Source: Myxococcota bacterium
Lineage (GTDB): Bacteria; Myxococcota_A; UBA796; CAJQPC01
NCBI GenBank assembly: GCA_036012755.1
Contig: DASCPX010000087.1
Span: 1-64,000 of the forward strand
Length of the DNA stretch: 64,000 bases
Direction: 5' to 3'
Shown: piece by piece, positions 1-64,000 of the stretch
Layout of the letters: each line of letters starts with the position of its first letter
How positions within the stretch are numbered: the first letter of the stretch is position 1
Position numbers and translations under genes: made by a program
Notes under the pieces: generated by a model
Seen by the model: the letters and a program-made list of their open reading frames with translations, nothing else
Database searches by the model: none
What the model was told of the DNA's origin: nothing

Positions 1-330
1 CTTGGAGCCGCCGCCCTTGGAGCCGCCGCCCTTGGAACCGGCATCAGCCTCCGCCTTGGCCTTGGCGCCGCCCTTGGAGCCGCCGCCCTTGGAGCCGCCG
101 CCCTTGGAGCCGCCCTTGGCGCCGCCCTTGGAGCCGACGCCCTTGGAGCCGCCAGCCTTCGGGCCCTTCGAGGCCCCACCAGCCTTTGGTCCCTTGGAGC
201 CGCCGCCGCCGCGCTCGCCCTTGGCACCGCCAGCGCCGCCGCGCCCGCTGCCGCCACCGCTGCGACCACCCTTGCTGCCACCGGCACGACCGCCGCCGCT
301 GCGACCGCCCTTGCTGCCGCCCCGCGAGCC
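1..330. repeat. Imperfect 15-nt coding tandem repeat (cttggagccgccgcc) encoding GGSKG units on the minus strand
   Basis: Exact copies at 1-15 and 16-30, more copies around 74-118, degenerate copies to about 330; no spacers. Confidence 0.85.
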
Positions 331-1158
331 CTTCGACCCGCCGGAGCTGCCGCCACGGTCCTTGCTCCCCTTCTTGCCGTCGCCGGAGCCCAAGATGCGC
401 TCCGCCGAGTCCTTCGCCTTGCCGACGGTCTTCTCCGCCTCCTTCAAGGCGTCCTGGATCTCGGCCCACGGGGACTTGCTCTCGTCCTTGCTGGAGCGGT
501 TGGACGTGACCTTCGAGGCCGCGGACTTCGCATCCTTGATGATGAGCTGGGTCCCGGCAGGGATCTCGGTCCCGTCCTCGATGTCGTTGTCCTCCATGAT
601 CTGCTTGGTGGTGGTGTTGTTCGCCAACGCGACCGACGACGCCGTGGCGCCGCTCCCCGCGGTGACGAGCTTGACCGTGTCGCGCGGGAGGTGGGCCTCG
701 ACCTCGCCCGGAGCCCACTCCTTCATCTTCAGCGCGCAGCGAGCCCGGATGGGCGTACCGTCGCTTCCGAACATGAGGTACGTGACGTTCACGGACTCGA
801 CCACCGCGGTCAGCTGGAAGGAGCCCCAGGTGAACTTCACCTTTGGGGGCCTCTTCTTGTCTGTCGAGCCCTCGGAGAGCTTGACCACCGCGTTGGTCAG
901 GCAGAGGAGCCCGTTGACCCACTTCGTACGAACGTCGCTGTTTTCCTCGTTCGTAGTGTCGAAGTAGAGGTCCATCGAGACGACCATGGGGGCGCCCTTC
1001 TGGAACTCCAGGTTCGGGAGGGTCTGACCCTGGTCGTCGTGCTCCTTCCAGGAGACAGCCTTGTCGGCCTTGAACTCCTTCGGGTTGTACTGAACCTGGA
1101 AGGGAGGGTATCCGGCCTCTAGGTCGATGAAGCTGGCCTTACCACCAGATGTTGCCAT
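1..1158 (-). CDS. eCIS tube-initiator protein (Afp7/Pvc7-like CIS tube domain + LysM-like domain) with long Gly/Ser/Lys tail; 3' end outside window
   Basis: Not in the ORF track because its stop lies outside the window. Manual translation from ATG 1158 (AGGAGG RBS upstream): MATSGGKASFIDLEAGYPPFQVQYNPKEF...LEFQKGAP...DLYFDTT...RPPKVKFTWG...SVNVTYLMFGSDGTPIRARCALKMKE, then a LysM-like segment and GGSKG repeats. Confidence 0.85.
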   Translation of the reverse strand, partial: MATSGGKASFIDLEAGYPPFQVQYNPKEFKADKAVSWKEHDDQGQTLPNLEFQKGAPMVVSMDLYFDTTNEENSDVRTKWVNGLLCLTNAVVKLSEGSTDKKRPPKVKFTWGSFQLTAVVESVNVTYLMFGSDGTPIRARCALKMKEWAPGEVEAHLPRDTVKLVTAGSGATASSVALANNTTTKQIMEDNDIEDGTEIPAGTQLIIKDAKSAASKVTSNRSSKDESKSPWAEIQDALKEAEKTVGKAKDSAERILGSGDGKKGSKDRGGSSGGSKGSRGGSKGGRSGGGRAGGSKGGRSGGGSGRGGAGGAKGERGGGGSKGPKAGGASKGPKAGGSKGVGSKGGAKGGSKGGGSKGGGSKGGAKAKAEADAGSKGGGSKGGGSK

Positions 1159-4100
1159 CGTTGTCCTCCTGGCGACGTTCCTGGCGGAGCTCAAGCTCCC
1201 TCACGACGACTTCGAGAACCTCACGACCGAGGGCCTCGATGTCGACGCTTGCCATAGCCGCCGACTCCGCATTGGAGATGTCCCCGCCTTCCGTCATCCG
1301 CGAGTCCGGACGATCCGCGTGAGCAAGGCGAGCCTCGCGCAGCGCATCGCCGGTCCGCGAAGACTCGGCGAGGTGTATGAGATTACGAAGCTTCTTGGCG
1401 AGCTTCGAGACCTTGTCGTCCCCGATGGCGCCGCTCGTTGCAGCGGTCGCCTTGGGTTTGAGGCCGGTCCAGCCGCTCACGACCCGCGCACTACGGCGGG
1501 CGCGACCGGCGCCTGTGCGAACTGCCCGCGCCGAAGATGGGCGTCTGGCCCCGCTCCGGCGCTCCGCAACGTCAGCGCCATGCGCCGACGCCCGAATCTG
1601 CTCTATGACCTGGACCACCGGTCGCGGGAGCGTCGAGCTCTTCAGCTCGTTCCCACGGGTCAGGATGATCTCGATGATCTCTCGAGGATCGGTAGCCCTG
1701 ACGAGGCCCGCCACCAACTCGGTCGTCGAGCGCAAGCGGTCGGGCACGGTGGCGCGCTCGGCCCAGCCAGGCGCGCCCTTCATCGGCACGCCGCGCTGAG
1801 ACTCGGCCATCACGTCGTGCAGCTGGGGACGATCGATCCCATCGGGTGTGATCATGTCGGGACGGCCCAGGCCGGCCCCTCGGCGAGCGCTCACCCAGGG
1901 AGCGTTGGGGGTCTGCCACACACCGGCGCCGACGAACTGGCCAGGCTGGGTCCTGAAGCTCCGGGCGAAGGCTCCGCGGTAGGCATCCGTCGCGCCGACG
2001 GCCACCCGAGCACCGACCCAGTCCATCGGGCGGGTCTCGCCGAGACGGGCCCCCACCAACGGCGTCGAGGCCGTCCTGCCGGAGCGAGCTCCAGCGAACT
2101 CGCCAGACTGCGTGAGCCAGGTCTCCGTGGGCATCCAGAGACCCCCACCCGTGCGCATGCGACGAGCCGAAGGTCCCGGCGGCATTCCAGGGGACGGCGC
2201 GCTCACCGAGGGGCTCCAGTCCGCTGCGGATCGGGGCCGTGACTGCGTGCGATGGCTGGTGGCGCCGACGAAGTCACCGCTGTCGGTGCGCACCCCGCGA
2301 GTGGGCGCATGCCGCCTCGACGCTGTCCGGTGGAAGCCGGGGCCGCGCTCTGTCTCTTCCCTGGGAACATCTGGCTGGATGACGTGGGCATCCCGCGCTG
2401 GGCTGACCGAGGCATAGGCGACCGGTCCGCGCAAGCGGCGCTCGGCGGCATCCGCGCTCCTGGGAGCGACCGGAGCAGCCCAGGTCGAGCTGGCCGCGCG
2501 AGCCGCCGCCTCGCCGACCAGCGGCACCTCTACGGCCCGGTCCGCCGCCTTCTGGGCGGGAGAACGACGGGTCTTGAAGGTGGCCGCAGGCTGGTAGGGC
2601 ACAGCGCGCCAGGGCTTCTCCACGACCTTCACCGTCGCATGGGGCCGCTCGGCCTTCAGCCTCCTGGCCAGCTTGGTGGCTTCCTCGACGGACTCTACGA
2701 CCAGCGGGGCGAGCAGCGTGCCGGTGTCGACGCGGGGAGCCATCCGCGGGAGCAGGCTGCCACGCGAGGCGGCCGGCGTTCCGGTCGTGGCGAGGCGCTC
2801 TGCGGCCCAGGTGGAAGTGCGCGCACCGATCCACTCGCCATCAGCGGTCTGCGTGCTGCGTGCTGCCGTGAAGATGCCCTTGTCGGTCTTCACCGCCCGG
2901 GACTGCTCGATCGACGAGCTGGAGGTCACCGCGCTGGTTGCGCCAACGAAGCCAGTGGCCGCCGTCCGCATCGCCCTTGCCGCGGCGTGGGCCGAGGCGC
3001 GGGTGGTCAGGCTCCTCGAGCCCGTCCAGTCACCAGCGGTGGTCTGGCCAGAGCGCGCACCGACGAACTCGCCTTCGGGCGTACGGAACGTCCCGCTGGG
3101 ACCGAGGTCTCCTGTCGCGGTCCGATGAACGCGCGCTGCAGGGTCCTCGCGCCGAGCGGTACGAACCGAGGATGACGGCGCCACTGGGGTCGTCGTCTTC
3201 CTGAACGCGCGGGCTCGGGTGTAGGCGCCGGTCTCCGTGCGGACGATCCGGGCAGAGGAGCCGACCGCCGTCGACGGGACGGGACTCGGAGCCAGTCGGT
3301 CGGGGCCGCGCACGCTGCGCGGAGTCCGCACGACGGGAGAGGTGGAGAGCTGGGGCTGGACCTGCTGACCACGAACGACCCGCGCGCCTGCGTGAGCCGT
3401 CTGCGAGGGCTTCGCCGATGGGCTCGCCCAGGGGCTCGCGCCCTGCGTCTGGGCCTCGTCGTGGGTGATGACCTCCATCGACGGGCTGCTGCCCAGGACT
3501 GGACGCAGGCCTCGACGGCGTCGCCGCTGTGGGGCGGCTCGTCCCCGCGCGACCTCGGTCGGGCGAGCGCCGACGGTGGCCTCTGGGGCCTCTTGCATGA
3601 CGGTGCGCAGGACCCGCGCGCCGACAATCCGCTGGAGGACACGGCGAACCTCGATGACACGAACGCGCTCTTCGAGGTGTTCGGTCCGGCGAAGCACGGT
3701 CTCGACCTTGCGCCGGGACGCCGGGTGGAGCTCGAAAGAGGCCTCGGCGAGGGCCCTACGGAGGGGATCCCTGCCTGTCGCCGCCTGGGCGAGACGCCTC
3801 CCCACGCGCTCCGCGGGCCGATCCGCGGCCCGAGAGACCGCGAGGCGAGAGGGCGCCAGCGCACGAGCAGTGAGGGGCTCGAGGCGGCGGGTCAAAAAGG
3901 GCACGCTCGGGACGTACTCGGCGCGCCCCAGGGGCTCCGCCACGCGGGCCGGAGCGCCCTTGGACGTGATCCAGGCGTCTGCGCCGCTGCGGACGCGGAC
4001 GGCTGCACCGCTCGCGGTTCCCCACGCGGAGGACGGGGCCTGGCCGGCCTCGGCGTACTCCGGCGGGATCCACGGCTCCGGCAGGGCCATGTCCGACATA

Positions 4101-4447
4101 CCGAGGGTTCGCACACCAAAGAAGGTGGGTCGGCTCGATTCGCCGGGGAAGCGCCTGCGGGCAGCAGTGCGAGTACCGACGATGCGCGAGGCCCACTGGC
4201 GTTCGCGACGCTGCCGCCGCCAGCGAGCCAGCGCCAGGCGCCGCATGGTCTGGTAGAAGGGCCGCGCAGAGACGAAGGAGAAGGCCTCCTCCGCTTGCTC
4301 GTCAGTCGCGCCCTCCCCCAGCTCGAGCCAGGGGTCTGCGAGGCCAAAGCGCGCATAGAAGGCCGGAGACAGCCCGATTCGGGGCCGCCTGACCGTCCGG
4401 CGCTCCAAGCGCTCGACGAGGCGCTTTCCGGGGTAGCGTCCATCCAT
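1139..4447 (-). CDS. Large Arg/Ala-rich eCIS-associated protein (tape-measure or cargo candidate), 1102 aa
   Basis: Starts 3 nt after the tube gene stop and overlaps the next gene by 20 nt; C-terminal helix VDIEALGREVLEVVVRELELRQERR resembles ends of proteins in this position in eCIS loci; internal TxxG[ED][FW]xGA[RT]S repeats. Confidence 0.65.
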   Translation of the reverse strand: MDGRYPGKRLVERLERRTVRRPRIGLSPAFYARFGLADPWLELGEGATDEQAEEAFSFVSARPFYQTMRRLALARWRRQRRERQWASRIVGTRTAARRRFPGESSRPTFFGVRTLGMSDMALPEPWIPPEYAEAGQAPSSAWGTASGAAVRVRSGADAWITSKGAPARVAEPLGRAEYVPSVPFLTRRLEPLTARALAPSRLAVSRAADRPAERVGRRLAQAATGRDPLRRALAEASFELHPASRRKVETVLRRTEHLEERVRVIEVRRVLQRIVGARVLRTVMQEAPEATVGARPTEVARGRAAPQRRRRRGLRPVLGSSPSMEVITHDEAQTQGASPWASPSAKPSQTAHAGARVVRGQQVQPQLSTSPVVRTPRSVRGPDRLAPSPVPSTAVGSSARIVRTETGAYTRARAFRKTTTPVAPSSSVRTARREDPAARVHRTATGDLGPSGTFRTPEGEFVGARSGQTTAGDWTGSRSLTTRASAHAAARAMRTAATGFVGATSAVTSSSSIEQSRAVKTDKGIFTAARSTQTADGEWIGARTSTWAAERLATTGTPAASRGSLLPRMAPRVDTGTLLAPLVVESVEEATKLARRLKAERPHATVKVVEKPWRAVPYQPAATFKTRRSPAQKAADRAVEVPLVGEAAARAASSTWAAPVAPRSADAAERRLRGPVAYASVSPARDAHVIQPDVPREETERGPGFHRTASRRHAPTRGVRTDSGDFVGATSHRTQSRPRSAADWSPSVSAPSPGMPPGPSARRMRTGGGLWMPTETWLTQSGEFAGARSGRTASTPLVGARLGETRPMDWVGARVAVGATDAYRGAFARSFRTQPGQFVGAGVWQTPNAPWVSARRGAGLGRPDMITPDGIDRPQLHDVMAESQRGVPMKGAPGWAERATVPDRLRSTTELVAGLVRATDPREIIEIILTRGNELKSSTLPRPVVQVIEQIRASAHGADVAERRSGARRPSSARAVRTGAGRARRSARVVSGWTGLKPKATAATSGAIGDDKVSKLAKKLRNLIHLAESSRTGDALREARLAHADRPDSRMTEGGDISNAESAAMASVDIEALGREVLEVVVRELELRQERRQEDNDGNIWW

Positions 4448-4450
4448 GGC

Positions 4451-4987
4451 CTAGCTCTCCTTCCTACCCTTCCTACCCTTGCTCACCTTCACGCCGTGGT
4501 GTCGCCTTCCTCGCCCTCCTCGCCTTCCTTGGCTTCCCTCCTTCCTACTCTTGCTCACCTTCACGCCGTGGTGGGCGAGCTCGACCATCTCGACGGCGAG
4601 CTCGGCCCCGTTGGCGACGAAGTTCGGCCCCTCGTAGGCGACGGGCCATGCGTTGACAAAGGAGTACCGGCGGACCTCGTCCATCGCGAGGTTCTTCATG
4701 ATGATAGCGCCGTTGCGGCGCTTGGTGAAGCCGTCCTCGAGGAACTCCTGCCGCCAGTCCAGGAGCGAGCTGTCGGTGGTGACGCCGTACCGGAGCACGA
4801 TGTTCTCCCACCGGCTCTGACCGGGCAGCTTGTGGACGCGGTGGTTGACACCACCCTCCTCGATCTCGAAGACCTGGGTCGAGGTCTTCAAGCCGTTGCA
4901 CTCCATGAACTGCGCGATTGCCACCCCGTCGATCTCCAGCTGGAAGATGAAGTTGCCTTCGGGGTCGGTGATTTCACGTTCGGCCAT
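4451..4987 (-). CDS. Phage tail tube protein (T4 gp19-like, eCIS tube 2) with basic C-terminal extension
   Basis: F.LEIDG...FMECNGL...EEGGVN...KLPGQSRWENIVLRYG...RRNGAI...NAWPVAYEGP...E.VELAHHG motifs; GGAG RBS. Confidence 0.92.
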   Translation of the reverse strand: MAEREITDPEGNFIFQLEIDGVAIAQFMECNGLKTSTQVFEIEEGGVNHRVHKLPGQSRWENIVLRYGVTTDSSLLDWRQEFLEDGFTKRRNGAIIMKNLAMDEVRRYSFVNAWPVAYEGPNFVANGAELAVEMVELAHHGVKVSKSRKEGSQGRRGGRGRRHHGVKVSKGRKGRKES

Positions 4988-5004
4988 GGGGGTCTCCTAT
5001 AGTG

Positions 5005-6216
5005 CTACACCACCTCGGACTGGCCGAGGCGCAGGTCGATGGTGATGTGCTCGGTGGTGGTGATGGGGCGCAGACGCACCATCACATTCAGCCGACCGGC
5101 TTCGCGTTCGGCCTTTGGATTCGTCTCTGCGTCGCAGCGGACCTCGTAGTCCTTGCCGGCTGCCTTGCCGGTCAGCATTCCCTTCTCCCAGAACTCGTCG
5201 AGCCTGGCTCGCACGTCCCGCTCCAGGATCTTCCAGATGTTGGCGCTGTTCCGCTCGAAGACGACCCACTCGTTGTCCCGGCGGAGCTGCTCGCAGATCA
5301 TGGAGACGATGCGGCGGGAGTTGATGAACTCCCAGCGGTAGTCGGTGCTCATCGTGCGAGCCCCGAAGACCACGACCCCTCGCCCGGGTTGGGTGACGAT
5401 CGGGTTGACGCTGTGGTCGGCCAGCTCTCCGGCCTCGACCCAGGTCATCTCGACCGAGGGGTGGGTCACAGCGCGGACCGGGACGTTGGCCGGCGGCCAG
5501 ACGACGCCAAAGGGCTGATGCTCGCGCTCGGTGCGGGCATAGACGCCGAGGACGGAGCCCGACGGCGGGATGATCTCGTCGCCCTTCATCAGCCAGGGGT
5601 AGTAGACGGCGCCGTAGCTGTAGAGCTCGTTGCCGTCCCCTCTGAACTGAGAGAGCCAAGCCACCAGCGCGTCGCCGTGGAGGTCGCGGGGAGCGTCGAT
5701 GATGAGGAAGCGGTTCGCCATCTCCCGGCAGTGCAGGAGCAACTCGCGGTACAGCACGTCCGCGTGGCCGGTGACCTCGCCGGTCTTGGTGAAGTCGAAG
5801 CGCATGTAGGCCGCCCCGGGCACGGCGATCAGCGCGATGTCCTCTTCCGCGCGGAGGCGCTCCAGGAGAGGCTCGAGCACGCTCTGGGCGGAGGCAGCTG
5901 CGCGGAGGTCGTCCTCGCTGTCGATGCAGACACCGAAGAGCTGGCAGTAGTCCCCGCCGTTGTCGAAGAAGGCCTGCACGGCCCGTCGCGACGCGGGGTC
6001 GAAGAGGCGCTGGAGGGGATGGTCCAGCAGCTCTCTGGGACGCCGAAGCGTCAGTTCGACGAAGTCGCCCGCGGCGGCGTCACGAGGCCACCGGCCTCTT
6101 GGAATGAAGCCCAGAATGGCTGCGATGTCACAACGCACCAGCCCAAATCTGCGGGTCGGCAGAGCAGTGTGCTGGACGGAGATGCCGGGCTTCATCGCGG
6201 CTCCCGAGAGGTTCAT
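5005..6216 (-). CDS. Phage tail sheath family protein (eCIS sheath 2); alternative start at 6195
   Basis: KPGISV N-terminus, AVQAFFDNGG, YGAVYYPWL, PPSGSVLGVYAR, PPAN, VFGARTM, FINSRR, WVVFERN sheath motifs. Confidence 0.92.
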   Translation of the reverse strand: MNLSGAAMKPGISVQHTALPTRRFGLVRCDIAAILGFIPRGRWPRDAAAGDFVELTLRRPRELLDHPLQRLFDPASRRAVQAFFDNGGDYCQLFGVCIDSEDDLRAAASAQSVLEPLLERLRAEEDIALIAVPGAAYMRFDFTKTGEVTGHADVLYRELLLHCREMANRFLIIDAPRDLHGDALVAWLSQFRGDGNELYSYGAVYYPWLMKGDEIIPPSGSVLGVYARTEREHQPFGVVWPPANVPVRAVTHPSVEMTWVEAGELADHSVNPIVTQPGRGVVVFGARTMSTDYRWEFINSRRIVSMICEQLRRDNEWVVFERNSANIWKILERDVRARLDEFWEKGMLTGKAAGKDYEVRCDAETNPKAEREAGRLNVMVRLRPITTTEHITIDLRLGQSEVV

Positions 6217-6234
6217 CCCGGCAGTGCCGGCCCT

Positions 6235-6263
6235 CCCGCCCCCTGGACTAGCCGGGGGGCGGG
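6235..6263. terminator. GC-rich intergenic hairpin (terminator/attenuator or mRNA-stabilising stem)
   Basis: cccgccccctgg-actag-ccggggggcggg: 11 of 12 Watson-Crick pairs, between DUF6760 and sheath 2; no U-tract. Confidence 0.45.
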
Positions 6264-6279
6264 GTGGCTGATGGCCTTG

Positions 6280-6444
6280 CTATCGGGAAGTGTTGATCTT
6301 CTCGTTGATCCGGGAGATTTCCTTGACCCACGAGTGGCGCTCTTTGTGCGACAGCTCGAAGAGGGTCTCCCGGTCCCAGTGGAAGTGGTACGCGATGAAG
6401 GCTACCTCCTTGAGAATATTCTCTAGGGGGTAGCTTACGATTCC
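6280..6444 (-). CDS. DUF6760-like segment, probably translated as a -1 frameshift extension of the upstream tail chaperone
   Basis: YPLENILKEVAFIAYHFHWDRETLFELSHKERHSWVKEISRIN matches the small eCIS DUF6760 pattern; no credible own start codon (GTA at the overlap position). Confidence 0.8.
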   Translation of the reverse strand, partial: GIVSYPLENILKEVAFIAYHFHWDRETLFELSHKERHSWVKEISRINEKINTSR

Positions 6445-6464
6445 CCCAGGCGCCCAAACTCCTT
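6401..6464 (-). promoter_or_regulatory. Programmed -1 ribosomal frameshift cassette
   Basis: On the mRNA: AAGGAG (6464-6459), 11 nt, G GGG GAA (6447-6441), 6-nt spacer UCGUAA, then a 13-bp stem-loop GCUACCCCCUAGAGAAUAUUCUCAAGGAGGUAGC (6434-6401). Confidence 0.75.
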
Positions 6465-6803
6465 GTCGAAGCGGGCACCACATTCGGGGCAGCTCACCCG
6501 TACCGTGGCCTCATCCTCGTTGATGCGGTTGTACATCTCTTCGAGGAACCTCAAGTCGCCTGCGAACAGGTTCTCGACGACTCCGGTGTTGACCTCTGCG
6601 AGATTCCCGAGGCGAGTAATGACCCTGCTCAGCAAGACGATGATGAGGTAGGCGCGGTTGCGTTGGACGCGCATGTCGTTCAGAGGAACGATCTCGTCCT
6701 TCGCATTCGCCAGCCGCATCACGCCTTCCTTGTGGATATTGCCGTCTTTGTCGACGTACCCACGGGGCAGGATGAAATCGTACTCGGTCTTGAGTTCACT
6801 CAC
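6435..6803 (-). CDS. eCIS tail assembly chaperone-like protein
   Basis: TEYDFILPRGYVD...EGVMRLANAKDEI...LLSRVITRLG...ENLFAGDL..LEEMYNRIN...CPECG..RLGES; lies directly after the tube gene; GTG start. Confidence 0.8.
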   Translation of the reverse strand: MSELKTEYDFILPRGYVDKDGNIHKEGVMRLANAKDEIVPLNDMRVQRNRAYLIIVLLSRVITRLGNLAEVNTGVVENLFAGDLRFLEEMYNRINEDEATVRVSCPECGARFDKEFGRLGES

Positions 6804-6859
6804 AGCGGTCCCTCGATCAGCTTGTACAGCACCAACGAGGCGAAGCTGCTCCTAGTTTC

Positions 6860-7303
6860 CTAGGCGCGCTCCACCTTCTCGACCGCGATCTCGACCTTCT
6901 CGATGGCCATGCCGGATGTATCGGAATCCATGTCCGGCACGTACCACTTGCAAGGCCACCCTTCGTAGAAGTTGTACCGTGCGACCTCGGTCTCGCCGTC
7001 CTGGTCCAGGACAACGATCGAGCCCGCGCGACGGTCGATCTTTCCGTCTTCGATGTTCTTCCGCCATTGCCACAGGTCATTTGTCGCGGTGTAGCCACGC
7101 TCGAGAACGATGTTCGCGTACGTGGTGCGACCCGGCTTTTTGCGAACGACCTTGTCGTTCCCCTGCTTGAACTCGATGATCTCAGTCTCCGAGTCCATTC
7201 CACTGATGGACTTGAAGCCGCCGATGATCACTTTGGTGTCATTGATGACACCCTGGATCTCCAGCAGGAAGTGGTAAGCACCGTAGAGCTCTTCGGTGGG
7301 CAT
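6860..7303 (-). CDS. Phage tail tube protein (T4 gp19-like, eCIS major tube)
   Basis: YHFLLEI...GGFKSISGM...EFKQG...RKKPGRTTYANIVLERG...LWQWR...RRAGSIVVLD...GWPCKW motifs. Confidence 0.95.
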   Translation of the reverse strand: MPTEELYGAYHFLLEIQGVINDTKVIIGGFKSISGMDSETEIIEFKQGNDKVVRKKPGRTTYANIVLERGYTATNDLWQWRKNIEDGKIDRRAGSIVVLDQDGETEVARYNFYEGWPCKWYVPDMDSDTSGMAIEKVEIAVEKVERA

Positions 7304-7372
7304 TTGGGTGGTCCTCTCTAGTTGCCCCTGACCCTGACGGTTTCAGGTCCGGGTGGTTGAGGTCAGTGGGAT

Positions 7373-9166
7373 TTATTCCTCGATCAGGCCACCGCCATCC
7401 CACTGGCCGATATTAAAGATAACAAATTCTGCGGGCTTCACCGGACAAATTCCGACCTGGACGTTCACCTGCCCCGCATCGATGAGGTAGCGAGGGTTCG
7501 TCTCCTCGTCACACTTGACGTAGAACGCCTCCTCAGGCGTGTTTCCGAAGAGGGCCCCGGCGCGCCAGACGCGAAGGAGATACGCGCGGACATCGCGGAC
7601 GAGCTTCTTCCAGAGGGTCTGATCGTTGGGCTCGAAGACGGCCCACTGCGATCCGATCATGATCGACTGCTCGACCATGATGAAGAGGCGGCGCACGTTG
7701 ATGTACTTCCAGGAGGGGTCGCTCTTGGTCCCGAGGGTGCGCGCACCCCAGACCCGGATGCCGCGATCCTTGAAGACGCGGATGACGTTGATCCCGCGCT
7801 CGTTGTACTGGCCCTGCTCGATCCGGTTGATGTTCTGTGACAGGCCGGTGATCCCGAGCACCAGCTCGTTGGCCGGCGCCTTGTGCACGCCGCGCTCACC
7901 ATCGACCCGGGCGTAGATCCCGCAGAGGTGGCCGCTGGGCGGAACGAAGAGCTCGTTCTTCTCGGTCCTGAGCAGCTTGCGACGGTTGGGGCCGGTGACC
8001 TTGATGTGGTCCTGGTTGCCGGAGAACCAGCTCGGCTTGGTGACCTTGAGCCAGGGCACATACAGCGCGCCGTAGCCCTTCTGGCTGGCCGGGATGTCCA
8101 TGCCGCCGTCAGAGACGATGGGGCCGTCGAGGATGGCAAAGCGATCCTTGCGGATCTCGCACATCTCGAGCATCTCCTTCTGCTGGTTCGGGCTCAGGCC
8201 CGGCGCGGCCATGATGGCCATGTCGTCGACGTCGTCGAAGGCGTAGAGCCCGAGCTTGTCGGCCTGGTTCTCGCGAACCGAGACGTGGAGATGGCTCGCA
8301 CCCATCAGGTAGACGTAGGCCTTGCCGCCGCCGTTGTCGTAGAAGCCGTTGACGCCTGCGACGAAGTTGAAGACGCTCGGCTGGCTCAGGAAGTCCTGGA
8401 ACTCCTTCTTCAGCGCGGCGTCGCGGGCGAGGGCCTCGTAGACGGCGTCGGCGGCATCGTCCGGGTCGTCGAAGACAGCGCCGGGGATGATGTCGTCGAG
8501 CGGGCGGGTGGCCAGCAGGTACTCGGCGAAGAAGCTCTGCAGCCAGCGGAAGAACTCGCTCTTGTTCGTCACCGCCACGGGCGGGATCGAGTACTCGGAG
8601 TTCAGCGCCGACTCGGCCGCGCCCTCGAAGTTGAAGCCGTAGACCGCGAGCAGATCCTTGGCGTGCCTCGGCTGGGGGCGATCGAGGGCGAAGGTGTCGC
8701 TGATCTTGTTGAGCAGCGCCTCGACGGCCTCGTCGTCGTCCGTGACGACCTGGCCCTTGAGGTCGAGGTGGATCTCGGGCAGCTGCACCTTCTTGGTCTT
8801 GTCAGCGGCATCCTCGATCTTCACGCGGCCCTTGGCGCCCTTGCCGAAGGTGACCTTGTGACCGTTGATCTCGAGCAGCTTGGCGACGTCCTTGACCTGC
8901 CGGTTCTTGAAGCGGAAGGCCTCTGTCAGGGCAGCGCCTGCCTCGGCCTTGTTGCCCGAGACCTTTCCAGCGGTGTCGACCAGCTGCGGCGGGACCTTGC
9001 CCTGCAGCGCTCGCCTGCCGTCGTTGCCAGAGACCGCCGTCGCGTCGCTGGGAGGGTTGAATTCGAAGAGGCCAAGAAAACCCGGAATAGCCGTCGAGAC
9101 ACTCTCGATCGGCTTGGGGCCACTGTCGACTTCGCGGATGTAGACGCCTGGAGTCTTGTATTCCAC
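7373..9166 (-). CDS. Phage tail sheath protein (eCIS major sheath)
   Basis: YKTPGVYIREVDSG start, GFYDNGG, YVPWL, PPSGH.CG, GVHKAPAN, VWGARTL, YINVRRL, WAVFEPN, PVKPAEFVIF. Confidence 0.97.
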   Translation of the reverse strand: MEYKTPGVYIREVDSGPKPIESVSTAIPGFLGLFEFNPPSDATAVSGNDGRRALQGKVPPQLVDTAGKVSGNKAEAGAALTEAFRFKNRQVKDVAKLLEINGHKVTFGKGAKGRVKIEDAADKTKKVQLPEIHLDLKGQVVTDDDEAVEALLNKISDTFALDRPQPRHAKDLLAVYGFNFEGAAESALNSEYSIPPVAVTNKSEFFRWLQSFFAEYLLATRPLDDIIPGAVFDDPDDAADAVYEALARDAALKKEFQDFLSQPSVFNFVAGVNGFYDNGGGKAYVYLMGASHLHVSVRENQADKLGLYAFDDVDDMAIMAAPGLSPNQQKEMLEMCEIRKDRFAILDGPIVSDGGMDIPASQKGYGALYVPWLKVTKPSWFSGNQDHIKVTGPNRRKLLRTEKNELFVPPSGHLCGIYARVDGERGVHKAPANELVLGITGLSQNINRIEQGQYNERGINVIRVFKDRGIRVWGARTLGTKSDPSWKYINVRRLFIMVEQSIMIGSQWAVFEPNDQTLWKKLVRDVRAYLLRVWRAGALFGNTPEEAFYVKCDEETNPRYLIDAGQVNVQVGICPVKPAEFVIFNIGQWDGGGLIEE

Positions 9167-9169
9167 GAC

Positions 9170-10024
9170 TTATTCCTCCGTGTCTTCTGGCTTCTTTCTA
9201 TCGAAGCGCCTGCGTACGTTGTGGGCCTCTGGCCCGGGGGGTTTGCTGATCCGTCCGGAAGTGGGCCGGCCCATGACACGGGACCTCGGCTTCTTCTTCT
9301 GGTGCGGGAAGTGGGTGTCCTTCGGAAGTAGGCCTTCCTCGTGATCGCCCATTGCGATGCCGGAGCCGCCCTCTGTCGAGGTCAGCGGGCCATCGAGCGC
9401 CACGCGGGCCCTGTACGTCAGGAAGGGACGGTAGGGCGCCTCGTGGAGCGTGTAGAGGTTGATGGCGTCTCCGACGGTGAGATCGTCGACCAGCGCGAGG
9501 CTGACCTTCTCGACCTGCAGCTCGGCGCGCCAGGTGTCGCCCTTGGGATCCCAGGGCTCGCCGTAGCTGTTGACCGCCTCGCCCGTGGGCAGGATGAAGC
9601 GCCTCGGGCGGTAGATCAGCCGTGGGGTGCTGTTGAGCGTCAGCAGGACCCAACCGAGGAGGCGCTCCGCGTCCGAGCGGAACTTCGCGTGCACGCCGAC
9701 GAGGTAGAAGAGGTCCATCAACAGCGGCGGCCGGTGGTAGAAGTACTCCTTCTCCCCGTTGGCGCCGGTGACCTCCAGCGGGGCGAGGCGCAGCCGCTTC
9801 TGGTTCATCAGGTTGGGGTTCATCCCCGCCCGGTACATGTAGACGTAGATGACCTCTTCCCGGTCCTTCGGGACGAACTTCAGGTCCTCTTCGAGGCGCG
9901 GCGGACGCTCCGTGACGTCGTAGCAGTCGAGGAGCCGCTTGTGGATGGCCTCCGTGACCTCGCCGATCGTCTGGTAGGACGACAGCGGCCCTGTCTGGAA
10001 CTGCTGGGGCTGGAGCTCGGTCAC
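9170..10024 (-). CDS. Pvc16/Afp16-like (DUF4255) cap/terminator protein
   Basis: TIGEVTEAI, IYVYMY...NPNLMN, RPPLLMDLFYLV, LLGWVLLTL, PYRPFLTYRARV; GTG at 10024 overlaps the upstream TGA. Confidence 0.8.
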   Translation of the reverse strand: MTELQPQQFQTGPLSSYQTIGEVTEAIHKRLLDCYDVTERPPRLEEDLKFVPKDREEVIYVYMYRAGMNPNLMNQKRLRLAPLEVTGANGEKEYFYHRPPLLMDLFYLVGVHAKFRSDAERLLGWVLLTLNSTPRLIYRPRRFILPTGEAVNSYGEPWDPKGDTWRAELQVEKVSLALVDDLTVGDAINLYTLHEAPYRPFLTYRARVALDGPLTSTEGGSGIAMGDHEEGLLPKDTHFPHQKKKPRSRVMGRPTSGRISKPPGPEAHNVRRRFDRKKPEDTEE

Positions 10025-10458
10025 GGCTCCACTTTCCACAGGCGGGTGCGCGGGGCGCTCGGCACCGTGCGGGTCTCCGCGGGGCTCTTGAAGGAGATCC
10101 GCGGGCGCTCGACGACGCCGAGGAGGTCGCTCAGACGATCGGGTCTGGCGAGCCTCTGGCGCGGCTCGATCACCACCTGGCGCTGCGGCATGCTCGTGTG
10201 GAGCTTGTATGGCGTGCGCACCAGGCGGATCAGCTGCGGCGCGTTGGGCTCTGGTCTGGCCCCCGGGTGCAGCCTCCGGACCTTGCCCTCGCGCCGCCTG
10301 CGGGGCTCCTTCAGCTTGGGCTCCAGCACCTCGCGATCCAGCCTGCCACCGAGCTTCGCGGCCAGCTCGGTGAGACCGATCTGGTGCTCTCCCGGAAGCC
10401 TCCGGTGAAGCCGCGCGGCGATGCCTTTCAAGCGTTCTCCTGGGGGACCGTGTGCCAC
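10021..10458 (-). CDS. Basic hypothetical protein, first gene of the eCIS operon
   Basis: Its TGA overlaps the cap gene GTG (GTGA), suggesting translational coupling; no family recognised. Confidence 0.5.
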   Translation of the reverse strand: MAHGPPGERLKGIAARLHRRLPGEHQIGLTELAAKLGGRLDREVLEPKLKEPRRRREGKVRRLHPGARPEPNAPQLIRLVRTPYKLHTSMPQRQVVIEPRQRLARPDRLSDLLGVVERPRISFKSPAETRTVPSAPRTRLWKVEP

Positions 10459-10543
10459 GGACCCATCGGGTGGGGAAGCGCAGGCTACAGGAGTCGTGAA
10501 TCTGCGGTCAAGGCGCGGACGAAACCACGGTTATGCTCCCGCC

Positions 10544-11236
10544 ATGGACCGCCAGCGAAAGCCCAACAAATCCCGCGGCCGACCGGGGTCGCGAATCCGC
10601 CACGGGGGCTCCCAGGAAAAGGCCGACGACAAGACCTCGCGCATGCTGAAGAACCTGCACGGCTCGCTCGGAAACCAGGGTCTCGAGGAGATTCTCAACG
10701 CGCGAAACGGACGCAGGGACGACATGCTCAAGTTCGTCTGCGAGCGCCTCAAGACGATCCGCCAGGTCCAGCTGACCGAGGCCCGAGAGTGGAACGACCA
10801 GCGGGAGTGGCACAAGACCGTCTTCAAGGGGAAGGAGGGGCACCACCTGCCCGAGCCGGCCCGCTGGAAGCAGGCCGCCGAGCACTTCAAGAAGGCCGGT
10901 GACGCCCTCTGCCGAGGGGATCTCGGTCGGGCCAAGCAGTCCATGGACGAGGCGCTGGAAGCGGAGCAGGCTGCCTTCGACGCGATCCCCATCAGCGTGC
11001 AGGACGAGCTGCAGTCCTCGACGACGGCGGCTGCCGGGGAGGCGCCGAGCGCCGCGGACAACCTCAACAGCGACGACACCTGCAGCGCCTGCGAGCGCCC
11101 CAAGGAGCTGAAGCTGGCGGATCGGATCATCGCGCTGCAGCCCACCATCCGGAACGTGAGCCAGCGCTCCAACCAGCCTCACACCTGGTTCCTCGAGGAA
11201 GAGGAGGAGGAAGAGGAAGAGGCCGATGGCGCCTGA
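10544..11236 (+). CDS. Hypothetical helical protein with LHGSLGNQGL motif and poly-Glu end
   Basis: Strong GC3 codon pattern from ATG 10544; divergent from the eCIS operon; overlaps the next gene start. Confidence 0.7.
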   Translation: MDRQRKPNKSRGRPGSRIRHGGSQEKADDKTSRMLKNLHGSLGNQGLEEILNARNGRRDDMLKFVCERLKTIRQVQLTEAREWNDQREWHKTVFKGKEGHHLPEPARWKQAAEHFKKAGDALCRGDLGRAKQSMDEALEAEQAAFDAIPISVQDELQSSTTAAAGEAPSAADNLNSDDTCSACERPKELKLADRIIALQPTIRNVSQRSNQPHTWFLEEEEEEEEEADGA

Positions 11237-12341
11237 GCTCCTGGGCGCGCTCGTCGGCATGGAGACGATCTCGAACCGCCCGATCACAGAGGCCGCGGCG
11301 CTCATGGCTACCCGCGCAGAGGACCAGGGCTTCCAGGTCGAGCTCTTCGAGGACGACCAGGACGCGGGCAAGGTGAACGTCGTCTGCTCGGCGGGCCCAC
11401 GGACGGGAGAGGGGCTGATCCTGAGCGGCCACATGGACGTCGTGCCGGTCGAGGGGCAGCCCTGGTCGAGCGATCCCTTCAGGCTCACCGAACGGGACGG
11501 GCGGCTCTACGGGCGGGGCACCAGCGACATGAAGGCCTTCCTCGCCGCCACGGTCGAGGGACTCGAGCGCATCGAACTCTCCAAGCTCAGATCCGAGCTG
11601 GTGCTGGTCTGGACCCACGACGAGGAGATCGGCTGCGTCGGATCGCGCGAGCTCGTCCGCAGGCTGGCGCTCTCGGGCCGTGTCCTGCCCCGAACCTGCT
11701 GGATCGGAGAGCCCACCGACTTCCAGGTCTTCCGCATGCACCCGGGACACGTGGCGATGAAGGTGACGACCCGGGGGCTCTCCGCGCACTCCTCGAAGCC
11801 GGACCTCGGCAGGAGCGCCCTCAAGGAGATGGCGAGGGTCATCCGCGTCGTAGAGGAGATCGAGGTCTCCGAGCGCCGGAGCACGCGCTACTCCGAGCTG
11901 CTCGAGCGCCCCTACGTGACGATGAACATGGCGCAGATCCGGGGGGGCGTCGCCGTGAACCTCGTGCCGGACATGGTCGAGATGACCATCGGCTACCGGC
12001 CGCTCCCGGGGGACGACCCGGTGCGGGTCCACGACCTGATCCGGGACCGGATCGGTGACCTGGAGGCCGACACAGAGATCCTTCGGATCACACCGGCGAT
12101 GCTCACGGCGGAGGGCACCCCGCTCCAGCACCTGCTCTGCGAGCACGCCTCGACGACGAAGCTGGGGGCGGCCTCGTTCGCCACGGACGGGGGCAACTTC
12201 GAGGAGCTCGGCATCTCCTCGCTGATCTTCGGTCCTGGGAGCATCGACGTGGCCCACGCCCCCGACGAGTACGTGAGCATCGCGGCGCTTTCGAAGGCGG
12301 TCGATGTGGTAGAGGCCGTCGTGAGACGGAGCTGCACGTGA
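11226..12341 (+). CDS. argE: Acetylornithine deacetylase-like M20 metallo-amidohydrolase
   Basis: LILSGHMDVVP, LYGRGTSDMK, THDEEIGC.G, IGEPT, SAHSS, GPGSIDVAH.PDEYV. Confidence 0.85.
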   Translation: MAPELLGALVGMETISNRPITEAAALMATRAEDQGFQVELFEDDQDAGKVNVVCSAGPRTGEGLILSGHMDVVPVEGQPWSSDPFRLTERDGRLYGRGTSDMKAFLAATVEGLERIELSKLRSELVLVWTHDEEIGCVGSRELVRRLALSGRVLPRTCWIGEPTDFQVFRMHPGHVAMKVTTRGLSAHSSKPDLGRSALKEMARVIRVVEEIEVSERRSTRYSELLERPYVTMNMAQIRGGVAVNLVPDMVEMTIGYRPLPGDDPVRVHDLIRDRIGDLEADTEILRITPAMLTAEGTPLQHLLCEHASTTKLGAASFATDGGNFEELGISSLIFGPGSIDVAHAPDEYVSIAALSKAVDVVEAVVRRSCT

Positions 12342-12640
12342 TCTGGTTGTTGGCCTGCGTGCCGTCGGTGGAGGTGGCCCCGGAGAGAGCCGCGCGCAGC
12401 TACTGCCAGCGGGCAGAGGACTGCAGTCTGTTGCAAGAGGGCGAGCGCAAGGAGACCTGCGAGCCGAACACCACAGAGGCCTTCGAGGCCCTCTGGGACG
12501 AGAGCGTCTGCGAAGAGGGCTTCGACCGGAAGCCCTACAAGGCTTGCGAGACGCTGATCGCGACCTGGGACTGCGACGACATCAGCGCCGGGTGGACCGA
12601 CATCGGCGAGACCTGCAGCGCGCGGACGGTCTGCAAGTAG
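12338..12640 (+). CDS. Small Cys-rich lipoprotein
   Basis: GTGA overlap with argE; MIWLLAC lipobox; eight further cysteines. Confidence 0.65.
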   Translation: MIWLLACVPSVEVAPERAARSYCQRAEDCSLLQEGERKETCEPNTTEAFEALWDESVCEEGFDRKPYKACETLIATWDCDDISAGWTDIGETCSARTVCK

Positions 12641-12641
12641 G

Positions 12642-13712
12642 TCAACGCGCGCCCAGCTTCTCCCAGACCGCGACGGGCTTGCCCCCGCGGTGGACGGCGT
12701 AGCGGGGGTAGAGGGCCGCCGCGAGACAGCTGTGGTTGGGCACGATGCGCAGGCGGTCGCCGACGCGGATGCTGCGGAGGTCGCCGGTGAGCTTGCCGTG
12801 TTCCTGGGACAGGCTGACCAGCTTCAGGTCTCGGGGGGTGCCGTCGAGATCACAGACGACGCCATGGCCGCAGTCGGGGTCCACGTGGCGGGGACCCGGG
12901 TCCTTCGAGAGCGCCAAGGCTCCGGCATCGCAGATGGCCGTCTTGCGGTTGGGGTAGACGCCGATGATGCTGGTCACCACCGTCATGGCGCAGTCGGCGA
13001 GGGAACAGCTGCCGATGGCGACCCCGAAGGCGTCGAAGAAGACGTAGTTGCCCGGTCGCACCTCTGTGACCCCGTCGAAGCGCTCGCCGTGGACGCAGGT
13101 CGGGGTGGAGCCGATGCTGATCCCCTCGACTGGGATGCCCTCTGCCCGGAGCCGCCCGGCGAAGGCGACGGTGACCCAGCGCTCCTCCTCCGCGACGGCT
13201 CGCACCTGCTCGACGGTCCTGCAGGCGTAGCTGTGGCCGCCGTGGGCGAGCACGCCTCGAAAGCGCACGCTCGGAGCCTCGTGGAGGCGGCGAGCGAGCA
13301 CGACGGCCTCGTCGCTGTGTGGATCGACGCCGGCGCGCCCATTGCCGCAGTCGACCTTCAGCCAGACCGAGCAGGGGTGGGCGCGGACGACATCGACCGC
13401 CTCCTTGGAGTCGACGAGGAGCCCGAGCCCCAGGGCGACCGCCGAGGGGACCCGAGACAGGGCGATGGGCACAGCGAGGGTGATGTCCGTGAAGCCCTGC
13501 TGGCGGAAGAAGCGACCCTCGTCCAGGGTGGCGACGGTGATCGCGCCCGAGTGTCCCCTGACCTGCAGGCGGGCGGCCTCGAGGCACTTGTGGGTCTTCA
13601 CGTGGGGGCGCAGACCAACCCCGAGCGCCAGGAACTTCGCCGAGACGCGCCTGGTGTTGGCCTCGACGATGGCCTCGTCGACCACCGCGCAGGGGGTGGG
13701 GAGCGTCCTCAC
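12642..13712 (-). CDS. PLP-dependent D-serine dehydratase / D-threonine aldolase-like enzyme (fold type III)
   Basis: LRPHVKTHK, GSTPT, EVRPGNYVFFD, DAGALALSKD, SLSQEHG, IVPNHSC. Confidence 0.88.
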   Translation of the reverse strand: MRTLPTPCAVVDEAIVEANTRRVSAKFLALGVGLRPHVKTHKCLEAARLQVRGHSGAITVATLDEGRFFRQQGFTDITLAVPIALSRVPSAVALGLGLLVDSKEAVDVVRAHPCSVWLKVDCGNGRAGVDPHSDEAVVLARRLHEAPSVRFRGVLAHGGHSYACRTVEQVRAVAEEERWVTVAFAGRLRAEGIPVEGISIGSTPTCVHGERFDGVTEVRPGNYVFFDAFGVAIGSCSLADCAMTVVTSIIGVYPNRKTAICDAGALALSKDPGPRHVDPDCGHGVVCDLDGTPRDLKLVSLSQEHGKLTGDLRSIRVGDRLRIVPNHSCLAAALYPRYAVHRGGKPVAVWEKLGAR

Positions 13713-14989
13713 TCGAGCAGCTCGCCGCCGACCCAGACGCGCCGGACGAGGCCCGGGTGGCCGGCGAGGACCGCGGCGGGGAGGACCCGGCTGCCTTGGA
13801 GCACGGGGTGGTCGAGGTCTATCTCGACGAAGTCGGCGAGCTTGCCGATGGCGATCTCGCCTGCATCGAGGCCGAGGGAGCGAGCACCGTTTCGGCTACC
13901 CATCTCCAACAGGCGCAGGGCGAGCCCGTCGGGCTCTTCGGTCGCGAGCACGTTCCGCCGCCCCTGGCAGCCGCGAGCGTGCAGCTCGATGGCGGCGAGC
14001 TCATAGAAGGGATCGATGCGCGCGTGGCTGTCGGTGCCGACGCAGATCGGGATGTCCGCGAAGTGGTCGAGCGGGAGGAAGCCGTCGCCGAGGTCGAGCT
14101 CGGTCGACGGACAGGCGCAGATCGAGGCGCCGGACTGGCGCAACAGCTCGGCATCGCCTTCGCAGGGCCAGGTCATGTGGACGGCGGTGAAGCGCTCGGA
14201 GAGCAGCCCACAGTCCGCGAGCAAGCGGGTCGGAGAGACCCCGTGCTCGTCCTGGCAGAGGGTGTTCTCCTTCGGCTGCTCGCTGAGGTGGGCGTGGATC
14301 ACGCCGTCGAAGCTCGCCAGGACCTCGAGCCAGTCCCGCGGGACCGCGCGCACCGAGTGGGGCGCCAGGCCTATCGAGACAGCTGGATCCTGGATGTTCT
14401 GCAGCCGGCGGACCGCGTCGAGGACCTGCTGGGGGCGATCGTCGCAGAAGCGGCGCTGCTGCCTGGTGCGGTCCTGCCCGGGGCCTGCGCGGTGGTAGGC
14501 GACCCTCAAGAGGCAAATGCGCAGGCCGACTCTCCGGGCTGCTCGGATGACCCTCCGGGCGAGCTCCTCGCGATCGGCGTAGGGGCTTCCCTCGGGCAGG
14601 TGGTGGACGTAGTGGAACTCCCCGACGGAGGTGAAGCCCGCCCGGGCCATCTCGCGGAAGGCCTGCTCGCTGACGGCCTCGATGCCGTCGGCGTCGAGCT
14701 CGTTGGCGAGGCCGTACATGCGCTCGCGCCAGGTCCAGAAGTCGTCCATGCCAGGGGCGGCGTGCTGAACGTGACCGCGCAACGCGCGCTGGAAGGCGTG
14801 ACTGTGGGCGTTCACGAAGCCGGGCAGGATCCCGCTGCAGTCGGGCTCGCCCCGGGCCGCCCGGATCTCCGAGATGCGGTCCCCCTGGACGACTACCTCG
14901 AGCCCCCGCTGGAGTTGGCCCTCGAACAGAAGACCCTCCGGGCGCAGCGCCCGTGAGCTATCTTCGTTCTTGCGCAAAGGAGCAGCCAT
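13709..14989 (-). CDS. hutF: Formimidoylglutamate deiminase (exact start uncertain)
   Basis: PGFVNAHSHAFQRALRG, DFWTWRERMY, VGEFHYVHH, APHSVRAVP, HAHLSEQPKE, CPSTE.DLGDG, GTDSH. Confidence 0.88.
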   Translation of the reverse strand: MAAPLRKNEDSSRALRPEGLLFEGQLQRGLEVVVQGDRISEIRAARGEPDCSGILPGFVNAHSHAFQRALRGHVQHAAPGMDDFWTWRERMYGLANELDADGIEAVSEQAFREMARAGFTSVGEFHYVHHLPEGSPYADREELARRVIRAARRVGLRICLLRVAYHRAGPGQDRTRQQRRFCDDRPQQVLDAVRRLQNIQDPAVSIGLAPHSVRAVPRDWLEVLASFDGVIHAHLSEQPKENTLCQDEHGVSPTRLLADCGLLSERFTAVHMTWPCEGDAELLRQSGASICACPSTELDLGDGFLPLDHFADIPICVGTDSHARIDPFYELAAIELHARGCQGRRNVLATEEPDGLALRLLEMGSRNGARSLGLDAGEIAIGKLADFVEIDLDHPVLQGSRVLPAAVLAGHPGLVRRVWVGGELLE

Positions 14990-15614
14990 GCCACGGAAGA
15001 TCCCCGGAGAGGATACCGTCGATCGCCTGTTCGAGCGCGAGGAGCAGCTCGAGCGCGTCAGCGTGCCCGGTGGTGGCGAAGCCTACACCGGCCCCGAGGC
15101 CACGCGAGCTCTGCAGGCACTCGACGCCGAGGCCATGACCGTCGACGGCAGCATCATCGTGCAGGAGGGCTTCGATCCGAGCCGTCCAGCGGATGCAGCC
15201 CTGTTCGCCCACGAGCAGTACCACGTCGAAGAGGGTCGCCCCGGCGCGCTCACTCACGCCATCCACGACGCCGAGGAGGTCGCGGCTCGTGCTGTCGAGT
15301 CGATGGTCTTCCATCGAATGACCGGCGGATACGAGGGCGGCTACCAGCCCGGTGGCGGAGCAGGAGATGCCAAGGGGGGGCAGACCCCCGACCACGGCGG
15401 ACGGGGCACCAGCGAGTTCAACGCCGGCGCCGACACGAAACCAGAGGCCGTCGACGCAGATCCGGACGCCGCCCGCGGCTACCTGGCGATGAAGAAGCTG
15501 GGCATGAACCATGTCGACATCGTCGACAAGCTGGCCCGCGAGGTCGGCTCTGCGATGGACCAGCAGAAGGAGATCGGCCTGGGCAGGACGAGCGACCTGA
15601 AGGGCACGATCTAG
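14988..15614 (+). CDS. DUF4157-like (eCIS core) HExxH domain protein
   Basis: AAAGGAG RBS before ATG 14988; YTGPEA.RAL.AL.AEAMTV..SI...FDP...ALFAHEQYHV...EEVAARAVE. Confidence 0.7.
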   Translation: MPRKIPGEDTVDRLFEREEQLERVSVPGGGEAYTGPEATRALQALDAEAMTVDGSIIVQEGFDPSRPADAALFAHEQYHVEEGRPGALTHAIHDAEEVAARAVESMVFHRMTGGYEGGYQPGGGAGDAKGGQTPDHGGRGTSEFNAGADTKPEAVDADPDAARGYLAMKKLGMNHVDIVDKLAREVGSAMDQQKEIGLGRTSDLKGTI

Positions 15615-17701
15615 ACGAGGTCCTCGACCTGGTCCCAGAAGTCGCCGAAGTGCACGCGGTTGACCTGCTTGCCCATCTTGATCATCTCCATGCCCACCGC
15701 GCGGACGACGTGGCGCTGGTGGACCGCCGTGTCCTCTGTGGCGGCGAGGATGCAGGCGTTGATCGCGGCGTTGACGATGGGGCCGCCGCTGAGGATGAAC
15801 TGGTCGGCGATGTAGTGGAGCTCTACGTCGTCGGCTCTCGGCGCTGCCTTCGGGATGGCGCGCTCCCAGAGCTCCAGGCGCTGCTCGGGGCTGGGCATCG
15901 GGAACTCGACGACAGCGCCGAAGCGGCGGAGGAAGGCCGCGTCGATGTTCTCCTGGAGGTTGGTCGTCAGGATCGCCGCGCCCTCGAAGACCTCGAGGCG
16001 CTGGAGCAGGAAGCTGACCTCCTGGTTCGCGAAGCGGTCCTGGGCCTGCTTGACCTCGCCGCGTGAGCCGAAGAGCGCGTCGGCCTCGTCGAAGAGGATG
16101 ACCGCCGTGCCCCCCTCTGCCGCGTCGAAGATCTCCTTGAGGTTCTTCTCGGTCTCGCCCACCCAGCGAGAGATCACCTGGGAGATGTCCACCTTGAACA
16201 TGTCGAGGCCCAGCTGGTTTGCGATGACCTCTGCGGCCATCGTCTTGCCGGTGCCCGGACCGCCCGAGAAGAGAGCCTTGATGCCGTAGCCGCGCGCTCG
16301 GACATCTCGAGCGCCCCAGCGGTGGAAGACCGTCTCCTGGTGCTCGATGTAGTCGACGAGACCCTGGAGCTTGCCCTTGACCTTCTCCTCGAGGATGAGG
16401 TCGTCCCACTGGTAGCGAGGCACGACGTGCTGGGCGAGGCCGCGAAACTCGGGGCGAGCGCCCTCTCGCGCCGCTGCCCAGAGGACCTCCTCCTTCGGGG
16501 GCCGTCCACCGGACTCGGCGTCGGCCCGCTTCATCACCCGGTCGATCGTGGTTCCGCCGATGGCGTAGAAGCGCTCCGCGATCTCGGGGGCCGGCGTGGG
16601 GTCCCAGCCGCGCTCCTCGAAGGCCTGCGTCCAAGCGTCGATGCGCTCCGGGAAGGTCGACTTGCCACACATGATCGTCACGCTCGGTCGATCAGTGCCC
16701 AGCAGGGTCTTCACGCTGCGACGGTCCGCGGCGCCGACGAGCACCGGGCAGTCCAGCGAGGCCAGGGTCGAGCCCAGGGCGATGACCCTGAGGCGCTGAC
16801 CCGGGTCGTCCTGGGCCTCGATGAGGTTGATCAGGTAGGGGATCGCTCGGGCCAGGCGACACTCGCGGATGAGGTCCCAGGGCTGCTCGAGGTACTCCAT
16901 GCAGCGCTCGAGGTCCACGCGCACCAGCGGGCGCTTCACCCGGCGCGCGATCTCCAGGGCCACCCCCTCGCGGGAGCCCTCTGCGGCGCCGACGATGACG
17001 TAGGTGATGGCGCGGTCGAGCTCGTCGAACTCCTCCAGCCGCCTCTTCGTCGAGCCCGGCACGAAGGGCGAGATGCGCACATCCAGGGGGACGAAGCCCG
17101 GCGAGGAGGGCAGCTCCTCCTCCTCCAGGAGCCACCGGAGCAAGCGGCCGCTGGGATGGACCCGCCTGGAGGTGTGGGTCTCGGCTCCGTCCGGCGGATT
17201 CAGCAAGAGCAGGCGGTTCTTGACCAGCGGCGAGGCCGACATCAGGCGGGCCTGGAGCTGGAGGCGCTGGATGCGCTCGGTCCGCAGCACCCGCGTCGCC
17301 AGGTCGACCGTGAGGTAGCCCTGGTTCAGGTTGTCGTTGAGGTAGGCGAAGATCTTCGAGTACCCGGCGCTGATCTCCGGAGCCAGGGACAGGAGGATGA
17401 GGTCCGCGTCGTCGCCGCCGAGCTGGAAGGCCTGGCGGAGACGCTGGAGGCGCCCACCCGGAGCGTCGCGCAGGCTCTCGCTGGCGCTGATGGCCGCGCC
17501 GAGACCGACGCTGGTCTCGGGGTAGTCGATCTCGCCGTGGGCGCGCAAGAGCGCATCGACCTCGTCGTCCGTGATGACCGAACCCCAGAACTGGCCCTTG
17601 GCCCGCATGGCCGGACGGGCGCGCTGGCGACGCACCGCGCGCAACAGCAACAGGTCGGTGCGTCGCAGTCTCCGGGCGAGCTCTTCGTAGACGGTGGACA
17701 T
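15611..17701 (-). CDS. eCIS AAA+ ATPase (Afp15/Pvc15-like)
   Basis: LAPEI...KIFAYLND...YLTVDLA N-terminal module; WDDLIL, LFSGGPGTGKTMAAEV, SRWVGETEKNL, LFDEADALFG.R, DRFANQEVSFLLQRLE, AFLRRF. Confidence 0.92.
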   Translation of the reverse strand: MSTVYEELARRLRRTDLLLLRAVRRQRARPAMRAKGQFWGSVITDDEVDALLRAHGEIDYPETSVGLGAAISASESLRDAPGGRLQRLRQAFQLGGDDADLILLSLAPEISAGYSKIFAYLNDNLNQGYLTVDLATRVLRTERIQRLQLQARLMSASPLVKNRLLLLNPPDGAETHTSRRVHPSGRLLRWLLEEEELPSSPGFVPLDVRISPFVPGSTKRRLEEFDELDRAITYVIVGAAEGSREGVALEIARRVKRPLVRVDLERCMEYLEQPWDLIRECRLARAIPYLINLIEAQDDPGQRLRVIALGSTLASLDCPVLVGAADRRSVKTLLGTDRPSVTIMCGKSTFPERIDAWTQAFEERGWDPTPAPEIAERFYAIGGTTIDRVMKRADAESGGRPPKEEVLWAAAREGARPEFRGLAQHVVPRYQWDDLILEEKVKGKLQGLVDYIEHQETVFHRWGARDVRARGYGIKALFSGGPGTGKTMAAEVIANQLGLDMFKVDISQVISRWVGETEKNLKEIFDAAEGGTAVILFDEADALFGSRGEVKQAQDRFANQEVSFLLQRLEVFEGAAILTTNLQENIDAAFLRRFGAVVEFPMPSPEQRLELWERAIPKAAPRADDVELHYIADQFILSGGPIVNAAINACILAATEDTAVHQRHVVRAVGMEMIKMGKQVNRVHFGDFWDQVEDLV

Positions 17702-17711
17702 CGCCGCCAGC

Positions 17712-18581
17712 CTACTTCAGAGCCGCGTCGAACTCCTCGATCAGAGGCTCCAGCGACTCCTGGCGGTCGACCTGGGCGAGCTGGTCGATGACCAGCGCGG
17801 AGCGCTCGGCGCTGGCGGTGTACTCGCCGACCACGCGCTGCTCGGCCCCGGTGATGATGTGGCGCTCGGAGTCGTAGGAGGCCGTGCCCTCGAGGTGGAC
17901 GACCACCTTCTGGTTCAGGCCGCGATTCGCCGAGTCCAAGGTCTCGAGGAGTCCATCTCCGTCCTGCTCGAAGACAACGAGGTCACCATCGGCCCCCTTC
18001 ACGGTCGTCTCGATCTTGACGGTGCCCGTCGCAGCCCCTCCGGGGTGACGGACCCCTGCGGAGCTCTTCTGCTTCCAGGAGCCCCCCGGGTCGACGCCGC
18101 CCTTTGGCATCTCGATGTCGAGCGGACCGACACCTCGAGCGACGAGGTCGCGCAGGAACTCCTGGGCGTCCGCTGTCTCCTTCGAGTCCTTGGGGATGCC
18201 CTCGACGTCGACGGACTTGAAGCGCCCGCTCGTGGTCACGACCAGCTGGATCGTCGCCCCCTGGAGGTAGCCCGCGTACTCCTCGAGGATGGCGTCGATC
18301 TCGGCCTGCTCGCGGCCCTTTCCGTGCCCGCTGAGCATCGCGCGCTCGACAGCGCAGTCGACCTGCTGGTCACGCTTTGTTGGCTCAGCTCCGGTGCAGG
18401 ACATCAACAGCAGCATCGTGACGTCGCCGAGGAAGGCGTCGAGATCCTCTCGAGCGTGGATCTGGATGAAGGTCCCGGTCTTCAGCCCCATCTGCACGCG
18501 GTAGTGGACGGGCTCGTCGGTGGGGAAGGTCGTCGAGAGCTCGGTCGCCTCGGCGGTCGAGAGCAGGATGGCAAGCAGCAT
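17712..18581 (-). CDS. Secreted hypothetical protein
   Basis: Signal peptide MLLAILLSTAEA; beta-rich; tightly packed in operon. Confidence 0.7.
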   Translation of the reverse strand: MLLAILLSTAEATELSTTFPTDEPVHYRVQMGLKTGTFIQIHAREDLDAFLGDVTMLLLMSCTGAEPTKRDQQVDCAVERAMLSGHGKGREQAEIDAILEEYAGYLQGATIQLVVTTSGRFKSVDVEGIPKDSKETADAQEFLRDLVARGVGPLDIEMPKGGVDPGGSWKQKSSAGVRHPGGAATGTVKIETTVKGADGDLVVFEQDGDGLLETLDSANRGLNQKVVVHLEGTASYDSERHIITGAEQRVVGEYTASAERSALVIDQLAQVDRQESLEPLIEEFDAALK

Positions 18582-18587
18582 GTTTCC

Positions 18588-20123
18588 TCAGAAGGACGAC
18601 TGGAAGCCGACACGCATACCCGCAGCGAGCAGGGGTCGGTTGGGCGGGTAGCCCTCCATCTCGTCGCCGTAGTAGCCGTTTAGGGAGACCTTGAACCAGC
18701 TCCCGATCCCCATCGGGATTCCGACGGTCACCCGGCCGCCGTAGCCGAGGTGTCCAGGTGAGAACCAACCGTACGTGGCTCCGACGAGCAGGGTGGCCTG
18801 CTTGTACTGGTTCGGCCGGATCACGTAGGCGCCAGCGCCCCCGTGGGCCTTCAGGTAGACAGGAGTCGACCCGTTGTCCGCCTTCGTGGCGCCGTCTTCT
18901 CCCGTGCCGAAGGCCAGGGTCTCCGTCGGGGTGATGTGCACCTCTGCCCCCCCGATGAGGGCGAAGTTGTAGATGCCCAACTCCAGGTCGAAGGCCCCGT
19001 TCGCGGCGCCGGCGAAGACCATCGTCGTGTCGGTGTTGACGCCGTGCCGGTCCGTCGTGAAGCGGAAGTTCGGCGTGCCCACCGCGCCGCCGCCGACCTC
19101 TGCGCCGACGGTGAAGGTGATGGCCTGCTTTTCGATGACCTCCGCGCCCTCTGAGTAGGGGACGACCTGGACCCGACCGTTGGCATCGAGCGCGGCGAGG
19201 TAGACTTCCCGACCGGGGTGCTGGGCGGCGAGCAGATCGACCCCGGTGATGACGTCGTTGGGCAGCCCGTCGAAGGCACCGACGCTCACCCGCCGGTCAG
19301 CCTGGGCGAGCTCCCGGTCGTCGACGAGCCGAGGCAGCTCGACGGCGAGGCCAGGGAGGATGTCCACCTCTCCGCGGCCGGTGACCAGCCCGTCGCGGTC
19401 GAAGTAGATCCAGTAGTGGCCGGGGCCGAGCTCGACCCGGTGACCCGGGCTCTCCTGGGGGCGAGCGTTGATCACCAGGGTGGTGCCCGGGGGCATGTCG
19501 GTGGTGTCCAGCACCCCGTGGGCGTAGCCCTGCCAGTCCTCCTGGAGCTGCTCGAGGACCTCTGCGGTCGCGGCGTTTGCGACCTCGGCCCTGGTGTAGC
19601 GGAACTCCGGAGCGAGGGCGACGGCCTCGACCAGGGCCCGGTTGGCGACCACCCCCGGCATCTCGATGCGGAAGGCGGCGGCGTCACTGCTGCTCTTGAG
19701 GTCGGGGGGGAGGAAGGCGAGGTCGACGGAGGCCCCGATCAACAGCAGCGCCTCGACGACCCGCGCCCGGTCATCTTCCGACTCGATGATGCCGATGGGC
19801 TCGAGCGCTCCCTGGACCTCCTGGGCGATGGAGAGCTCCACGTCGAAGTCGTCCCAGCGCTCGCGAGAGCGCCTGACTGCCCTGTCGAGGTCGTCGTAGG
19901 CCTTCTTGTCCGCGTCGTCGCGGGGCTGCGGCGGGAAGGCGAGGTCGTGGCCGGTGTAGACCTTGATGTCACCGCCGATGATCTTGCCGGCCTTCTTCTG
20001 GAGCTTCTCCTCTGGCAGGTCCTTCTCGACCCAGACGAGGACGGAGTTCTTGCCTCGGGTGTCCTGGGCGAGAGCGGTCGATGACAGCGCCATCAGCGCA
20101 CCGAACGACACGGCGATGAGCAT
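18588..20123 (-). CDS. Secreted protein with probable C-terminal outer-membrane beta-barrel
   Basis: Signal peptide ending ALA; PEGA-like middle; alternating beta strands ending GMRVGFQSSF. Confidence 0.7.
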   Translation of the reverse strand: MLIAVSFGALMALSSTALAQDTRGKNSVLVWVEKDLPEEKLQKKAGKIIGGDIKVYTGHDLAFPPQPRDDADKKAYDDLDRAVRRSRERWDDFDVELSIAQEVQGALEPIGIIESEDDRARVVEALLLIGASVDLAFLPPDLKSSSDAAAFRIEMPGVVANRALVEAVALAPEFRYTRAEVANAATAEVLEQLQEDWQGYAHGVLDTTDMPPGTTLVINARPQESPGHRVELGPGHYWIYFDRDGLVTGRGEVDILPGLAVELPRLVDDRELAQADRRVSVGAFDGLPNDVITGVDLLAAQHPGREVYLAALDANGRVQVVPYSEGAEVIEKQAITFTVGAEVGGGAVGTPNFRFTTDRHGVNTDTTMVFAGAANGAFDLELGIYNFALIGGAEVHITPTETLAFGTGEDGATKADNGSTPVYLKAHGGAGAYVIRPNQYKQATLLVGATYGWFSPGHLGYGGRVTVGIPMGIGSWFKVSLNGYYGDEMEGYPPNRPLLAAGMRVGFQSSF

Positions 20124-20125
20124 GA

Positions 20126-22072
20126 TCAGAACGTCGTCCCGATGCCAGCGGTGATGCCGAAGATGGGCTTGACCCTGCCCTCCTCGGCTTCGAGAGCGGC
20201 GATGTCGGTCTGGATCGAGTCCGCCAGCGAGACGGCCACCCCGCCGCGAAGGTCCGCGTCGATCATCGGTCGCACGCGCTTGGAGCCCTTGAAGGCGTCT
20301 ATCGGTGGCTCCAGCGACCAGCCGAAGTGGCCCATCGACACGAAGGCGTGGGGCAGGTTGGTCCAGCCCGCCGACAGGGCGAACCTCGGCCCGAAGCCCA
20401 GCGCGGCGTTGCGGCCGAGCAGCACGCCCACGTCGAAGTGGGTGTACCTGTTCCAGGCCTTGTAGTGGTAGACCTCCGGCCCGTTGATGGAGCCGTTGTT
20501 GCCCTCTTCGGCCGGGCCCTTCTCCACGACCCGCAGCTGGCCGTAGTCGGCCTTGTGCTCGGGGGTCCAGTAGCGCTCCACCCAGAGCCCCTCAGAAGAC
20601 ATGTTCCAGCCGAACTCCATGCCGAGCCCGACCATGAGGCGGTTGTAGTGGCCGCGCAGCATGAAGTCGACGGGGATGTGGGCCGACTGCAGGTCGACGT
20701 CGCCACGACTCTCGGCCTCGCCAGCCGGGTCCGTGATGCTGTTGATGTCGGAGTTGTCGACGGTCGTGTCCACCGAGAAGGCCGCGCCGTTGTACATGGC
20801 GCCCGCGCGCACGGTGACGGCGAAGCGAACGGGGAAGTCGTCGAGGCCACCGCCGACGAGCTGCAACGTGGCGGTCGGTCGGTCGTAGCGCCAGATCCAG
20901 ACCTTGTTCGGATCGCCGTTCTTGGGCACGGCGATGTAGATCTCGGCGTCCGAGTTCCCGGTCTTGATGGCCGAGTGCAGCTTCGCGTAGATGGCGAGGT
21001 AGTCGAGGATGTCGCCGTCGAGCGGCGGCGTGCACTCGTTCGGGTACAGCATGAGCTGGTCGATGAGGTCGTAGCCCATGCGCTTCCGAGCCTCGTTTCG
21101 CACGAAGTAGGCCTTCTCCTCGAACTTGTCGACGATGAGCTGGTCGGAGAGGCCGTGCCCGGTGTCCTGGCGCTTGAGGTAGATGTCCTGGCGTCCCAGC
21201 GGGACCTTGAACTGAGCCTCGTCGTCGGTGATCTCGACCTCCAGGCCGTTGATGAAGACCTGGTATTCCTTGGCGAACTCCTCAGAATCCCACTCGTTCT
21301 CCAGCTCGAAGTCCAGCGGGAAGAAGGGGAAGCGGCCTGAGTTCAGCGCGTCCAGGTAGTAGTTGACCTGCCCCCGGATCTCCATGTCGGTGAGCTTCGA
21401 CATGAGCGAGGGGTCCTGCCACGCCAAGGTGGCGGCCAGGTAGTAGTAGTAGTTCACCGACTGACCGCCGATCTGCTCGTAGTAGGGCGGGGAGGGGCTG
21501 TTCTGGTTCTCGGCCGCGTAGCCGATCATCGTGTAGAGGTGAAACAGCGGCTCCCGCTGCTCGACCTTCTCGACGAACCAGACGAGATCGATCATGCGCC
21601 GGAGCTTCTCTGCCTGCAGCCCCCACTCGCCGGGACTCATCGCGTCCCAGGGGATCGCCGAGGTCTTGCGGGCCTCGTTGGTGATGACGTCGAGGTTTGC
21701 GTCTGGCACCCAAGCGGCCTGGTTCCTCGGGATGACCGAGTCGTCCGGCACGCGCCGGCCGTTCTGGTAGAGGTCGACCGCCGGAAAGAACAGCGCGTTG
21801 GCGCGATCGATGCGGCTCTTCACGTTCCGCTGGAGCGCGCCGTCCTGGTAGTCCGTCGAGGTCTTGGGCCACTGGAGCACGACGACGCGCGCGGCCTTGT
21901 CCGCGAGCTTCTGGAGGCGCTCCTTCTCGGCCTCCGAGATCTCCTCCTCCTGCTCCTCCTTGTCCTTGCGTCCGAGGTAGGTCGCATCAGGCTCGGAGAG
22001 GCCCTCGCTAGAGGCCTCTGCGGTGGTCGGGGACAGCAGGATCCCGAATAGGATCAGGAAGGCGGAGAGCAT
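20126..22072 (-). CDS. Secreted protein with probable C-terminal outer-membrane beta-barrel
   Basis: Signal peptide ending AEA; C-terminal strands ending FGITAGIGTTF; start may be 22072 or 22078. Confidence 0.7.
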   Translation of the reverse strand: MLSAFLILFGILLSPTTAEASSEGLSEPDATYLGRKDKEEQEEEISEAEKERLQKLADKAARVVVLQWPKTSTDYQDGALQRNVKSRIDRANALFFPAVDLYQNGRRVPDDSVIPRNQAAWVPDANLDVITNEARKTSAIPWDAMSPGEWGLQAEKLRRMIDLVWFVEKVEQREPLFHLYTMIGYAAENQNSPSPPYYEQIGGQSVNYYYYLAATLAWQDPSLMSKLTDMEIRGQVNYYLDALNSGRFPFFPLDFELENEWDSEEFAKEYQVFINGLEVEITDDEAQFKVPLGRQDIYLKRQDTGHGLSDQLIVDKFEEKAYFVRNEARKRMGYDLIDQLMLYPNECTPPLDGDILDYLAIYAKLHSAIKTGNSDAEIYIAVPKNGDPNKVWIWRYDRPTATLQLVGGGLDDFPVRFAVTVRAGAMYNGAAFSVDTTVDNSDINSITDPAGEAESRGDVDLQSAHIPVDFMLRGHYNRLMVGLGMEFGWNMSSEGLWVERYWTPEHKADYGQLRVVEKGPAEEGNNGSINGPEVYHYKAWNRYTHFDVGVLLGRNAALGFGPRFALSAGWTNLPHAFVSMGHFGWSLEPPIDAFKGSKRVRPMIDADLRGGVAVSLADSIQTDIAALEAEEGRVKPIFGITAGIGTTF

Positions 22073-22197
22073 GGACAACCCCGGGACCGGGGGAGCTTAG
22101 CAGCCTGCGAAGGGGCGGGTCCGAACAGCCCCTCGAGGTTCCACTCGAGCCGTCTACGTGCTCCACTGTTGCTGGATCCACCTGGAAGGTCTCGAAG

Positions 22198-23727
22198 ATG
22201 CTGCTCATCCTCGTTCTCGGCTGCGGCGAGTTCGAAGGGGACGACCCCGGCGAGTGCTCTACTGGTTTCGACGAAGACGACGACGGTCTCACCGACTGCG
22301 AAGACCCGGACTGCGCGGGGAGCGCGGACTGCGAGGAGGACACTCCGCCCGTGGACACCGGTCCCTTCGACAGCGACGGGGACGGCTTTTCCGCCGCAGA
22401 AGACTGCGACGACAGCAACGCAGAGGTCCACCCGAACGCGCTCGAGGTCTGCGACGGCATCGACAACGACTGCGACGAGGCGATCGACGATCTCGAGCAG
22501 GCCTACCTCGACGAGGACGGGGACGGCTACGGCAGCGAGCTGGTCGAGGCCGACTGCGACACAGAGGGTGTCTCCGCGATCGGCGGGGACTGCGACGACA
22601 CCGACGCCTCGCGCCACCCGGAGGCCGAAGAGGAGTGCGACGAGATCGACCAGGACTGCGACGACCTCGTCGACGAGGGCCTCGAGTACACGACGACCTG
22701 GCCCGACGAAGACGGCGACGGCTACGGGGCCGAGGGGGAGGAGATCGAGACCTGCGCGCCGCCAGAGGACCACGTCGAACAGGGCGGGGACTGCGACGAC
22801 ACCGACGCCAACGTCAACCCGGACGCGGCGGAGGTCTGCGACGAGGTGGACAACGACTGCGACCCCTCGACCCAGGGCAGCGGGGTCAACTTCACGGACA
22901 GCTCCGGCACCGCGAGCACCCCCACCTTCGACGGCTCGGAGATGCGGCTGGGAACCGGCACGCTGGCGATCTGCGACGCCGGGACCTACGCGGCCCGCAT
23001 CTTCGCGACAGGAGACCTCATCATCGCCGGTGGGACCGGAGACCCCGCGGACGTGGTGCTCGACGGCGAGGGCGACCGGATCGTGGTCTACGTCTCGGGC
23101 TACGACCTCACCATCTCGGGCCTCACCATCACCGGCGGCTCGAACGAGGGCGGGGACGGGGGCGGCGTCCAGTGCAGCTCCAACGGCTCGGTGACCATGA
23201 GCGAGGTCGTCCTCACCGGAAACGAAGCCCGGCGCGGAGCGGCCTTCGCCGGCACCGGCTGCGACTTCTCGCTCGAGGACTCCCTCAGCACGGACAACAC
23301 CGGTGAGTACGCTCCCGGCGGCTACTTGCACGACGGCCGCTTGGACATGACCAACTCAGAGGTCAGCGACAACACCGCCGCCGAAGGTATCGGCGGTCTG
23401 TACATGGGCAACGCGCGCGGGACCTGGGACGAGGTCCTGCTCGCCGACAACACCGCCTACGGCGCGATCGGCGCCCTGTCCTGCAACCAGTGCGAGCTGG
23501 CCTGGACCGGGACGACCTCGACGACCAGCGGAATGCTGCGCAACACCTCCAACAACCCTGGCAGCGCGGCGATGTACATGCCCACGAACTCCTCGCTCGA
23601 GGCCGACGTGCTCGACCTCGGAGACGGCATCGACGACAACTACCCCCACGACATCTACTCGCTGAACGGCGGCTACTACGACGACGGGGACGACGTGAGC
23701 TTCTCCTGCTACGAAGGCTGCGAGTGA
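22198..23727 (+). CDS. Lipoprotein with MopE-type putative metal-binding repeats and a parallel beta-helix domain
   Basis: MLLILVLGC; repeated DxDGDG[FY]...DCDDxD...[HN]P.A.E.CD..DNDCD; DNTA/GGG beta-helix repeats. Confidence 0.85.
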   Translation: MLLILVLGCGEFEGDDPGECSTGFDEDDDGLTDCEDPDCAGSADCEEDTPPVDTGPFDSDGDGFSAAEDCDDSNAEVHPNALEVCDGIDNDCDEAIDDLEQAYLDEDGDGYGSELVEADCDTEGVSAIGGDCDDTDASRHPEAEEECDEIDQDCDDLVDEGLEYTTTWPDEDGDGYGAEGEEIETCAPPEDHVEQGGDCDDTDANVNPDAAEVCDEVDNDCDPSTQGSGVNFTDSSGTASTPTFDGSEMRLGTGTLAICDAGTYAARIFATGDLIIAGGTGDPADVVLDGEGDRIVVYVSGYDLTISGLTITGGSNEGGDGGGVQCSSNGSVTMSEVVLTGNEARRGAAFAGTGCDFSLEDSLSTDNTGEYAPGGYLHDGRLDMTNSEVSDNTAAEGIGGLYMGNARGTWDEVLLADNTAYGAIGALSCNQCELAWTGTTSTTSGMLRNTSNNPGSAAMYMPTNSSLEADVLDLGDGIDDNYPHDIYSLNGGYYDDGDDVSFSCYEGCE

Positions 23728-23730
23728 GGG

Positions 23731-24864
23731 CTAGTAGATGGTGGTCGTGGAGCTGAAGACCTCTTCGCCGAGCTCTTCGCCGTCGTCCGGCGTGAGCCCA
23801 CAGTAGACCTCGTCGCCAGACACGAAGACGTCCTTGAGCGTCGCGTTGCTCGAGACCTCGCTGCCCTGGATGAACCACCGCGTCTGCCAGCCGATGGGGT
23901 CATCGTCGTCGTCGAGGAAGACCCCGACGCAGGACAACGTCGAGCTCTCCGTCGGGGTCGTCGGCGAGATGTAGGCATAGTCGTCCTGGACCGTGGGCTG
24001 GCTGTTCAGCACGACCACGGCGTCGGAGAGCACCGCGTCCCCGTCGACCTCGCCATCGTTCGGCACGACCTCGACCTGCACCGAGTCCCCCTTCTCGGTG
24101 ACGGTCCAAGGCGCCGCGGCTCCCGAGCCGAAGTCCACGCGCTCGATCCCGTCGACGAACCACGTGTACGACAGGGTCACGGTGTCCCCGTCGACGTCGT
24201 CGCTGCTGGTGGTCGCGACGATGTTGTCCGTCGTCTTGGCGTCCCCCGGACCGATCGTGACCGTCACGGTCGGCTGACCGTTGTCGATGGTCGCGACGGC
24301 GCTCCCGGTGACCCCGTTGACGTTCTGGTCCCGGACCGTGAGCTCGAGGATCCAGATCTCGCCCCGGATCGTGTACTCGGCGGGCACGACCTCTGTGTCG
24401 AGGCCGGACTCCACCACCCCGTCGCGCTTCCAGACGAAGCGCTCGTCGAGCTCGTCCCCGTCCGCGTCCGTGGCATCCCAGACGGCGACCAGATCCTGGT
24501 CCGAGCGAGGATCCGCCGGGGCGATCTCGACGAACTCGAGCACGGGCAGGCTGTTGTCGATCGTCACGCTGTGGGTGACCACCACGCCCTCGTCGGTGCC
24601 GTCGAAGGCCACGGCCTCGCAGCGCCAGAGCTCGTGGGTCGAGGTCAGCTCGGACGACAGCGTGGCGCTGTCGGCGCCTTGCACCTGGAAGCCATCCCGG
24701 TACCACCGGTAGCGCACGGTGAACTGGTCACCGTCGGCGTCGAGGGGCTCGACAGTGATGGTGGCGGTCAGATCGTCCGATGCGCTGGGCTCGGTGGGGG
24801 TGATCTCGAAGTCGACCGCGGACGGCGGTGTGTTGGGCCAGCAGGCCAGGAGCAGGAACGTCAT
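23731..24864 (-). CDS. Lipoprotein with tandem Ig-like repeats
   Basis: MTFLLLAC; repeats N..P...I.P..P...DDL...D.DGD...Y.W..DG...DG..G. Confidence 0.8.
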   Translation of the reverse strand: MTFLLLACWPNTPPSAVDFEITPTEPSASDDLTATITVEPLDADGDQFTVRYRWYRDGFQVQGADSATLSSELTSTHELWRCEAVAFDGTDEGVVVTHSVTIDNSLPVLEFVEIAPADPRSDQDLVAVWDATDADGDELDERFVWKRDGVVESGLDTEVVPAEYTIRGEIWILELTVRDQNVNGVTGSAVATIDNGQPTVTVTIGPGDAKTTDNIVATTSSDDVDGDTVTLSYTWFVDGIERVDFGSGAAAPWTVTEKGDSVQVEVVPNDGEVDGDAVLSDAVVVLNSQPTVQDDYAYISPTTPTESSTLSCVGVFLDDDDDPIGWQTRWFIQGSEVSSNATLKDVFVSGDEVYCGLTPDDGEELGEEVFSSTTTIY

Positions 24865-27467
24865 TCGAAGCAGTTGTTGTCCTCGGCGGCCTCGTAGATG
24901 ACCAGGTTGGCCCAGCAGGTGTTGGGAGAGGTGGTGTAGGCCTGGCCTCCGGAGCGGAGCACGATGTCGGCGCCGGTGATCCAGTCAGAGTCGCTGAGGG
25001 TCTCGGTCGTCTCGAGCACGTCGTCGATGTAGAAGTCGGCCGTCAGGTTCACGTGGTCCACGTGGATGCGCAGGGTGCTCCACTGGCTCGTCGGGACCGG
25101 GGGCGAAGACCAGGTCGTGATGGGCGTGGAGCTGCTGTAGGTGTTGCCGCCGGCCATTCCTGCCGAGGACAGCCCCTGGTTGAACCAGAGCCCGTTCTCG
25201 ACGTAGTTGTAGCCGTAGTGGTCGCCGTACCAGTAGACGTTCCAGCTCACGTGCGTGCTGCTGCTGGTCGGGTGGTAGATGTCGACCTCGATGGCCTCTA
25301 TGTCCTTTGTCGCGCGGGTGACCGGGATGTAGGCGTAGTTCCAGTCCGATGTCTGCTTCATGCAGGACACGCTGTCGACGCTCGTGTAGCTGTGGCCGCC
25401 CCAGCCCCCGTTGATGGTGGTCGAGCCGCTCGGCTTGCTCGACAGATCGTGGGACCAGACATCGACGAAGCAGGACCCACCGACCGTGACGGTCTCCTCG
25501 GCGTAGTCCCCCTCGTCGTCGCCGTCGTCGGGCGTCACGGTGCAGGTCCATTCGTCGCCGGCTTCGATCTCACCCTCGGGCACGGTGTCGTCGGTCTCGT
25601 CCGTGGTCTCCGTGCCGGTGAAGGAGGAGACACCGTCGTCCCACTCGAAGGTGTAGGTCACCGTGTCGTCGTCGGCATCAGCGCTGTCGGCGTCGATGAT
25701 GCACTGCAGCGACTCCCCGTCTTCGGGCATCTCGGGCTCGATCGAGATCTCCGGGGCCTCTGGCGGGGTGTTCAGGACGACCACGGTGTCAGAGGTCTCA
25801 GAGCTCCCGCTGTCGGCGTCGTCGCTGGGGGTCACGACGACGTACACCTCTTCGTCCTTGTCGAACCAGCTCTCGCCGTCGAGGGTCTCGTCCGTGCCGA
25901 CCGAGGAGCCCTCGACCCACCAGACGTAGTCGTAGGAGATGCTGATGTCGCCGTCAGCATCCGTGGCCGTGATCGAGAGGGTCGCCTCGCTGTCGGTGTA
26001 GAGGTCGCCGTCGATCGAGACCGAGCTGATCTCCGGAGCGGTGTTGGCCACGGTGGCCACGTCGCTCTTGACCGGATCGCCGTCCTCTGTGCCGTCGTTG
26101 GCGCGCACCCGCACGTAGATCTCGTCGCCCCGCTCGAAGTAGCTGCTGTCGAGCTCGTCACCGCCGACGGTCCAGGTGCCGTCGACGGTCCAACCCGCCG
26201 TGTAGGTCAGGCTGTCGCCGTCGTCATCCGAAGCGCCCGTGATCGTGTAGGTCAGGGTGTCCCCCTCGACCGGAGAGGTGGACGAGAGCGTCACGCTCGC
26301 GATGGTCGGCAGGGTGTTCGAGATCGTCAGCTCCTCGCTGAGCTCCTCTTCTCCGACGTCCGTGCCGTCGTCCGGGGCGAGCCCGCACTGCACGACGCTG
26401 TCCTTTGCGAAGTAGGTGGCGTCGATGGTCGCGTCGGAGGAGACCTCTGTGCCGTCGACGAGCCAGCGCTGGGCCCAGGTCAAGGTGTCACCCTCGTCGT
26501 CGTCGAGCCAGGCCCCCGAGCAGCTCAGCGTGTCGGCGACGTAGGCGGGATCGGGATCGATCACCACGCTGCCGGACTCGACCGTGGGCGGGGAGTTGTC
26601 GATCGTGAGGGAGGCCTCCGCAGGGTCACCGTCCTCTGTGCCGTCGTTGGGCAGGACGACGACCGCGACCTCCTGGTCCCGGCTGAAGAGCTCGGCCGAG
26701 AGCGAGCTGGTCCCGTCTCCGACCTCTGCCCCGTCGACGGACCAGGTGTAGGTCACCGTGAGGGTGTCCCCGTCGTTGTCGCTGGTGGCGATCTCGGCGG
26801 AGAGTTCGTCGGTGGTCACGGCTGGGTCGGGGCTGAGCGTGACCTCGACGGCGGGCAGGGCGTTTCCTATCTCGGCGTCGGCGGTGTCCTCGACCGAGTC
26901 GAGCGCGCCGTCGGAGACCGACAGCTCGATGGTCCACACCTCGCCGCGGGTCGTGTAGTCGGCGGAGACCGCGGCCTGGTCGTTCAGATCGGGCTGGGGG
27001 ACGCCGTCGATGGACCAGCGGGTCTCTGTGGTCAGGGCGTCGTCGTCGACGTCCGAGATCGTCCAGCTGAGCTCGAGGTCCTCGTCGGAGCGAGGCTCTT
27101 CAGGCTCGATGGACAGCGCCTCGATGGTCGGAAGGGTGTTGACCACCGTCACGCTGTGGCTCGTCGCCGGGCCCGCGTCCTTGCCGTCGTCTGCCCAGGC
27201 CTCGCACTTCCAGATCTCGCCCTTGGCCGTGTTCTCCGCAGGGACCGTGTCTTCGTCGAGATCCGGCACGAGGGTGCCGTCGACGTACCAGGTGTAGACG
27301 ACATCGAGGGAGTCGCCGTCGCTGTCGGTGGGGGACAGCGTGATGGTGACGACGAGGTCGTCTTCGGTGCCGGGCTCGGCAGGGGTGATCTCGAAGTCCA
27401 GCGCGGAGGGGGCGGTGTTCTTGCGACAAGCGCTGGGCAGGCAGGCGGCCAGGATGAGTGCGATCAT
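24861..27467 (-). CDS. Large surface protein with about 7 Ig-like repeats and a C-terminal lectin-like beta domain
   Basis: ATG 27467 overlaps upstream TGA; same repeat type as the downstream paralogue; distinct Trp/Tyr-rich C-terminal domain. Confidence 0.8.
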   Translation of the reverse strand: MIALILAACLPSACRKNTAPSALDFEITPAEPGTEDDLVVTITLSPTDSDGDSLDVVYTWYVDGTLVPDLDEDTVPAENTAKGEIWKCEAWADDGKDAGPATSHSVTVVNTLPTIEALSIEPEEPRSDEDLELSWTISDVDDDALTTETRWSIDGVPQPDLNDQAAVSADYTTRGEVWTIELSVSDGALDSVEDTADAEIGNALPAVEVTLSPDPAVTTDELSAEIATSDNDGDTLTVTYTWSVDGAEVGDGTSSLSAELFSRDQEVAVVVLPNDGTEDGDPAEASLTIDNSPPTVESGSVVIDPDPAYVADTLSCSGAWLDDDEGDTLTWAQRWLVDGTEVSSDATIDATYFAKDSVVQCGLAPDDGTDVGEEELSEELTISNTLPTIASVTLSSTSPVEGDTLTYTITGASDDDGDSLTYTAGWTVDGTWTVGGDELDSSYFERGDEIYVRVRANDGTEDGDPVKSDVATVANTAPEISSVSIDGDLYTDSEATLSITATDADGDISISYDYVWWVEGSSVGTDETLDGESWFDKDEEVYVVVTPSDDADSGSSETSDTVVVLNTPPEAPEISIEPEMPEDGESLQCIIDADSADADDDTVTYTFEWDDGVSSFTGTETTDETDDTVPEGEIEAGDEWTCTVTPDDGDDEGDYAEETVTVGGSCFVDVWSHDLSSKPSGSTTINGGWGGHSYTSVDSVSCMKQTSDWNYAYIPVTRATKDIEAIEVDIYHPTSSSTHVSWNVYWYGDHYGYNYVENGLWFNQGLSSAGMAGGNTYSSSTPITTWSSPPVPTSQWSTLRIHVDHVNLTADFYIDDVLETTETLSDSDWITGADIVLRSGGQAYTTSPNTCWANLVIYEAAEDNNCFE

Positions 27468-28825
27468 TGGTCGAAGGGCTCCCACTGAGTAGTGTCGCGG
27501 TTTGCCAGGAAGCGCTTGCCGGTGACGACAGCCACGGCGACGCCGGCGACGCCGAGGCCTGTAACCGTGGTTCCGACGACCAGTCCGGAGCGGGCGGTGC
27601 CACGGAGTTCGCCTTCCTGGGCGTAGACGAGGTTCGCGGTCTCGATGTCGCCGTCCTCTACGAGGATGGCGTAGCGATCCGCTGCGTCGGCCGCGTCACT
27701 CCTGGCCTCGATGGCCACGAACAGCTTGGCGGCTCCGAGTCCCACACCGGCGAGGCCGACAGCGGCGCCGCCGAGCGCCATCCAGCCGTCCTTGCCGAGG
27801 CCCGAGCCGGAGGTGGCCTTGTACTGGGTGTAGGCCGTGGTCAGGGTGGCGACCCCCTCGAGCTGCCGCCAGGCGACCGGCTCGGCCGAGACCTGGCCTC
27901 CGACGGCGAAGAACTTCCCCTCCATCGAGCCGAGCAGTGGATGCTCGAAGGTGTAGACCCACTCGCCTGCGGCCAGGCCCTCGAACTGCAAGGGCGCGAT
28001 GCGGATGCCGAGGTCCTCGTCCAGCTCACCCTCGTCGCGGGGGGTCGTCACCGGGTCCATCGGCTCGGGCCCCGCCGTGAAGGTCAGGGTCGTGCCCTCG
28101 GGGATGGCCAGCAGGGTCACGGCCGCCGGCAACAGCTGGCTCACGTCGATGCTCTGGGTCTCGCCCTCGGCGATGACCAGCGGCACCGAGCGCTCGCCGG
28201 TCGCGCCCTTGACCACCAGCGCGTGATCGCCGGTGACGAGCGAGGTCTCGCCGGCCTCCACGGGCCGGCCGTCCACGAGGACGCTGATGCCTTCTCCCAC
28301 GCCGGTGAGGGAGACCACGCCCCGCCCCAGGAAGGTCACCTCGACCTTGACCGCCTTGGTGGAGCCGGGGCCGCCCGTGGTGAAGGGCACCGCCGCGGGC
28401 TCGTAGCCTTCGCCGCTGACCTCGAGGACGAGCTTCGTGCTCGGGCTCAGATCGCGCAGGGCAGATCCGTTCGCCCGCACCGTCCGGCCGATGTCCTGGA
28501 CGGTCACCGTCGGGGGCTGCTCCGCGTCCGCCCCTTCGATCTTCAGCGTGACCGTGGCGTAGTCGGCAGCCAGGCTGTCCACGAGCGCCTGTAGACCGGG
28601 CTCCGGACGAAGGGCCAAGGCCTGGCGGTAGGCCGCCAGCGCCGCGGGGGTGTTGCCCGTGCAGCGAGCGGCGTCGCCCACACCGCGCCATGCCTTGGGA
28701 TCGGTGGGATCCTCCGCGGTCCAGGCCTTCGCCGCTTCTGCGGCCTCCGAGCAGCGACCCGCTGCCAGGGCATCCTGAACCTCTGTGAGGGACGACGCCC
28801 AAGAGAGCGTCACGAGCAGCAACAT
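27464..28825 (-). CDS. TPR + PEGA-like membrane-associated protein
   Basis: TGATG overlap; AWRGVGDAARCTGN..AALAAYRQALALRP TPR; SVLVDGRPV PEGA-like; two hydrophobic helices near the C-terminus. Confidence 0.75.
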   Translation of the reverse strand: MLLLVTLSWASSLTEVQDALAAGRCSEAAEAAKAWTAEDPTDPKAWRGVGDAARCTGNTPAALAAYRQALALRPEPGLQALVDSLAADYATVTLKIEGADAEQPPTVTVQDIGRTVRANGSALRDLSPSTKLVLEVSGEGYEPAAVPFTTGGPGSTKAVKVEVTFLGRGVVSLTGVGEGISVLVDGRPVEAGETSLVTGDHALVVKGATGERSVPLVIAEGETQSIDVSQLLPAAVTLLAIPEGTTLTFTAGPEPMDPVTTPRDEGELDEDLGIRIAPLQFEGLAAGEWVYTFEHPLLGSMEGKFFAVGGQVSAEPVAWRQLEGVATLTTAYTQYKATSGSGLGKDGWMALGGAAVGLAGVGLGAAKLFVAIEARSDAADAADRYAILVEDGDIETANLVYAQEGELRGTARSGLVVGTTVTGLGVAGVAVAVVTGKRFLANRDTTQWEPFDQ

Positions 28826-30585
28826 CAGGGACCCTCCATCAACCACGCGTGGCCCACCTGACTATCCGACCAGGGCGCTCCGACCAGGAGATCCGGCACG
28901 AAGTCGCCAGAGAGATCGACCCCTCCGACCATGGCAGTGCCGAAGCCCCCGTCCTCGTCCCGGCCGACGATGACCCGATCTGGATCGACCTCGATGTCCA
29001 AGGTGCCCGTGTGGCCGTTGAGGAAGAGGTAGACCTCTCCGGGGTCCACGTTGGGGGCGCCGACCGCGAAGTCGACGGCACCGTCGGCGTTCCAGTCTCC
29101 CAGCGCCACCGAGTGACCGACCTGGGTGAAGTTGTCGGAGTCGATGTGCACCGGGGCGTCCGACACGCCCACCGAACCGGTGGTGTTGCCCCAGACGAGC
29201 CATGCGTCGTTGTGCCCGCCGAAGATGATGTCCCCGAGACCGTCTCCGTCGACGTCCCCGCCGGTGGCCACCGCCAGCCCCGGATAGGCCATCTGCTCCT
29301 CGCCACCGACCACCAGGGAGGCGACGTCAGAGAGCGCGACGCTGCCCGTCTCGCCATGGGGAACCACGCAGATGGAGCCCTGGTAGTCGTGGTCGTAGGG
29401 CGCGCCCACGACGAGCTCGTCGAGGCCGTCACCGTCGTGGTCCGTCTTCGTCAGCACCGGCCAGTTGACGCTGCCGTCGCTGTCCGGGCGGAGGGAGACG
29501 ACAGCATCGTCGCTGTCGCTGGCGCCGGAGAGCGGCCCGAGGAAGCCGAGGATCCGGCCATCGGCTGGCGGCCACATCGAGCTCCCCGTGGCCAGGTCGT
29601 CCTGGCCGTCGCCGTCGAGATCGACCGCCGTGACGCCGTAGCCGAGGATGCTCACGCCGTAGGGACCCGTGGCAGCTGCGTCGGCCTCTGCGAGGGGCAC
29701 CGAGCCGGTGGTCGAGCCCGAGATCACGAAGGTCCCGCCGTAGTCGTTGCCGTCGTAGTAGCGGGGCACGGCGACGAGGAGGTCCGCCACGCCGTCACCG
29801 GTGAGCTCTCCCGAGGCCAGGCTCCGCGCGGTCAGCCAGCCCGTGTCGCCCTCCATGCTCAGGGGGGCATGGAGGAGATCGATCTCGCCGCTGAGTCGCC
29901 CCGTCCAGAGAAAGGCGGCCTCGATCCCCTCCCCGCTCACGAGGAGCTCGGGAAGGCCGTCGCCGTCGAGGTCCTCGACAAGCGCCAACGCGTTGCCGAC
30001 CTCTGCGACGCCACCGGTGGTCGTGATCACCGCCGCGGCGTCGTCCTCGCCGTATTCCTCGTCCACGGAGCCGTCGCAGTCGTTGTCCTTTCCGTCGATC
30101 CACTCGCCGTGCCAGGGGCTGACGTGGTCGTCGCTGTCGTCGCAGTCCGTGCCGGCGTCCACCCCAGTCCCGACCGTGTCGCTTCCATAGCCGTCACCGT
30201 CGGCGTCGACCGTGCACAGCTCCGCCTCGGAGCTCGCCGCCCCCGGGTAGACCGTGGCGTCGAGGTCGTCGCAGTCAGCTCCTCCGGTCCAGATCGCGGC
30301 GTAGCCGTCACCGTCGACGTCGGTCCCGTCGACCCCGTCACAGTTCTGGTCGACGCCGTCCTGGGAGTCGTCCACAGCCCCCTGGAAGATGGCGCCGTCC
30401 TCTGGGGCGCAGTCCAGCCCGTCGACGACGCCGTCGCCGTCGCTGTCGAAGGGGCCTGTGTCGAGAACGCTGTCGACGGGGCTGTCCGCGGGGCTGTCCA
30501 CTGGGCTGTCGGTCGCTGGTGAGTCCGTGTCCTCGGGGATGTCCCCCTCATCCTTGTCGCCACAGGCGAGCAGGAGCAGGATCAC
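28825..30585 (-). CDS. Lipoprotein with MopE-type repeats and FG-GAP (integrin-alpha) propeller
   Basis: GTG 30585 overlaps upstream TGA; ILLLLAC; DCDD repeats; DLDGDGLPELLV, DHDGDGLDELVVGAP, GDWNADGAVDFAVGAP. Confidence 0.87.
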   Translation of the reverse strand: MILLLLACGDKDEGDIPEDTDSPATDSPVDSPADSPVDSVLDTGPFDSDGDGVVDGLDCAPEDGAIFQGAVDDSQDGVDQNCDGVDGTDVDGDGYAAIWTGGADCDDLDATVYPGAASSEAELCTVDADGDGYGSDTVGTGVDAGTDCDDSDDHVSPWHGEWIDGKDNDCDGSVDEEYGEDDAAAVITTTGGVAEVGNALALVEDLDGDGLPELLVSGEGIEAAFLWTGRLSGEIDLLHAPLSMEGDTGWLTARSLASGELTGDGVADLLVAVPRYYDGNDYGGTFVISGSTTGSVPLAEADAAATGPYGVSILGYGVTAVDLDGDGQDDLATGSSMWPPADGRILGFLGPLSGASDSDDAVVSLRPDSDGSVNWPVLTKTDHDGDGLDELVVGAPYDHDYQGSICVVPHGETGSVALSDVASLVVGGEEQMAYPGLAVATGGDVDGDGLGDIIFGGHNDAWLVWGNTTGSVGVSDAPVHIDSDNFTQVGHSVALGDWNADGAVDFAVGAPNVDPGEVYLFLNGHTGTLDIEVDPDRVIVGRDEDGGFGTAMVGGVDLSGDFVPDLLVGAPWSDSQVGHAWLMEGP

Positions 30586-32609
30586 CGCTCGCCTCCGAGC
30601 AGCACCCACGTGACACCCCCGAGCTGGAGGTCCTCGCCGGTGTCCTCTGGGTAGCTCTTCTGCCAGGCGGCGATGGCGAAGTCCCCGACCCCGTCGCCGC
30701 TGACGTCGCCCAGGAAGGCCACCTCGTCCCCGAGGAAGCCGATGTCGTCATCGCTGGAGAACACGATGTCCGCCTCGTCGGTGGTCAAGGTGCCGGACTG
30801 ACCGCCGCGGTAGATCGACACCGAGTTGGTGTTGGCACTGCCGACGACGACCTCTGCGAGGCCGTCCCCCGTGATGTCGCCGCCGGCGATGGTCCGGCCG
30901 TCGAACTGGTAGGCCGAGGTGCCGCCGACGTCGAGGATGGCCACGTCCTCTACCGAGCCGCTCTTTTCGGTCCCCCCGGGCACGAGCCACCAGCCGCCGC
31001 TGTAGCCGGAGCCCTTGCGGTACTCGGTCACGGCCAGGTCGTTCAGCCCGTCCCCGTCGTAGTCCCCGACCGCGGCGAAGTCGTAGCCGAAGTAGCCGAC
31101 GCTCGACTGGCCGACGAGCTCGATGTCCGCGGCGTCGTCGATGTACATCGTGCCGCTGAGCCCCGGCTCGATGATCCACAGGGTGTTGGAGTAGTAGTAG
31201 GACACCACCCAGTCGGAGAGCCCGTCGCCGTCGAGGTCCTGGCACTGCACGAGCTCCAGCCCGGGCCACCCGTCGTTGGCAGAGGTGTAGAGGCTCAGCT
31301 CGGCCACGTCCCCGATGGTGCCGCTCGCCAACGCCGCGCTGCCCAGCACGAGGTGGGCGGTGGGGTCGCCGACACCCTGCTCGCCCAGCGCGAGGTCGTC
31401 GAGGCCGTCGCCGTCCCAGTCGCCTATGCCTGCCGCGGTCTCCCCCAGCTCCGAGCTCGTCCCGGTGCCGGTCCAGATGAGGTCCTGCTCCAGGGCCAGG
31501 AAGCTGCCGCTCTGGCTCCCCCAGAGGATGGTCGCGAAGCCGGTGTTGTCGTTGGAGCCGCCGGTGTCGTAGTAGCGGCCCCCGGTGACGACGTCGCCCT
31601 TGCCGTCCCCATCGAAGTCGCCGGTGCCCACCGCTTCGGCCATGTGGTCGTAGCTGCCCCACTCACCGGTCATGTACAGGGTGACATCCGACAGGTCCTG
31701 GGCCCCCGCGCCCACCCCCTCGACGATGGTGAACTTGCCCGCGTAGTCCTTTGGCTCGTCGCTGCCGATGAGCAGCTCCGGCAAGCCGTCGCCGTCCCGA
31801 TCCGGCACGGACATCACGACCTTGCCCATCTTCTCGTGGTAGTCGCCGTAGAACATCGCCCACGCGGCGTCGTCGAGGGAGCCGTTGTCGTCGACGAGGC
31901 CGTCGCAGTTGTCGTCGGCGCCGTCGACCCAGTCGAGCTGACCCGGGTGGACGGAGACGTCGCTATCGTCGCAGTCCCTCCCTGCCGTGATCGGGTCTTC
32001 CGCCGCCTCGTCACCCCAGCCGTCGTCGTCCGCGTCTCGCATGCAGTCGACATCGGACTCGGTCTGGGCGGCCCCCGGGTGGGTGTCCCCGTCGTCGTCG
32101 TCGCAGTCCGTGCCACCGACCGCAGAGTCCACGTAGCCGTCGCCGTCGCCGTCCGGTCCGTCGACCCCATCGCAGTTCTGGTCGGCCCCGTCGACGCTGA
32201 GATCCTCTGCCTCGGGGTTCACTGCAGCGTCGTCGTCGTCGCAGTCTGTGCCCCCGGCGTCAGCGTCGACGTAGCCATCGCCGTCGACATCGGGTCCGTC
32301 GAGGCCGTCGCAGTCCTGGTCGACGCCATCGACCGTCGGGTCCGAGGCCCCCGGGTTTACGTCCGGGTCGCTGTCGTCGCAGTCGTCGGACCCGAACCAG
32401 CCGTCGCCGTCGTCGTCGTGGGGTCCCGTGTCCCCTGGAGGTCCCGTGTCCCCGGTGTCGGCGGGAGCGCAGTCGGCCGACCCAGCGCAGTCGGGGTCCT
32501 CGCAGTCGATGAGGCCGTCGTCGTCCTCGTCGAGGCCGGTGACACACTCACCGGGGTCGTCCCCCTCGACTTCCTTGCAGGCCAGGGCCAGGATCAGGAG
32601 CATTCTCAT
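30582..32609 (-). CDS. Lipoprotein with MopE-type repeats and FG-GAP propeller
   Basis: MRMLLILALAC; DCDD repeats; seven GD.DGDG..D FG-GAP blades. Confidence 0.88.
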   Translation of the reverse strand: MRMLLILALACKEVEGDDPGECVTGLDEDDDGLIDCEDPDCAGSADCAPADTGDTGPPGDTGPHDDDGDGWFGSDDCDDSDPDVNPGASDPTVDGVDQDCDGLDGPDVDGDGYVDADAGGTDCDDDDAAVNPEAEDLSVDGADQNCDGVDGPDGDGDGYVDSAVGGTDCDDDDGDTHPGAAQTESDVDCMRDADDDGWGDEAAEDPITAGRDCDDSDVSVHPGQLDWVDGADDNCDGLVDDNGSLDDAAWAMFYGDYHEKMGKVVMSVPDRDGDGLPELLIGSDEPKDYAGKFTIVEGVGAGAQDLSDVTLYMTGEWGSYDHMAEAVGTGDFDGDGKGDVVTGGRYYDTGGSNDNTGFATILWGSQSGSFLALEQDLIWTGTGTSSELGETAAGIGDWDGDGLDDLALGEQGVGDPTAHLVLGSAALASGTIGDVAELSLYTSANDGWPGLELVQCQDLDGDGLSDWVVSYYYSNTLWIIEPGLSGTMYIDDAADIELVGQSSVGYFGYDFAAVGDYDGDGLNDLAVTEYRKGSGYSGGWWLVPGGTEKSGSVEDVAILDVGGTSAYQFDGRTIAGGDITGDGLAEVVVGSANTNSVSIYRGGQSGTLTTDEADIVFSSDDDIGFLGDEVAFLGDVSGDGVGDFAIAAWQKSYPEDTGEDLQLGGVTWVLLGGER

Positions 32610-32673
32610 CTCGGATCAGGAGTGCCGGGCACTGTATCGGAGTCGGGCAGAGAAGTGGACCCCGATCCTGGTT

Positions 32674-34761
32674 CTACCGGCAGATCGCTGTCGACCCCGT
32701 GACGCTGCAGGAGATGGACTTGCCCCCGGAGACACCCTGGACGTTCACCGGCGGCCCGTAGGACTTGATGGTCATCTTGCAGCCGGTGCCGACGTTCGTG
32801 AGCGTCGCAGTGTTGCCTACGACGTTGGCGCGCTGGGAGCCGCTGGGGCAGCTGACCTGCACCTGGGTCGCGTCGATGCCGCTGATCTTCACGATGAGCG
32901 TGCCGCCTGGGACCTTCGGAACTGAGGAGCCACCGCCGCCGCTGCTCGAGGATCCGGAGCCCGGGTTGCGATTGGTCGTGTTGGAGGTCGGCTTGCGCTC
33001 CGGTTGCTCCTCCAAGGGCTCGTCACTGTCGACAGCCGCGGCGCCGTCTGATGCCTTCGACGATCCGTTCGTCCCCTTGGCGACGTCGGCATCGGCCGCC
33101 GCGTTGTCGGCGACCTCTGCGGGATCCGTGTTCTCCCAGGGCCGGAGCCAGACCGCCGCGAAGACCGAGACGCCGACGAGCAGCATCATCGCCAACAGGA
33201 TGGCGAAGACGCGGTTGGACTGGGTGCGGGCGCCGGCGTCGGCGGGGGGGGGCTCACCGGGGCCGCCGCCGACCTGGAAGGGCGTCGCGGCCTTGCCGGA
33301 CTCGTAGCTGGCGACCGGGCCCTTGCCCGGCTGGCCTGCGACCGGACCGCGGATCCCACCAGGAGCCTGGGCGACCGGGCCCTGGGCGATGGGTGCACCG
33401 GGCCCCTGGGCGATGGGCCCCGGGGGAGGCGCCGCAGGAGGTGAAGCGGTCGGACGGCTGTCCTTTGGCGCCGGGATGGCGAAGAAGGCGGTCGCGCTGG
33501 GATCCGCCTCGACGTCGGCTTCTTCCGAGTCCTCTCGAAGGGGGACCATCTCGAGCATCCCGGTCTCGTCCGGGCTGCGCGAGCCCACCTCCCGGACCCT
33601 GGGCTTCCGGGCACCGGCGGGCTCCCATGGGGAAGCCTCCGGCTCCGGGGCGCCACGCTTGTCTGGCTCCTTCCGCCCGGTCGAGGGTTTCTCCGACTGC
33701 TTGCGGGCCTCTGCCTCGCGAGCCATGGACGCGCGCAGGCGCTCCTCCATCGACATGCGACGACGGCGCTGGTTGCCGGACGAGTAGGGCGCACGCCCGA
33801 CGGCCCCGTCGAGGGTGGGTGGATCGGCGAGGTCGTAGATCGAACCGTAGAAGAACTCGGCGAACTCGGCGAGGTAGGAGCCCCTGTCGCGGTAGAGCTG
33901 CTGGCGCAGATCGACCAACAGATCCTGGCCGTTGCGGTAGCGGCCGTCGGGGTTGGCCTGCAGAAGCTTTGCGATGATGGGGCCGACCCCGGGCAGCTTC
34001 GCCTCGAGCTCCTGGCACTGGTCCTGGAGCGCGCCGCGCTCGATGTCGTCGAAGATGTCCCCGAGGGGATCGTGGCTGTCCTCCGCGAGGCGGTAGGCCG
34101 CCTTGTTCATGAACAGCTCGTAGGCGATGAGCCCGAGGCTGAACAGATCCGTGCGGTGGTCGACACCGTCGCCGCTGGCCTGCTCGGGCGCCATGTAGAT
34201 CGGCGTGCCCTTGATGCGGTCGCCGGCTTCGCGAGCGTACTCGTCGTTGTCGACCCGCGCGAGGCCGAAGTCGAGGATCTTCACCTCGCCCGAGCGCGTC
34301 AGCATGATGTTCTCGGGCTTCAGATCCCGGTGGACGAGGTTGAGAGACTCGCCGTTGTCGCTGGGGGTCGTGAAGGCCTGGTACAGCGCGTCCGCGAGCT
34401 CGCAGATCATCTCGACGGCGGCCTCTGTGAAGACCTGCTCGCGGGCCCGCGCGCACTCGTCGAGCACCTGGCGGAGCGTGATGCCGTGCACGTACTCCAT
34501 GACGACCGCGTCGTCGTCCTGGAGGTACTCGAAGACGCGGACGATGCCGCGGTGCTTGACCTCGTCGAGGAGCGCGAACTCCTGGAGCAGGGCGTCGCGG
34601 TTGTGCTCGTTGGTCTCCTTGAGCTTCTTGATCGCGACGAGCCGCCGCTTGCCAGAGCTGATGCCCCGGCCCGGGACCTCGCCGACCGCGACGTAGACGG
34701 TGCCGTACTGACCGGAGCCGAGCTCGCGGAGGATTTCGTAGTTGCGTATGTGGCGAGGCAT
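32674..34761 (-). CDS. Membrane-anchored Hanks-type Ser/Thr protein kinase
   Basis: LGSGQYGTVY, VAIKKL, HRDLKPEN, DFGLA, GTPIYMAPEQ; Pro-rich linker; one TM; small Cys-containing external domain. Confidence 0.95.
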   Translation of the reverse strand: MPRHIRNYEILRELGSGQYGTVYVAVGEVPGRGISSGKRRLVAIKKLKETNEHNRDALLQEFALLDEVKHRGIVRVFEYLQDDDAVVMEYVHGITLRQVLDECARAREQVFTEAAVEMICELADALYQAFTTPSDNGESLNLVHRDLKPENIMLTRSGEVKILDFGLARVDNDEYAREAGDRIKGTPIYMAPEQASGDGVDHRTDLFSLGLIAYELFMNKAAYRLAEDSHDPLGDIFDDIERGALQDQCQELEAKLPGVGPIIAKLLQANPDGRYRNGQDLLVDLRQQLYRDRGSYLAEFAEFFYGSIYDLADPPTLDGAVGRAPYSSGNQRRRRMSMEERLRASMAREAEARKQSEKPSTGRKEPDKRGAPEPEASPWEPAGARKPRVREVGSRSPDETGMLEMVPLREDSEEADVEADPSATAFFAIPAPKDSRPTASPPAAPPPGPIAQGPGAPIAQGPVAQAPGGIRGPVAGQPGKGPVASYESGKAATPFQVGGGPGEPPPADAGARTQSNRVFAILLAMMLLVGVSVFAAVWLRPWENTDPAEVADNAAADADVAKGTNGSSKASDGAAAVDSDEPLEEQPERKPTSNTTNRNPGSGSSSSGGGGSSVPKVPGGTLIVKISGIDATQVQVSCPSGSQRANVVGNTATLTNVGTGCKMTIKSYGPPVNVQGVSGGKSISCSVTGSTAICR

Positions 34762-34783
34762 TGCAGCGGGAGTGTACTCCGGT

Positions 34784-36286
34784 CTACTCTTCCGGCCTCG
34801 GTGGTGTTTCAGGGCGCTTGGGTGGGCGCGCCACGCGCGCAGCGGGATTGACCCGCCCGAAGGCCACGCGACGGATGTTGTAGAGCGCCGCGCCGAGGAA
34901 TGACAGGCCCACCAGCAGACCCAAAGACGGCATCATGAACGCCGCCGATTGGCGGAAGGGGACCGGCTGGGCCCATCCCTCCGAGTCGATCTCAGCAGGG
35001 GGACCATCGAACCAGGCGCTCGGGTAGAGCGTGATCGCCGACTCCGCCTGGCTGAAGTCCTTGAGCCGGATCTTCGTGTCGAAGCTGCGCCTGAGGTAGG
35101 CGACGTCGAGCTGGTAGCGCACCTCGAACCAGTCGTACCGCACGGCGGCGGCGTCCCTGAAGGCCTCGCCGAGTCCCCGCGAGTCGCGTCGGGTGTAGGC
35201 CGAGCCGCCGCCCTGCCGAGCGATCCAGACCAGCGAGGCGTTGTCGATCGCGAAGCGCTCCAGGTCCCCGTCGATCTTGCGCTTGGCGAACTTGCCGCAG
35301 ACATCCGAGGGCTGGACCTCCACTCGACCGGTCTGGGCCGCCTCGCGCACCTTCCTGTTGGCCAACAGCGGCGTGCCGAGGCCGACGGTGTAGATGGTCG
35401 GGCGCTGGGAGATGTCGGTCTTGTCGACGTCTCGCAGCTCCTTGAGGCTCTCGAGCAGGTTGGTCAACCTGCGGGCGTTGCCCCCGCAGGTGTCACTGGA
35501 GCTCAAGTTGTTGAAGCCGTCCGTGAGCACGATGATGGTCGGCGTGGCTTCGTAGCGGGCCATGAAGCGGGCCACCGCCGGGTCCGCGCTCAGCTCGCTC
35601 GCGGCGTAGCCGACGGCGTCGTAGAGGTGGGTGTAGCCACCGCGAACGCCCAGGTGCTTCTTCACCCGATTGCGGTACTTCTTGGGCTCCAGGATGACCT
35701 CGATCTCGTCACTCCCGACGGGGGTCGGTCTCCCGTTCGTGAAGCTCAGGAGCACGACCCCGGTCTCGACGCCCTCGCGGAAGAAGGCGTCGACGACCTC
35801 GTCGAGGAGCAAGGCTTCGCGGACCCGCTCGATCCTGGGCACCCCAGAGGACTGGAACATGCTCGTGTCGGTCTGGTTCATCGAGGAGGAGCCGTCGATC
35901 AACAGGACGTAGAGCTGGGCGTTGCGGTTCGGGCCGTGGGGGATGACCTCGACCCGCTCGACGCCTTCGTCTGGCCGCACGCGTCCGCCCGAGTGGTAGA
36001 CCTCGATGTTCTCCCGAGTCAGCGGCAGCGGGTAGGCGACGTCGTCCCCCTCGAGCTGGAACTGGACGCCGATGCGCACCTGGCCGCTGGCGCGGTCGAC
36101 ATACGGCGTGCAGTACTTCATGTCCTCTTGGCGAACCCAGGCCGCCTCGCAGTCGAGCTCGTCGCGGAAGACGAGCATGTCCATCTCGGTGCCCTCGGTC
36201 ATCTCGACGGCGCCGACACGGAGCGTCGTGCCAGGGACCGGGTCCGAGGGCGCCGAGCAGGCCAAGGCCAACAGCAGCCCGAGCAC
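34784..36286 (-). CDS. vWA domain protein with signal peptide and C-terminal TM
   Basis: MIDAS VLLIDGSSSM, THLYDAV, IIVLTDG, IYTVGLG. Confidence 0.85.
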   Translation of the reverse strand: MLGLLLALACSAPSDPVPGTTLRVGAVEMTEGTEMDMLVFRDELDCEAAWVRQEDMKYCTPYVDRASGQVRIGVQFQLEGDDVAYPLPLTRENIEVYHSGGRVRPDEGVERVEVIPHGPNRNAQLYVLLIDGSSSMNQTDTSMFQSSGVPRIERVREALLLDEVVDAFFREGVETGVVLLSFTNGRPTPVGSDEIEVILEPKKYRNRVKKHLGVRGGYTHLYDAVGYAASELSADPAVARFMARYEATPTIIVLTDGFNNLSSSDTCGGNARRLTNLLESLKELRDVDKTDISQRPTIYTVGLGTPLLANRKVREAAQTGRVEVQPSDVCGKFAKRKIDGDLERFAIDNASLVWIARQGGGSAYTRRDSRGLGEAFRDAAAVRYDWFEVRYQLDVAYLRRSFDTKIRLKDFSQAESAITLYPSAWFDGPPAEIDSEGWAQPVPFRQSAAFMMPSLGLLVGLSFLGAALYNIRRVAFGRVNPAARVARPPKRPETPPRPEE

Positions 36287-37285
36287 CTACTTCTCCTCGC
36301 GCGGGAGCATCAGGAACTCGAGCTCGACCTGGGCTTCGCCCTCGCCCAGCACGATGCGATCGCCGGGTTTGAGGCGGGTCTCCAGCGGCGCCGGACGGCG
36401 CGGGTCGTAGCGGATGTCGATGCTCTCGAGGAAGCGCTTCACCTTGACGGGGTGGAGCGTCAGCCCGCGGGCCTTGTAGTTCTGGTCGTCGTCCACGACC
36501 ACGCTGGCGTGGAGCTCGAGCACCCCTTCCTGGACAGGCATCCACATGTCGAGGCCGCGGGGGAAGTGACCCACGAAGCGCTCCTTGTAGGAGCGATCCA
36601 GGGCGTCCACCGGTATTCGATGGGAGTAGCGGCTCCCCTTCAGCACGCGCAGCCAGCCTGCATAGAGCTCGTTGGGGATGCCCCAGCACAAGAGGCCAAA
36701 AGCGCCACCGAGCGCCGCCGCGCCGAGGGCGCCCGCGAAGTAGAGATCGTAGAAGGCCGTGAAGTTGCAGAGGTGCCAGACGGCGGCCCCGGCGAGCCCG
36801 CATGCCAGGCCTGCGATCAGGTGGTCGAGCAAATATGCGCCCTTTCGCACGATGAGCGGCCCGATCGCGGCGGAGAGCCCGGCCATCGCGAAGACCCCGA
36901 TGCGGTACCGAAGGCTGATCAGCGAGGCGTCGCCGTAGTCCGCCGCGGCCTCCTCGGGGAAGAGCATGGGCAGGGTGAGGTTGTGCCAGGCGAGGAACCA
37001 GACACCGGTGAGCCCCCCGCTGATGCCTGCTGACAAGAGCGTCCGGGACACCCGCCAGAGAGGGTGAAAGCGCCGCAGGGTGCCCTCCGCGAGGGTGGAC
37101 GAGCCCGCGGTGAAGGCCACGACGACCACCAGGAAGATGAGCCCGTCGAAGTCGATCGACCAGAAGGGTCCGAAGAGCACGACCCAGGACAGACACAGCC
37201 ACCAGCCCAGGAGCGCAGCGGCCCCGGTGAACAGGGCGACCTGGAAGTGCCGAAGCCACGTGTAGGGCACCAGGAAGATGTTCAC
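36287..37285 (-). CDS. Multi-pass membrane protein with C-terminal FHA-like domain
   Basis: About 6 TM segments then AGWLRVLKG...FVGH...LHASV...RLKPGDRIVLG; GTG start at 37285. Confidence 0.7.
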   Translation of the reverse strand: MNIFLVPYTWLRHFQVALFTGAAALLGWWLCLSWVVLFGPFWSIDFDGLIFLVVVVAFTAGSSTLAEGTLRRFHPLWRVSRTLLSAGISGGLTGVWFLAWHNLTLPMLFPEEAAADYGDASLISLRYRIGVFAMAGLSAAIGPLIVRKGAYLLDHLIAGLACGLAGAAVWHLCNFTAFYDLYFAGALGAAALGGAFGLLCWGIPNELYAGWLRVLKGSRYSHRIPVDALDRSYKERFVGHFPRGLDMWMPVQEGVLELHASVVVDDDQNYKARGLTLHPVKVKRFLESIDIRYDPRRPAPLETRLKPGDRIVLGEGEAQVELEFLMLPREEK

Positions 37286-37326
37286 GCTGAGCCCTCGCTG
37301 GCTCGGGACGATAGCATCGGGTCGCA

Positions 37327-38973
37327 ATGGCATCGGACCTCGCCCTATACCTCCGGCTGACCCAGGAGTTCGGCGGAACCAGGTTCGGCCCCTTCGAGGG
37401 CAGCGAGGTCCGGCTCGGCGCCGACGGGGACCGCTGCGACATCGTCCTGCCAGAGGCGCTCGGCGTCATCTCGGTGCACGTCAAGATCATCAGGCAGTCC
37501 GACGACAACCTGATCATCGCCCCGGTCGATCGGACCGCCGCGGTCTTCGTCTGGGCCGGAGGCAGCCAGCGTCCCAAGCAGGTCACGACGCCGGTCGCGG
37601 TGCGGCACAACGATCGCTTCGCGCTGGTGACGGCCAGCGGACCTTGCTTCATCGTCGAGATCGACGAGCTGCCAGAGGAGATCAAGGAACAGCGGAAGAA
37701 GTCCCGCGGCCGGCGCTCGCGCCTGTCCAAGGAGGGCTTCAAGCAGGAAGGAAAGCGCCAGGTCTGGATGCGTCTGTTGACGACCTGGCCCGGCCAGATG
37801 GCGCAGCGGGCGTACACCTACGTCAAGAGCGGGGCCATCTTCATGCCCCGCAACATCATCATGATCGTGGGCATCTGCGGTGGCTACGTCTTCGGCGGCG
37901 TCCAGAGCTGCCGCATGGGAGGGGTCGAGGAGAACCTGGACTTCGCCGAGGTCGAACTCGGCGAGTGCAACGACCGGGCCGAGGCCGCAGAGAACCTGGG
38001 GCGGGAGAGCGACGAGGCGACCTTCACCGATCTGGTCGGCAAGATCACCATCGACGCGAAGCTCGCCGCCGCGCTCGAGAAGGACAAGAAGCTACGAGCC
38101 GCCGTCAAGGAGCGCACCATCGTCGTGCTCGAGCGGCAGAGCGACTACGAGTGGCTGATCAACCCGAAGAGCGGGCGGGCCCAGGCGGCCTCCTTCGCCA
38201 CCTACCGGGAGAAGCTCCTGGCCGACAGCGACATCGAGACCGAGACCGCCCACCTGCTGGCGTGGACCGCGGCGATCCCGAACGCGCCGAGCCTGAAGGG
38301 CTTCAGCGTCGTGCTCGACAGCAACGGAGACCAGGTCTGCGGGCGGGGTCCGGCGGCGATGACCTGGCGGCAGGCCAACAACCTGGCGATCGGGGCTCAA
38401 CTGGACGCCCTCGTCGGCGATCCCGAGCCGCTGCAGGAGTCCCGAGAGAAGCGCGAAGCGGCGCTCAAGGCCACGGCGGAGGCAGGGGGCGAGGACGAGT
38501 GGGAGTTCGAGGGCGACGTAGAGGCCAACTTCGCCAACATCCGGCAGGGCAACAAGACCTGCATGTACATCGACGGCACCGACCAGCGAGACAGCATCAG
38601 CACGCTGGTGTCGAAGCTCGGAAACGAGCTCGGCAGCGACGGGGACTACCTGCCCACGACGGCGGAGAACCACCACGCGGTGGCCGCGGTGGCCAAGCTC
38701 TACGCCGCCGATCTCTCGGACGTGGACATGCGCGACAAGAAGTCGGGCTTCGACCTGACCAGCGTGCCCAGCGTCTCGCTGGACCCCTACCAGGGCAAGG
38801 ACTGGGTACTCAAGCAGACCGCGGAGGTCATCGCCAGGGCGGCGATGCTGCCCTGCATCGCGGTGCTCAAGTACCAGGACAACGCAGAGGTGAAGAACGT
38901 GCTCGGCGACGAGCTACCGAACTCGACGGACTGCCTGGTCCTGGAGTGGAAGCTCAGGAATGACGCTTTCTAG
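37327..38973 (+). CDS. FHA-like domain protein with TM and periplasmic domain
   Basis: EVRLGADGDRCDIVLP...VHVKI...VRHNDRFAL N-terminal FHA-fold pattern; hydrophobic segment near residue 180. Confidence 0.7.
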   Translation: MASDLALYLRLTQEFGGTRFGPFEGSEVRLGADGDRCDIVLPEALGVISVHVKIIRQSDDNLIIAPVDRTAAVFVWAGGSQRPKQVTTPVAVRHNDRFALVTASGPCFIVEIDELPEEIKEQRKKSRGRRSRLSKEGFKQEGKRQVWMRLLTTWPGQMAQRAYTYVKSGAIFMPRNIIMIVGICGGYVFGGVQSCRMGGVEENLDFAEVELGECNDRAEAAENLGRESDEATFTDLVGKITIDAKLAAALEKDKKLRAAVKERTIVVLERQSDYEWLINPKSGRAQAASFATYREKLLADSDIETETAHLLAWTAAIPNAPSLKGFSVVLDSNGDQVCGRGPAAMTWRQANNLAIGAQLDALVGDPEPLQESREKREAALKATAEAGGEDEWEFEGDVEANFANIRQGNKTCMYIDGTDQRDSISTLVSKLGNELGSDGDYLPTTAENHHAVAAVAKLYAADLSDVDMRDKKSGFDLTSVPSVSLDPYQGKDWVLKQTAEVIARAAMLPCIAVLKYQDNAEVKNVLGDELPNSTDCLVLEWKLRNDAF

Positions 38974-39074
38974 TTCTCTCCGGCCCCCCTGGTAGGAAAC
39001 GAGTGCCCCAGCGCCGCGCCGCGCCGCGCCGAAGGCGCCGGTGGAAGGCGCGTCGCGACTTCTGCCGAGGGGCG

Positions 39075-39440
39075 CTAGTCCCTGCGCCTGGCCGCGGCGG
39101 CGGCGAGCAGGATGGCGCCAAGGCCAAGCGGAGCAAGGCCGGTGGCGCAGCCGCAGCCGCCCCCTTCTCCAGCCAGCTCTGCGGCGCCCGCGCCGCTGAC
39201 CACGCCGGAGTCGCCGGAGTCGCTGTCTTCGCCCTCGCTGTCATCCGTGTCGCCGCTGTCGGTGTCACCGGTGTCGGTGTCACCGGTGTCGGTGTCGCCG
39301 CTGTCGGTGTCGCCGCTGTCGGTGTCCCCAGTGTCGGTGTCGCCGGTGTCGGTGTCGGTGTCGCCGGTGTCGTCCGGGGCCAGCCCGGTGTCGTCAGCGT
39401 GAACGGGGGCGGCGAGGAGCCACGAGAGCAGGAGAATCAC
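39075..39440 (-). CDS. Small DTGD-repeat protein with MYXO-CTERM-like C-terminus
   Basis: GGAGG RBS + GTG; signal peptide; (DTD[TS]G)n; GGGCGCATG-hydrophobic-RRRD tail. Confidence 0.75.
   Translation of the reverse strand: MILLLSWLLAAPVHADDTGLAPDDTGDTDTDTGDTDTGDTDSGDTDSGDTDTGDTDTGDTDSGDTDDSEGEDSDSGDSGVVSGAGAAELAGEGGGCGCATGLAPLGLGAILLAAAAARRRD
39245..39372. repeat. 15-nt coding tandem repeat (gtgtcgccgctgtcg-like)
   Basis: About 8 imperfect units encoding DTDSG/DTDTG on the minus strand. Confidence 0.8.
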
Positions 39441-39530
39441 GGTCGCCTCCACAGCGCAGGCGCAGTGTATCCGTCTGCGATGGCACGCCACATTGGGCCG
39501 GGATAGACCCGGCGGGTTTCTCGGAGATTA

Positions 39531-40322
39531 ATGATGGCCACGAAGCCGCCTACCATCGCCAGTCTTGTCCGTACCGCGACGAAGTCGCAGAAGTTGTATG
39601 TCGAAAACACTTCGTACATCCTCATCGAGGACGACAAGGACCGAATCGTCGAGTACTTCACTCGCTTGAGCCTTCCTCGCGAATGGACCAACCCAGAGGA
39701 CACCGCCGAGTGGGCCCAAGAGGCCATCGACAACGTCAAGGACTTCGCCTTCGAGCTGGCCCTGATGGACGGGATGACCAAGTACCTCGAGCGCAACCTG
39801 CGCAAGATCAAGTGGCACATCAGCCACCCCGGAGAGCCGGACGCCGCCGCGAGCGCGGGGGCTGTCTACCTGATCTTCGAGGCCCAGGGCGAGTTCGCAG
39901 CCTTCCGGATCCGCCGCCTCATGAACATCATGCGGAACACCGAGACGCTGTCGGCCCTGGAGTGGGGTACCGCCAGGGAGCTCCTCAACCGCTGCTACCG
40001 GGACTACCGCAGCTCCGTTCAGCTGGTCACGATGCGCTACCTCGAGGCCCTGCTCGGCGCAGCAGATCCGGCGGACGCAATCGCTGCGCTCCAGGGCTAC
40101 CCGCAGCTGATGCGCAAGCACACGGAGATCCTCGAGGGCCTCCGCACAGAGGTCGAGGAGATCCGCCAGACCCTCGCCGTCCAGCCTGACGGCTACCCGC
40201 TGGTGAGCCCGCCCCGCTACTTCGGCGGTGACCTGCTCGACGCCACCTCGTGGAAGCACTTCTGGGGCGACGTCGGCACGATGTCGGACTCCCTGCGCCA
40301 GCACGTCGGACTCGGCATCTGA
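39531..40322 (+). CDS. Hypothetical cytoplasmic protein
   Basis: GGAG RBS, protein-like composition and codon bias; no family recognised. Confidence 0.7.
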   Translation: MMATKPPTIASLVRTATKSQKLYVENTSYILIEDDKDRIVEYFTRLSLPREWTNPEDTAEWAQEAIDNVKDFAFELALMDGMTKYLERNLRKIKWHISHPGEPDAAASAGAVYLIFEAQGEFAAFRIRRLMNIMRNTETLSALEWGTARELLNRCYRDYRSSVQLVTMRYLEALLGAADPADAIAALQGYPQLMRKHTEILEGLRTEVEEIRQTLAVQPDGYPLVSPPRYFGGDLLDATSWKHFWGDVGTMSDSLRQHVGLGI

Positions 40323-40354
40323 ACGTAGGTCGGGGCGAGCCCGCGACCCCCGGT

Positions 40355-41023
40355 TCAGACCCCGCGGTCCTCTGGGTCCCAGATGACCTTGTGGATCTGC
40401 AGACCCAGCCGAGCCGGGACGCCTGATGACAGCAGCCACTCCACCAACGTGGCGGGCTCCAGGGCACCCCAGACAGGCGAGAACAGCACGGCGGTGACTC
40501 GCTGACCGAGGTCATGAGCTCGCACGAAAGCGACCGCCCAGTCGAAGTCGCGGCGAGAAGCCAGGACGAACTTCACCTCGTCGTGGGGCCGCAGGCGCGG
40601 GATGTTCCCGAGATCGTTGCTGTCGGCCTCGCCGCTGTCCGGCGCCTTCAGATCCAGGATGACGCGGACCTCGGCCGGGACGCCCTCGGTGGAGATCGAG
40701 CCGCTGGTCTCCAGGAGCACCTCGGCCCCTCGATCGACGAGCCGCTGCAAGAGGACGAGGCACTGGCGCTGGAGCAGCGGCTCGCCGCCAGTGACCTCGA
40801 CCAGCCCGATGCCGTGGGACAGAGCCTCGTCCACCACCGCGTCGATCGAGCGACGCTCGCCACCGGTGAAAGTGAAGGCCGAGTCGCACCAGCTGCAGCG
40901 GAGGTTGCAGCCGGTCAGGCGGACGAAGACGCATGGCCGACCCGCGTGAGTGCTCTCGCCCTGCACCGAGGTGTAGATCTCGCTGACGCGAAGGCGCTCG
41001 TCGATGGGGATCTCGTCAGGCAT
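40355..41023 (-). CDS. queE: 7-carboxy-7-deazaguanine synthase (radical SAM)
   Basis: SEIYTSVQGES..AGRPCVFVRLTGCNLRCSWCDS, VTGGEPLLQ, LETSGS, DLKAPDSG, LQIHKVIW. Confidence 0.92.
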   Translation of the reverse strand: MPDEIPIDERLRVSEIYTSVQGESTHAGRPCVFVRLTGCNLRCSWCDSAFTFTGGERRSIDAVVDEALSHGIGLVEVTGGEPLLQRQCLVLLQRLVDRGAEVLLETSGSISTEGVPAEVRVILDLKAPDSGEADSNDLGNIPRLRPHDEVKFVLASRRDFDWAVAFVRAHDLGQRVTAVLFSPVWGALEPATLVEWLLSSGVPARLGLQIHKVIWDPEDRGV

Positions 41024-41056
41024 CGAAGTTACTTGGAGGCCCCCACTGGAGGCGTG

Positions 41057-42451
41057 ATGTCGTTTCGGATCGAGAAGGACTCCCTCGGCGAGGTCCAGGT
41101 CCCGTCCAGCGCCTACTATGGTGCCCAGACCCAGCGAGCCGTCGACAACTTCCCCATCAGCGGGCGCCCCTTCCCGCCGCGCTTCATCCGCAGCCTCGGG
41201 ATCGTCAAGCGGGCCTGCTGCGAAGCCAACGAGGAGCTCGGCCGCGTCGAGGTCGACAAGGCCGAGTGGATCGCCGCCGCCGCGCAGGAGGTCATCGACA
41301 ACAAGCTCGACGACCACTTCCCGATCGACGTCTTCCAGACCGGCTCGGGGACCTCGACGAACATGAACGCCAACGAGGTCATCAGCAATCGCGCCATCGA
41401 GCTGATGGGGGGCGAGCTCGGCTCGAAGGTGCCGGTCCACCCCAACGACCACGTCAACATGGGCCAGAGCTCCAACGACGTCATCCCGACCGCCATCCAC
41501 GTCGCCGGCGCCACGGCCATCCACGAGGACCTCGCCCCCGCCCTGAAGCACCTGCAGAGGGCGCTGGCGGAAAAAGCCGAGGCCTGGGACCACATCGTCA
41601 AGTCGGGCCGGACCCACCTCATGGACGCCACGCCGATCCGGCTGGGCCAGGAGTTCTCCGGCTACGCGGAGCAGGCCGCCAAGGCCGTGGTGCGTGCCGA
41701 GAAGGCCAAGAAGGCACTCTACGAGCTGGCCCTGGGCGGAACGGCCGTCGGCACGGGCATCAACCGCCCGCCGAGCTTCCCGCGCCTGGCCATCGAGCGC
41801 ATCGCCGCAGACACGGGCCTGCCCTTCATCGAGGCCCGCAACCACTTCGAGGCCCAGGGAGCTCGCGACGGGGTGGTCGAGGCCCACGGTCAGCTGAAGA
41901 CCATCGCGGCGTCGTTGACCAAGATCGCCAACGACATCCGCTGGCTCGGCAGCGGCCCCCGCACCGGCTTCTACGAGATCGCCCTGCCCTCGGTCCAGCC
42001 CGGCTCGAGCATCATGCCGGGCAAGGTCAACCCCGTGATGAGCGAGATGCTGACCATGGTCTGCGCCCAGGTGATGGGCAACGACGTGGCGGTGAATATC
42101 GGCGGCGCCAGCGGCAACTTCGAGCTCAACGTCTACCTGCCGCTGATGGCGATGAACCTGCTGGACTCGGTGCGGCTGCTGGCCAACGGCGCCCGGACCT
42201 ACGCGGACCGCTGCGTCGAGGGACTCGTCGCCAACGAGGACCGCTGCCGCGAGACGGTCGAGAAGAACCTGGCCATCTGTACGTCACTGGCCCCGGCCAT
42301 CGGCTACGACAAGGCCGCCGCGATCTCGAAGCACGCCTTCAAGACTGGCCAGAACGTGCGGGACGTGGCCAAGGAGTGGGGGGTCCTGCCCGAGAAGGAG
42401 ATCGACCGCCTGCTGGACTTCCACGCGATGACGGTGCCCGAGTCGGAGTAG
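41057..42451 (+). CDS. fumC: Class II fumarate hydratase
   Basis: RIEKDSLGEV, YGAQTQRA, FQTGSGTSTNMNANEV, HPNDHVNMGQSSND, GRTHLMDATP, PGSSIMPGKVNP. Confidence 0.97.
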   Translation: MSFRIEKDSLGEVQVPSSAYYGAQTQRAVDNFPISGRPFPPRFIRSLGIVKRACCEANEELGRVEVDKAEWIAAAAQEVIDNKLDDHFPIDVFQTGSGTSTNMNANEVISNRAIELMGGELGSKVPVHPNDHVNMGQSSNDVIPTAIHVAGATAIHEDLAPALKHLQRALAEKAEAWDHIVKSGRTHLMDATPIRLGQEFSGYAEQAAKAVVRAEKAKKALYELALGGTAVGTGINRPPSFPRLAIERIAADTGLPFIEARNHFEAQGARDGVVEAHGQLKTIAASLTKIANDIRWLGSGPRTGFYEIALPSVQPGSSIMPGKVNPVMSEMLTMVCAQVMGNDVAVNIGGASGNFELNVYLPLMAMNLLDSVRLLANGARTYADRCVEGLVANEDRCRETVEKNLAICTSLAPAIGYDKAAAISKHAFKTGQNVRDVAKEWGVLPEKEIDRLLDFHAMTVPESE

Positions 42452-42523
42452 GGCTCGGGCGCGCTGGGGCCGCCCTCCCGCGCGGAGGCCGAGCCGAGAG
42501 CGCGAGGTCGTCCCCTGCGTCGG

Positions 42524-42835
42524 TCAGTCCGCGTCATCGAAGAGCAGCGCCAGGCCCCAGGTAGAGGCAACCGTCCAGCCGATGAGCACCAGGCCATCTG
42601 CGACCGAGCGGACCCGGAACTCCGATGAGAACAAGGTGCTCCAGGGCAGCAGCAGCATCAAGCCCACGCCGACCCAGACGCCTACGAAGACGATGCACTG
42701 GCTCAGCGGGCCGAAGAAGGCGACGCCCTCGAGCACGGTCCGGGGACGCTCGAACAGCCTCGACTTCACGAGCAGCCAGGCCAGCCCGTAGACCGCCCCA
42801 GAGAACAACAAGAGGTCCAGCCAGCTCCAGCTCAT
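42524..42835 (-). CDS. Small membrane protein (DUF1360-like)
   Basis: Three hydrophobic segments; SRLFERPR...CIVFVGVWVG resembles a CxxCxGxW motif with one Cys lost. Confidence 0.5.
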   Translation of the reverse strand: MSWSWLDLLLFSGAVYGLAWLLVKSRLFERPRTVLEGVAFFGPLSQCIVFVGVWVGVGLMLLLPWSTLFSSEFRVRSVADGLVLIGWTVASTWGLALLFDDAD

Positions 42836-42908
42836 GCGGGCGCCACCCGCGCGAGTCTACAGCCGCGCTTGCAGCGCACGACCGGCCTGATCATCCAGCG
42901 TCGGTGTG

Positions 42909-43502
42909 TCATCGCTCGCCCATCCAGTGAACCAGCGCCACCACGTCCACCCCGAGGCCTGACTGGGCATACTTGGTCCCAGAGAAGCCCACGCTACATC
43001 CATCGGATTCCACGCAGAAGAAGGTCTCACCATCGCGGGGGTAGCCGACACGGAAGACGACAAAAGCGAACTCGTGGGCCAGCCCGACCTCTGCCAGGAT
43101 TGCAGGCACCCATACGGTAGGGGTCATGTACGCGATGTCGTCCGGGTCCTGAGACCCCCACCGCCTGTGGAGGCGGTAGAGGGTGGCGTCCACCCCCAGT
43201 GCGAGCCACGTTGAGTCCAGGAAGCGATCGTCGCCACGCCAGAAGCGCGACTGCAGGGCCAAGGCACCCCCCACGGCCTCTGCGCTGCCGCCGTAGAAGC
43301 TCCCATTCCAGCCAGAGATGGCCAGGCTCGGTCCGATCGAGAGGCGCTCAGAGACGGAAACCAGCACCGCCCCGCCAGCCGTCGCCTGCACGCCCGTCGA
43401 CCAGTACAGCGTCCCGTAGGTTGGGCCAGCGTCGACACTTGGCGCCACGTAGACCCCTCCGGCGAGCGAGACGGCTGTCCCCAGGCCCAGGATCAAGAAC
43501 AT
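42909..43502 (-). CDS. Secreted/outer-membrane hypothetical protein
   Basis: Signal-like N-terminus, beta-strand pattern; overlaps the upstream ORF end. Confidence 0.5.
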   Translation of the reverse strand: MFLILGLGTAVSLAGGVYVAPSVDAGPTYGTLYWSTGVQATAGGAVLVSVSERLSIGPSLAISGWNGSFYGGSAEAVGGALALQSRFWRGDDRFLDSTWLALGVDATLYRLHRRWGSQDPDDIAYMTPTVWVPAILAEVGLAHEFAFVVFRVGYPRDGETFFCVESDGCSVGFSGTKYAQSGLGVDVVALVHWMGER

Positions 43503-45480
43503 GCATCACCCGAGTCACAGGTGGTGTCCTTGGTGTCGTTCCAGCACCGCCACCTGAACTGCCGGCGCGCCACGCCGCCGAGGTCGGCGATGTCCTCTTC
43601 GATGCGCCTGACCTTGCGCAGGTGACGCCTGTCCAGGCGTTCGATCTTGGCATTCCTCCTGGCGATGCGTCGCTGGATCCGGTTGTGGGCCCAGCTCCCG
43701 GGCTCCTCGTCCGAGAGACCGTCCCGCAGCTCCTCGCGCTCGGCGACGAGCTCGTCCCTCTTCAGCGTGTGCGCCGCTCGCAGCTCTTCCAGCTCCGCCT
43801 CGAGCGCGGCCTGGTCCGAGGCGGAGACCGGGAAGCTCGCCCACCACCGGAGCTCGGGATCTCCGGAGCCCCAGCCCGTGATCTCCCACTCCAGCTTCGC
43901 CTTCTCGTCCGACCTGACCGGGTCGCAGTTCGACGCAATGGACACCGAGCCCTCGAAGAGCAGCTGCTCGGGGTGCTTGACCCCCGGCGCCAGGGTCGGA
44001 AAGGCGGCGTCGAAGTCCTGGCCGAGGCGCTGCCACCAGGTGCTCGATGTCTTCTCCTGTCCGCAGCCCGACGGGCAATGCTCGGAGACGCGCGCACGCC
44101 ACTCCCAGATCTTCTCCACGTGCGTCTCGGAGTTGCCTCCGTAGTAGCCCACCCGTGACTCGCCGAAGACGTGACCGAGCTCGTGGACCAGGGTCTTGCC
44201 CGGCCGCCCCAGGCAGCCGAGGAAGGCCCCGTAGTAGCGCCTCGCCTTGGCGAGCTGGTGGTCGAAGCCGGAGACGCCGTCGATCGTCAGGGCCTCCAGC
44301 TCAGTCTGGAGGACCGCGGCGACCATGGTGAGGAGGCGGGCAGCCTGGTAGCACTTCACCGCGCCGATGATGTAGGGGCGACCAGGGCAGGACCCAGCCG
44401 GACCAGCGTGGGTGCGGGCGGAACGGGGGAGGGCATCTTTGTGCTCCCTCGCTTTCCGAAGAAGTTCTTCTCGCTCGCGAGCCCCAGCTCCCCGACTGGA
44501 TCGAGGTAGGTCCTGGAAGGCGTCCAGCTCAAGCTCGAGAGGTCGAAGTCCCCGACGAAGGGGACCGGGTACGCCGCTGTCCCGTTCAGGTAGGCGCCGA
44601 TCCGCCCCACCGCGTCCCGCTGGCCGATGGCGACGATCAGGGACGGAGCCACGGTGCCGCTGAGGCGCCAGTCCCAGTGCTTGCGCCGGATCTTGCGGGC
44701 GGGGCCCCCCTTTCGGCGGGAGCGAATCTCGACGGGGGCCAGGTCGATCGTGGCGTGGACCAGGCTCAGGAGCTCGGACAGGAACCAGGTGACCGGGTCC
44801 TGAAGCCAGAACGCCGGCACGGTCCAGCGCCACGCGCCGTCTTCATCATCCAAGCTCCGGGTCACCCGCGCGATGGGATCCGTGTCCAGCTGGACGCCGT
44901 TGTTGACGATGGCGTCGAAGGCCGCCACCGGGAGGCAAGGCGTTGAGTCCCACCGAGACCTCGGGATCCGGGATCTCCATCGGGGCTGCGAACTCCTCCA
45001 TCAACTCGAGCCAGTCCACCGCCCCGTCCGGGTCGGCGAGGCAGAAGGAGAACCCCCTCGTCGCGCGCTCGCCGCCAGATGAGGTGGGTGCAGCCAGTCC
45101 GAGCCCCAGTCCGGGTACCGGCGTTCGCGCGACGGCGGGTGCCGCTGGCGCATCGCATGGGGGCGCGCCGCCCCGAAGCGGACCGTCTGGAGGTCGATCT
45201 GAGGGTCGATCTCTGGAGCGAACTGTGGAAGCGTGGGCTCGGGCGATGCGTCCAGGAGCCACATCCCCCCGTTGAACCCGCTGCCGTGGCGTTTCGCGCA
45301 CACGTCGAAGGTGAGGCGCACGGTCGTGTCCGGGCCGAGGTTCTCGATCCGGATCTCCACGCCGACGTCCCCCGGTGTCGGACCCGACCAGAGATCTTCC
45401 CGCGTGACGATCCCGAGCGGAATGGGGACATTCACCTGGTCGAGGGAGTCGAAGCCCGCATCCACGATGGTCTTGGCCAT
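43493..45480 (-). pseudogene. Frameshifted gene remnant containing a zinc-metalloprotease HELGH motif
   Basis: Protein-like text switches frame near 45090, 44930 and 44400; last segment has TLVHELGHVFG and a coiled-coil. Confidence 0.5.
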
Positions 45481-45863
45481 GCTGCGACCGACCGGAAAGT
45501 GGTGTCGGTTTCGACCGTCACCGACTCCGTGCCGAGACCGCACACGAGCAGGAGCTCGAGCTGCCGGGCGGCGCCCGCGGGGGGAGGAGGCCAGATGACG
45601 CCGTGGACGCCCGTGGTCGCGATGGTGATGACCGGAGTGCCGAGCGGATCGATCCGCTCCAGCATCGTCGCCAGCGCCCCCTCGTGGCGGTAGACCTCGA
45701 TCGTGATGTTCGTGCCGATCGTCTCCACGGCGACGTAGTCCTTCGACTCGTCCGCGGCCGCGATCTCGGTGATCAGCGTCGGGTCGGTGAACAGGCTCTC
45801 GTTCGTTCCCGCGGTGATGCTCTTGGTGACCTTGTTGACCGTCTTCCTCACCCATGCCGGCAT
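45432..45863 (-). CDS. Hypothetical protein
   Basis: GGAGG RBS before ATG 45863; good codon bias; AT-richer upstream region. Confidence 0.55.
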   Translation of the reverse strand: MPAWVRKTVNKVTKSITAGTNESLFTDPTLITEIAAADESKDYVAVETIGTNITIEVYRHEGALATMLERIDPLGTPVITIATTGVHGVIWPPPPAGAARQLELLLVCGLGTESVTVETDTTFRSVAAWPRPSWMRASTPSTR

Positions 45864-46074
45864 GACGCCTCCGTGGTTCGAGCCACCTTCCGGTGACCGC
45901 TGTGGTTGTCGCCCGAGTCCCCGGCCACCCCCTACGGCAGCCCCCACGACTCAGCAGGGACAGCCTACTGCGCCCCCCCCCCTAGTGTGCAACAGAGAAT
46001 CTCACTTCTTGATGTCACGCGCTCCGCCGCGGTCCGCCTACCCCAGCCTCCGGGCAAGCCACGGACGAGTAGAC

Positions 46075-46809
46075 CTACTCATACTTCGCGACCGCCGCGT
46101 CCATGTACTCGGGGACGTGGCCGCTCCAGTTGTCCTTCAGCACGAGCCCGCGGTCGTAGACCAGGTAGGCGGGGATGCCCTGAATGTAGCCCTCGTCGTA
46201 GAGGGACTCGTAGACCCCCTCCTCTTCGAGCACGACCGGGAAGCTCAGGCCGTGGGCCTCGGCCCACTCGCCGAGAAAGGCGACGTCGGCGTCGTTCTCG
46301 TACCAGTTCTCGGTCATGAGGTGCATGAGCAGGACGCCGTCGTCCTTGTGCTCGAGGTAGAAGGGCTCGGCTACGCTGGCGGACTGGTTGCAGGGCCCGC
46401 ACCAGCCCGCGGAGATGTCGACGATCACGACCATCCCGTAGAACTGGTGGAACTGGAGCGTCTCTCCGAACTGGTCGGTCATGGTCCAGCTCGGGGGCAC
46501 CTTGCCCTTGCGCCAGCCCTCCGCCTCCAGACCATCCGCTTCGGCCCTGGCGAGGCACTGTGGCCAGCCACTGGGCACGCTCCAGCAGGCCTGCGGGTCG
46601 CTGCCGGCGGTCTCCTCTTCGACATCGGTGAAGCCGTCGCCGTCGAAGTCCTCGTCCGAGATCGGCCCCGTGTCCGAGCTGTCCACTGCGGAGTCGGAGT
46701 CTTCGAGGGTGCTGTCGTCCGCGGAGCCCCCGCCGGGGCCCCTGCTGCCGTCACCGCCGCCCGCGAAGCCCTCGTGAGGGGCCAGGCAAGCGGCGAGGAC
46801 GAAGGTCAC
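46075..46809 (-). CDS. TlpA/redoxin-family thioredoxin-fold lipoprotein
   Basis: DQFGE, VIVDISAGWCGPC, GIP; GTGA overlap. Confidence 0.85.
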   Translation of the reverse strand: MTFVLAACLAPHEGFAGGGDGSRGPGGGSADDSTLEDSDSAVDSSDTGPISDEDFDGDGFTDVEEETAGSDPQACWSVPSGWPQCLARAEADGLEAEGWRKGKVPPSWTMTDQFGETLQFHQFYGMVVIVDISAGWCGPCNQSASVAEPFYLEHKDDGVLLMHLMTENWYENDADVAFLGEWAEAHGLSFPVVLEEEGVYESLYDEGYIQGIPAYLVYDRGLVLKDNWSGHVPEYMDAAVAKYE

Positions 46810-47651
46810 TCGCCGCTGTAGAGGGCGTCGACCTTGTCGAGAGTCTTGGTGTAGTCCGTGAAGCTGGCGCGGCTGACGGTCATGTCGTCGTCGAGCATGA
46901 ACAGGGTCGGCCAGGCATAGGTCACGTAGGTGCCCGAGACGTTGCCGTCGTCAGCCAACACAGCGATGTGCTCGTCTGGGTAGTCCTCTGCCCACGAGGC
47001 GACGGTGTTCTCGGTGGGCAGACCGCCGTTGTCCTTCTGTCCGATGACAGTGACCCAGTAGACGTCGCCGTTCTCGACCGCAGCCGGCACGTTCGGCCAG
47101 TAGCTTCCGAACCCGCTGCTGTCAGGGCCGCCTGCGATCCAGGAGGCCATGGCGCGGCAGGGACCGCACCAGGTGGCGCTGATGTCGATGACGATCGGCA
47201 CGCCGTGTCCGGCGTAGTCGTAGATGTCGACGACGTCGCCGTACTGGTCCAGGAACTGGAAGCGCGGGACCTGGGCGTCCTTTTCGGCCACGGCGTCTGA
47301 CCACGCAACGTCGCCGTAGCTGTCCTTGTCCGGCTGGTAGGGCCAGCCACCGATGTAGATCACCGAGTCCGCGTTGGCGGGGTCGGTGCCCTCGTCGACC
47401 TCCCATCCATCGAGGTAGCCGTCGCCGTCGCTGTCGTCCGAGTTCGGGTCGGTCCCCAGATCCCACTCGGTGCCGTCATCCAGCCCGTCGCCGTCGCTGT
47501 CGACGTTGTTGGGGTCCGAACCCCAGGCGATCTCGTCCTCGTCCGTGATGCCATCGCCGTCAGTGTCGACTGGCTCGTCGTCCTTGTCCGGGCCAGGGAT
47601 GCACGCGACGAGGGCGATGAGGACCGGGACGGTCAGGAGCGTGGTGCGCAT
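46806..47651 (-). CDS. TlpA/redoxin-family lipoprotein with DxDGDG (TSP3-like) repeats
   Basis: LVAC lipobox; DSDGDG..DG.E...GTDP repeats; VIDISATWCGPC; AWPT. Confidence 0.87.
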   Translation of the reverse strand: MRTTLLTVPVLIALVACIPGPDKDDEPVDTDGDGITDEDEIAWGSDPNNVDSDGDGLDDGTEWDLGTDPNSDDSDGDGYLDGWEVDEGTDPANADSVIYIGGWPYQPDKDSYGDVAWSDAVAEKDAQVPRFQFLDQYGDVVDIYDYAGHGVPIVIDISATWCGPCRAMASWIAGGPDSSGFGSYWPNVPAAVENGDVYWVTVIGQKDNGGLPTENTVASWAEDYPDEHIAVLADDGNVSGTYVTYAWPTLFMLDDDMTVSRASFTDYTKTLDKVDALYSGE

Positions 47652-47819
47652 TGGGGGCCTCGGAGACGGGGTTTCGATGCGTCCCCCTTATAGAGAACGC
47701 GGCGAGGGGGCGATGCAAATGGGGCCGTCAAGCTTTCGACAACTGCCGCGACACTCTACTCGGAAAACCAGGGACCTCGCGAACGGTCTCGGGTGTTAGG
47801 AGCCAGCCTCGGAGAAGCA

Positions 47820-48449
47820 ATGTCCCTTCTTATCCTGAACCTGGCCCTCGCCGGCGACGCCGACAAGGCGCACCCCCACCAGGGTGTCATCTCGCCCTTC
47901 GTCGGCGAGCCCCCCGCCGCGAAGCTGACCGAGACCGACCTCCAGACCCTCGCGGCCAACAAGGCGGTGAAGAAACAGGTGAAGGTCGGCGACAGCGGCG
48001 GACGAGGGGTGGCCATCATGGACATCCACGCGCCGACCGACGTCGTGTGGTCGAAGATCCGCGACTACGACAGCTACCCCAGCTGGGTCGAGAACCTCAA
48101 CACCTGCGAGGTCTACAAGGAAGACGGAGCCGCCCTGTTCGTCTACTTCAAGGCCTCTGTCCTCGGCATCCCGGCAGAGTGGTGGATCGAGCACGACTAC
48201 CAGCCGGGCAAGGGCTACGTCACCTGGACCCTGGACTACTCCAAGCAGTCGGATCTCGACGACTCGGTGGGCTACTGGCGGGTGACCGAGATCAGCGCGG
48301 ATCCGCCCGTCACGCGGGTCGAGTACAGCGTCAACATCCAGCTCTCCGGCTGGGTCCCCTCCGCGTTGGAGGACATGCTCGCCGACAAGGGGCTCACGGT
48401 CGCCACCAGCTGGGTCAAGGCCCAGGCCGAGAAGGAGCACGGCGGGTAG
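47820..48449 (+). CDS. SRPBCC / polyketide-cyclase-like protein with signal peptide
   Basis: IHAPTDVVWSKIRDYDSYPSWV...GYWRV...TRVEY...GWVP. Confidence 0.8.
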   Translation: MSLLILNLALAGDADKAHPHQGVISPFVGEPPAAKLTETDLQTLAANKAVKKQVKVGDSGGRGVAIMDIHAPTDVVWSKIRDYDSYPSWVENLNTCEVYKEDGAALFVYFKASVLGIPAEWWIEHDYQPGKGYVTWTLDYSKQSDLDDSVGYWRVTEISADPPVTRVEYSVNIQLSGWVPSALEDMLADKGLTVATSWVKAQAEKEHGG

Positions 48450-48452
48450 ACC

Positions 48453-50201
48453 GTGCTTCGCAGGACCTTCCTGAAGCTCGCAGGGGCGGTCGGCCTGACC
48501 TCCTCTGCTGCTGTGCGCGCCGCCGAGGGGCGCCCACGTGTGCTGGTCGTAGGGGCAGGCCCAGCCGGGATCTCCTGTGCCACCGAGCTTGCCGAGCGAG
48601 GGGTCGAGGTCGTCGTCCTCGAGGCCGACGGGCAGGCTGGAGGCAAGTGGAAGGGCTGGACAGAGGACCTCGACGGCGAGGTCGTCGACGTCGAACACGG
48701 TGTCCACGGGCTCTGGCACCAGTACGTGCACCTCACGGACCTGCTCGAGCGCGCCGGTCTGGACGGGACGCTGCGGGAACCGGAGAGCTGCGGAGCCCTT
48801 CGCGACCCCGGCGGCGAGCTGAGCGACCTGACCTGGGCCGGGCGTCGGGGGCTGGTGGCGGAGCTCGCGAGCCGCGCGAAGGCCCTGGGCTACGAGCACT
48901 GGCGCCTGGACCTGGGCCGAGCGCTGCGAGCCCAGAGGCGCCTCACCACCGCGATCCGCGATGAACTCGGCGCCGTGAGCCTGCGCGAGCACCTCGACTC
49001 GGGGAAGGCCACGCTCTCGATCTGGCGAGTCTGGGAGGAGATGTTCGCTCGCTCCAGGTACTTCGTCGGACCAGGAGACCTCGACGCCAGCGAGTGGCTC
49101 CTCGGCAGTCGCTTCTACGACACCGGCGGCCGCCACAACCACATGGTGCGCTGGCTCCACGGAAACCCCGGACCGGAGCTCTGGCGTCACCTCGTCGCTC
49201 GACTGGAGAGCCTTGGCGGGGAGCTCCGGCTGGGACAGAAGGTCTCCGAGATCGTCGTCAGCGGCGGGCGCGCGGCGGGTGTGCGGGTCGGAGATCCCCT
49301 CCCCGGCTTCCACATCGAGACCGTGCCGGAGGGCTGGACGCGCCTGTACCGGGGGCCAGGTGCCCCGCCCATCTTCATCGAGAGGGCCGGCGACCGGTAT
49401 CGGGCGTTCTCTGGCCGCTGCACCCACGCCCGCTGTCACCTCACCCTCGGTGAAGAGGGCTTCGAGTGCTCCTGCCACGGCGGGCGCTTCGACTTCGACG
49501 GACAGCCTGTCTCCGGCCCGCCGACGGAGTCGCTGCAAGAGCTCTTCGTGGATGTCGGAAACGACGGCCTCCACGTCGAAGGGGAGCCCCCGAGCGAGGT
49601 GATCCCAGCCGACTTCGTCGTGCTCTGTGTCGACGCGCCGGCGCTGGTCCAGCTGGCCGGCAAGCTCATCCCGCGCCTCGAGGGCCTGAGGGCCTGCCGC
49701 GCGACGGCGGCCCGCTTCTGGCTCGATACGGACGTCTCTGTCGAGGCGGCGCCAGTCGCCCTCTGCAGGGACGTGTCCCACCTCGACACGGTCTTGTTGG
49801 TCCACCGGCTCCAGGACTCGGCGATGGCCTGGGCCGCGAAGACCGGCGGCAGCGTCATCGAGGTCCGGGCGACGAGGGAGTTGCCGACAGGGGACAGGGA
49901 GCGGATCCTCGACGCCCTCGAGGCCGACCTCCGCATGCTCTACCCAAGGCTGTCCCGCGCGAAGGTCCTCAAGCGCACCCTGACGGACAGCCAGTCCTTC
50001 ACCCACTTCGCCCCCGGGTGGTTCGAGCACGCCCCGGATGTAGAGACCGAGCTTCCAGGGCTCCTTGTCGCCGGAGACCACGTCCGGGTGGACCGCAACT
50101 GCCAGCTCTCCGAGCGGGCCGTCTACACCGGACGCCTCGCGGCCAACGTAGTGCTCCGCGCACACGACTTCTCGGCGGCGCCGATACTGGAGGAGCGATG
50201 A
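48453..50201 (+). CDS. FAD-dependent oxidoreductase (carotenoid desaturase/CrtU-like family) with inserted Rieske domain and Tat-like leader
   Basis: RRTFLK leader; VVGAGPAG...LEA...GGK; EHGVHGLWHQY; Rieske CTHARC and CSCHGGRF; AGDHV...ERAV.TG.LAAN. Confidence 0.8.
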   Translation: MLRRTFLKLAGAVGLTSSAAVRAAEGRPRVLVVGAGPAGISCATELAERGVEVVVLEADGQAGGKWKGWTEDLDGEVVDVEHGVHGLWHQYVHLTDLLERAGLDGTLREPESCGALRDPGGELSDLTWAGRRGLVAELASRAKALGYEHWRLDLGRALRAQRRLTTAIRDELGAVSLREHLDSGKATLSIWRVWEEMFARSRYFVGPGDLDASEWLLGSRFYDTGGRHNHMVRWLHGNPGPELWRHLVARLESLGGELRLGQKVSEIVVSGGRAAGVRVGDPLPGFHIETVPEGWTRLYRGPGAPPIFIERAGDRYRAFSGRCTHARCHLTLGEEGFECSCHGGRFDFDGQPVSGPPTESLQELFVDVGNDGLHVEGEPPSEVIPADFVVLCVDAPALVQLAGKLIPRLEGLRACRATAARFWLDTDVSVEAAPVALCRDVSHLDTVLLVHRLQDSAMAWAAKTGGSVIEVRATRELPTGDRERILDALEADLRMLYPRLSRAKVLKRTLTDSQSFTHFAPGWFEHAPDVETELPGLLVAGDHVRVDRNCQLSERAVYTGRLAANVVLRAHDFSAAPILEER

Positions 50202-51202
50202 ACGACCTGTTGCTGCGCGCGCTCGCGGGAGAAGAGGTCGAGCGCCCCCCCGTCTGGTTCATGCGCCAGGCCGGCCGGTACCTGCCCGAGTACCACGTGA
50301 CCCGCGCCGAGGCGGGCTCCTTCCTTGGGCTCTGTCGGGACGACGGGCTGGCCGCCGAGGTCACGCTGCAGCCCCTGCGCCGCTTCGCACTCGATGCCTC
50401 CATCGTCTTCAACGACATCCTCGTCCCCCCCGCCGCGATGGGCATGGAGCTCGACTTCGTGGCGGGCAAGGGGCCAGTGTTCGCCTCGCCGATCCGCAGC
50501 CCAGAGGACCTGGACCGGCTCACGGCGCCCAGCTCCGAGCAGGATCACGTGCTGCGAACGATCCGGCGCCTGGTCGCCCAGCTCGAGGTGCCCCTGCACG
50601 GCTTCGCGGGCGCGCCCTACACCCTGGCCGCCTACATGATCGAGGGTCAGGGGAGCAGGAACTTCGAGCACGTCAAGACCTTCGCGCTGAACCACCCCCG
50701 GGCCTTCGCGGGACTCCTGGACACCCTGGCGGATGTCTGCGGTGACTACCTGGTCATGCAGGTCGAGGCCGGCTGCGCGGCCGTGCAGCTCTTCGACACC
50801 TGGGCCGGGAACCTCTCGAGCGAGGCCTGGTCGAGGTGGGCGATGCCGGCAGCGAGGAAGGCGCTGGCAAAGGTCGAGGGCGTGCCGCGGCTCTACTTCA
50901 CGCGCAACATCGCGCCGATCCTCCAGCGGGTCCGCGACGTCGAGGCCGACGCCTACGCCATCGACTTCCACATCGACATCGCAGACGCTCGCGCCGTGCT
51001 CGGCGAGGTACCGGTGATGGGCAACCTCGACCCGATCTGGCTGGGGGCGCCCCCGGAGACGCTCCGGGCCGAGGTCCACCGCATCATCCGAGCCGCCGGC
51101 CCGCGGGGCCATGTCTTCAACCTCGGCCACGGCGTCATCCCGACCTCGCCGATCTCGGGTGTGGAGACGATGGTCGCTGCGGTGCGCGAGTGGCGCTGGT
51201 GA
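50198..51202 (+). CDS. hemE: Uroporphyrinogen decarboxylase
   Basis: PVWFMRQAGRYLPEY, VTLQPLRRF, GFAGAPYTLAAYMIEG, QLFDTWAG, GNLDP, FNLGHG. Confidence 0.96.
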   Translation: MNDLLLRALAGEEVERPPVWFMRQAGRYLPEYHVTRAEAGSFLGLCRDDGLAAEVTLQPLRRFALDASIVFNDILVPPAAMGMELDFVAGKGPVFASPIRSPEDLDRLTAPSSEQDHVLRTIRRLVAQLEVPLHGFAGAPYTLAAYMIEGQGSRNFEHVKTFALNHPRAFAGLLDTLADVCGDYLVMQVEAGCAAVQLFDTWAGNLSSEAWSRWAMPAARKALAKVEGVPRLYFTRNIAPILQRVRDVEADAYAIDFHIDIADARAVLGEVPVMGNLDPIWLGAPPETLRAEVHRIIRAAGPRGHVFNLGHGVIPTSPISGVETMVAAVREWRW

Positions 51203-52137
51203 AGACCCAGGTCTGGCTGCTCAACATGGGGGGGCCGGACTCGCTGGAGAGCATCCAGCCCTTCCTGCGAAACCTGCTGGCGGACCCGCACATCGTCCGG
51301 ATGCCCTGGTGGCTCGGCTTCTGGTTCCAGCCCCTGTTCGCAGAGCTCGTCAGCCGCAAGCGCGCGGCGGCGGTCCGCGCTTCCTACGCCTCGATGGGCG
51401 GGGCCTCGCCACAGCTGGAGATCGTCAGGGAGCAGGCTCGCGCGCTGCAGGCCACCCTCGGCCAGTCCTACGAGGTCGTCCCGGTCTTCCGCTACTGGGG
51501 ACAAGGGGCTCGGGAGGCAGCCGCTACCTTGGAGCCCGGACAGCCAGTGGTGCTCTTGTCCCTCTACCCCCACGACAGCGACACGACGGTGGGCTCGTCG
51601 ATGGAGGATGCCAGGCGGTTCCTGGGAGATCGACCCGTCGTCGAGATCCCCTCCTACCCGGACTTCGAGCCCTACATCGCGGCGCTCGTCGATGGCATCG
51701 GCGCCGTCGAGCCCACGGAGACCCTGGTGTTCTCTGCCCACGGTCTGCCCACCGCGTACATCGAGGCCGGTGACCCCTACCTCGACCACGTCCAGCGCAC
51801 GGTCGCGGCCGTGATGCGCCACCACCCCGGCGTCCCGCATGTCCTCTGCTTCCAGTCCCGAGTCGGGCGCAAGCAGTGGCTGGAGCCCTCAGCGATCGAC
51901 ACCCTGCGTCAGCTGACCGGGGCGGTGGTCGTCGTCCCTGTCAGCTTCACCTCCGACCACATCGAGACCATCGTGGAGATCGGCGAGGAGCTTCGGGACC
52001 TGGCGCGTGATGCGGGGGTCACCTCGTTCCGCCGTGTAGACGCCCCGAACACCCACCCTGCCTTCATCGAGGCGCTCGCCGTGCTCGTGCGCCAAAACGT
52101 AGACCAATCCACGATTCCGAGATCAGAGGGGCGATAG
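51199..52137 (+). CDS. hemH: Ferrochelatase
   Basis: LLNMGGP, FSAHGLP, GDPY, FQSRVG...WLEP, SFTSDHIET; GTGA overlap with hemE. Confidence 0.93.
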   Translation: MKTQVWLLNMGGPDSLESIQPFLRNLLADPHIVRMPWWLGFWFQPLFAELVSRKRAAAVRASYASMGGASPQLEIVREQARALQATLGQSYEVVPVFRYWGQGAREAAATLEPGQPVVLLSLYPHDSDTTVGSSMEDARRFLGDRPVVEIPSYPDFEPYIAALVDGIGAVEPTETLVFSAHGLPTAYIEAGDPYLDHVQRTVAAVMRHHPGVPHVLCFQSRVGRKQWLEPSAIDTLRQLTGAVVVVPVSFTSDHIETIVEIGEELRDLARDAGVTSFRRVDAPNTHPAFIEALAVLVRQNVDQSTIPRSEGR

Positions 52138-52195
52138 GGCCGAAAAACCCTGGCATGGACCTTGCGATGGAGAGAGGCACCACACGGAGCCCCTC

Positions 52196-53167
52196 ATGCT
52201 TCTCTTCGCCATCGCATGCGCCAACACCCCCGAAGTCATCGACTCCCCTGCCGCCGCAGAGGTCTTCACCTGCCCGGTCGAGGCGCGCTTCTGGAGCCCC
52301 GAGCCCAGCATCGAGGCCTGCGTCGACTCCGACGGCGAGCTCCACGGCCCCTGGCAGCGCTGGGATGGTGACGTCGTCGTCGCCGAGACCGCCTGGAGTC
52401 ACGGCCAGCAGGATGGCCTCTACACCTCTCGCCACAGCGACGGATCGACCAAGGTCGTCGGCCGCCACGTCACTGGAGACAAGGACGGTCTCTGGACCGC
52501 GCGTCGCACCGACGGCCTGCCCGACTGGGAGGAGCGCTACGACGCCGGCGACCTGCAGTGGCGCACCGAGTACGGCGTCGACGGCGAGCTCAAGAGCGAG
52601 GTCCACTTCGCCGAGGGTCAGCGCCACGGGGTGGCGACCTGGTACTACAGCGACGGGACGCCGCGGAACCGCCTGATGTTCGATGACGGCGCCCGCTCCG
52701 GCCCCGCCATCAGCTGGCATCCGGACGGCAGCATGAAGAACATGGGCGCCTACGACCGCGATCGGCGTGACGGCACCTGGTTCACCTGGTCCTCTACCGG
52801 TGAGCTGATCAGCGAGGAGTCCTGGACTCGGGGCGAGCTGGTCTCCGTGCAGGGCGTCACCGACGCCGACGCCCTCTGCCCCTCTGGCACCGCCATGGTC
52901 ATCGAGGAGCACGACGCCGGCGCAGTCGAGGTCTGCGAGACCCCCGCCGGGATCCGCCACGGACCGACCACCGCCCGCTACACCGACGGCGCGCTCCGGC
53001 GCGTGGGCTCATACGCCGGCGGTCTCCCGACCGGCGAGTGGATGACCTGGTGTCCCGACGGGCTGCCCGCCAGCCGCGGGACCTTCGTCGACGGTCGTCG
53101 GAGCGGCGAGTGGACCACCTGGTCCTGCGCCACCGGTGAGCTCCTGCGGGTCGAGAACGTCACCTGA
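52196..53167 (+). CDS. MORN-variant repeat (YwqK-like) lipoprotein
   Basis: Repeated HG.W..W..DG / DG.W motifs; MLLFAIAC. Confidence 0.82.
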   Translation: MLLFAIACANTPEVIDSPAAAEVFTCPVEARFWSPEPSIEACVDSDGELHGPWQRWDGDVVVAETAWSHGQQDGLYTSRHSDGSTKVVGRHVTGDKDGLWTARRTDGLPDWEERYDAGDLQWRTEYGVDGELKSEVHFAEGQRHGVATWYYSDGTPRNRLMFDDGARSGPAISWHPDGSMKNMGAYDRDRRDGTWFTWSSTGELISEESWTRGELVSVQGVTDADALCPSGTAMVIEEHDAGAVEVCETPAGIRHGPTTARYTDGALRRVGSYAGGLPTGEWMTWCPDGLPASRGTFVDGRRSGEWTTWSCATGELLRVENVT

Positions 53168-53185
53168 GCCGGATATCGACGCGGC

Positions 53186-54481
53186 ATGGCTCGCGTCATC
53201 GTCGTCGGCTCAGGCATCTCGGGCCTTGCTGTGGCCGCCTGGCTCAGCGAGGACCACGAGGTCATCGTGCTCGAGGCGAGCGACACACCCGGGGGGAACG
53301 TCCGCTCGGAGGTGATCGAGGGCTTCGTCTTCGACAAGGCCGCCAACGGCTGGCTCGATGACGAGCCCGCGGTCGCGCGCTTGCTGGAGAAGCTCGATGT
53401 CGAGGAGGTGAAGGCGACAGAGGGTGATCGCTACGTCGTGCTCGACGGAGAGCTGGTGGCGCTGCCCACGAGCCCAAAGGCCTTCCTCACCTCGCCGGTG
53501 TTGCCCTGGTGGGCCCGCCTGCGCGCCATGCTGGAGCCCCTGATGCGGCGGGGCCCCGACGAGGAGTCCGTGGCCAGCTTCGCCAGGCGGCGCCTGGGTG
53601 ATCGGGCGCTCCGCAACCTCATCGGACCGATGGTCAGCGGGGTCTACGCGGGGAATCCGGAGCGCCTGTCCCTGGCGGCCTGCTTCCCCAAGCTGAAGGT
53701 GATGGAGCGCGAGCACGGCTCCTTGATCCTGGCGGCGCGCCACCGCGGCGGCGGCTTCGGCCCGAAGGGTCGGCTCACCACCCTGCGTGGGGGCGCCGGC
53801 GAGCTCACCCTCGCCCTGGCCGCAGGCCTCGATGTGCGCACGGGGGCTACCGTCGAGCGCATCGAGCCGGGCTGGAGGGTGCTGGGGCCAGAGCTCGAGA
53901 TGCGCTGCGACGCAGTGGTGCTCGCCACCCCCGCCTACACCTCGGCCACCATCACCCGCGCGCTCGACAACGAGCTCGCGGCCGGCCTCGAGGCGACCCC
54001 CTACGCTGGAGTCGCGGTCGTCTGCGCCGGCCTGCCCCGCGTCGATGGCCTGCCCGACGGCTTCGGCGCCCTGGTTCCGGTGGAGGAGGGCCTGGGCATC
54101 CTCGGCACGCTGTTCACCTCGTCGATCTTCCCCGGACACGGCCCAGAGGACGGCTTCGCCTTGCGCACCATCCTCGGCGGTGCCCGCAACCCGCTGCAGG
54201 CCACCCTCGACCCACAGGAGCTCGCGGCCATCGCCCGGCGTGACAACGAGGCCCTGTTGGGTCCCCTGCCCCCGCCCCTGGTGACGCGCGTGTACCAGCA
54301 CCCCCGGGGCATCCCGCAGTACGTGCTGGGGCACCGCGACCGGGTCCGCGGAGTACGGGCCACCGCGGCGGCGCACCCGGGGCTGTTCCTGGTCGGGAAC
54401 CACCTCGAGGGCATCGGCGTGAAGAACTGCATCGCCGCCGGCGAGACCTGCGCTGCACGAGTCGGACAGTGGCTCAGCTGA
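53186..54481 (+). CDS. hemY: Protoporphyrinogen oxidase (HemY/HemG flavoprotein)
   Basis: VVGSGISGL, ESVASFARRRLG, SGVYAGNPERLS, GFGALVP, LGTLFTSSIFP, IPQY.LGH, GIGV..CI. Confidence 0.92.
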   Translation: MARVIVVGSGISGLAVAAWLSEDHEVIVLEASDTPGGNVRSEVIEGFVFDKAANGWLDDEPAVARLLEKLDVEEVKATEGDRYVVLDGELVALPTSPKAFLTSPVLPWWARLRAMLEPLMRRGPDEESVASFARRRLGDRALRNLIGPMVSGVYAGNPERLSLAACFPKLKVMEREHGSLILAARHRGGGFGPKGRLTTLRGGAGELTLALAAGLDVRTGATVERIEPGWRVLGPELEMRCDAVVLATPAYTSATITRALDNELAAGLEATPYAGVAVVCAGLPRVDGLPDGFGALVPVEEGLGILGTLFTSSIFPGHGPEDGFALRTILGGARNPLQATLDPQELAAIARRDNEALLGPLPPPLVTRVYQHPRGIPQYVLGHRDRVRGVRATAAAHPGLFLVGNHLEGIGVKNCIAAGETCAARVGQWLS

Positions 54482-54747
54482 AGTCCATCGAAGACTGCCG
54501 GAGCTGCGGGGCCTGCTGTCACCTGGGCTTCCACCGCGTCGAGGTCGAGGAGGACGAGGGCATCCCCGAGTGCGCGGTGGACGACTTCGGGCGCCATCTC
54601 CCGCGGCCGAACGGGAGCTGCGTCCACCTCGAGCAGCCCGAGCACAGCTGCCGGATCTACGAGCAGCGCCCTCGCAGCTGCCGGGACTTCGTCATCGGAG
54701 GGCCCGCCTGTCTGGAGGCTAGAAGTCGAGCCAGTGTGGACTGCTGA
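54469..54747 (+). CDS. YkgJ-family CxxCxxCC cysteine-cluster protein
   Basis: CRSCGACC...CVHL...CRIYEQRPRSCRDF. Confidence 0.82.
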   Translation: MAQLKSIEDCRSCGACCHLGFHRVEVEEDEGIPECAVDDFGRHLPRPNGSCVHLEQPEHSCRIYEQRPRSCRDFVIGGPACLEARSRASVDC

Positions 54748-56542
54748 CGGCCCAGTCCTCGCCGCGCAGCACCACCACGAGCCACCGCTCGGCGCTCACC
54801 CGGTGCCAGCCGGCGCCGCTGGCGACGAGACCTCCATCAGCCCACAGCTCGGCGTCCACCGAGAGGTAGACCCGGTAGCCAGGGGTCGGCAGGGTGGCTT
54901 CCTGGACTTCCCACGAGAAGTACGGCCCAGTGGTGGCGAGGCTCTGGCCGGTCACGAGCCCGCGCTCCATGGCGGCCACCGAGGGGAGACCCGCAGAGGT
55001 GTCCGCGGGAGTCCAGGTCAGCGGCCCCGCGACCCCCACCCGCAGTCCCTGGTCCAACAAGCCGAAGTAGGTGTCGAGGTCGTCGAGGGATTCCAACAAC
55101 AGCAGGTCCGGATCCTCGGGCCACAGCGCCGAGTTTCCAGCAGCCTCCACCCACGTCGCGTCGACGACGAGGACGCGGTTCGGCGAGTCGTAGCCGTCGG
55201 CGACCGCGAGCAAATCGCTGGCGTCGAGCCCCTCCCAGCGTACGGCGCCGTGCCCGGCTCGCTTGTCGTTGGCGGACCAGGGCCAGGACCAGACCCGGCC
55301 GACATCAGCGGTGAGCGCCAGCGAGCCCACCCTGACCCGGGCCTCTCGGCTCGTCCAGTCCGACTGGTAGGGCCGGCCGATCTCGTCCGGGGGGGCCTGG
55401 ACGATGAAGTCGATGCCCCCTGCCGCGGCGATCTCGATGTCCTCGTTCTGCTCCACGCGCGAGACCCGCGAGGGGAAGGGGGCGCGAAACAGGTCCGCCA
55501 GCACGAGGTCTCCTGGCACGAGGCGCTCGAGCACGACCTCCAGCGAGACGCTTCCCGAGACCTCGACGGTCTCGGACCACTCGGTGTACCCGGGGCCGTG
55601 GTGGACGCGCACCTCGAAGGTCCCCTCCCCCGTCGGCACCGCCGCGCGGCGAGTGACGGGGGTCTCCTCGTCGCCGACCTCTACGACGACGGGGAGCTCG
55701 TGGCCCTGCTCGTCGACGGCGCGCACGAGGAGCTCACCGAAGCCCCCGAGGGGCAGGGTGAGCCCCTCGCCGACGACAACGGGATCTCCGTCGGTGTAGC
55801 CGCTGGACCGGCAGACCAGGGTCTGGGAGGACTCCGGGACGACGGCGTCGAACTCGGGGGCCAGGATGGCCACGCGCTCGCCGGCGCCGTCGAGCACGTC
55901 GACCTGGTCGCCCTCGCAGGAGCCCGAGACAGGATGGGTGTAGAGCTCGCGCCGGACCTCGTCCCAGGGTCCGACGAGGACCCGCGTGACGCCGTCGATC
56001 CGCTGGGCGCCACCGAGGTCCTCGACGAGCACACCGTCCGTGCCGTAGAGCAGGTCTCCGCGCACGAAGTCGGAGCCCAGGGCGAGCGAGCGCCGGTCCC
56101 CGTGCAGCCACAGTCCGTCGGCGCCGGAGACCTCGAGCCAGGGCACGTCGGGGGGCAGCGTCCAGCGCACTGATCCGACCTGGATGAAGTCCTCGCCCAG
56201 CTCGGTCTCGACCCCTTGGTTCCAGCCCCCGTCTACGACCGGCACCGCCTCCCAGAGCCGATCCCAGTCCCCGACCGGGGCGAAGTCGACGAGGCTGCCG
56301 CCAGGAGCGCCCAAGACCGTGAGCGACTCGCTGGGAGAGCGGATGACGGCGGTGACCATCGAGTTCTGCATGACCCAGTCGCCACGACGCGCGTCGCCAC
56401 TTCCGGGTCCTTCGTCATCGCAGCGCCAGGCCTTGACCCTGACCTCGCCCTGGCCCAGCACGACCGGGTCGCAGCCGGCGACCAGGCCGGTGTCGACAGC
56501 CCCGGGGGGAGCGCAGCCGACCAGGGCCGACAGCAGGCTCAG
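54719..56542 (-). CDS. CehA/McbA-like protein with degenerate PHP domain (start uncertain)
   Basis: GDWVMQN..V..VI, GGSLVD, HGPGY, LADL....S..S....AAAGGIDFIV, TTGP architecture; metal-binding His residues absent. Confidence 0.6.
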   Translation of the reverse strand: MSLLSALVGCAPPGAVDTGLVAGCDPVVLGQGEVRVKAWRCDDEGPGSGDARRGDWVMQNSMVTAVIRSPSESLTVLGAPGGSLVDFAPVGDWDRLWEAVPVVDGGWNQGVETELGEDFIQVGSVRWTLPPDVPWLEVSGADGLWLHGDRRSLALGSDFVRGDLLYGTDGVLVEDLGGAQRIDGVTRVLVGPWDEVRRELYTHPVSGSCEGDQVDVLDGAGERVAILAPEFDAVVPESSQTLVCRSSGYTDGDPVVVGEGLTLPLGGFGELLVRAVDEQGHELPVVVEVGDEETPVTRRAAVPTGEGTFEVRVHHGPGYTEWSETVEVSGSVSLEVVLERLVPGDLVLADLFRAPFPSRVSRVEQNEDIEIAAAGGIDFIVQAPPDEIGRPYQSDWTSREARVRVGSLALTADVGRVWSWPWSANDKRAGHGAVRWEGLDASDLLAVADGYDSPNRVLVVDATWVEAAGNSALWPEDPDLLLLESLDDLDTYFGLLDQGLRVGVAGPLTWTPADTSAGLPSVAAMERGLVTGQSLATTGPYFSWEVQEATLPTPGYRVYLSVDAELWADGGLVASGAGWHRVSAERWLVVVLRGEDWAVSSPHWLDF

Positions 56543-57291
56543 TCCCCCTCGAAGGTGACCGAGATGGGCACGAGCCGCGCTTTCTTGGACCACCCTACGG
56601 CTTCGGGAGCCATGTCCGTGTACCAGTAGGCGCGCGTCTCGCCAGGCTTGACCGGGACCTTCCACTCTTCCTCGATGGGCATGTTGCCGGGAGCCTGCGG
56701 AGCCACCAGCGGCCAGCGGTCCTTGTCGATCACGTTGCCCTCGATGTCGAGGTACTGCAGCTCCATGTTGAGCGTCGTGATGGTCCTGGTGCCCGTGTTC
56801 GTGACCTCTGAGGTGAAGAGGTAGCCGTCGAGGGCCCCATCGGGGTCCTCTGCGAGGTTCACGGGCTCGATCTCGACCCGCCCGATCTCGAGCTGGTCGA
56901 CGTATGCGTTCATGGCGACCCGGCGGCGGGCCTCCTGCTTGCGCTTCTTGCTGCCCTTCGGGTACTCATCGAGCCAGGTCTGCCAGGCCTCGACGGAGTT
57001 GCTGTCCTCGGCCCAGGCGTAGAGGAACTCCTCCCGCTCCTCGACGGCGATCTCGGCGAGCTGGGACTTGGGGTTGCCCTGGTACATCTCGAGGTAGTGG
57101 TCGTAGGCCTCGAGGGTCTTGTCCTTCCGAGCCTTCTCCAGGTACAGCTCCTCGAGGCGGATCTCCGCCATCGTGATGCTGGGGCTGTTGGGCGCGGCCT
57201 GGATGAAGGCCTCGTAGGCCTCGATCGAGTCGGCCTTCTGGACCTCGTGGAAGGAGGGGCCACAGGCGAGCAGGGCAAGGAGCGCGAGCAT
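56539..57291 (-). CDS. Lipoprotein with 'EAY..YL..YP' helical repeats and a C-terminal beta domain
   Basis: MLALLALLAC; SIEAYEAFI, TLEAYDHYL, SVEAWQTWLDEYP; EVTNTG...LQYLD..G. Confidence 0.75.
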   Translation of the reverse strand: MLALLALLACGPSFHEVQKADSIEAYEAFIQAAPNSPSITMAEIRLEELYLEKARKDKTLEAYDHYLEMYQGNPKSQLAEIAVEEREEFLYAWAEDSNSVEAWQTWLDEYPKGSKKRKQEARRRVAMNAYVDQLEIGRVEIEPVNLAEDPDGALDGYLFTSEVTNTGTRTITTLNMELQYLDIEGNVIDKDRWPLVAPQAPGNMPIEEEWKVPVKPGETRAYWYTDMAPEAVGWSKKARLVPISVTFEGD

Positions 57292-57315
57292 CGTTCTCTC
57301 CGGCGAGAAGAGCGA

Positions 57316-58038
57316 CTAACCGGCCAGCGTCGCCACGATGAGCACGACGACGAGCGCGACCTGCTGCGCGGCCCCGAGCACATCTCCGGTGAGCCCACCG
57401 ATTCGGCGCCGGGCGTGCCAGGAGATCAGCCCGCTGGTGCCGGTGACGGCGAGCAGGGCCGGAAAGAACCACCAGCCGAGACACCAGAGCCCGATGATCC
57501 CCGAGAACAGCCAGGCGAGAGCCAGGCCCTTGCCGCTGAGGCGACCGCCCATGCGAGCGAGGAGGCCGTCTTCACGAGCAGGTCGGGCGGATGCCACCAA
57601 GGTGGTGAGCACGGCCCTGGAGACGACATGGGCGACGATCAGCCCAGAAGCGCCGGTGAGCGCGGAGACCGCTCCGACCTGCAACAGCAGCGAGAGCACG
57701 ACCGCGACCACGCCGTAGGTCCCGAGCATCGAGTCCCGCAGGATGCGCAGCTGGCGCTCGGCGTCCCCGCCCGCTCCGAAGGCGTCAGCGGTGTCGGCGA
57801 GGCCATCGATGTGGAGGGCACCGGTGAGGAAGACCCCGGCTGTGACGGTGAGGGTGGCCCCGAGCCACGCTGGCAGGCCACCGAAGATCCACCACACAAC
57901 GGCCAGGATCAGCCCGACTCCCAGCCCCACCAGCGGGTAGAAGGGCGCGCCGCGCCGGAGATCCTCGTCGGTGATGTCCCCGTACACGGGCACCGGCACG
58001 CGGGTGAGCACGACGATGGCGACGATCAAGGCACGCAC
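57316..58038 (-). CDS. cobS: Adenosylcobinamide-GDP ribazoletransferase (cobalamin synthase)
   Basis: LTRVP, FYPLVG, TGALHIDGLADTAD, ILRDSMLGTYG, IGGLTGDVLGA. Confidence 0.93.
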   Translation of the reverse strand: MRALIVAIVVLTRVPVPVYGDITDEDLRRGAPFYPLVGLGVGLILAVVWWIFGGLPAWLGATLTVTAGVFLTGALHIDGLADTADAFGAGGDAERQLRILRDSMLGTYGVVAVVLSLLLQVGAVSALTGASGLIVAHVVSRAVLTTLVASARPAREDGLLARMGGRLSGKGLALAWLFSGIIGLWCLGWWFFPALLAVTGTSGLISWHARRRIGGLTGDVLGAAQQVALVVVLIVATLAG

Positions 58039-58051
58039 GAGACCGAGGCTA

Positions 58052-58672
58052 CTACTCCTCGTCGAGGACCTCGACCAAGCGGTCCCGAACCCGAAGCACG
58101 AAGCGGTCCCAGCGCTGCCCGGGCCCGTGGCCGAGCAGCCTCTGGAGCCCGGCTTCCTGCTCCGGAGCAGTGGGGAGCCTGGCGATCGATCCGAGCTCCT
58201 CCAGCGCATCCACAAACGGCATGCTGAGCGCGTGGCCGAGCGTCTTGGACAGCGGGTGACAGAAGTGCTTCAACACCGCGAGGCGCTGGGCGGCGTAGGC
58301 CGTGTAGGCCGGCGGGAGCTCGCCCAGGCGGGGCACGAGCACCCTCGCAGAGTTCTCGACCCGCTCCCAAGGATCGTAGCGGCGCCTGCCGTCGACGATC
58401 GGTGGGTACAGGGTCCTGCGGCGTGCTGCCTTTCTCGCGAGGGTGTTGAACCTCTTGAGCAGGGCTGCCTTGCAATAGGCCTTCGGAGCGTCGATGCCCC
58501 CCTTGGCAAGGGCCTCCGACAGTGGCTTGCAGGTGTCCTGGACGAGCTGGTCGGCCAGCTGGGTGCTGATCGATCGCGCCTCTCGGAAGAGCAGCGGGCG
58601 CAGAGCGGACGCAATGGGGGCGGCCTCACCAGAGGCGTGGAGCTTTCGGATGGCATGCCAGCCCGCGTCCAT
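58052..58672 (-). CDS. Divergent ECF sigma-factor-like protein
   Basis: LFREARSI...ADQLVQDT...PKAYCKAALLKRFNTLARKAARR resembles sigma70 region 2; C-terminus RVRDRLVEVL resembles the end of region 4. Confidence 0.5.
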   Translation of the reverse strand: MDAGWHAIRKLHASGEAAPIASALRPLLFREARSISTQLADQLVQDTCKPLSEALAKGGIDAPKAYCKAALLKRFNTLARKAARRRTLYPPIVDGRRRYDPWERVENSARVLVPRLGELPPAYTAYAAQRLAVLKHFCHPLSKTLGHALSMPFVDALEELGSIARLPTAPEQEAGLQRLLGHGPGQRWDRFVLRVRDRLVEVLDEE

Positions 58673-58793
58673 TACAATAGTCTTACCTGCTCGACCTGAC
58701 ACTACACGGTCGCCAGCCCTCCAGCAACAAACTACCGAATATCGCTTGCAACAGTTGGTCGCTCCAGTGTTCGTCTCCCAGGTCGCGGCAGCC
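58673..58793. promoter_or_regulatory. AT-richer divergent intergenic region
   Basis: About 120 bp with visibly lower GC between two divergent starts; no specific site assigned. Confidence 0.45.
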
Positions 58794-61700
58794 ATGGCTG
58801 CTCACGGCGATCCGAAGATCGCCGAGCGGTATGCGCCCGGAGGGGCGCGCCTTGCCCACTACGAACGCGTCGCCTCTTCGCTGCTGCGGAGGCTCGGGGG
58901 AGACGCCGGGATGGCAGGGCTCCTGCACGGCTGCCCGGACGATCTGCCCGAGGCGGTCGAGGCTGCGATCTCGCCAGGAGCTCGCGGGATCCTCCGCGAC
59001 TACGAGCGCCTCCGCGCGCCCTTCCTGTCTCCCGACTCGATCCCTGGCCTCGGGCGTCGCATGATCGAGGAGATGCTCCCCGAGGTGAGGCGGCCAGAGG
59101 CCATCGCCCTCCTCCTCTGCGAGCAGCGCGACCACCTCGACCCCACCGGAGAGCTGACCGGGTGGCTCGTCGCCATGCACCGAGAGCCGGAGCTCGTCTG
59201 TGAGCTCCCTCCACGCGGCCTCGTGCCGATGGTGCGCGAGTTCTCGCTTCACCTCGAGTACGCCGAGGTGGGTCTCTGTCCACTGGCGGAGGAGCTGGGG
59301 CTGTTCTTCGACCGCAACCGGCTCGATGATCTCGTACTCCTCCATCGTGATCCGGATCGGGCCCGGAGGATTCGCCAGTTCGTCGCCGACCAGGCAGGAC
59401 CGGGCGGACTCGCCGCGCGGGGAGCGGAGAAAGTCCGAAACCTGTTCCTCGCCTCGGAGAAGGCCCGCGAGTCCATCCTGAGCTGCAACTGGGAGTGGCG
59501 GCACCTCGGGCGTCTCTCTCGCGTGCTGGGCCCTGACGAGACCGGCTGGGAGAGGCAGCTCCGCCTCTGCGGCTTCGTGACCATCAAGTGCAGCGGCAAG
59601 AGCGCCGCATACCGTGCGCTCGGAGCCCTTCATCAGCTCCGACGCTGCGACCCCAGCGCCTTTCGGGACTACATCTCCGCCAAGCGCATCAGCCAGTACC
59701 GCGCCATCCACACGGCGATCGCGGTCCCGGAGATCGGCGTGGACGGGCCCTTTCCGGTGCGGCTGCTCGCGAGCCAGAGCGCCGAGTCCCGCTACCACGA
59801 GGTCGGGCCGGACGACCTCGGGCAGATCCGCCCGAGGTTGGGACCGCAGCGCTCCGACGCCGACCGCTTCACCGCCTACACCCCGGCAGGAGAGGTGAAG
59901 CGACTGCCCCACGGGGCGGCGGTCCTCAACTTCGCCCTGGAGGTCCACCGGAGCTGGGTCTGCCTGGTCGATCACGCCGTCGTCGCCGGCGAGCACCGAG
60001 GTCTCCTCGACCCCGTCCACGAGGGCGAGGCCGTCGATCTCGTCCTGTTGCCGCAGCCCAGGCCCCTGCCCAAGGGCTGGAAGAAGGCGACCCCCCAGAG
60101 CACCCACGCGGCGATCAAGGCCGGAGCCCGGCGCGCGATGCACGAGCAGCGCCACAAGCAAGGACTGGACTGGGTCGCCATGAAGCTGCAGGAGTCGGGC
60201 ATCGAGGTGGCCCGCGAACGCATAGAGGACTTCGTCGCGGAGGCCGCACGCCAGGCCGCTGCTCGGGAGAAGCTCATCTCGAGCAAAGGAAGCAAGGGGT
60301 CCCCGGGCGGCTGGTGGCTGCGCCAGATCGGGATCCTCCAAGCCCATCGACAGGGAGAACCCACCTACACGAAGGTCGCGATCCAGGAGCATCACCTCGA
60401 CGTACTGCTGCGGACGCTTTGCCGGATCACGGGGACGGTGCTCGACCTGGACTTCGACGCCGAGCTCCGCCTGGGCACCGAGCGCTTCGTCGACTGCGCC
60501 CGCTGCGTTCCCGATCGGGACGGTCCCCTGGCTGTCGTCCGGAGTGGCAAGGAGCTGCGGTTCCACCGGGCAGGCGCCCCCTGCGCTGCAGGCGCCAGCG
60601 AGGTCCGGACGGTGCGCTGGGCGGTCGCACGCCACTACGTCTTGATCGAGGGGAGCAACCGGAAGGGGCTGTTCCGCGATGTCCTCGACGACGTGCGGGA
60701 CCTCGAGCTGGACGTGATCGACTTCGTCGGCCGCCGCTTCGGGCGCAACTGGGCCGTCGCCCGGCTCGAGCTGGACTGCAACGACAGGCGCGTGCTCGAC
60801 GAGCTCGTCCGCCACCTGCAGCGCGTCAGGGGTGTCACGCGAGTGCTCCTGGACGAGCGAGACCCCTTCCTGGAGAACGGCCTGCCCGATCGCCTGGAGG
60901 ACAACCAGCTCCCGGGAGCGGGGGTCCGGGGCAACCCCTACGTACGCGGCGGACCGGTCTACCGGGACGAGAAGTTCTATGGACGAGAGCTGGAGTTCCA
61001 CACGCTCCTCGGGCTCCTCGCCGATGTCCGCCAAGGCGGCCAGATGGCCTGCATCGAGGGGCCGCTGAAGGTCGGAAAGACCTCGCTGGCGCACCGGGTG
61101 CTCAGAGAGGTCAGCCGCCACGCGGACCTCTGGATCCCGGTCTACTACACGACACCCCACGGGACGTCGTGGTCCAGCCGGTACCGGGCTCCGGGAGTGG
61201 ATCTCCCCCCCGCCCGAGACGCCATCGCAGAGCTCCTGGCGCGCTCGGCGGCAGAGGCGGTCCGTCGCCGTGGACTCACCAGCAGCGTGCCCGAGTACGA
61301 CTCACTCGACGACCTCCTGAAGAAGCTGCTGCAGTGGCCAGAGCGCCCGCGCATCGTCCTGGTCATCGACGAGGCCGCGCGCCTTGCGCTGAACTCGGTC
61401 GAGGAGCTGTCCGCTCGAAAGGAGAGCAACACGGGCATCGAGAAGCGAATCGAGGAGGGCCAGCGGGACATCACGCTCGCCGAGCTGGAGCTCCGACCCT
61501 CTGCCAGGCCTGACGCCGACGACCTGGCGCGCTTCGCCCAGAGCGTGGTCTCCAAGCCCGGGCTGGCGGTGATCTGGGTCGGTCCCACGCCTTCGTTCGC
61601 GTCGATCCCCAGCGGCCTCTCGCTGCGTCACGAGCTCTACACGTCCGTTCGACGGATCCCTCTCGGCGCCTTCGGGATCACCGAGGTCGGCCTGCTTCTG

Positions 61701-62138
61701 TCAGCGAAGAAGCTGCGTCCAGCCTCACCGATCCGCTTCCTCGACATCACGCTCCAGGACGTGCACCGGCTCACCGGTGGTGACCCCCTGTTCGTCGGCG
61801 CCATCGCGGACGAGCTGTGGAGTGGTCGACCGGAGGAGGGCTCGCTGGAGTACAGCCCCGAGATGGTGGCGCGCGCTGCCGATCGTGTCCGGAGATTCGG
61901 CTACGAGCTGGACTGCCGGATCGGGCAGTTCGGTCCCCTGCGCCTGCTCGGGCAACAGCTGCTCCAGGGGATGGTGGAGCGCCCCCATCGACCGACAGAT
62001 CGGCTCGACGGAGTCGCACCAGACCTGCACCGACACCTCCTCGACATGCTCTGCATGGCCGGTCTCGCCGTCGTCGACGAGGACGAAGACCATCGGCTTG
62101 CCGCACCCCTGATGAAAAAGTACTTGGGGGCGCTGTGA
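58794..62138 (+). CDS. Degenerate long RelA/SpoT homologue (HD-SYNTH-TGS-helical-ZFD-ACT) fused to a STAND-like P-loop NTPase, 1114 aa
   Basis: AGLLHGCPDD; AYRALGALH...FRDYIS.KR.SQYRAIHT; YTPAGEVKRLPHGAAVLNFALEVH; CARCVP...FHRAGAPC; GSNRKGLFRDV...LQRVRGVTRV; NPY..GGPV...FYGRE; GPLKVGKT; IVLVIDE; TGGDP. Confidence 0.85.
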   Translation: MAAHGDPKIAERYAPGGARLAHYERVASSLLRRLGGDAGMAGLLHGCPDDLPEAVEAAISPGARGILRDYERLRAPFLSPDSIPGLGRRMIEEMLPEVRRPEAIALLLCEQRDHLDPTGELTGWLVAMHREPELVCELPPRGLVPMVREFSLHLEYAEVGLCPLAEELGLFFDRNRLDDLVLLHRDPDRARRIRQFVADQAGPGGLAARGAEKVRNLFLASEKARESILSCNWEWRHLGRLSRVLGPDETGWERQLRLCGFVTIKCSGKSAAYRALGALHQLRRCDPSAFRDYISAKRISQYRAIHTAIAVPEIGVDGPFPVRLLASQSAESRYHEVGPDDLGQIRPRLGPQRSDADRFTAYTPAGEVKRLPHGAAVLNFALEVHRSWVCLVDHAVVAGEHRGLLDPVHEGEAVDLVLLPQPRPLPKGWKKATPQSTHAAIKAGARRAMHEQRHKQGLDWVAMKLQESGIEVARERIEDFVAEAARQAAAREKLISSKGSKGSPGGWWLRQIGILQAHRQGEPTYTKVAIQEHHLDVLLRTLCRITGTVLDLDFDAELRLGTERFVDCARCVPDRDGPLAVVRSGKELRFHRAGAPCAAGASEVRTVRWAVARHYVLIEGSNRKGLFRDVLDDVRDLELDVIDFVGRRFGRNWAVARLELDCNDRRVLDELVRHLQRVRGVTRVLLDERDPFLENGLPDRLEDNQLPGAGVRGNPYVRGGPVYRDEKFYGRELEFHTLLGLLADVRQGGQMACIEGPLKVGKTSLAHRVLREVSRHADLWIPVYYTTPHGTSWSSRYRAPGVDLPPARDAIAELLARSAAEAVRRRGLTSSVPEYDSLDDLLKKLLQWPERPRIVLVIDEAARLALNSVEELSARKESNTGIEKRIEEGQRDITLAELELRPSARPDADDLARFAQSVVSKPGLAVIWVGPTPSFASIPSGLSLRHELYTSVRRIPLGAFGITEVGLLLSAKKLRPASPIRFLDITLQDVHRLTGGDPLFVGAIADELWSGRPEEGSLEYSPEMVARAADRVRRFGYELDCRIGQFGPLRLLGQQLLQGMVERPHRPTDRLDGVAPDLHRHLLDMLCMAGLAVVDEDEDHRLAAPLMKKYLGAL

Positions 62139-63307
62139 CCAACGACCTGCCAGCCTACGAGCCCTACGACCTGCGCACGCGTGAGCTCCGGGATCACCTC
62201 GAACACGAGCGGCTGATGCTGCTCTTCGGCCCCCGCCGGTTCGGCAAGTCACTCATGCTGGACCGGCTCGCAGAGGGCACCGGCATGAAGAAGGTGCGGG
62301 TCGAGGGGCGTCACGGAGGCGTGCCTCCCCTCCCCGACGAACCGGTCACGATCCTGGTAGACGACATGGACTACCTGGTCGCGGGGTCCGGAGGGGCAGC
62401 TCTGGACTCGCTGATCTCGCAGGTGTTCACGAACCCGAAGCACCGACTGGTCGCCACGAGCGGGACGCCGCGCCGTGAGCTCGCTCGCGACCTGGACTCG
62501 AGCTGTGCTTCCTGCTCGGCGCTGCTGATGAACCACTCCCGCTTCCTCGTGCCCTGGTCCGTGGGCTGGGAGCGCCACATCGACGAGGCCTTCCCCGCAG
62601 ACTGGGGTGGCGCCGTGGCTCGGGTGACCGGTGGCTACCCCGAGCTCGTGAACATCTGTCGGAGCGTGGTGTGGACGGCGGACCGCGAGGGGTTCCAGGA
62701 CGAGGGCGAGCGGGACGCGGCCGTGCTCGCCATGCTGCAGAAGAGGTCACCGGCGATCACCTCCATGGACCGACTGCTCCGGCGACTGGACGAGCACCAC
62801 CCCGCGGCCTGGGCCGCACTCCAGCGGACCGTCGAGGGCTCGAAGCGCAGCCCCCACGAGGAGTACGTGTCCGCGTGGGTGGCCCATGGCCTCGCCATCG
62901 ACGGCGGTCTTGGCGATGCCGTCATCGCTCCTGGGGCCTACCTGCGCTGGCGCATCCCGCACTACGAGCCGCTCGAGCGCGAGATCACCGACAACGCCCC
63001 CTTCAGCCTCGTGCCAGAGGGACCTTCATCGGGCAAGGCGGTGATCAGCGGGCCGGGCGGCGACACGCGCACGGTGAAGCTGCGCAAGAAGAAGTGGCAG
63101 CTCGTCCAGGTGCTCCACGAGCACCGGAGCTTCATGTCCGGTGCCCAGCTGCGCGACATCCTGGACCTGGACACGGACGCCGGGCTGCGTTCCCTGGTGG
63201 CGCGCACACGCAAGACCTTCAGCGACCAGCGCGTCGAGGGTGTGATCCTCAACCGCTACGGTGGCGGCTTCGGCCTGGGCGAGCCGCGCCTGCGCCCCAA
63301 GGGCTGA
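62135..63307 (+). CDS. STAND-like P-loop NTPase with C-terminal OmpR-type winged-helix domain, 390 aa
   Basis: GTGA overlap with upstream gene; GPRRFGKS; TILVDDMD; TGGYPELV; LRKKKWQLVQVL...LRSLVARTRK...ILNRYGGGFGL. Confidence 0.8.
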   Translation: MTNDLPAYEPYDLRTRELRDHLEHERLMLLFGPRRFGKSLMLDRLAEGTGMKKVRVEGRHGGVPPLPDEPVTILVDDMDYLVAGSGGAALDSLISQVFTNPKHRLVATSGTPRRELARDLDSSCASCSALLMNHSRFLVPWSVGWERHIDEAFPADWGGAVARVTGGYPELVNICRSVVWTADREGFQDEGERDAAVLAMLQKRSPAITSMDRLLRRLDEHHPAAWAALQRTVEGSKRSPHEEYVSAWVAHGLAIDGGLGDAVIAPGAYLRWRIPHYEPLEREITDNAPFSLVPEGPSSGKAVISGPGGDTRTVKLRKKKWQLVQVLHEHRSFMSGAQLRDILDLDTDAGLRSLVARTRKTFSDQRVEGVILNRYGGGFGLGEPRLRPKG

Positions 63308-63308
63308 G

Positions 63309-63791
63309 TCACCCCGGGGCAGGCAGCAGGACCCACTGCGAGGCCTGCACGGCCAGCCAGACCGGACGCATGGGGTCCTCGCAGAGGGGTGGAGCTTTTG
63401 CGAGCAGGGCCTGGGCGTCCTCGGCGTAGGGAGCGAAGCGCTCCGGGAGGGCCACCACCGCGCGACGAGCGAGGTCGAACTCCAGCGCGTGGGCGTCGGT
63501 CCAACCAAGGAAGCTCAGGGCAGCGGCCACGCTGTCGAGGTTCTCCAGGATTCTCCGGGCGTCGCCTGTCCGTAGGCCGTCGACCAGGGCGCCCGGGTCG
63601 AGGCCGTCTCGGGCATCGGCGACCGTCTCGCCGTGAGCTTCACGCCACGCAACAGCCTCGAGGACCAGCGGGTCGTCGGCTTCAAACCGGGCCAGAAAGC
63701 CAGCGGCTTCCGCGATTCGGAGGGCGTTGTCGCCCTCCGCCAGTGCTACCCCGAGGCAGTCGCGGAGCTCCTCCTGGTCACGGCGAATCAC
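63309..63791 (-). CDS. Helical hypothetical protein, convergent on the NTPase operon
   Basis: AGGAG RBS before GTG 63791; protein-like Ala/Leu/Asp-rich sequence. Confidence 0.55.
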   Translation of the reverse strand: MIRRDQEELRDCLGVALAEGDNALRIAEAAGFLARFEADDPLVLEAVAWREAHGETVADARDGLDPGALVDGLRTGDARRILENLDSVAAALSFLGWTDAHALEFDLARRAVVALPERFAPYAEDAQALLAKAPPLCEDPMRPVWLAVQASQWVLLPAPG

Positions 63792-64000
63792 GGCATCTCC
63801 TGAAACAAGGATATGACGGGCCGCGCGGACCGTGACGTACAGGGGGGGTTCAAGTCGCTCGAATCCTGTGATTACGCAGGGTTGTATCGACAGGTGTCGA
63901 GATCCGGCCCTCATGACGTCCTGGGAATCCTCACGAAGGAGTCCCAGTGCAGCCCCAGAACCCCATCCTCGACTCCCTCCGCGACAACTCCGACCACCTG

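Follow-up and report, generated by a model that had tools for sequence, protein, structure and literature searches.

In lambda and other long-tailed phages, a small chaperone gene follows the tube gene, and a −1 ribosomal slip near its 3′ end adds a short C-terminal extension, giving gpG and gpGT. Mycobacteriophage L5 uses the slippery heptamer GGGGGAA, and the chaperone of phage Mu uses a −2 shift. Roughly a thousand actinophage sites have been annotated with GGGGGAA, under the name 'fivetwo' motif (PMC10885494), and phage P2 makes its E (91 aa) and E+E′ (142 aa) proteins by a −1 shift on TTTTTTG, with no hairpin (PMC3091744). In lambda, G binds the tape measure and T binds the tube protein, with gpG and gpGT at a ratio of 30:1 (PMC5009743). 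Shifting of 6–7% is given for a HK97-like chaperone cluster in PMC3711429, the main text of which does not contain GGGGGAA. Chaperones of T4-like phages use a mechanism other than frameshifting, according to the title of Vladimirov 2022 (Virology 566:9), cited in PMC13222765.

Signals with two stimulators are known from E. coli dnaX and IS911-type cassettes, where an SD sequence, a slip site and a stem-loop are arranged in a three-part layout, with the stem-loop 5–9 nt 3′ of the slip site. Both SD interference and 3′ stem-loops stimulate −1 shifts (PMC10885494, PMC5009743).

The gene set of sheath, tube, Pvc16_N terminator and AAA+ ATPase defines eCIS (PMC10020575). Those of lineage II are reported to have no afp14 and to carry two to three subtype-specific genes without known domains (PMC6899500, PMC10066040, PMC11566945), and Streptomyces cargo proteins display remote homology to tape measures (PMC13277306). 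The original prediction was aware of no description of such frameshifting for eCIS. In agreement, a search of freely accessible papers found no paper that names DUF6760 and none that ties eCIS to a frameshift. The word 'frameshift' is absent from the main text and six supplementary files of PMC10020575, and from the main texts of PMC10066040, PMC4122934, PMC6899500, PMC11566945, PMC8213781, PMC13277306, PMC11126660 and bioRxiv 10.64898/2026.05.27.728243.

Here we argue from comparative sequence analysis that lineage II eCIS very probably use lambda-style G/GT −1 ribosomal frameshifting, a reading to which we assign a probability of about 90%. The mechanism is textbook, while its placement in eCIS, its double stimulator and the resulting interpretation of DUF6760 appear to be undescribed in the papers searched.

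The chaperone–DUF6760 junction of the window

The window, a 64,000-nt stretch of a Myxococcota contig (GCA_036012755.1, DASCPX010000087.1), contains the eCIS gene set, and all features given here lie on its minus strand. A gene for the Pvc16_N terminator, the eCIS marker (9170–10039, start uncertain; PF14065, E 2e-11), precedes a first tail sheath gene (7373–9166; PF17482, PF04984) and a tail tube gene (6860–7303; PF06841, E 5e-34), which is directly upstream of the chaperone gene, G. Downstream of the DUF6760 segment, T, stand a second sheath gene (5005–6216; PF17482, PF04984), a second tube-family gene (4451–4987; PF06841, E 9e-36) and a gene for a 1102-aa low-complexity protein rich in Arg, Ala, Ser and Thr (1139–4447; no Pfam match at E 0.5). 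An AAA+ ATPase with a WHD domain, probably that of the eCIS, is encoded at 15611–17701 (PF00004, PF22977). In its sheath, tube, Pvc16_N and AAA+ ATPase genes the locus resembles lineage II eCIS such as the Streptomyces CIS/SLP and the Halogeometricum CIS (dbeCIS subtypes IIa–d).

The G gene (6803–6435) encodes a tail-assembly-chaperone-like protein of 122 aa with a C-terminal CxxC, assigned from a phrog_508 match and from model folds. It ends in the codons CTG GGG GAA TCG TAA, exactly as predicted. The slippery site G GGG GAA occupies 6447–6441 with GGG in the zero frame, and the zero-frame stop TAA (6437–6435) lies within the 6-nt spacer and hairpin foot. T (6441–6280; PF20546, E 3e-15) has 53 post-slip codons and a stop at 6282–6280; as claimed, it is in the −1 frame relative to G and has no usable start, the overlap codon being GTA. 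Computation confirms the lengths proposed for the two products, 122 aa and, after a −1 slip, 174 aa, the products themselves being deduced. The AAGGAG predicted 11 nt 5′ of the heptamer is present at 6464–6459 as a putative 5′ stimulator. The putative 3′ stimulator, a stem-loop placed 6 nt 3′ of the heptamer, is found at 6434–6401 with 13 pairs and −18.0 kcal/mol. Its codons CTA, AAT and ATT were described as rare, and they indeed make up 1.3%, 5.7% and 3% of their codon families in this genome. A terminal in-frame G GGG GAA occurs in two of the 6448 gene-like ORFs of the genome, in which G and T are single-copy.

In the mechanism that we propose, most ribosomes would stop at TAA and yield G (122 aa), while a minority would be held between SD pairing about 11 nt upstream and the hairpin 6 nt downstream, and would slip back by one base at the heptamer. 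In the P site, the Gly tRNA would re-pair perfectly, GGG to GGG. In the A site, the Glu tRNA might re-pair on GGA with a G-U pair, as discussed for GGGGGAA in PMC10885494, or the site might be filled afresh in the −1 frame. The slipped ribosome would then read DUF6760 and produce GT (174 aa).

The layout of this arrangement is that of dnaX and IS911-type cassettes, yet these slip on A AAA AAG with tRNA-Lys, whereas the eCIS site is a G run with a Gly tRNA in the P site. It shares with P2 E/E+E′ the contractile-tail context and similar product sizes, and DUF6760 weakly matches Phage_P2_GpE, but P2 slips on TTTTTTG without a hairpin and the eCIS site has both a G run and a hairpin. Further, downstream structure is called rare at phage G/GT sites (PMC3091744), whereas the eCIS site has an SD as well as a hairpin. 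Finally, the eCIS locus is host-encoded and capsid-less, unlike lambda-type G/GT phages, and a phage origin of the family was set aside after tblastn of G and of T against 50,697 phage records gave no match.

Conservation of the proposed slip site and its flanking elements

The junction was compared across 287 loci, of which 276 contain G and T, ten G only and one T only. They comprise the best 80 of 136 loci from genome contigs together with the locus of the window, and 90 of about 140 matches from a search of the phylum. Plasmids contributed 22 of 46 records, metagenomes the best 80 of at least 598 loci, and viral contigs 14 loci. The viral loci came from a profile scan, a single-sequence scan of viral contigs having given nothing. 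Phyla beyond that of the window are represented by the plasmid records and the metagenome contigs. Six of the 276 G+T rows had no anchor motif (L051, L114, L121, L131, L231, L273) and were left out before counting, as were 28 duplicates, the ten G-only rows (two at contig ends) and the T-only row (at a contig end), leaving 242 distinct anchored junctions. Counts of junctions overstate independence, because the sequences are related. Named hosts belong to the Actinomycetota, Cyanobacteriota, Bacillota, Pseudomonadota and Spirochaetota, and in Streptomyces plasmids and in pHBOR03 of H. borinquense, too, the tube gene is followed by the G–DUF6760 pair. Of 301 genomes sampled from the phylum of the window, 125 have DUF6760. 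A tube gene ends less than 400 nt before G in 113 of the 175 loci with enough upstream DNA. Among the best 80 of 136 genome-contig loci, the nearest relatives are MAGs labelled as Myxococcota, Deltaproteobacteria or Proteobacteria. Six records labelled as Klebsiella, Enterobacteriaceae or Bifidobacterium (L002, L004, L018, L032, L060, L064) have a G 84–91% identical to that of the window and are probably mislabelled MAGs.

Both the −1 phase and a slip site proved to be conserved across these eCIS junctions, contrary to the outcome that the original prediction said would refute it. T is in the −1 phase in 273 of the 276 G+T rows and in 240 of the 242 distinct anchored junctions. The three phase-0 rows are L246, with two single-base losses in homopolymers; L231, with indels at the junction; and L126, in which a second copy of G is broken inside, its tail still terminating in the full signal. 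An in-frame G|GGG lies within nine codons of the G end in 233 of 240 junctions and within eleven codons in 235, leaving five junctions that lack it. Chance would provide one in about 4% of nine-codon stretches; the bodies of the G genes have 110 in 26,180 codons. Conservation of GGGGGAA itself, as first proposed, applies in full only to the G|GGG part, and the A-site codon varies: among 233 heptamers GGGGGAA accounts for 165, GGGGGGA and GGGGGGG for 18 each, GGGGTGA for 14, GGGGGAG for 11, GGGGTAA for four and others for three. G GGG GAA departs from the canonical X XXY YYZ form, in that exact re-pairing is available in the P site only; GGGGGGA and GGGGGGG, which have the canonical form, together amount to 36 of 233. 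Within the clade of the window, GGG and GAA are each found at the slip site in 88 of 88 junctions, and both are minority codons in the same genes, at about 20% and 25% of their respective families.

The distance from the heptamer to a conserved Tyr codon is 8 nt in 216 of 233 junctions, while the G stop moves, at offsets of 0, 3, 15 or 18 nt after the heptamer. Consequently, the position of T is fixed to the slip site and not to the stop, the identity of which is also free (TAA 104, TGA 68, TAG 68). Of the two −1 codons after the heptamer, the first specifies Ile or Val in 191 and the second in 168 of 216 junctions, with any third letter, so coding constraint in the T frame starts at the slip site.

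The SD-like motif was assessed among 111 homologues as anti-SD pairing of −5 kcal/mol or lower, 24–10 nt upstream of the heptamer. Such pairing was found in 82 of 111 against a background of 17.8%, and pairing exceeded the synonymous expectation in 96 of 111, compared with 60 of 111 for a control region. In 39 homologues GGAG stops 11 nt short of the heptamer, and in 18 GAGG stops 10 nt short of it; the optimum SD distance for −1 stimulation is 10–14 nt. It is the GGAG/GAGG core that homologues keep, and not the full AAGGAG of the window. The motif is weak in the plasmid rows of Actinomycetota (2 of 7).

For the hairpin, the window by itself is not decisive: compared with dinucleotide shuffles, its 81-nt fold does not reach significance (z −1.52, 17 of 200). 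The case for the hairpin therefore rests on the homologues. When the protein was held fixed and synonymous codons were redrawn, 88 of 118 diverse junctions folded better than chance (mean z −2.95), against 6–12 of 116–118 in four control windows. In the main class of junctions, with a sense codon in the A site, the hairpin was found in 66 of 70 tested. Across 111 junctions, ten named pairs are paired in 81.3% of cells, and seven of the ten display two-sided changes. Three of five pair measures lie above all 500 shuffles and the remaining two give 11/500 and 14/500, values that relatedness inflates. Slid controls pair at 34–61%, and the hairpin exceeds them in both pairing and covariation, again with inflation by relatedness. 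Codon usage points in the same direction, as the 3′ arm encodes its Val by GTA in 191 of 240 junctions against a background of 7%; in the stem region Tyr is TAC in 221, Glu is GAG in 225 and Pro is CCC in 195 of 240. Two Streptomyces loci (L112, L119) and one of Treponema (L131) have strong stems of different sequence in the same place. With default settings, RNAalifold returned no consensus structure on the 111 diverse junctions, nor on three of the four subsets grouped by source. Under ribosum scoring it recovered the stem in every subset but that of the 13 plasmid rows. Across homologues, it is the lower part of the stem that is conserved and not the rest.

Rival readings and divergent junctions

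RefSeq annotation lists DUF6760 as a separate gene where a 4-nt GTGA or ATGA overlap exists. A general version of that view is that translation of DUF6760 starts by coupling or reinitiation at the overlap (GTGA, ATGA or some non-canonical codon) and that the G run serves as its ribosome-binding site. Indeed, in 66 of 240 junctions a GTG or ATG falls in the nine codons that precede the conserved Tyr. However, the same stretch lacks any ATG, GTG or TTG in 174 of 240; the overlap codon ranges freely over the Val and Ile codons, with GTA in the window; and in 84 of 240 none of the three start codons occurs at all between the previous in-frame stop and Tyr. The last group is the reason for dismissing ATG 6483 as a start of T; independent initiation at this codon had been named as a finding that would count against frameshifting, and it is not conserved among the 240 junctions. 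The usual SD-to-start distance is 5–10 nt, and the SD, being about 20 nt from the overlap codon, is too far away for initiation there. Further, the hairpin is kept even where a start codon is present (41 of 50 main-class junctions), and it would cover the start region. Separate initiation does suit L287, the two haloarchaeal loci and the junctions whose A site holds a stop codon, yet as an explanation of the family we consider it very unlikely. RNA polymerase slippage, in which one G is added within the G5–G7 run by transcriptional realignment, would give the same protein as frameshifting, and a G run is what is conserved. Of 34 longer DUF6760 proteins, each a singleton cluster, 23 are in-frame joins of G and T, which speaks for this process, but they are probably sequencing indels and we do not count them as natural fusions.

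What tells against the polymerase is that codon phase and the spacing to the SD and the hairpin are both constant for the run, that the hairpin is still untranscribed while polymerase sits on the run, and that the preference for GAA over GAG in the A site (165 against 11) matters to a tRNA and not to a polymerase. In addition, a contig from an RNA library covers 6374–6696 without a difference, gap or listed insertion, a weak point as contigs drop rare variants and this one may derive from DNA. Overall, polymerase slippage seems very unlikely. A last reading would give the hairpin and G run some other purpose, such as mRNA processing, pausing or sequestering of the SD-like AAGGAGGT in the 3′ arm, with T rarely or never made. 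The match of AAGGAGGT to an SD is perfect and some loci have G without T, but T is strongly conserved at the protein level and no conserved start follows the 3′ arm, where ATC, GTC, GTG, ATT and CTC are found. This reading strikes us as highly improbable. Ribosomal −1 frameshifting is the reading preferred here.

The original prediction suggested that DUF6760 may in general be the T half of a chaperone. This stands for the main class, formed by 217 of the 235 G|GGG junctions, and is doubtful for the remaining 18 and for haloarchaea. In the 18 junctions, G GGG is followed by TGA or TAA in the A site, the hairpin is present in one and a start codon in 14. The majority come from one distant clade or are second copies carried by genomes of the window's phylum. 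They may use coupled initiation or P-site slippage at the stop; four are without a start. Members of the divergent G/T class include L135–L153, L157 and L159, which are second copies in the window's phylum, and L108, L154, L167, L193 and L282. GTG mostly stands at the overlap in this G GGG TGA/TAA class, a possible switch from frameshifting to coupled initiation. Two haloarchaeal loci have the −1 phase and an ATGA overlap, with G GGA AA(C/T) three codons upstream of it, which on the basis of these two loci is a possible archaeal −1 site. The haloarchaeal G proteins (L114: 6480–6520; L121: 1690–1725) also have a long acidic C-terminal extension.

Other loci differ in gene content. G occurs without a nearby T in eight complete-looking loci, namely three of Deinococcus, L123, L132 and three viral contigs. 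The viral contigs (L283, L285, L286) are AT-rich, and in them a short direct repeat of the end of G comes after the gene. Tandem or repeated copies of G are found in cyanobacterial and Treponema loci (L124: 806–1563; L126: 1200–1900; L131: 5983–9240), where only the last copy is linked to T, and the proteins P0155–P0162 consist of two or three tandem G domains.

The G and T proteins and their possible role

G resembles its proposed phage counterpart and T does so weakly, in line with the original prediction. Of 66 G homologues, 64 match phrog_508, 'tail assembly chaperone' (best E 3e-9). The G model (pLDDT 86) was compared with 48,161 chains, and the top folds were 3klu (Z 6.6), the HK97 chaperone 2ob9 (Z 5.5), 3fgx (Z 5.4) and 5ir0 (Z 4.3), followed by values of 2.9 or less. 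We take 3klu and 3fgx to be tail chaperones. For the top three folds, 87–93 residues aligned at an rmsd of 4.4–5.5; the similarity is modest, all Z scores being under 8. Foldseek of the G model against the PDB gave nothing at E ≤ 0.001, with the HK97 chaperone at ranks 2 and 4, and a G profile gave nothing meaningful against the sequences of solved structures. Among predicted viral proteins, the best structural matches of G were gp26-type 'baseplate hub assembly' proteins of T4-like phages (E 7e-8 to 3e-5) and Mu gp41/FS-gp41 (E 8e-3 for FS-gp41). For T, homologues match Phage_P2_GpE in 22 of 65 cases, weakly and below the cut-off level of Pfam (best E 3e-4). The T model comprises three helices (pLDDT 93), and a fold search with this 54-aa model gave nothing at E ≤ 0.001. 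T is strongly conserved as a protein, with invariant Trp, His and Arg and with third positions free outside the stem. A complex prediction for T and the tube protein scored 0.00, which speaks neither for nor against contact.

A single CxxC terminates G (6480–6491 in the window); it is kept in at least 90% of A3 and absent from some G proteins (L125, L127). T has invariant or near-invariant His residues (6340–6390). Fusion of G and T might complete a metal site from the CxxC and His.

From the analogy with lambda, we think it probable that GT would be made at a low ratio to G. G would coat a long lumen protein, either a tape-measure-like ruler or cargo; T would recruit tube subunits and so start tube polymerisation; and both would leave before the particle matures. 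In S. coelicolor, Sco4251, encoded by the third gene of the sheath operon, is an uncharacterised protein detected in at least one preparation of particles (PMC10066040), and gene order suggests that it may be G. In the window, sheath 2 and tube 2 lie between G/T and the 1102-aa gene, and no typical tape-measure gene is directly downstream of T. The 1102-aa protein (4447–1139) is perhaps a lumen client of the chaperone, a candidacy given by its position only.

We tentatively extend this to a broader scenario, at odds that we would set a little short of even. Lineage II eCIS in at least six bacterial phyla would have kept the phage G/GT chaperone and upgraded it to a dnaX-like cassette with SD and hairpin; G and GT would thread a long non-canonical lumen protein, a ruler or effector, into the tube; the family would display switching between a single frameshifted gene and a coupled pair, in the stop-in-A-site class and in haloarchaea; and the haloarchaeal G GGA AA(C/T) may be an archaeal −1 signal. 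If true, threading of a lumen protein by G/GT would account for how length is set and cargo is loaded in systems described as having no tape measure, and would make both directly testable in these machines. With carriers of the site in host-encoded eCIS of Myxococcota, Actinomycetota, Cyanobacteriota, Bacillota, Pseudomonadota and Spirochaetota, the reading would add a widespread host-encoded −1 frameshift that combines two stimulators with a G-run site. It would explain DUF6760, now annotated as a separate gene, and would provide a function and mode of expression for this Pfam DUF and for unexplained subtype-specific genes of lineage II, including those of Streptomyces and Halogeometricum. 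By implication, many two-gene annotations would be wrong, and recoding or splitting G and T for heterologous expression would destroy the G:GT ratio.

Two further features of the window concern the genes downstream. The 1102-aa protein (1139–4447) contains repeated short motifs, and its C-terminal helix resembles, by eye, a small ORF after G in two Deinococcus loci (L128, L129). An ORF at 1–1194 has a long Gly/Ser/Lys-rich tail that runs beyond the window edge, and from its motif we presume that it resembles an Afp7-type tube-initiator/LysM gene.

Follow-up and report, generated by a model that had tools for sequence, protein, structure and literature searches.

A pseudo-RelA/SpoT–STAND fusion and a paralogous winged-helix ATPase as a candidate two-gene signalling unit in Myxococcota

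Two overlapping genes in a 64,000-nucleotide stretch of a Myxococcota genome (GCA_036012755.1 DASCPX010000087.1:1-64000; hereafter the window) are best explained as a conserved two-gene signalling unit. The product of the first, A, appears to be a pseudoenzyme that keeps the fold of a long RelA/SpoT-type protein (long RSH) but no longer has the residues needed to break down or make (p)ppGpp; it is fused to a C-terminal STAND-type NTPase module. The product of the second, B, is predicted to be a paralogue of that ATPase module joined to an OmpR-type winged helix. Its domain make-up, dead sites and conserved ATPase motifs, the paralogy of the two modules, and the coupling and strict co-occurrence of the two genes are observed. 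That it is a ribosome/deacylated-tRNA sensor driving an ATPase switch of two proteins whose output is transcriptional is a reading that we hold tentatively, as a serious possibility that falls a little short of probable.

Gene calls from codon-position GC and start-codon analysis gave four genes, S, A, B and D (Table 1); an alternative GTG start at 63791 would leave D with 160 aa. The locus adjoins cobS (Pfam CobS, 161 bits), as the original prediction had placed it. The TGA stop of A and the GTG start of B overlap as GTGA, which, together with the strict co-occurrence of A and B described below, bears out the claim of a coupled two-gene operon. A sigma-70-like match upstream of A (58650-58678, + strand; 1 found versus 0.2 expected) is a consensus match only, and a search across loci for a common DNA motif upstream of A revealed none. 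GC3 of the A–B unit is somewhat below that of the flanking genes.

Table 1. Features of the A–B locus in window coordinates
Feature	Position	Strand	Details
cobS	57316-58215	-	Adjoins locus
Gene S	58052-58672	-	206 aa; orphan, outside conserved unit
Divergent intergenic region upstream of A	58673-58793	.	121 bp
Gene A	58794-62138	+	1114 aa; putative pseudo long-RSH fused to C-terminal STAND-type NTPase
A, pseudo-hydrolase (HD-like) domain and connecting helices	58794-59393	+	Residues ~1-200; HD motif is LLHG
A, pseudo-synthetase domain	59394-59843	+	Residues ~201-350; WEWRH in place of G-loop
A, TGS, helical, zinc-finger and ACT/RRM domains	59865-60863	+	Residues ~358-690
A, STAND-type NTPase module	60969-62135	+	Residues ~726-1114
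A, Walker A	61059-61085	+	G756, G761, K762, S764
A, Walker B (DE)	61368-61373	+	D859, E860
A, GxP motif	61779-61787	+	G996
Gene B	62135-63307	+	390 aa; GTG start; STAND-like NTPase and predicted C-terminal winged helix
B, Walker A	62228-62251	+	GPRRFGKS
B, Walker B	62351-62365	+	ILVDD
B, GGYP motif	62630-62641	+
B, predicted OmpR/PhoB-type winged helix	~63020-63295	+	C-terminal
Gene D	63309-63914	-	201 aa; convergent orphan, outside conserved unit

Over roughly 700 residues, A follows the long RSHs (Rel, RelA, SpoT) in domain order from the HD-like domain to ACT/RRM. Pfam TGS matched above its cut-off (25.2 bits versus 22.2), and RelA_SpoT (23.8 bits) and ACT_4 (17.2 bits) fell under theirs (27 for each). 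Against TIGR00691 (spoT_relA), A scored 53.4 bits and did not reach the curated cut-off of 499.2, whereas a genuine Rel, encoded separately in the same genome, scored 724 bits; A nonetheless aligned end to end with that Rel, and a phmmer search of the PDB with A returned Rel/RelA chains. The AF2 model of A (pLDDT 86) matched RelA on the 70S ribosome in Foldseek (E 2.7e-20 over 722 columns; 5iqr_8, 5kpv_33) as well as full-length SpoT and Rel, and its HD-like region matched Rel N-terminal domains with TMt 0.60-0.65. The proposal that A contains a whole RSH scaffold thus stands.

In Rel and RelA, ribosome docking and recognition of the CCA end of uncharged A-site tRNA are the work of the TGS, helical, zinc-finger and ACT/RRM domains. 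We counted residue conservation across 48 members of the A family. The HD Asp is present in none of the 48 and is replaced by Gly in 35, and the HD His pair is kept in 42 and 43 members. At the synthetase site, the G-loop Arg survives in 1/48 and its Lys in 0/48; the Mg-binding Asp (0/48), catalytic Glu (1/48) and Gln (0/48) are lost as well. In B. subtilis Rel, D264G abolished synthesis and H420E abolished CCA recognition, according to the text of PMC7797070. Judged from these residues, both RSH catalytic centres of the A family are probably dead, and neither hydrolysis nor synthesis of (p)ppGpp by A is predicted. Other positions remain well conserved: the DY...Y.AIHT block is retained (Asp in 47, Tyr in 46, His in 42 and Thr in 45 of the 48), and two Trp residues are newly conserved in the pseudo-synthetase (W233 in 47/48, W235 in 48/48). 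The replacement of lost catalytic residues by conserved ones points to a dead enzyme under selection. The zinc-finger residues C568, C571 and H591 were scored as invariant among the 48 members (counts of 47/48 for Cys and 48/48 for His). Since the TGS His occurs in just 26 members, with Asn in 10, reading of the tRNA end may not be universal in the family. The pseudo-RelA/SpoT of the original prediction is thus borne out: the HD and synthetase residues are lost family-wide, and TGS, zinc finger and ACT are kept.

Beyond the RSH scaffold, A carries approximately 390 extra C-terminal residues that matched Pfam AAA_16 at 46.3 bits (cut-off 32.6). G761, K762, S764, D859, E860 and G996 are invariant in the 48 members. 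Walker A conforms to GxxxxGK[ST], and Walker B ends in D[DE]. The GxP motif of STAND proteins is defined as lying in the helical module that follows the P-loop domain; its family consensus in A is T.GnP.W, with P998 invariant in a 6-sequence alignment. With AAA_16 above cut-off and Walker A, Walker B and GxP invariant, the STAND-like module claimed for A was recovered. In Foldseek, this module matched the archaeal PF01637-type ATPases PabY2304 (2qen, TMt 0.65) and SSO1545 (2fna, TMt 0.63), and structural matches of B included 2v1u and 2qen. These ATPases and Orc1/Cdc6, the best structural matches of the A module and of B, share a layout in which an AAA+-like P-loop precedes helical and winged-helix parts; they lack an RSH part, are 12-17% identical and have unrelated functions (replication initiation or unknown).

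Proteins of the B family have Walker A, Walker B and GGHP motifs, with the Walker A lysine absent from 2 of 9, and AAA_16 scored 15-22 bits in B proteins, under cut-off in every one. Profile–profile comparison (hhalign) aligned the B family with the A family at 94.6% probability (E 7e-8, 282 columns), placing B columns 22-345 on A columns 763-1109. Together with the Walker motifs and GGYP of the window's own B, this supports the STAND-like module proposed for the second gene. The winged helix emerged at the level of the family. B of the window had no Pfam match at E <= 0.05; its C terminus aligned to a Gemmatimonas orthologue (E 5e-6) that matched Trans_reg_C (PF00486) at 30 bits (cut-off 26.2), and four further orthologues scored 18-24 bits. 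Searched against the PDB, the B family profile retrieved OmpR-family DNA-binding domains (2hqn, PcoR, AdeR and RstA; E 2e-6 to 1e-4), and in the AF2 model of B, residues 290-381 form a block (pLDDT ~79-92) of a sheet, three helices and a hairpin. The winged helix on the second gene, as originally claimed, is thereby supported for the family.

The fusion of RSH and STAND parts defines a real family. At E <= 1e-30, a profile of the A family retrieved 128 representatives, and the complete architecture (N-terminal and C-terminal RSH parts plus STAND) was present in 124 of the best 150 representatives, corresponding to at least 124 protein clusters at 50% identity; it also occurs on a closed 5.3-Mb chromosome. 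In all 10 loci examined, A is followed immediately by a B-like gene, with a start–stop overlap in 8 of the 9 checked. Of 401 genomes sampled from the phylum, the same 8 carried full-length A and B, a comparison in which the negatives alone are informative because the B profile was built from the same loci. Co-occurrence of neighbouring genes thus held for A and B. The unit is present in one copy per genome and its distribution is patchy (8/401 genomes, 2/301): it was seen in none of 21 further genomes from the family to which the window belongs; 11 of these plus two of the same genus were searched for A and the others for cobS only. At the syntenic site of a same-genus genome, a block of ~6.9 kb including A–B is absent. 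Patchy spread, syntenic absence and lower GC3 are consistent with accessory and mobile genes, defence systems among them. Forms of A that lack the dead N-terminal half exist: G709, where B remains downstream, and P0110, which lies on three 15-30-kb contigs. The conserved core is therefore TGS-to-ACT, the ATPase and B. Some sister proteins (P0124 and P0101) match Pfam nSTAND1.

A search of the literature did not find the A–B architecture described and yielded partial precedents alone, in line with the original statement that no such system was known; the two-gene unit is apparently undescribed. Like long RSHs, A keeps the zinc-finger Cys and His and much of the TGS domain; unlike them, its catalytic centres are predicted to be dead across the family, it bears an ATPase and it has an obligatory partner gene. 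STAND transcription regulators (MalT, AfsR/SARP-type, LAL) couple a switch ATPase to a DNA-binding domain, which in SARP regulators is an OmpR-type winged helix. By these general features, A–B resembles them in its AAA_16-type P-loop switch ATPase with a GxP helical module and in a presumed ligand-gated assembly leading to transcription control. It differs in dividing sensor and DNA-binding domain between two paralogous ATPase proteins, in having a pseudo-RSH as sensor, with no TPR or other repeats, and in placing the winged helix of B C-terminal to the ATPase. Fungal NLRs described by Dyrka et al. (2014; PMC4986451) also have a RelA/SpoT-derived domain N-terminal to a STAND NTPase: their RelA_SpoT synthetase domain, read by those authors as an enzymatic effector, is followed by NACHT and WD40 or other repeats. 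As presented in the text of that paper, they lack a TGS, zinc-finger and ACT region or a winged-helix partner, whereas A has a whole long-RSH scaffold that is probably catalytically dead. Kaur, Burroughs, Iyer and Aravind (2020; PMC7159879) name TGS and RelA nucleotidyltransferase among effector-position domains of NTP-dependent conflict systems, to which the nSTAND1 matches of the sister proteins provide a likeness. A–B is set apart by its whole long-RSH scaffold, predicted dead sites and winged-helix partner, none of which appears in the text of that study, although the figures and supplements of the study may hold related architecture; A–B loci lack the other parts of the conflict systems described in that text.

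Several other explanations bear on what the locus comprises. The original prediction had included a divergent ECF-like sigma gene (S) and a closing convergent orphan (D), and a system in which S, A, B and D act jointly has in its favour that these four and the next gene (63947-65110) are jointly absent from the same-genus site, that S is divergent from A over a 121-bp gap, and that a protein atlas gave weak Sigma70_r2 leads for S (clusters with 17-31% Sigma70_r2 members, TM 0.33-0.38). Both S and D are open frames of coding-like composition; neither matched a Pfam family at E <= 10, nor any NCBIfam or PADLOC family, and atlas scores for D did not exceed 0.80. The reading of S as an ECF sigma factor was not supported, as sigma-70 regions 2 and 4 were not found and no Pfam or NCBIfam family matched. 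Neither S nor D was detected by tblastn in 8 other A–B loci, none of 120 further genomes of the order yielded S, and S, which shares the strand of cobS, ends a few bases before the probable cobS start. S and D are lineage orphans outside the A–B unit, and we consider joint action of the four genes very unlikely. Less credible still is that A is an assembly chimera or a Rel paralogue decaying into a pseudogene, a notion that draws on the window's origin in a metagenome-assembled genome of 250 contigs and on the lost catalytic residues of A. The family-wide architecture, including the closed chromosome, contradicts this notion, and the open frame, the confident AF2 model and the strong conservation at non-catalytic positions speak against it. 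In addition, a 2935-bp contig from a second study's run, possibly not independent of the window's source, covers both the junction of ACT with STAND and the overlap between A and B, showing 0 differences.

Two further alternatives concern what the unit does. In STAND conflict systems the effector position is N-terminal to the NTPase, and the RSH part of A is N-terminal to its NTPase as well. Because TGS and RelA domains are listed in the effector position of conflict systems in the text of PMC7159879, the RSH part could be an output instead of a sensor, and the RelA_SpoT effectors of fungal NLRs (text of PMC4986451) offer a parallel. In such an anti-phage system, the STAND ATPase would be triggered, perhaps through sensing of foreign DNA or another cue by B, and the RSH module would act by occupying ribosomal A sites, by binding tRNA to stop translation or as a decoy that draws RelA-targeting phage factors. 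The patchy distribution, the missing ~6.9-kb block and the GC3 below the flanks are in keeping with this proposal. However, A–B is devoid of killing domains such as a nuclease, protease or TIR, winged helices of the OmpR type typically serve as output domains in transcription, and the unit is single copy. The genomic context also lends the originally suggested anti-phage role no support: flanks in 9 scanned loci were ordinary metabolic and regulatory (housekeeping) genes, and neither defence islands nor mobile-element genes were found among these neighbours. Nor is the system a catalogued one, as PADLOC-DB 2.0 returned no defence-system match for any of the four proteins (best matches: mads_8 for A, E 0.033, 11.7 bits; PDC-S01 for B, E 0.0011, over a 38-residue P-loop stretch). 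We regard a conflict function as unlikely. Similarly improbable, in our view, is a small-molecule receptor in which the dead half binds (p)ppGpp or another guanine nucleotide, or ACT binds an amino acid, to gate the ATPase and B output. In other proteins, ACT domains serve to bind amino acids. The retained nucleotide-acceptor block, the HD His pair and the invariant WEW[RH]H, indicative of selection on the pseudo-active site, would suit such a receptor, and the genuine Rel of the same genome could supply the signal. Yet the ATPase persists in forms without the N-terminal half, as does B in G709, so the dead catalytic half cannot be an essential sensor; the best-kept RSH parts are the zinc finger and TGS, which make ribosome and tRNA contacts in Rel/RelA.

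The combination of a dead RSH with retained ribosome/tRNA domains, a coupled STAND pair and a winged helix fits a rewiring of translation-stress sensing, with a ligand, an A–B assembly and DNA targets that we infer for the unit. In the ribosome/deacylated-tRNA model, the RSH-derived part of A would sense translation stress, signalled by deacylated tRNA on stalled ribosomes or by a related cue from RNA or amino acids; the sensor half is argued to be the key part because forms without the dead N-terminal half persist. Opening of A would then leave its ATPase module free to exchange nucleotide and assemble, B would be recruited through its paralogous module, and the clustered winged helices of B would switch target promoters. 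If true, this would constitute a route from starvation to transcription that does without (p)ppGpp, and the unit may tie stalled ribosomes directly to gene control.

Codon-position GC and start-codon mapping resolved the overlapping frames of this GC-rich window (about 68–70%) into four genes beside cobS, designated S, A, B and D in the table. The window covers 64 kb from the beginning of a contig of 96.7 kb, and the source genome is metagenome-assembled (6.7 Mb, 250 contigs, 96% complete). The long cobS open frame starts with TTG at 58215 and is probably over-extended, as comparison with same-genus cobS places the true start near 58036–58047. Because the stop of S precedes this probable start by only a few bases on the same strand, S and cobS may be co-transcribed. 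Rfam returned no match at E ≤ 1 within 56000–64000, arguing that no cobalamin riboswitch underlies S. A sigma-70-like match at 58650–58678 on the forward strand (ATGGCA, 17-nt spacer, TACAAT), about 116 nt upstream of the A start, is a consensus match only (1 found versus 0.2 expected by shuffling), and comparison by eye of the upstream regions of seven A–B loci revealed no common motif.

Features of the locus, in window positions unless stated otherwise (L002 is the window's own locus)
Feature	Coordinates	Strand	Product	Remarks
cobS	57316-58215	-		Pfam CobS, 161 bits
S	58052-58672	-	206 aa
A	58794-62138	+	1114 aa
B	62135-63307	+	390 aa	GTG start overlaps the TGA of A as GTGA
D	63309-63914	-	201 aa	or 160 aa from GTG at 63791
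Next gene after D	63947-65110		387 aa	no family
Block absent from G405, with next gene	58052-64000, on to contig position 65110			L002 2052-9110

Judged from its sequence, A is a long RelA/SpoT homologue (RSH) in which both enzymes have been switched off and to which a STAND ATPase has been fused. Pfam matches to TGS (25.2 bits) and AAA_16 (46.3 bits) exceeded their cut-offs, and RelA_SpoT (23.8 bits) and ACT_4 (17.2 bits) matched weakly. On TIGR00691, where the cut-off is 499 bits, A reached 53 and the genuine Rel encoded elsewhere in the same genome (contig C27) 724. Alignment with this Rel recovered, domain by domain, the HD, synthetase, TGS, helical, zinc-finger and ACT/RRM regions, beyond which A continues for about 390 residues containing the ATPase. 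A confident AlphaFold2 model derived from 48 sequences of the family (pLDDT 86, pTM 0.65) matched RelA on the 70S ribosome in Foldseek (5iqr_8, E 2.7e-20 over 722 columns), as well as full-length SpoT and Rel, and Rel catalytic fragments at TMt 0.60–0.65. The C-terminal part of the model matched the archaeal PF01637-type ATPases 2qen (TMt 0.65) and 2fna (TMt 0.63) and Orc1/Cdc6; the ATPase motif residues G761, K762, S764, D859, E860 and G996 were invariant in the 48 members, and sequence tests for STAND-type NTPases were positive. Tests for an RSH enzyme found both catalytic centres lost and the score under the curated cut-off, with the regulatory half retained.

Residue counts across the same 48 family members indicate that catalytic loss in A is family-wide and selected. 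The Asp of the HD motif was kept in none (Gly in 35), the G-loop Arg of the synthetase in one, and the G-loop Lys, the Mg-binding Asp and the Gln of the Glu-x-Gln motif in none; the catalytic Glu survived once. Residues kept elsewhere were W233 and W235 of a family-specific WEW[RH]H motif (47/48 and 48/48), a D..Y..HT block (Asp 47, Tyr 46, His 42 and Thr 45 of 48), and the zinc-finger Cys (47/48) and His (48/48). The TGS His (His385 in A) was present in 26 of 48, with Asn in 10. In Bacillus subtilis Rel, whose positions we equated with those of A by alignment only, the D264G change eliminates synthesis, and H420E does the same to recognition of the CCA end of tRNA (PMC7797070).

The product of the downstream gene, B, is by the same kind of evidence a second copy of the ATPase module of A with a predicted DNA-binding winged-helix tail of the OmpR/PhoB type. 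An alignment of nine B proteins contained a Walker A motif (GxGK[ST]), a Walker B motif (LLIDDxDH), a GGHP motif and a C-terminal domain, and profile comparison aligned B columns 22–345 with A columns 763–1109 (probability 94.6%, E 7e-8). Foldseek grouped B with Orc1/Cdc6 and 2qen. The tail scored 30 bits on Trans_reg_C in the Gemmatimonas orthologue and 18–24 bits in four others, and the B profile matched solved OmpR-family DNA-binding domains (2hqn, PcoR, AdeR and RstA; E 2e-6 to 1e-4). The window's own B fell below Pfam detection; its tail aligned with the Gemmatimonas tail (E 5e-6) and was the best-modelled part of its AlphaFold2 model (overall pLDDT 74.9). The Walker A lysine is gone in two of the nine (L042 4035-5504, GLG-AGTT; L044 9353-10663, PGQGVHQA), and B may in some lineages partner A without hydrolysing nucleotide itself.

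A word-indexed search returned a single relative of A, which shares 27% identity and is encoded on the closed 5.3-Mb chromosome of a Gemmatimonas sp.; an exhaustive profile search with A yielded 128 representatives at E ≤ 1e-30. Among the best 150 representatives, 124 combined N-terminal RSH, C-terminal RSH and STAND parts, 11 had the C-terminal RSH and STAND parts only, 10 had the two RSH parts only (genuine Rels and fragments) and 5 were fragments. Family members were named 'hypothetical protein' or 'TGS domain-containing protein [Thermoanaerobaculia bacterium]', never functionally, and a sister protein was named 'GTP pyrophosphokinase'; the Thermoanaerobaculia member extends the family to a third phylum. 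Full-length A occurred in 8 of the 401 genomes sampled from the window's phylum, where other matches were ordinary Rels of roughly 720 aa, and in 2 of 301 genomes of the Gemmatimonas phylum sample. The B profile matched exactly those eight A carriers, always beside A, and had no hit at E ≤ 1e-12 in the remaining 393 genomes; as the profile was built from those same loci, the negatives are the informative part. A B-like gene lay directly downstream of A in all 10 loci examined, its start overlapping the A stop in 8 of 9 mapped loci. A and B are therefore one unit, and their coupling in the original prediction was borne out. Further searches found little more: a pattern scan of genome contigs recovered the Gemmatimonas locus only, and scans of metagenome contigs gave no match with the representative P0124 and, with a 6-row alignment, a single contig that was identical to the window.

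Nine representatives (P0124, P0127, P0128, P0132, P0134, P0136, P0142, P0143 and P0145) resemble Rel far more closely in their N-terminal half; Pfam scans of two of them, P0124 and P0127, gave 77–92 bits on HD_4 and 45–57 bits on RelA_SpoT. These sister fusions carry the same C-terminal ATPase as A, and their synthetase G-loop and Mg-binding Asp are already degenerate. Some might still hydrolyse (p)ppGpp, because the HD pair is intact in most of them and the DRL.N Asp in three as well. In a quick tree of the TGS-to-ACT region, rooted on six genuine Rels, the sister fusions branched first, with weak support for the root split (SH-aLRT 71), and the dead-enzyme family formed one clade of 124 rows (SH-aLRT 97). 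Four short forms of about 740–790 aa (P0110, P0122, P0129 and P0130) start at TGS, lack the dead HD and synthetase half and form a supported clade. P0110 occurs on three contigs of 15–30 kb, and a carrier outside the tree (G709, contig C20, locus L062) has a 763-aa open frame with a B-like gene directly downstream. Other 'short' representatives are placed beside full-length proteins in the tree, and their gene calls may be truncated. The constant core therefore comprises the ribosome- or tRNA-reading RSH half, the ATPase switch and B.

S and D are not part of this unit. The original prediction had all four genes acting together, with S as an ECF-like factor, a label traceable solely to weak atlas leads. 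Relaxing the Pfam threshold to E ≤ 10 still gave S, D and the next gene no family, neither S nor D had a tblastn match in the eight other A–B loci, and a search of 120 further genomes from the order turned up no S. We consider a four-gene system very improbable, even though the genes are absent as a set elsewhere: in same-genus genome G405 (locus L059) the flanks are syntenic on both sides and S, A, B, D and the next gene are missing together (about 58.05–65.1 kb), with one unrelated 204-aa membrane-anchored protein in their place at the cobS/DUF481 site. G405 and a second same-genus genome, G406, encode ordinary Rel only. GC3 is somewhat lower in the block (0.75–0.84) than in the flanks (0.85–0.93), which together with the absence in G405 marks the A–B unit as an accessory, patchily distributed trait. 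Its neighbours in the window are cobS, genes for a DUF481 protein, a phosphoesterase and ABC transporters, and oxidoreductase genes; those elsewhere include leuS, PEP carboxylase, serS, glycosyltransferases, sulfatase and sigma-54 activators. leuS (L003 2804-5269) and serS (L044 2545-4026, with serine dehydratase genes beside it) each lie two to three genes from A–B. An aminoacyl-tRNA synthetase gene near A–B in 2 of 9 scanned loci is suggestive of a tRNA-charging sensor, but two loci are too few for a conclusion.

The C-terminal half of Rel/RelA docks on ribosomes holding uncharged A-site tRNA, whereupon the protein opens (PMC7797070; abstract of PMC13376610). If docking opened A in the same way, the appended ATPase would be free to exchange nucleotide and assemble; B would join the assembly by means of its paralogous module, and the winged helices of B would then act on promoters. 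We infer that A–B may be such a translation-stress sensor, giving this reading a little under an even chance. The fuller proposal, a (p)ppGpp-independent stringent pathway in which a dead RelA/SpoT relative docks on starved ribosomes, reads uncharged tRNA and fires a two-protein STAND switch with a DNA-binding second subunit, is put forward more tentatively.

A conflict system, with the RSH part of A as an effector on ribosomes, has partial precedents: fungal NLRs whose N-terminal effector domain is of the RelA_SpoT type (PMC4986451) and NTP-dependent conflict systems for which PMC7159879 lists TGS and RelA domains in effector positions. The flanks of nine A–B loci, however, contained no defence-island or mobile-element genes, and PADLOC found no match at the locus. 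We regard this role as unlikely, and think the same of a small-molecule receptor whose dead catalytic half or ACT domain binds a ligand. An artefact or decaying gene is barely conceivable. Twenty public runs contain the stretch or part of it (no RNA run among those listed), contigs from public marine metagenome runs carry the A–B locus unchanged, and a second-study contig, perhaps not independent of the source, spans the ACT-to-STAND junction and the A/B overlap. The likelihoods of these readings do not total one because mixed or unforeseen mechanisms are possible.

Two RSH surveys, PMC3153485 and the main text of PMC7229694, mention no ATPase fusion. In agreement with the original claim of novelty, a literature search found no bacterial long-RSH–STAND fusion; supplements and figures could hold one. 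STAND signalling ATPases are already known, and what appears new in A–B is a pseudoenzyme sensor mounted on one, together with the split two-protein design.

Long RelA/SpoT enzymes are the textbook converters of the starved-ribosome state into a signal, which to our knowledge is always the alarmone (p)ppGpp. The A family has kept the sensing scaffold, discarded both enzyme activities and acquired instead an ATP-driven switch and a dedicated, predicted DNA-binding partner. If sensing is retained, the RSH ribosome sensor would here serve for the first time as a pure receptor, STAND regulators would gain a new input class, and studies of the stringent response would have a natural tool for telling sensing and alarmone synthesis apart; a (p)ppGpp-independent pathway would connect the ribosomal A site to promoters directly, through proteins, in at least three phyla. 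Were the RSH part an effector instead, it would represent a new way to target ribosomes. In either case A–B, with only two genes and over a hundred natural variants, is compact and open to experiment, and it is of relevance to Myxococcota, in which development is triggered by starvation sensing.

Follow-up and report, generated by a model that had tools for sequence, protein, structure and literature searches.

The pseudo-RSH-NTPase fusion gene (P0002) was found in a stretch of 64,000 nucleotides from a Myxococcota bacterium, here called the window. It occupies positions 58794..62138, stop codon included, and encodes a product of 1114 amino acids. This gene and all features described below are on the plus strand. 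The third-position GC in this frame is 0.84. The open frame reaches back to 58494 and the third-position GC signal starts only at about 58800. There are two start candidates, the ATG at 58794 and an in-frame GTG at 58767. The divergent intergenic region contains a sigma-70-like promoter candidate (ATGGCA-17-TACAAT, 58650..58678), which is a consensus match only; one site was seen and 0.2 were expected from shuffled sequences. The partner gene (P0004, 62135..63307, 390 amino acids) follows, and its GTG start overlaps the stop codon of the fusion gene (GTGA).

Residues 1 to about 690 of the fusion protein repeat the layout of a long RSH domain for domain (HD, SYNTH, TGS, helical, zinc-finger, ACT), while the last ~400 residues form an intact AAA_16/STAND-type NTPase. 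The first-pass annotation of this DNA described a full-length RSH with both catalytic sites eroded, the regulatory domains kept and an NTPase fused to it, and our domain, motif and fold evidence confirmed this. Every motif it named is present in the translation of 58794-62135: LLHGCPDD in the hydrolase part (H45/G46 at 58926-58931), YRALGALH (273-280), DYI (292-294) and YRAIHT (302-307) in the synthetase part, FALEVH (380-385) in TGS, and NPYVRGGPVYRDEKFYGRE (714-732), GPLKVGKT (756-763, that is 61059-61082), VLVIDE (855-860) and TGGDP (994-998) in the NTPase.

In Pfam, two domains passed their cut-offs, TGS (residues 361-417, E 1.5e-5, 25.4 bits, cut-off 22.2) and AAA_16 (E 9.3e-12, 46.2 bits, cut-off 32.6). 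RelA_SpoT (residues 264-309, E 5.2e-5, 23.9 bits, cut-off 27) and ACT_4 (residues 618-684, E 0.0075) stayed under theirs. The NCBIfam model TIGR00691 is collinear with the fusion protein, residues 359-684 corresponding to model positions 363-685 (E 9.5e-15), and SpoT models also match collinearly; as a whole protein, the fusion scored 53.9 bits against a TIGR00691 cut-off of 499.2. Its PDB sequence matches are RelA/Rel chains. The AlphaFold model has a mean pLDDT of 89.6, and Foldseek matched it to ribosome-bound RelA (5iqr_8, E 2.8e-21, 716 columns) as well as to SpoT (7qpr) and Rel (6yxa). Over residues 1-690 the protein shares the six-domain order and fold of the long RSHs, E. coli RelA, SpoT and B. 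subtilis Rel, and agrees with them in collinear architecture. The RSH resemblance of the N-terminal part exceeds chance.

For the catalytic domains, 9 long RSHs encoded in genomes of the window's phylum served as the reference alignment, and residue counts were taken over 85 aligned family members. The pseudo-hydrolase (HD-like) domain covers residues ~1-200 (58794..59393) and its fold matches the Rel N-terminal domain structures 1vj7, 7oiw and 6s2t. It has HG in place of HD at H45/G46 and has lost the ED pair. The canonical HD Asp is kept in 2/85 members and, at the ED positions, E occurs in 5/85 and D in 14/85, so the H...HD...D metal ligands and ED pair of a hydrolase site are incomplete. 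Still kept are H22 (73/85), H45 (68/85) and D116 (83/85). The pseudo-synthetase (RelA_SpoT-like) domain covers residues ~201-345 (59394..59828). Here D..G.R became RLCGFVTIK, E.QIRT became FPVRLLA and GRxKH became WEWRH, with RxK replaced by WEW[RH]H in the family. The synthetase Asp is left in 2/85 members and the Glu and Gln in 1/85 each; Arg is replaced by Glu in 67/85 and Gln by Arg in 63/85. W233 and W235 (83/85 each), G260 (82/85), H280 (83/85), Y302 (80/85) and T307 (79/85) are conserved. Judging from the alignment, the lost catalytic residues were replaced by other conserved residues throughout the clade.

The mean pairwise identity is 27% for both pseudo-HD and pseudo-SYNTH and 27.6% for the NTPase core. 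The dead catalytic domains match the NTPase core in conservation and are evidently under selection. Neutral decay of a pseudogene with no homologues is what would have spoken against the first-pass reading. It is ruled out: an exhaustive search returned 108 cluster representatives at E<=1e-30, mostly of ~1100 amino acids, the reading frame is unbroken, and conservation in the dead domains equals that of the NTPase core. One dead domain is already known from RelA, a pseudo-hydrolase; in the fusion protein both sites are dead. Despite its dead hydrolase, RelA exists to make (p)ppGpp and, to our knowledge, long RSH proteins have so far been described solely as enzymes.

The regulatory domains follow in the usual order. 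TGS (residues ~355-425, 59856..60068, with His385) is the best-conserved domain of the family, with a mean pairwise identity of 38%. Its His is not universal, being present in 55/85 members, with Asn in 13/85. The helical (AH-like) domain (residues ~430-545, 60081..60428), all-helical in the model and collinear with TIGR00691, is the least conserved at 21%. The zinc-finger (ZFD/RIS-like) domain (residues ~546-605, 60429..60608) has the predicted zinc ligands C568, C571 and H591, each in 84/85 members, and C597, in 75/85. The ACT/RRM-like domain (residues ~606-690, 60609..60863) is modelled as beta-alpha-beta-beta-alpha-beta, and its R657 is invariant in all 85.

The AAA_16/STAND-type NTPase core spans residues ~726-935 (60969..61598) and includes Walker A (GPLKVGKTS, 61059-61085) and Walker B (VLVIDE, 61356-61373). 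G761, K762, S764, D859 and E860 are invariant in 85/85 members, so that both Walker motifs of a STAND NTPase are intact. The helical and winged-helix-like C-terminal part (residues ~936-1114, 61599..62135) contains TGGDP, a GxP-type motif, at 61773-61787; T994 is found in 79/85 members, G996 in 85/85 and P998 in 78/85. A helical and winged-helix extension that follows the NTPase core and has a conserved GxP-type motif is among the STAND features reportedly set out by Leipe et al. in 2004, and the fusion protein has it. By its motifs, the NTPase appears to keep everything needed for nucleotide binding and hydrolysis. The C-terminal module folds like the archaeal Walker ATPases 2qen and 2fna, ORC1/Cdc6 and the NLR resistosome 9h2l; the match to 2qen (E 1.6e-8, TM 0.66 on the target) ranked below the RSH matches for the whole fusion. 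Neither Pfam nor the model gave a C-terminal repeat or other sensor domain, and the protein ends after the winged-helix-like part.

The first-pass interpretation held for the catalytic loss, and its double pseudo-enzyme is supported for the whole clade by the 85-member counts, not for the window gene alone. What it overlooked is the translationally coupled partner gene at 62135-63307. The partner is an AAA+-like P-loop protein with Walker A at ~62228-62251, a GGYP motif, which reads GGHP in related proteins, and a predicted C-terminal OmpR/PhoB-type winged helix at ~63002-63289, which is indicated by the profile, the orthologues and the model. It is directly downstream of the fusion gene in 10/10 loci examined from three phyla (8 Myxococcota, one Gemmatimonas MAG and one metagenome contig with a protein named Ktedonobacteraceae by NCBI). 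The two genes overlap by 4, 8 or 11 nt or are separated by 16 or 28 nt. Besides the partner, no neighbour is conserved between distant loci. This coupling makes a two-gene system, in which the partner likely supplies the output.

Pfam Trans_reg_C gave no match on the window's own partner. Two orthologous partners passed it, with 61.3 and 30 bits (cut-off 26.2), and the partner alignment profile found the response-regulator DNA-binding domains 5za3 (1e-4) and 2d1v (4.4e-4). The pLDDT of the partner model is moderate overall (67.9) and reaches 84-90 in the C-terminal 80 residues, which form a beta-sheet, three helices and a hairpin. Its best fold match is 2qen (E 7e-6), which is also the best NTPase-type match of the fusion module; a profile-profile comparison, which addressed whether the partner is a paralogue of that module, aligned 30 columns, at the P-loop only. 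Walker A is degenerate in 2/7 aligned partners, which suggests that ATPase activity of the partner is not always needed. A complex prediction for the NTPase module (712-1114) and the partner gave 0.00 against a mark of 0.32, and this speaks neither for nor against binding.

The MalT/LAL and AfsR/SARP types are STAND NTPase transcription regulators, and SARP regulators use an OmpR-type winged helix. The present system resembles them in its AAA_16-type NTPase with Walker A and B, the GxP-type motif, the helical and winged-helix parts and the DNA-binding output, which is here predicted. However, its DNA-binding domain belongs to a second ATPase protein, it lacks a C-terminal sensor made of TPR or other repeats, and the N-terminus is an entire pseudo-Rel. 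The best structural matches of the C-terminal module, PAB2304 (2qen), SSO1545 (2fna), Pfam ATPase_2 and ORC1/Cdc6, also differ from it: PAB2304, SSO1545 and ORC1/Cdc6 stand alone, without an RSH module or an OmpR-type domain. The functions of PAB2304 and SSO1545 are poorly known.

The NTPase module of ~400 residues is absent from described long RSHs. The literature searched did not describe any fusion of a long RSH with an NTPase; it included PMC3153485, PMC7229694, PMC7159879, PMC8195603 and PMC4986451, whose supplements may list such architectures. Words starting with AAA, ATPase or NTPase do not occur in the main text of PMC3153485 or PMC7229694, and 'P-loop' appears once, in the reference list of PMC3153485. 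RelA_SpoT domains are described as N-terminal effectors of fungal NLRs (PMC4986451) and as rare effectors in bacterial ternary conflict systems (PMC7159879). Like the fusion protein, these join an RSH-derived domain to a STAND/NLR-type NTPase. As far as these sources describe them, however, their RSH part is a small synthetase domain only, presumed active, whereas here it is a full-length long RSH without catalytic residues. No vWA-MoxR components of ternary conflict systems were found near the fusion gene. The toxSAS/CapRel systems combine an active toxin synthetase with an adjacent or fused antitoxin; here the synthetase residues are lost, and instead of a small antitoxin the adjacent gene encodes an ATPase with a predicted winged helix.

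The dead catalytic sites, the ATP-driven switch domain and the adjoining gene for a predicted DNA-binding ATPase suggest that starvation sensing is probably relayed to gene regulation. Our tentative reading, to which we give a probability of about 45%, is a two-protein STAND-type switch with the dead Rel as the input and the separate DNA-binding ATPase as the transcriptional output. The dead Rel module would still recognise something that Rel recognises. As the first-pass annotation did, we infer a role as a ribosome/tRNA or alarmone receptor: the remodelled catalytic pockets could take up an alarmone or guanine nucleotide as the input, or else TGS, zinc finger and ACT could contact deacylated tRNA and a starved ribosome. 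Ligand binding would free the NTPase module for nucleotide exchange and oligomerisation, and the oligomer may then recruit or activate the partner, leading to DNA binding and changed transcription. Such a system would let starvation or translation stress act on gene expression while making no (p)ppGpp of its own.

This reading draws on the RSH layout and fold, the clade-wide catalytic loss, the selection on the dead domains and the kept ribosome- and tRNA-facing domains. It is further supported by the intact NTPase motifs, the constant partner with its predicted DNA-binding output and the canonical Rel in the genome, as well as by the lack of a defence-family match and of a full-length plasmid or phage copy. 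Against it we count the incomplete conservation of the TGS His, the patchy distribution, the missing Trans_reg_C match in the window's partner and the degenerate partner Walker A motifs. It also inverts the usual STAND order, since STAND proteins usually have the effector at the N-terminus and the sensor at the C-terminus, and here the pseudo-Rel input would be N-terminal. A bolder form of the proposal, which we regard as somewhat unlikely, is that the stringent response has a branch independent of (p)ppGpp: the dead Rel would bind starved ribosomes that carry deacylated tRNA, or serve as a receptor for the alarmone, and the STAND switch would assemble with the DNA-binding ATPase and reprogramme transcription. 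Its equally new mirror image would be a bacterial NLR with the host stringent factor as an integrated anti-phage decoy.

The distribution and the defence context bear on this second possibility. Of 401 sampled genomes of the window's phylum, 8 had full-length matches; the 11 further genomes of the window's own family had none. Such a patchy distribution with varied flanks is typical of accessory conflict systems and accessory regulators alike, and it fits an anti-phage or conflict guard in which the dead Rel is an integrated decoy on an NLR-like NTPase and the partner is the effector. The trigger could be phage proteins that attack or mimic the host's stringent factor, or else tRNA and ribosomes damaged by phage. 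A STAND-type NTPase, with nSTAND1 matches in a related clade (28.7 bits, cut-off 27.1), would suit this role, and a pseudo-enzyme that keeps its overall shape without the activity residues is how a decoy is expected to look. Conflict systems of multicellular bacteria also have, in rare cases, RelA-type and TGS domains at the effector position (PMC7159879). However, neither protein had a significant match in PADLOC-DB 2.0 (best E 0.033 to mad8 and 0.0011 to PDC-S01, P-loop stretches only). PADLOC covered both proteins, four near neighbours and another 29 window ORFs and gave no support for a known defence system: no defence genes were found within ~20 kb, and the only matches among the 35 ORFs were generic ones to kinases and AAA, at distances above 20 kb. 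Mobile-element carriage was not supported either, as tblastn against 72,556 plasmid records and 50,697 phage records found no full-length copies, and the partial matches covered 25-40% of the query, within residues 34-481 of the RSH part. In addition, an OmpR/PhoB-type winged helix is a transcription-factor domain and not a usual killing effector. We consider a guard function unlikely.

The related RSH-NTPase clade (P0125-P0152, with the source names Caldilineaceae and Ktedonobacteraceae, Chloroflexota) has the same fusion and the same partner gene; its L044 partner is the one with 61.3 bits to Trans_reg_C. A long branch separates it from the window's clade (SH-aLRT 100). Its RSH part is much nearer to canonical Rel, with HD_4 scores reaching 96 bits. 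Of 16 members, 12 still have the HD metal-binding pair, and P0140 retains GRxK and the synthetase Asp and Glu. The ancestor may thus have been active, and the RSH part could still be an enzyme with non-canonical chemistry or substrate, acting as the effector of the NTPase switch from the N-terminal position usual for STAND effectors. WEW[RH]H, R323 and H22/H45/D116 would then make a new active site, and the strongly conserved new residues do sit exactly in both former active sites. This seems very improbable to us: the residues known for ATP-phosphate and magnesium binding in RSH synthetases are all replaced together, the metal-binding Asp and the ED pair of the hydrolase are lost, and even the related clade has the ED pair and the Gln in 0/16 members.

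A canonical rel elsewhere in the genome was a check proposed by the first-pass annotation, and we found one (G000:C27, 724.4 bits to TIGR00691, cut-off 499.2); a second, canonical-type match is listed for 4/7 other carrier genomes. The dead Rel might accordingly occupy the ribosomal Rel site or pair with Rel and so tune (p)ppGpp, with the NTPase driving release or recycling and DNA binding by the partner being secondary, e.g. for autoregulation; the kept ribosome-facing TGS, zinc finger and ACT, with TGS most conserved, agree with this, but it is a highly doubtful explanation because it accounts neither for the coupling to a DNA-binding ATPase in 10/10 loci of three phyla nor for the equal conservation of the dead catalytic domains.

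A conserved family with both sites dead and the domains under selection would show that the Rel scaffold was re-used purely as a sensor, and it would offer a natural catalysis-free tool for what the Rel regulatory domains recognise. If the two-protein switch is right, Myxococcota, Gemmatimonadota and Chloroflexota would have a new way for starvation or translation stress to reach transcription. If the system is a decoy-type immune sensor instead, the integrated-decoy principle of plant NLRs would be extended to bacteria.

The word-index protein searches were insensitive here, with 2 matches each. The metagenome scan gave no loci with P0135 and 6 loci with P0140, of which L044 was examined. Contig fragments were also compared from four other studies, with four runs in all. 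They were mostly identical to the window, 35/48 records at 99% or more, and the low-identity fragments were short and fitted it in part only.

The fusion gene (window 58794-62138, +) is a single open frame that encodes 1114 residues when read from the ATG at 58794; GTG 58767 is an alternative in-frame start. Its third-position GC of 0.84 in a genome of 69% GC agrees with the frame being a real gene. Translation returned every motif listed in the first-pass annotation at its codon. In Pfam, we found AAA_16 at residues 727-874 (46.2 bits, cut-off 32.6), AAA_22, and TGS at residues 361-417 (25.4 bits, cut-off 22.2), together with sub-threshold matches to RelA_SpoT (residues 264-309, 23.9 bits, cut-off 27) and ACT_4 (residues 618-684). 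The alignment to NCBIfam TIGR00691 was collinear, with residues 359-684 on model positions 363-685, and residues 162-313 followed positions 167-314 of the SpoT model. At 53.9 bits, the whole-protein TIGR00691 score fell far below the cut-off of 499.2. Sequence matches in the PDB were RelA and Rel chains in preserved order. We modelled the protein with AlphaFold2 from 85 family members and obtained a mean pLDDT of 89.6. Foldseek matched the first ~700 residues of this model to ribosome-bound RelA (5iqr_8, E 2.8e-21, 716 columns), as well as to full-length SpoT (7qpr) and Rel (6yxa). For the C-terminal ~400 residues it returned two archaeal ATPases of Walker type (2qen and 2fna), ORC1/Cdc6 and an NLR resistosome. 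Taken together, the Pfam, TIGR00691, PDB and Foldseek matches confirm the fusion of a Rel/RelA/SpoT homologue (RSH) to an NTPase, in which the full Rel scaffold is retained.

When we searched 1.84 billion cluster representatives exhaustively with HMMER, 714 matched at E<=1e-3; 153 of these reached E<=1e-10 and 108 reached E<=1e-30. The strong matches were mostly 1000-1200 aa long and aligned end to end. We aligned 96 full-length members with nine long RSHs encoded in genomes of this phylum, and then built a second alignment of 85 members on which all residue counts are based. The canonical HD aspartate was kept in 2/85 members (glycine in 60) and the ED positions of the hydrolase read E in 5 and D in 14. 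The synthetase aspartate of D..G.R was likewise kept in 2/85, and the Glu and Gln of E.QIRT in one member each, with arginine at the Gln position in 63. The description as a double pseudo-enzyme, which had been made for the single protein, therefore holds clade-wide. The pseudo-HD site nevertheless conserves H22 (73/85), H45 (68/85) and D116 (83/85). The pseudo-synthetase carries a WEW[RH]H motif (W233 and W235, 83/85 each) and keeps G260 (82/85), H280 (83/85), D292 (78/85), Y302 (80/85) and T307 (79/85). Mean pairwise identity was 27% in both dead domains, 27.6% in the NTPase core and highest in TGS (38%), where the conserved His was present in 55/85. The zinc ligands C568, C571 and H591 (84/85 each) and C597 (75/85) were also kept, and R657 of the ACT domain was invariant. 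Judged by their residues, both catalytic sites of the pseudo-Rel are dead yet under selection. The NTPase is intact by its motifs, as Walker A (G761, K762, S764) and Walker B (D859, E860) are invariant and the GxP-type motif is conserved (T994 79/85, G996 85/85, P998 78/85). Neutral decay of a gene without homologues, which the first-pass annotation had named as one outcome that would speak against it, is ruled out by the size and conservation of the family. As a separate observation, two of the nine control long RSHs (L020, G012:C1, and L022, G042:C1) kept the HD and ED motifs next to a dead synthetase, for example with TYNLIFIT where EVQIRT is expected. Both resemble Rel paralogues of a SpoT-like, hydrolase-only type.

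Among the weaker matches, the relatives P0125-P0152 have equal length and the same fusion, with much higher scores to RSH models. In the twelve of them that were scanned, the top scores were 96 bits for HD_4 and 59 bits for RelA_SpoT, and several of the twelve matched nSTAND1. Across 16 members of this related clade the HD pair was kept in 12, the ED pair in none, the synthetase Glu in four and the Gln in none. P0140 was the only one to keep GRxK, Asp and Glu together. With these partly kept catalytic residues, the wider group shows a gradient of degeneration that ends in the window's clade. A quick maximum-likelihood tree built from 54 N-terminal halves set the window's clade apart by a long branch (SH-aLRT support 100), and a branch supported at 75 can have the canonical RSHs as one of its sides. 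A single origin of the fusion fits this topology but is not proven by it. A shorter, P0140-type member of this clade (L044:3983-6823, +, 946 aa), in which RelA_SpoT scored 67 bits, has its ACT domain (478-548) right behind TGS (386-443) and seems from its sequence to be without the helical and zinc-finger domains.

The first-pass annotation overlooked a partner gene (window 62135-63307, +), a 390-aa frame supported by its GC3 signal. Its start, GTG 62135, overlaps the TGA stop of the fusion gene (62136-62138). A gene of this type lay directly downstream of the fusion gene in 10/10 loci examined, namely the window, seven other Myxococcota, a Gemmatimonas locus and a metagenome locus (L044) from the related clade. 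The two genes overlapped by 4 nt (ATGA or GTGA), 8 nt or 11 nt, or were separated by 16 or 28 nt, and the distantly related loci compared had no other neighbour in common. The partner carries a P-loop (FGPRRFGKS), a Walker B-like ILVDDMD, GGYP (GGHP in relatives) and a C-terminal segment. Pfam gave no match for the window's own partner. A profile of seven partners matched AAA+ cores (E about 1e-7) and the DNA-binding domains of response regulators (5za3, 1e-4; 2d1v, 4.4e-4), and Trans_reg_C exceeded its cut-off of 26.2 in orthologous partners (61.3 and 30 bits). The model of the window's partner had a pLDDT of 67.9 overall and 84-90 across the last ~80 residues, which form a beta-sheet, three helices and a hairpin. 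Its best fold match was 2qen; for the C-terminal module of the fusion, 2qen likewise led the NTPase-type matches, below those to RSHs. In profile-profile comparison, the partner and the fusion NTPase aligned at the P-loop only, and Walker A was degenerate in two of seven aligned partners. A predicted DNA-binding ATPase is thus coupled to the fusion gene at each locus examined.

The expectation of a canonical Rel elsewhere in the genome was borne out by G000:C27 (721 aa, TIGR00691 724.4 bits). We searched 401 genomes of the phylum with a profile from 30 family members and found end-to-end matches in eight, the window's genome included; the remaining matches listed covered the RSH part only and were ordinary Rel genes. 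Within the window's own family, the 11 other genomes had no end-to-end match, which indicates an accessory gene of patchy distribution. By source names, the relatives span three phyla, with a Myxococcales MAG, a Gemmatimonas MAG and, in the related clade, Caldilineaceae and Ktedonobacteraceae. Atlas clusters that share this domain set were mostly labelled Chloroflexota. Database labels of family members read only "hypothetical protein", "HD domain-containing protein" or "GTP pyrophosphokinase". Short, mostly identical contig fragments of window 58700-63400 occurred in seawater and hydrothermal-vent metagenome runs of four other studies, with no sequence differences listed, and no RNA run contained the locus.

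We tentatively propose, at a probability of roughly 45%, that a STAND-type switch receives its input through the pseudo-Rel, and that its output would pass through the partner on DNA. The remodelled pockets of the pseudo-Rel might bind a nucleotide (an alarmone or guanine nucleotide), or TGS, the zinc finger and ACT might bind deacylated tRNA and the starved ribosome. Ligand binding would let the NTPase module exchange its nucleotide and oligomerise, and the partner would then be recruited to act on DNA. The patchy distribution and the STAND-type NTPase would also suit a decoy-type defence sensor, but we found neither defence-family matches nor, within about 20 kb, defence neighbours, no full-length copy turned up in the plasmid and phage records searched, and the predicted output is of transcription-factor type, so we regard this reading as unlikely. 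We give still less credence to an RSH part that works as a non-canonical enzyme and serves as the effector, and equally little to a fusion protein that competes with or regulates the real Rel.

In its predicted working mode, the fusion protein under the proposed switch resembles STAND signalling NTPases. It has the overall appearance of a long RSH but falls outside that group by its catalytic residues and score. The main texts of two papers on RSH classification, PMC3153485 and PMC7229694, contain no words beginning with AAA, ATPase or NTPase, and the sole "P-loop" in PMC3153485 stands in the reference list. In passages of PMC7159879, RelA and TGS domains appear solely among the rare effectors of vWA-MoxR systems. 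PMC4986451 places a small RelA_SpoT domain on fungal NLRs, and PMC8195603 defines nSTAND1 with no link to RSH. We found no published description of a long RSH-NTPase fusion in the main texts of the literature searched.

Several features of the surroundings were also recorded. An ORF with coding-type GC3 (58052-58795, -, probably about 58052-58650) has cobS (57316-58215, Pfam CobS E 4.8e-47) on one side and the fusion gene on the other; it runs divergent to the fusion operon and had no Pfam or PADLOC match. In each of two tandem genes (46075-47651, -), bacterial TSP3 repeats occur together with a thioredoxin/AhpC-like domain. A polyketide-cyclase/SRPBCC-like gene (47793-48449) precedes a 582-aa protein with amine-oxidase/FAD and Rieske [2Fe-2S] domains (48453-50201, +). 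A Ser/Thr-kinase-like protein (32674-34761, -) drew many PADLOC PD-T4-6/mad6 matches and an AAA ATPase (15611-17701, -) IetA/TRIP13-type ones; both probably reflect generic domains and lie >20 kb from the fusion gene. A large ORF at the Gemmatimonas locus (L042:909-3374, -) resembles a leucyl-tRNA synthetase by eye; it is divergent and two genes upstream of the fusion gene, probably by coincidence. In two closely related loci only (L035:5971-6255, -; L037:325-627, -), the partner is followed by a small gene of the Dabb type (stress-responsive A/B barrel).
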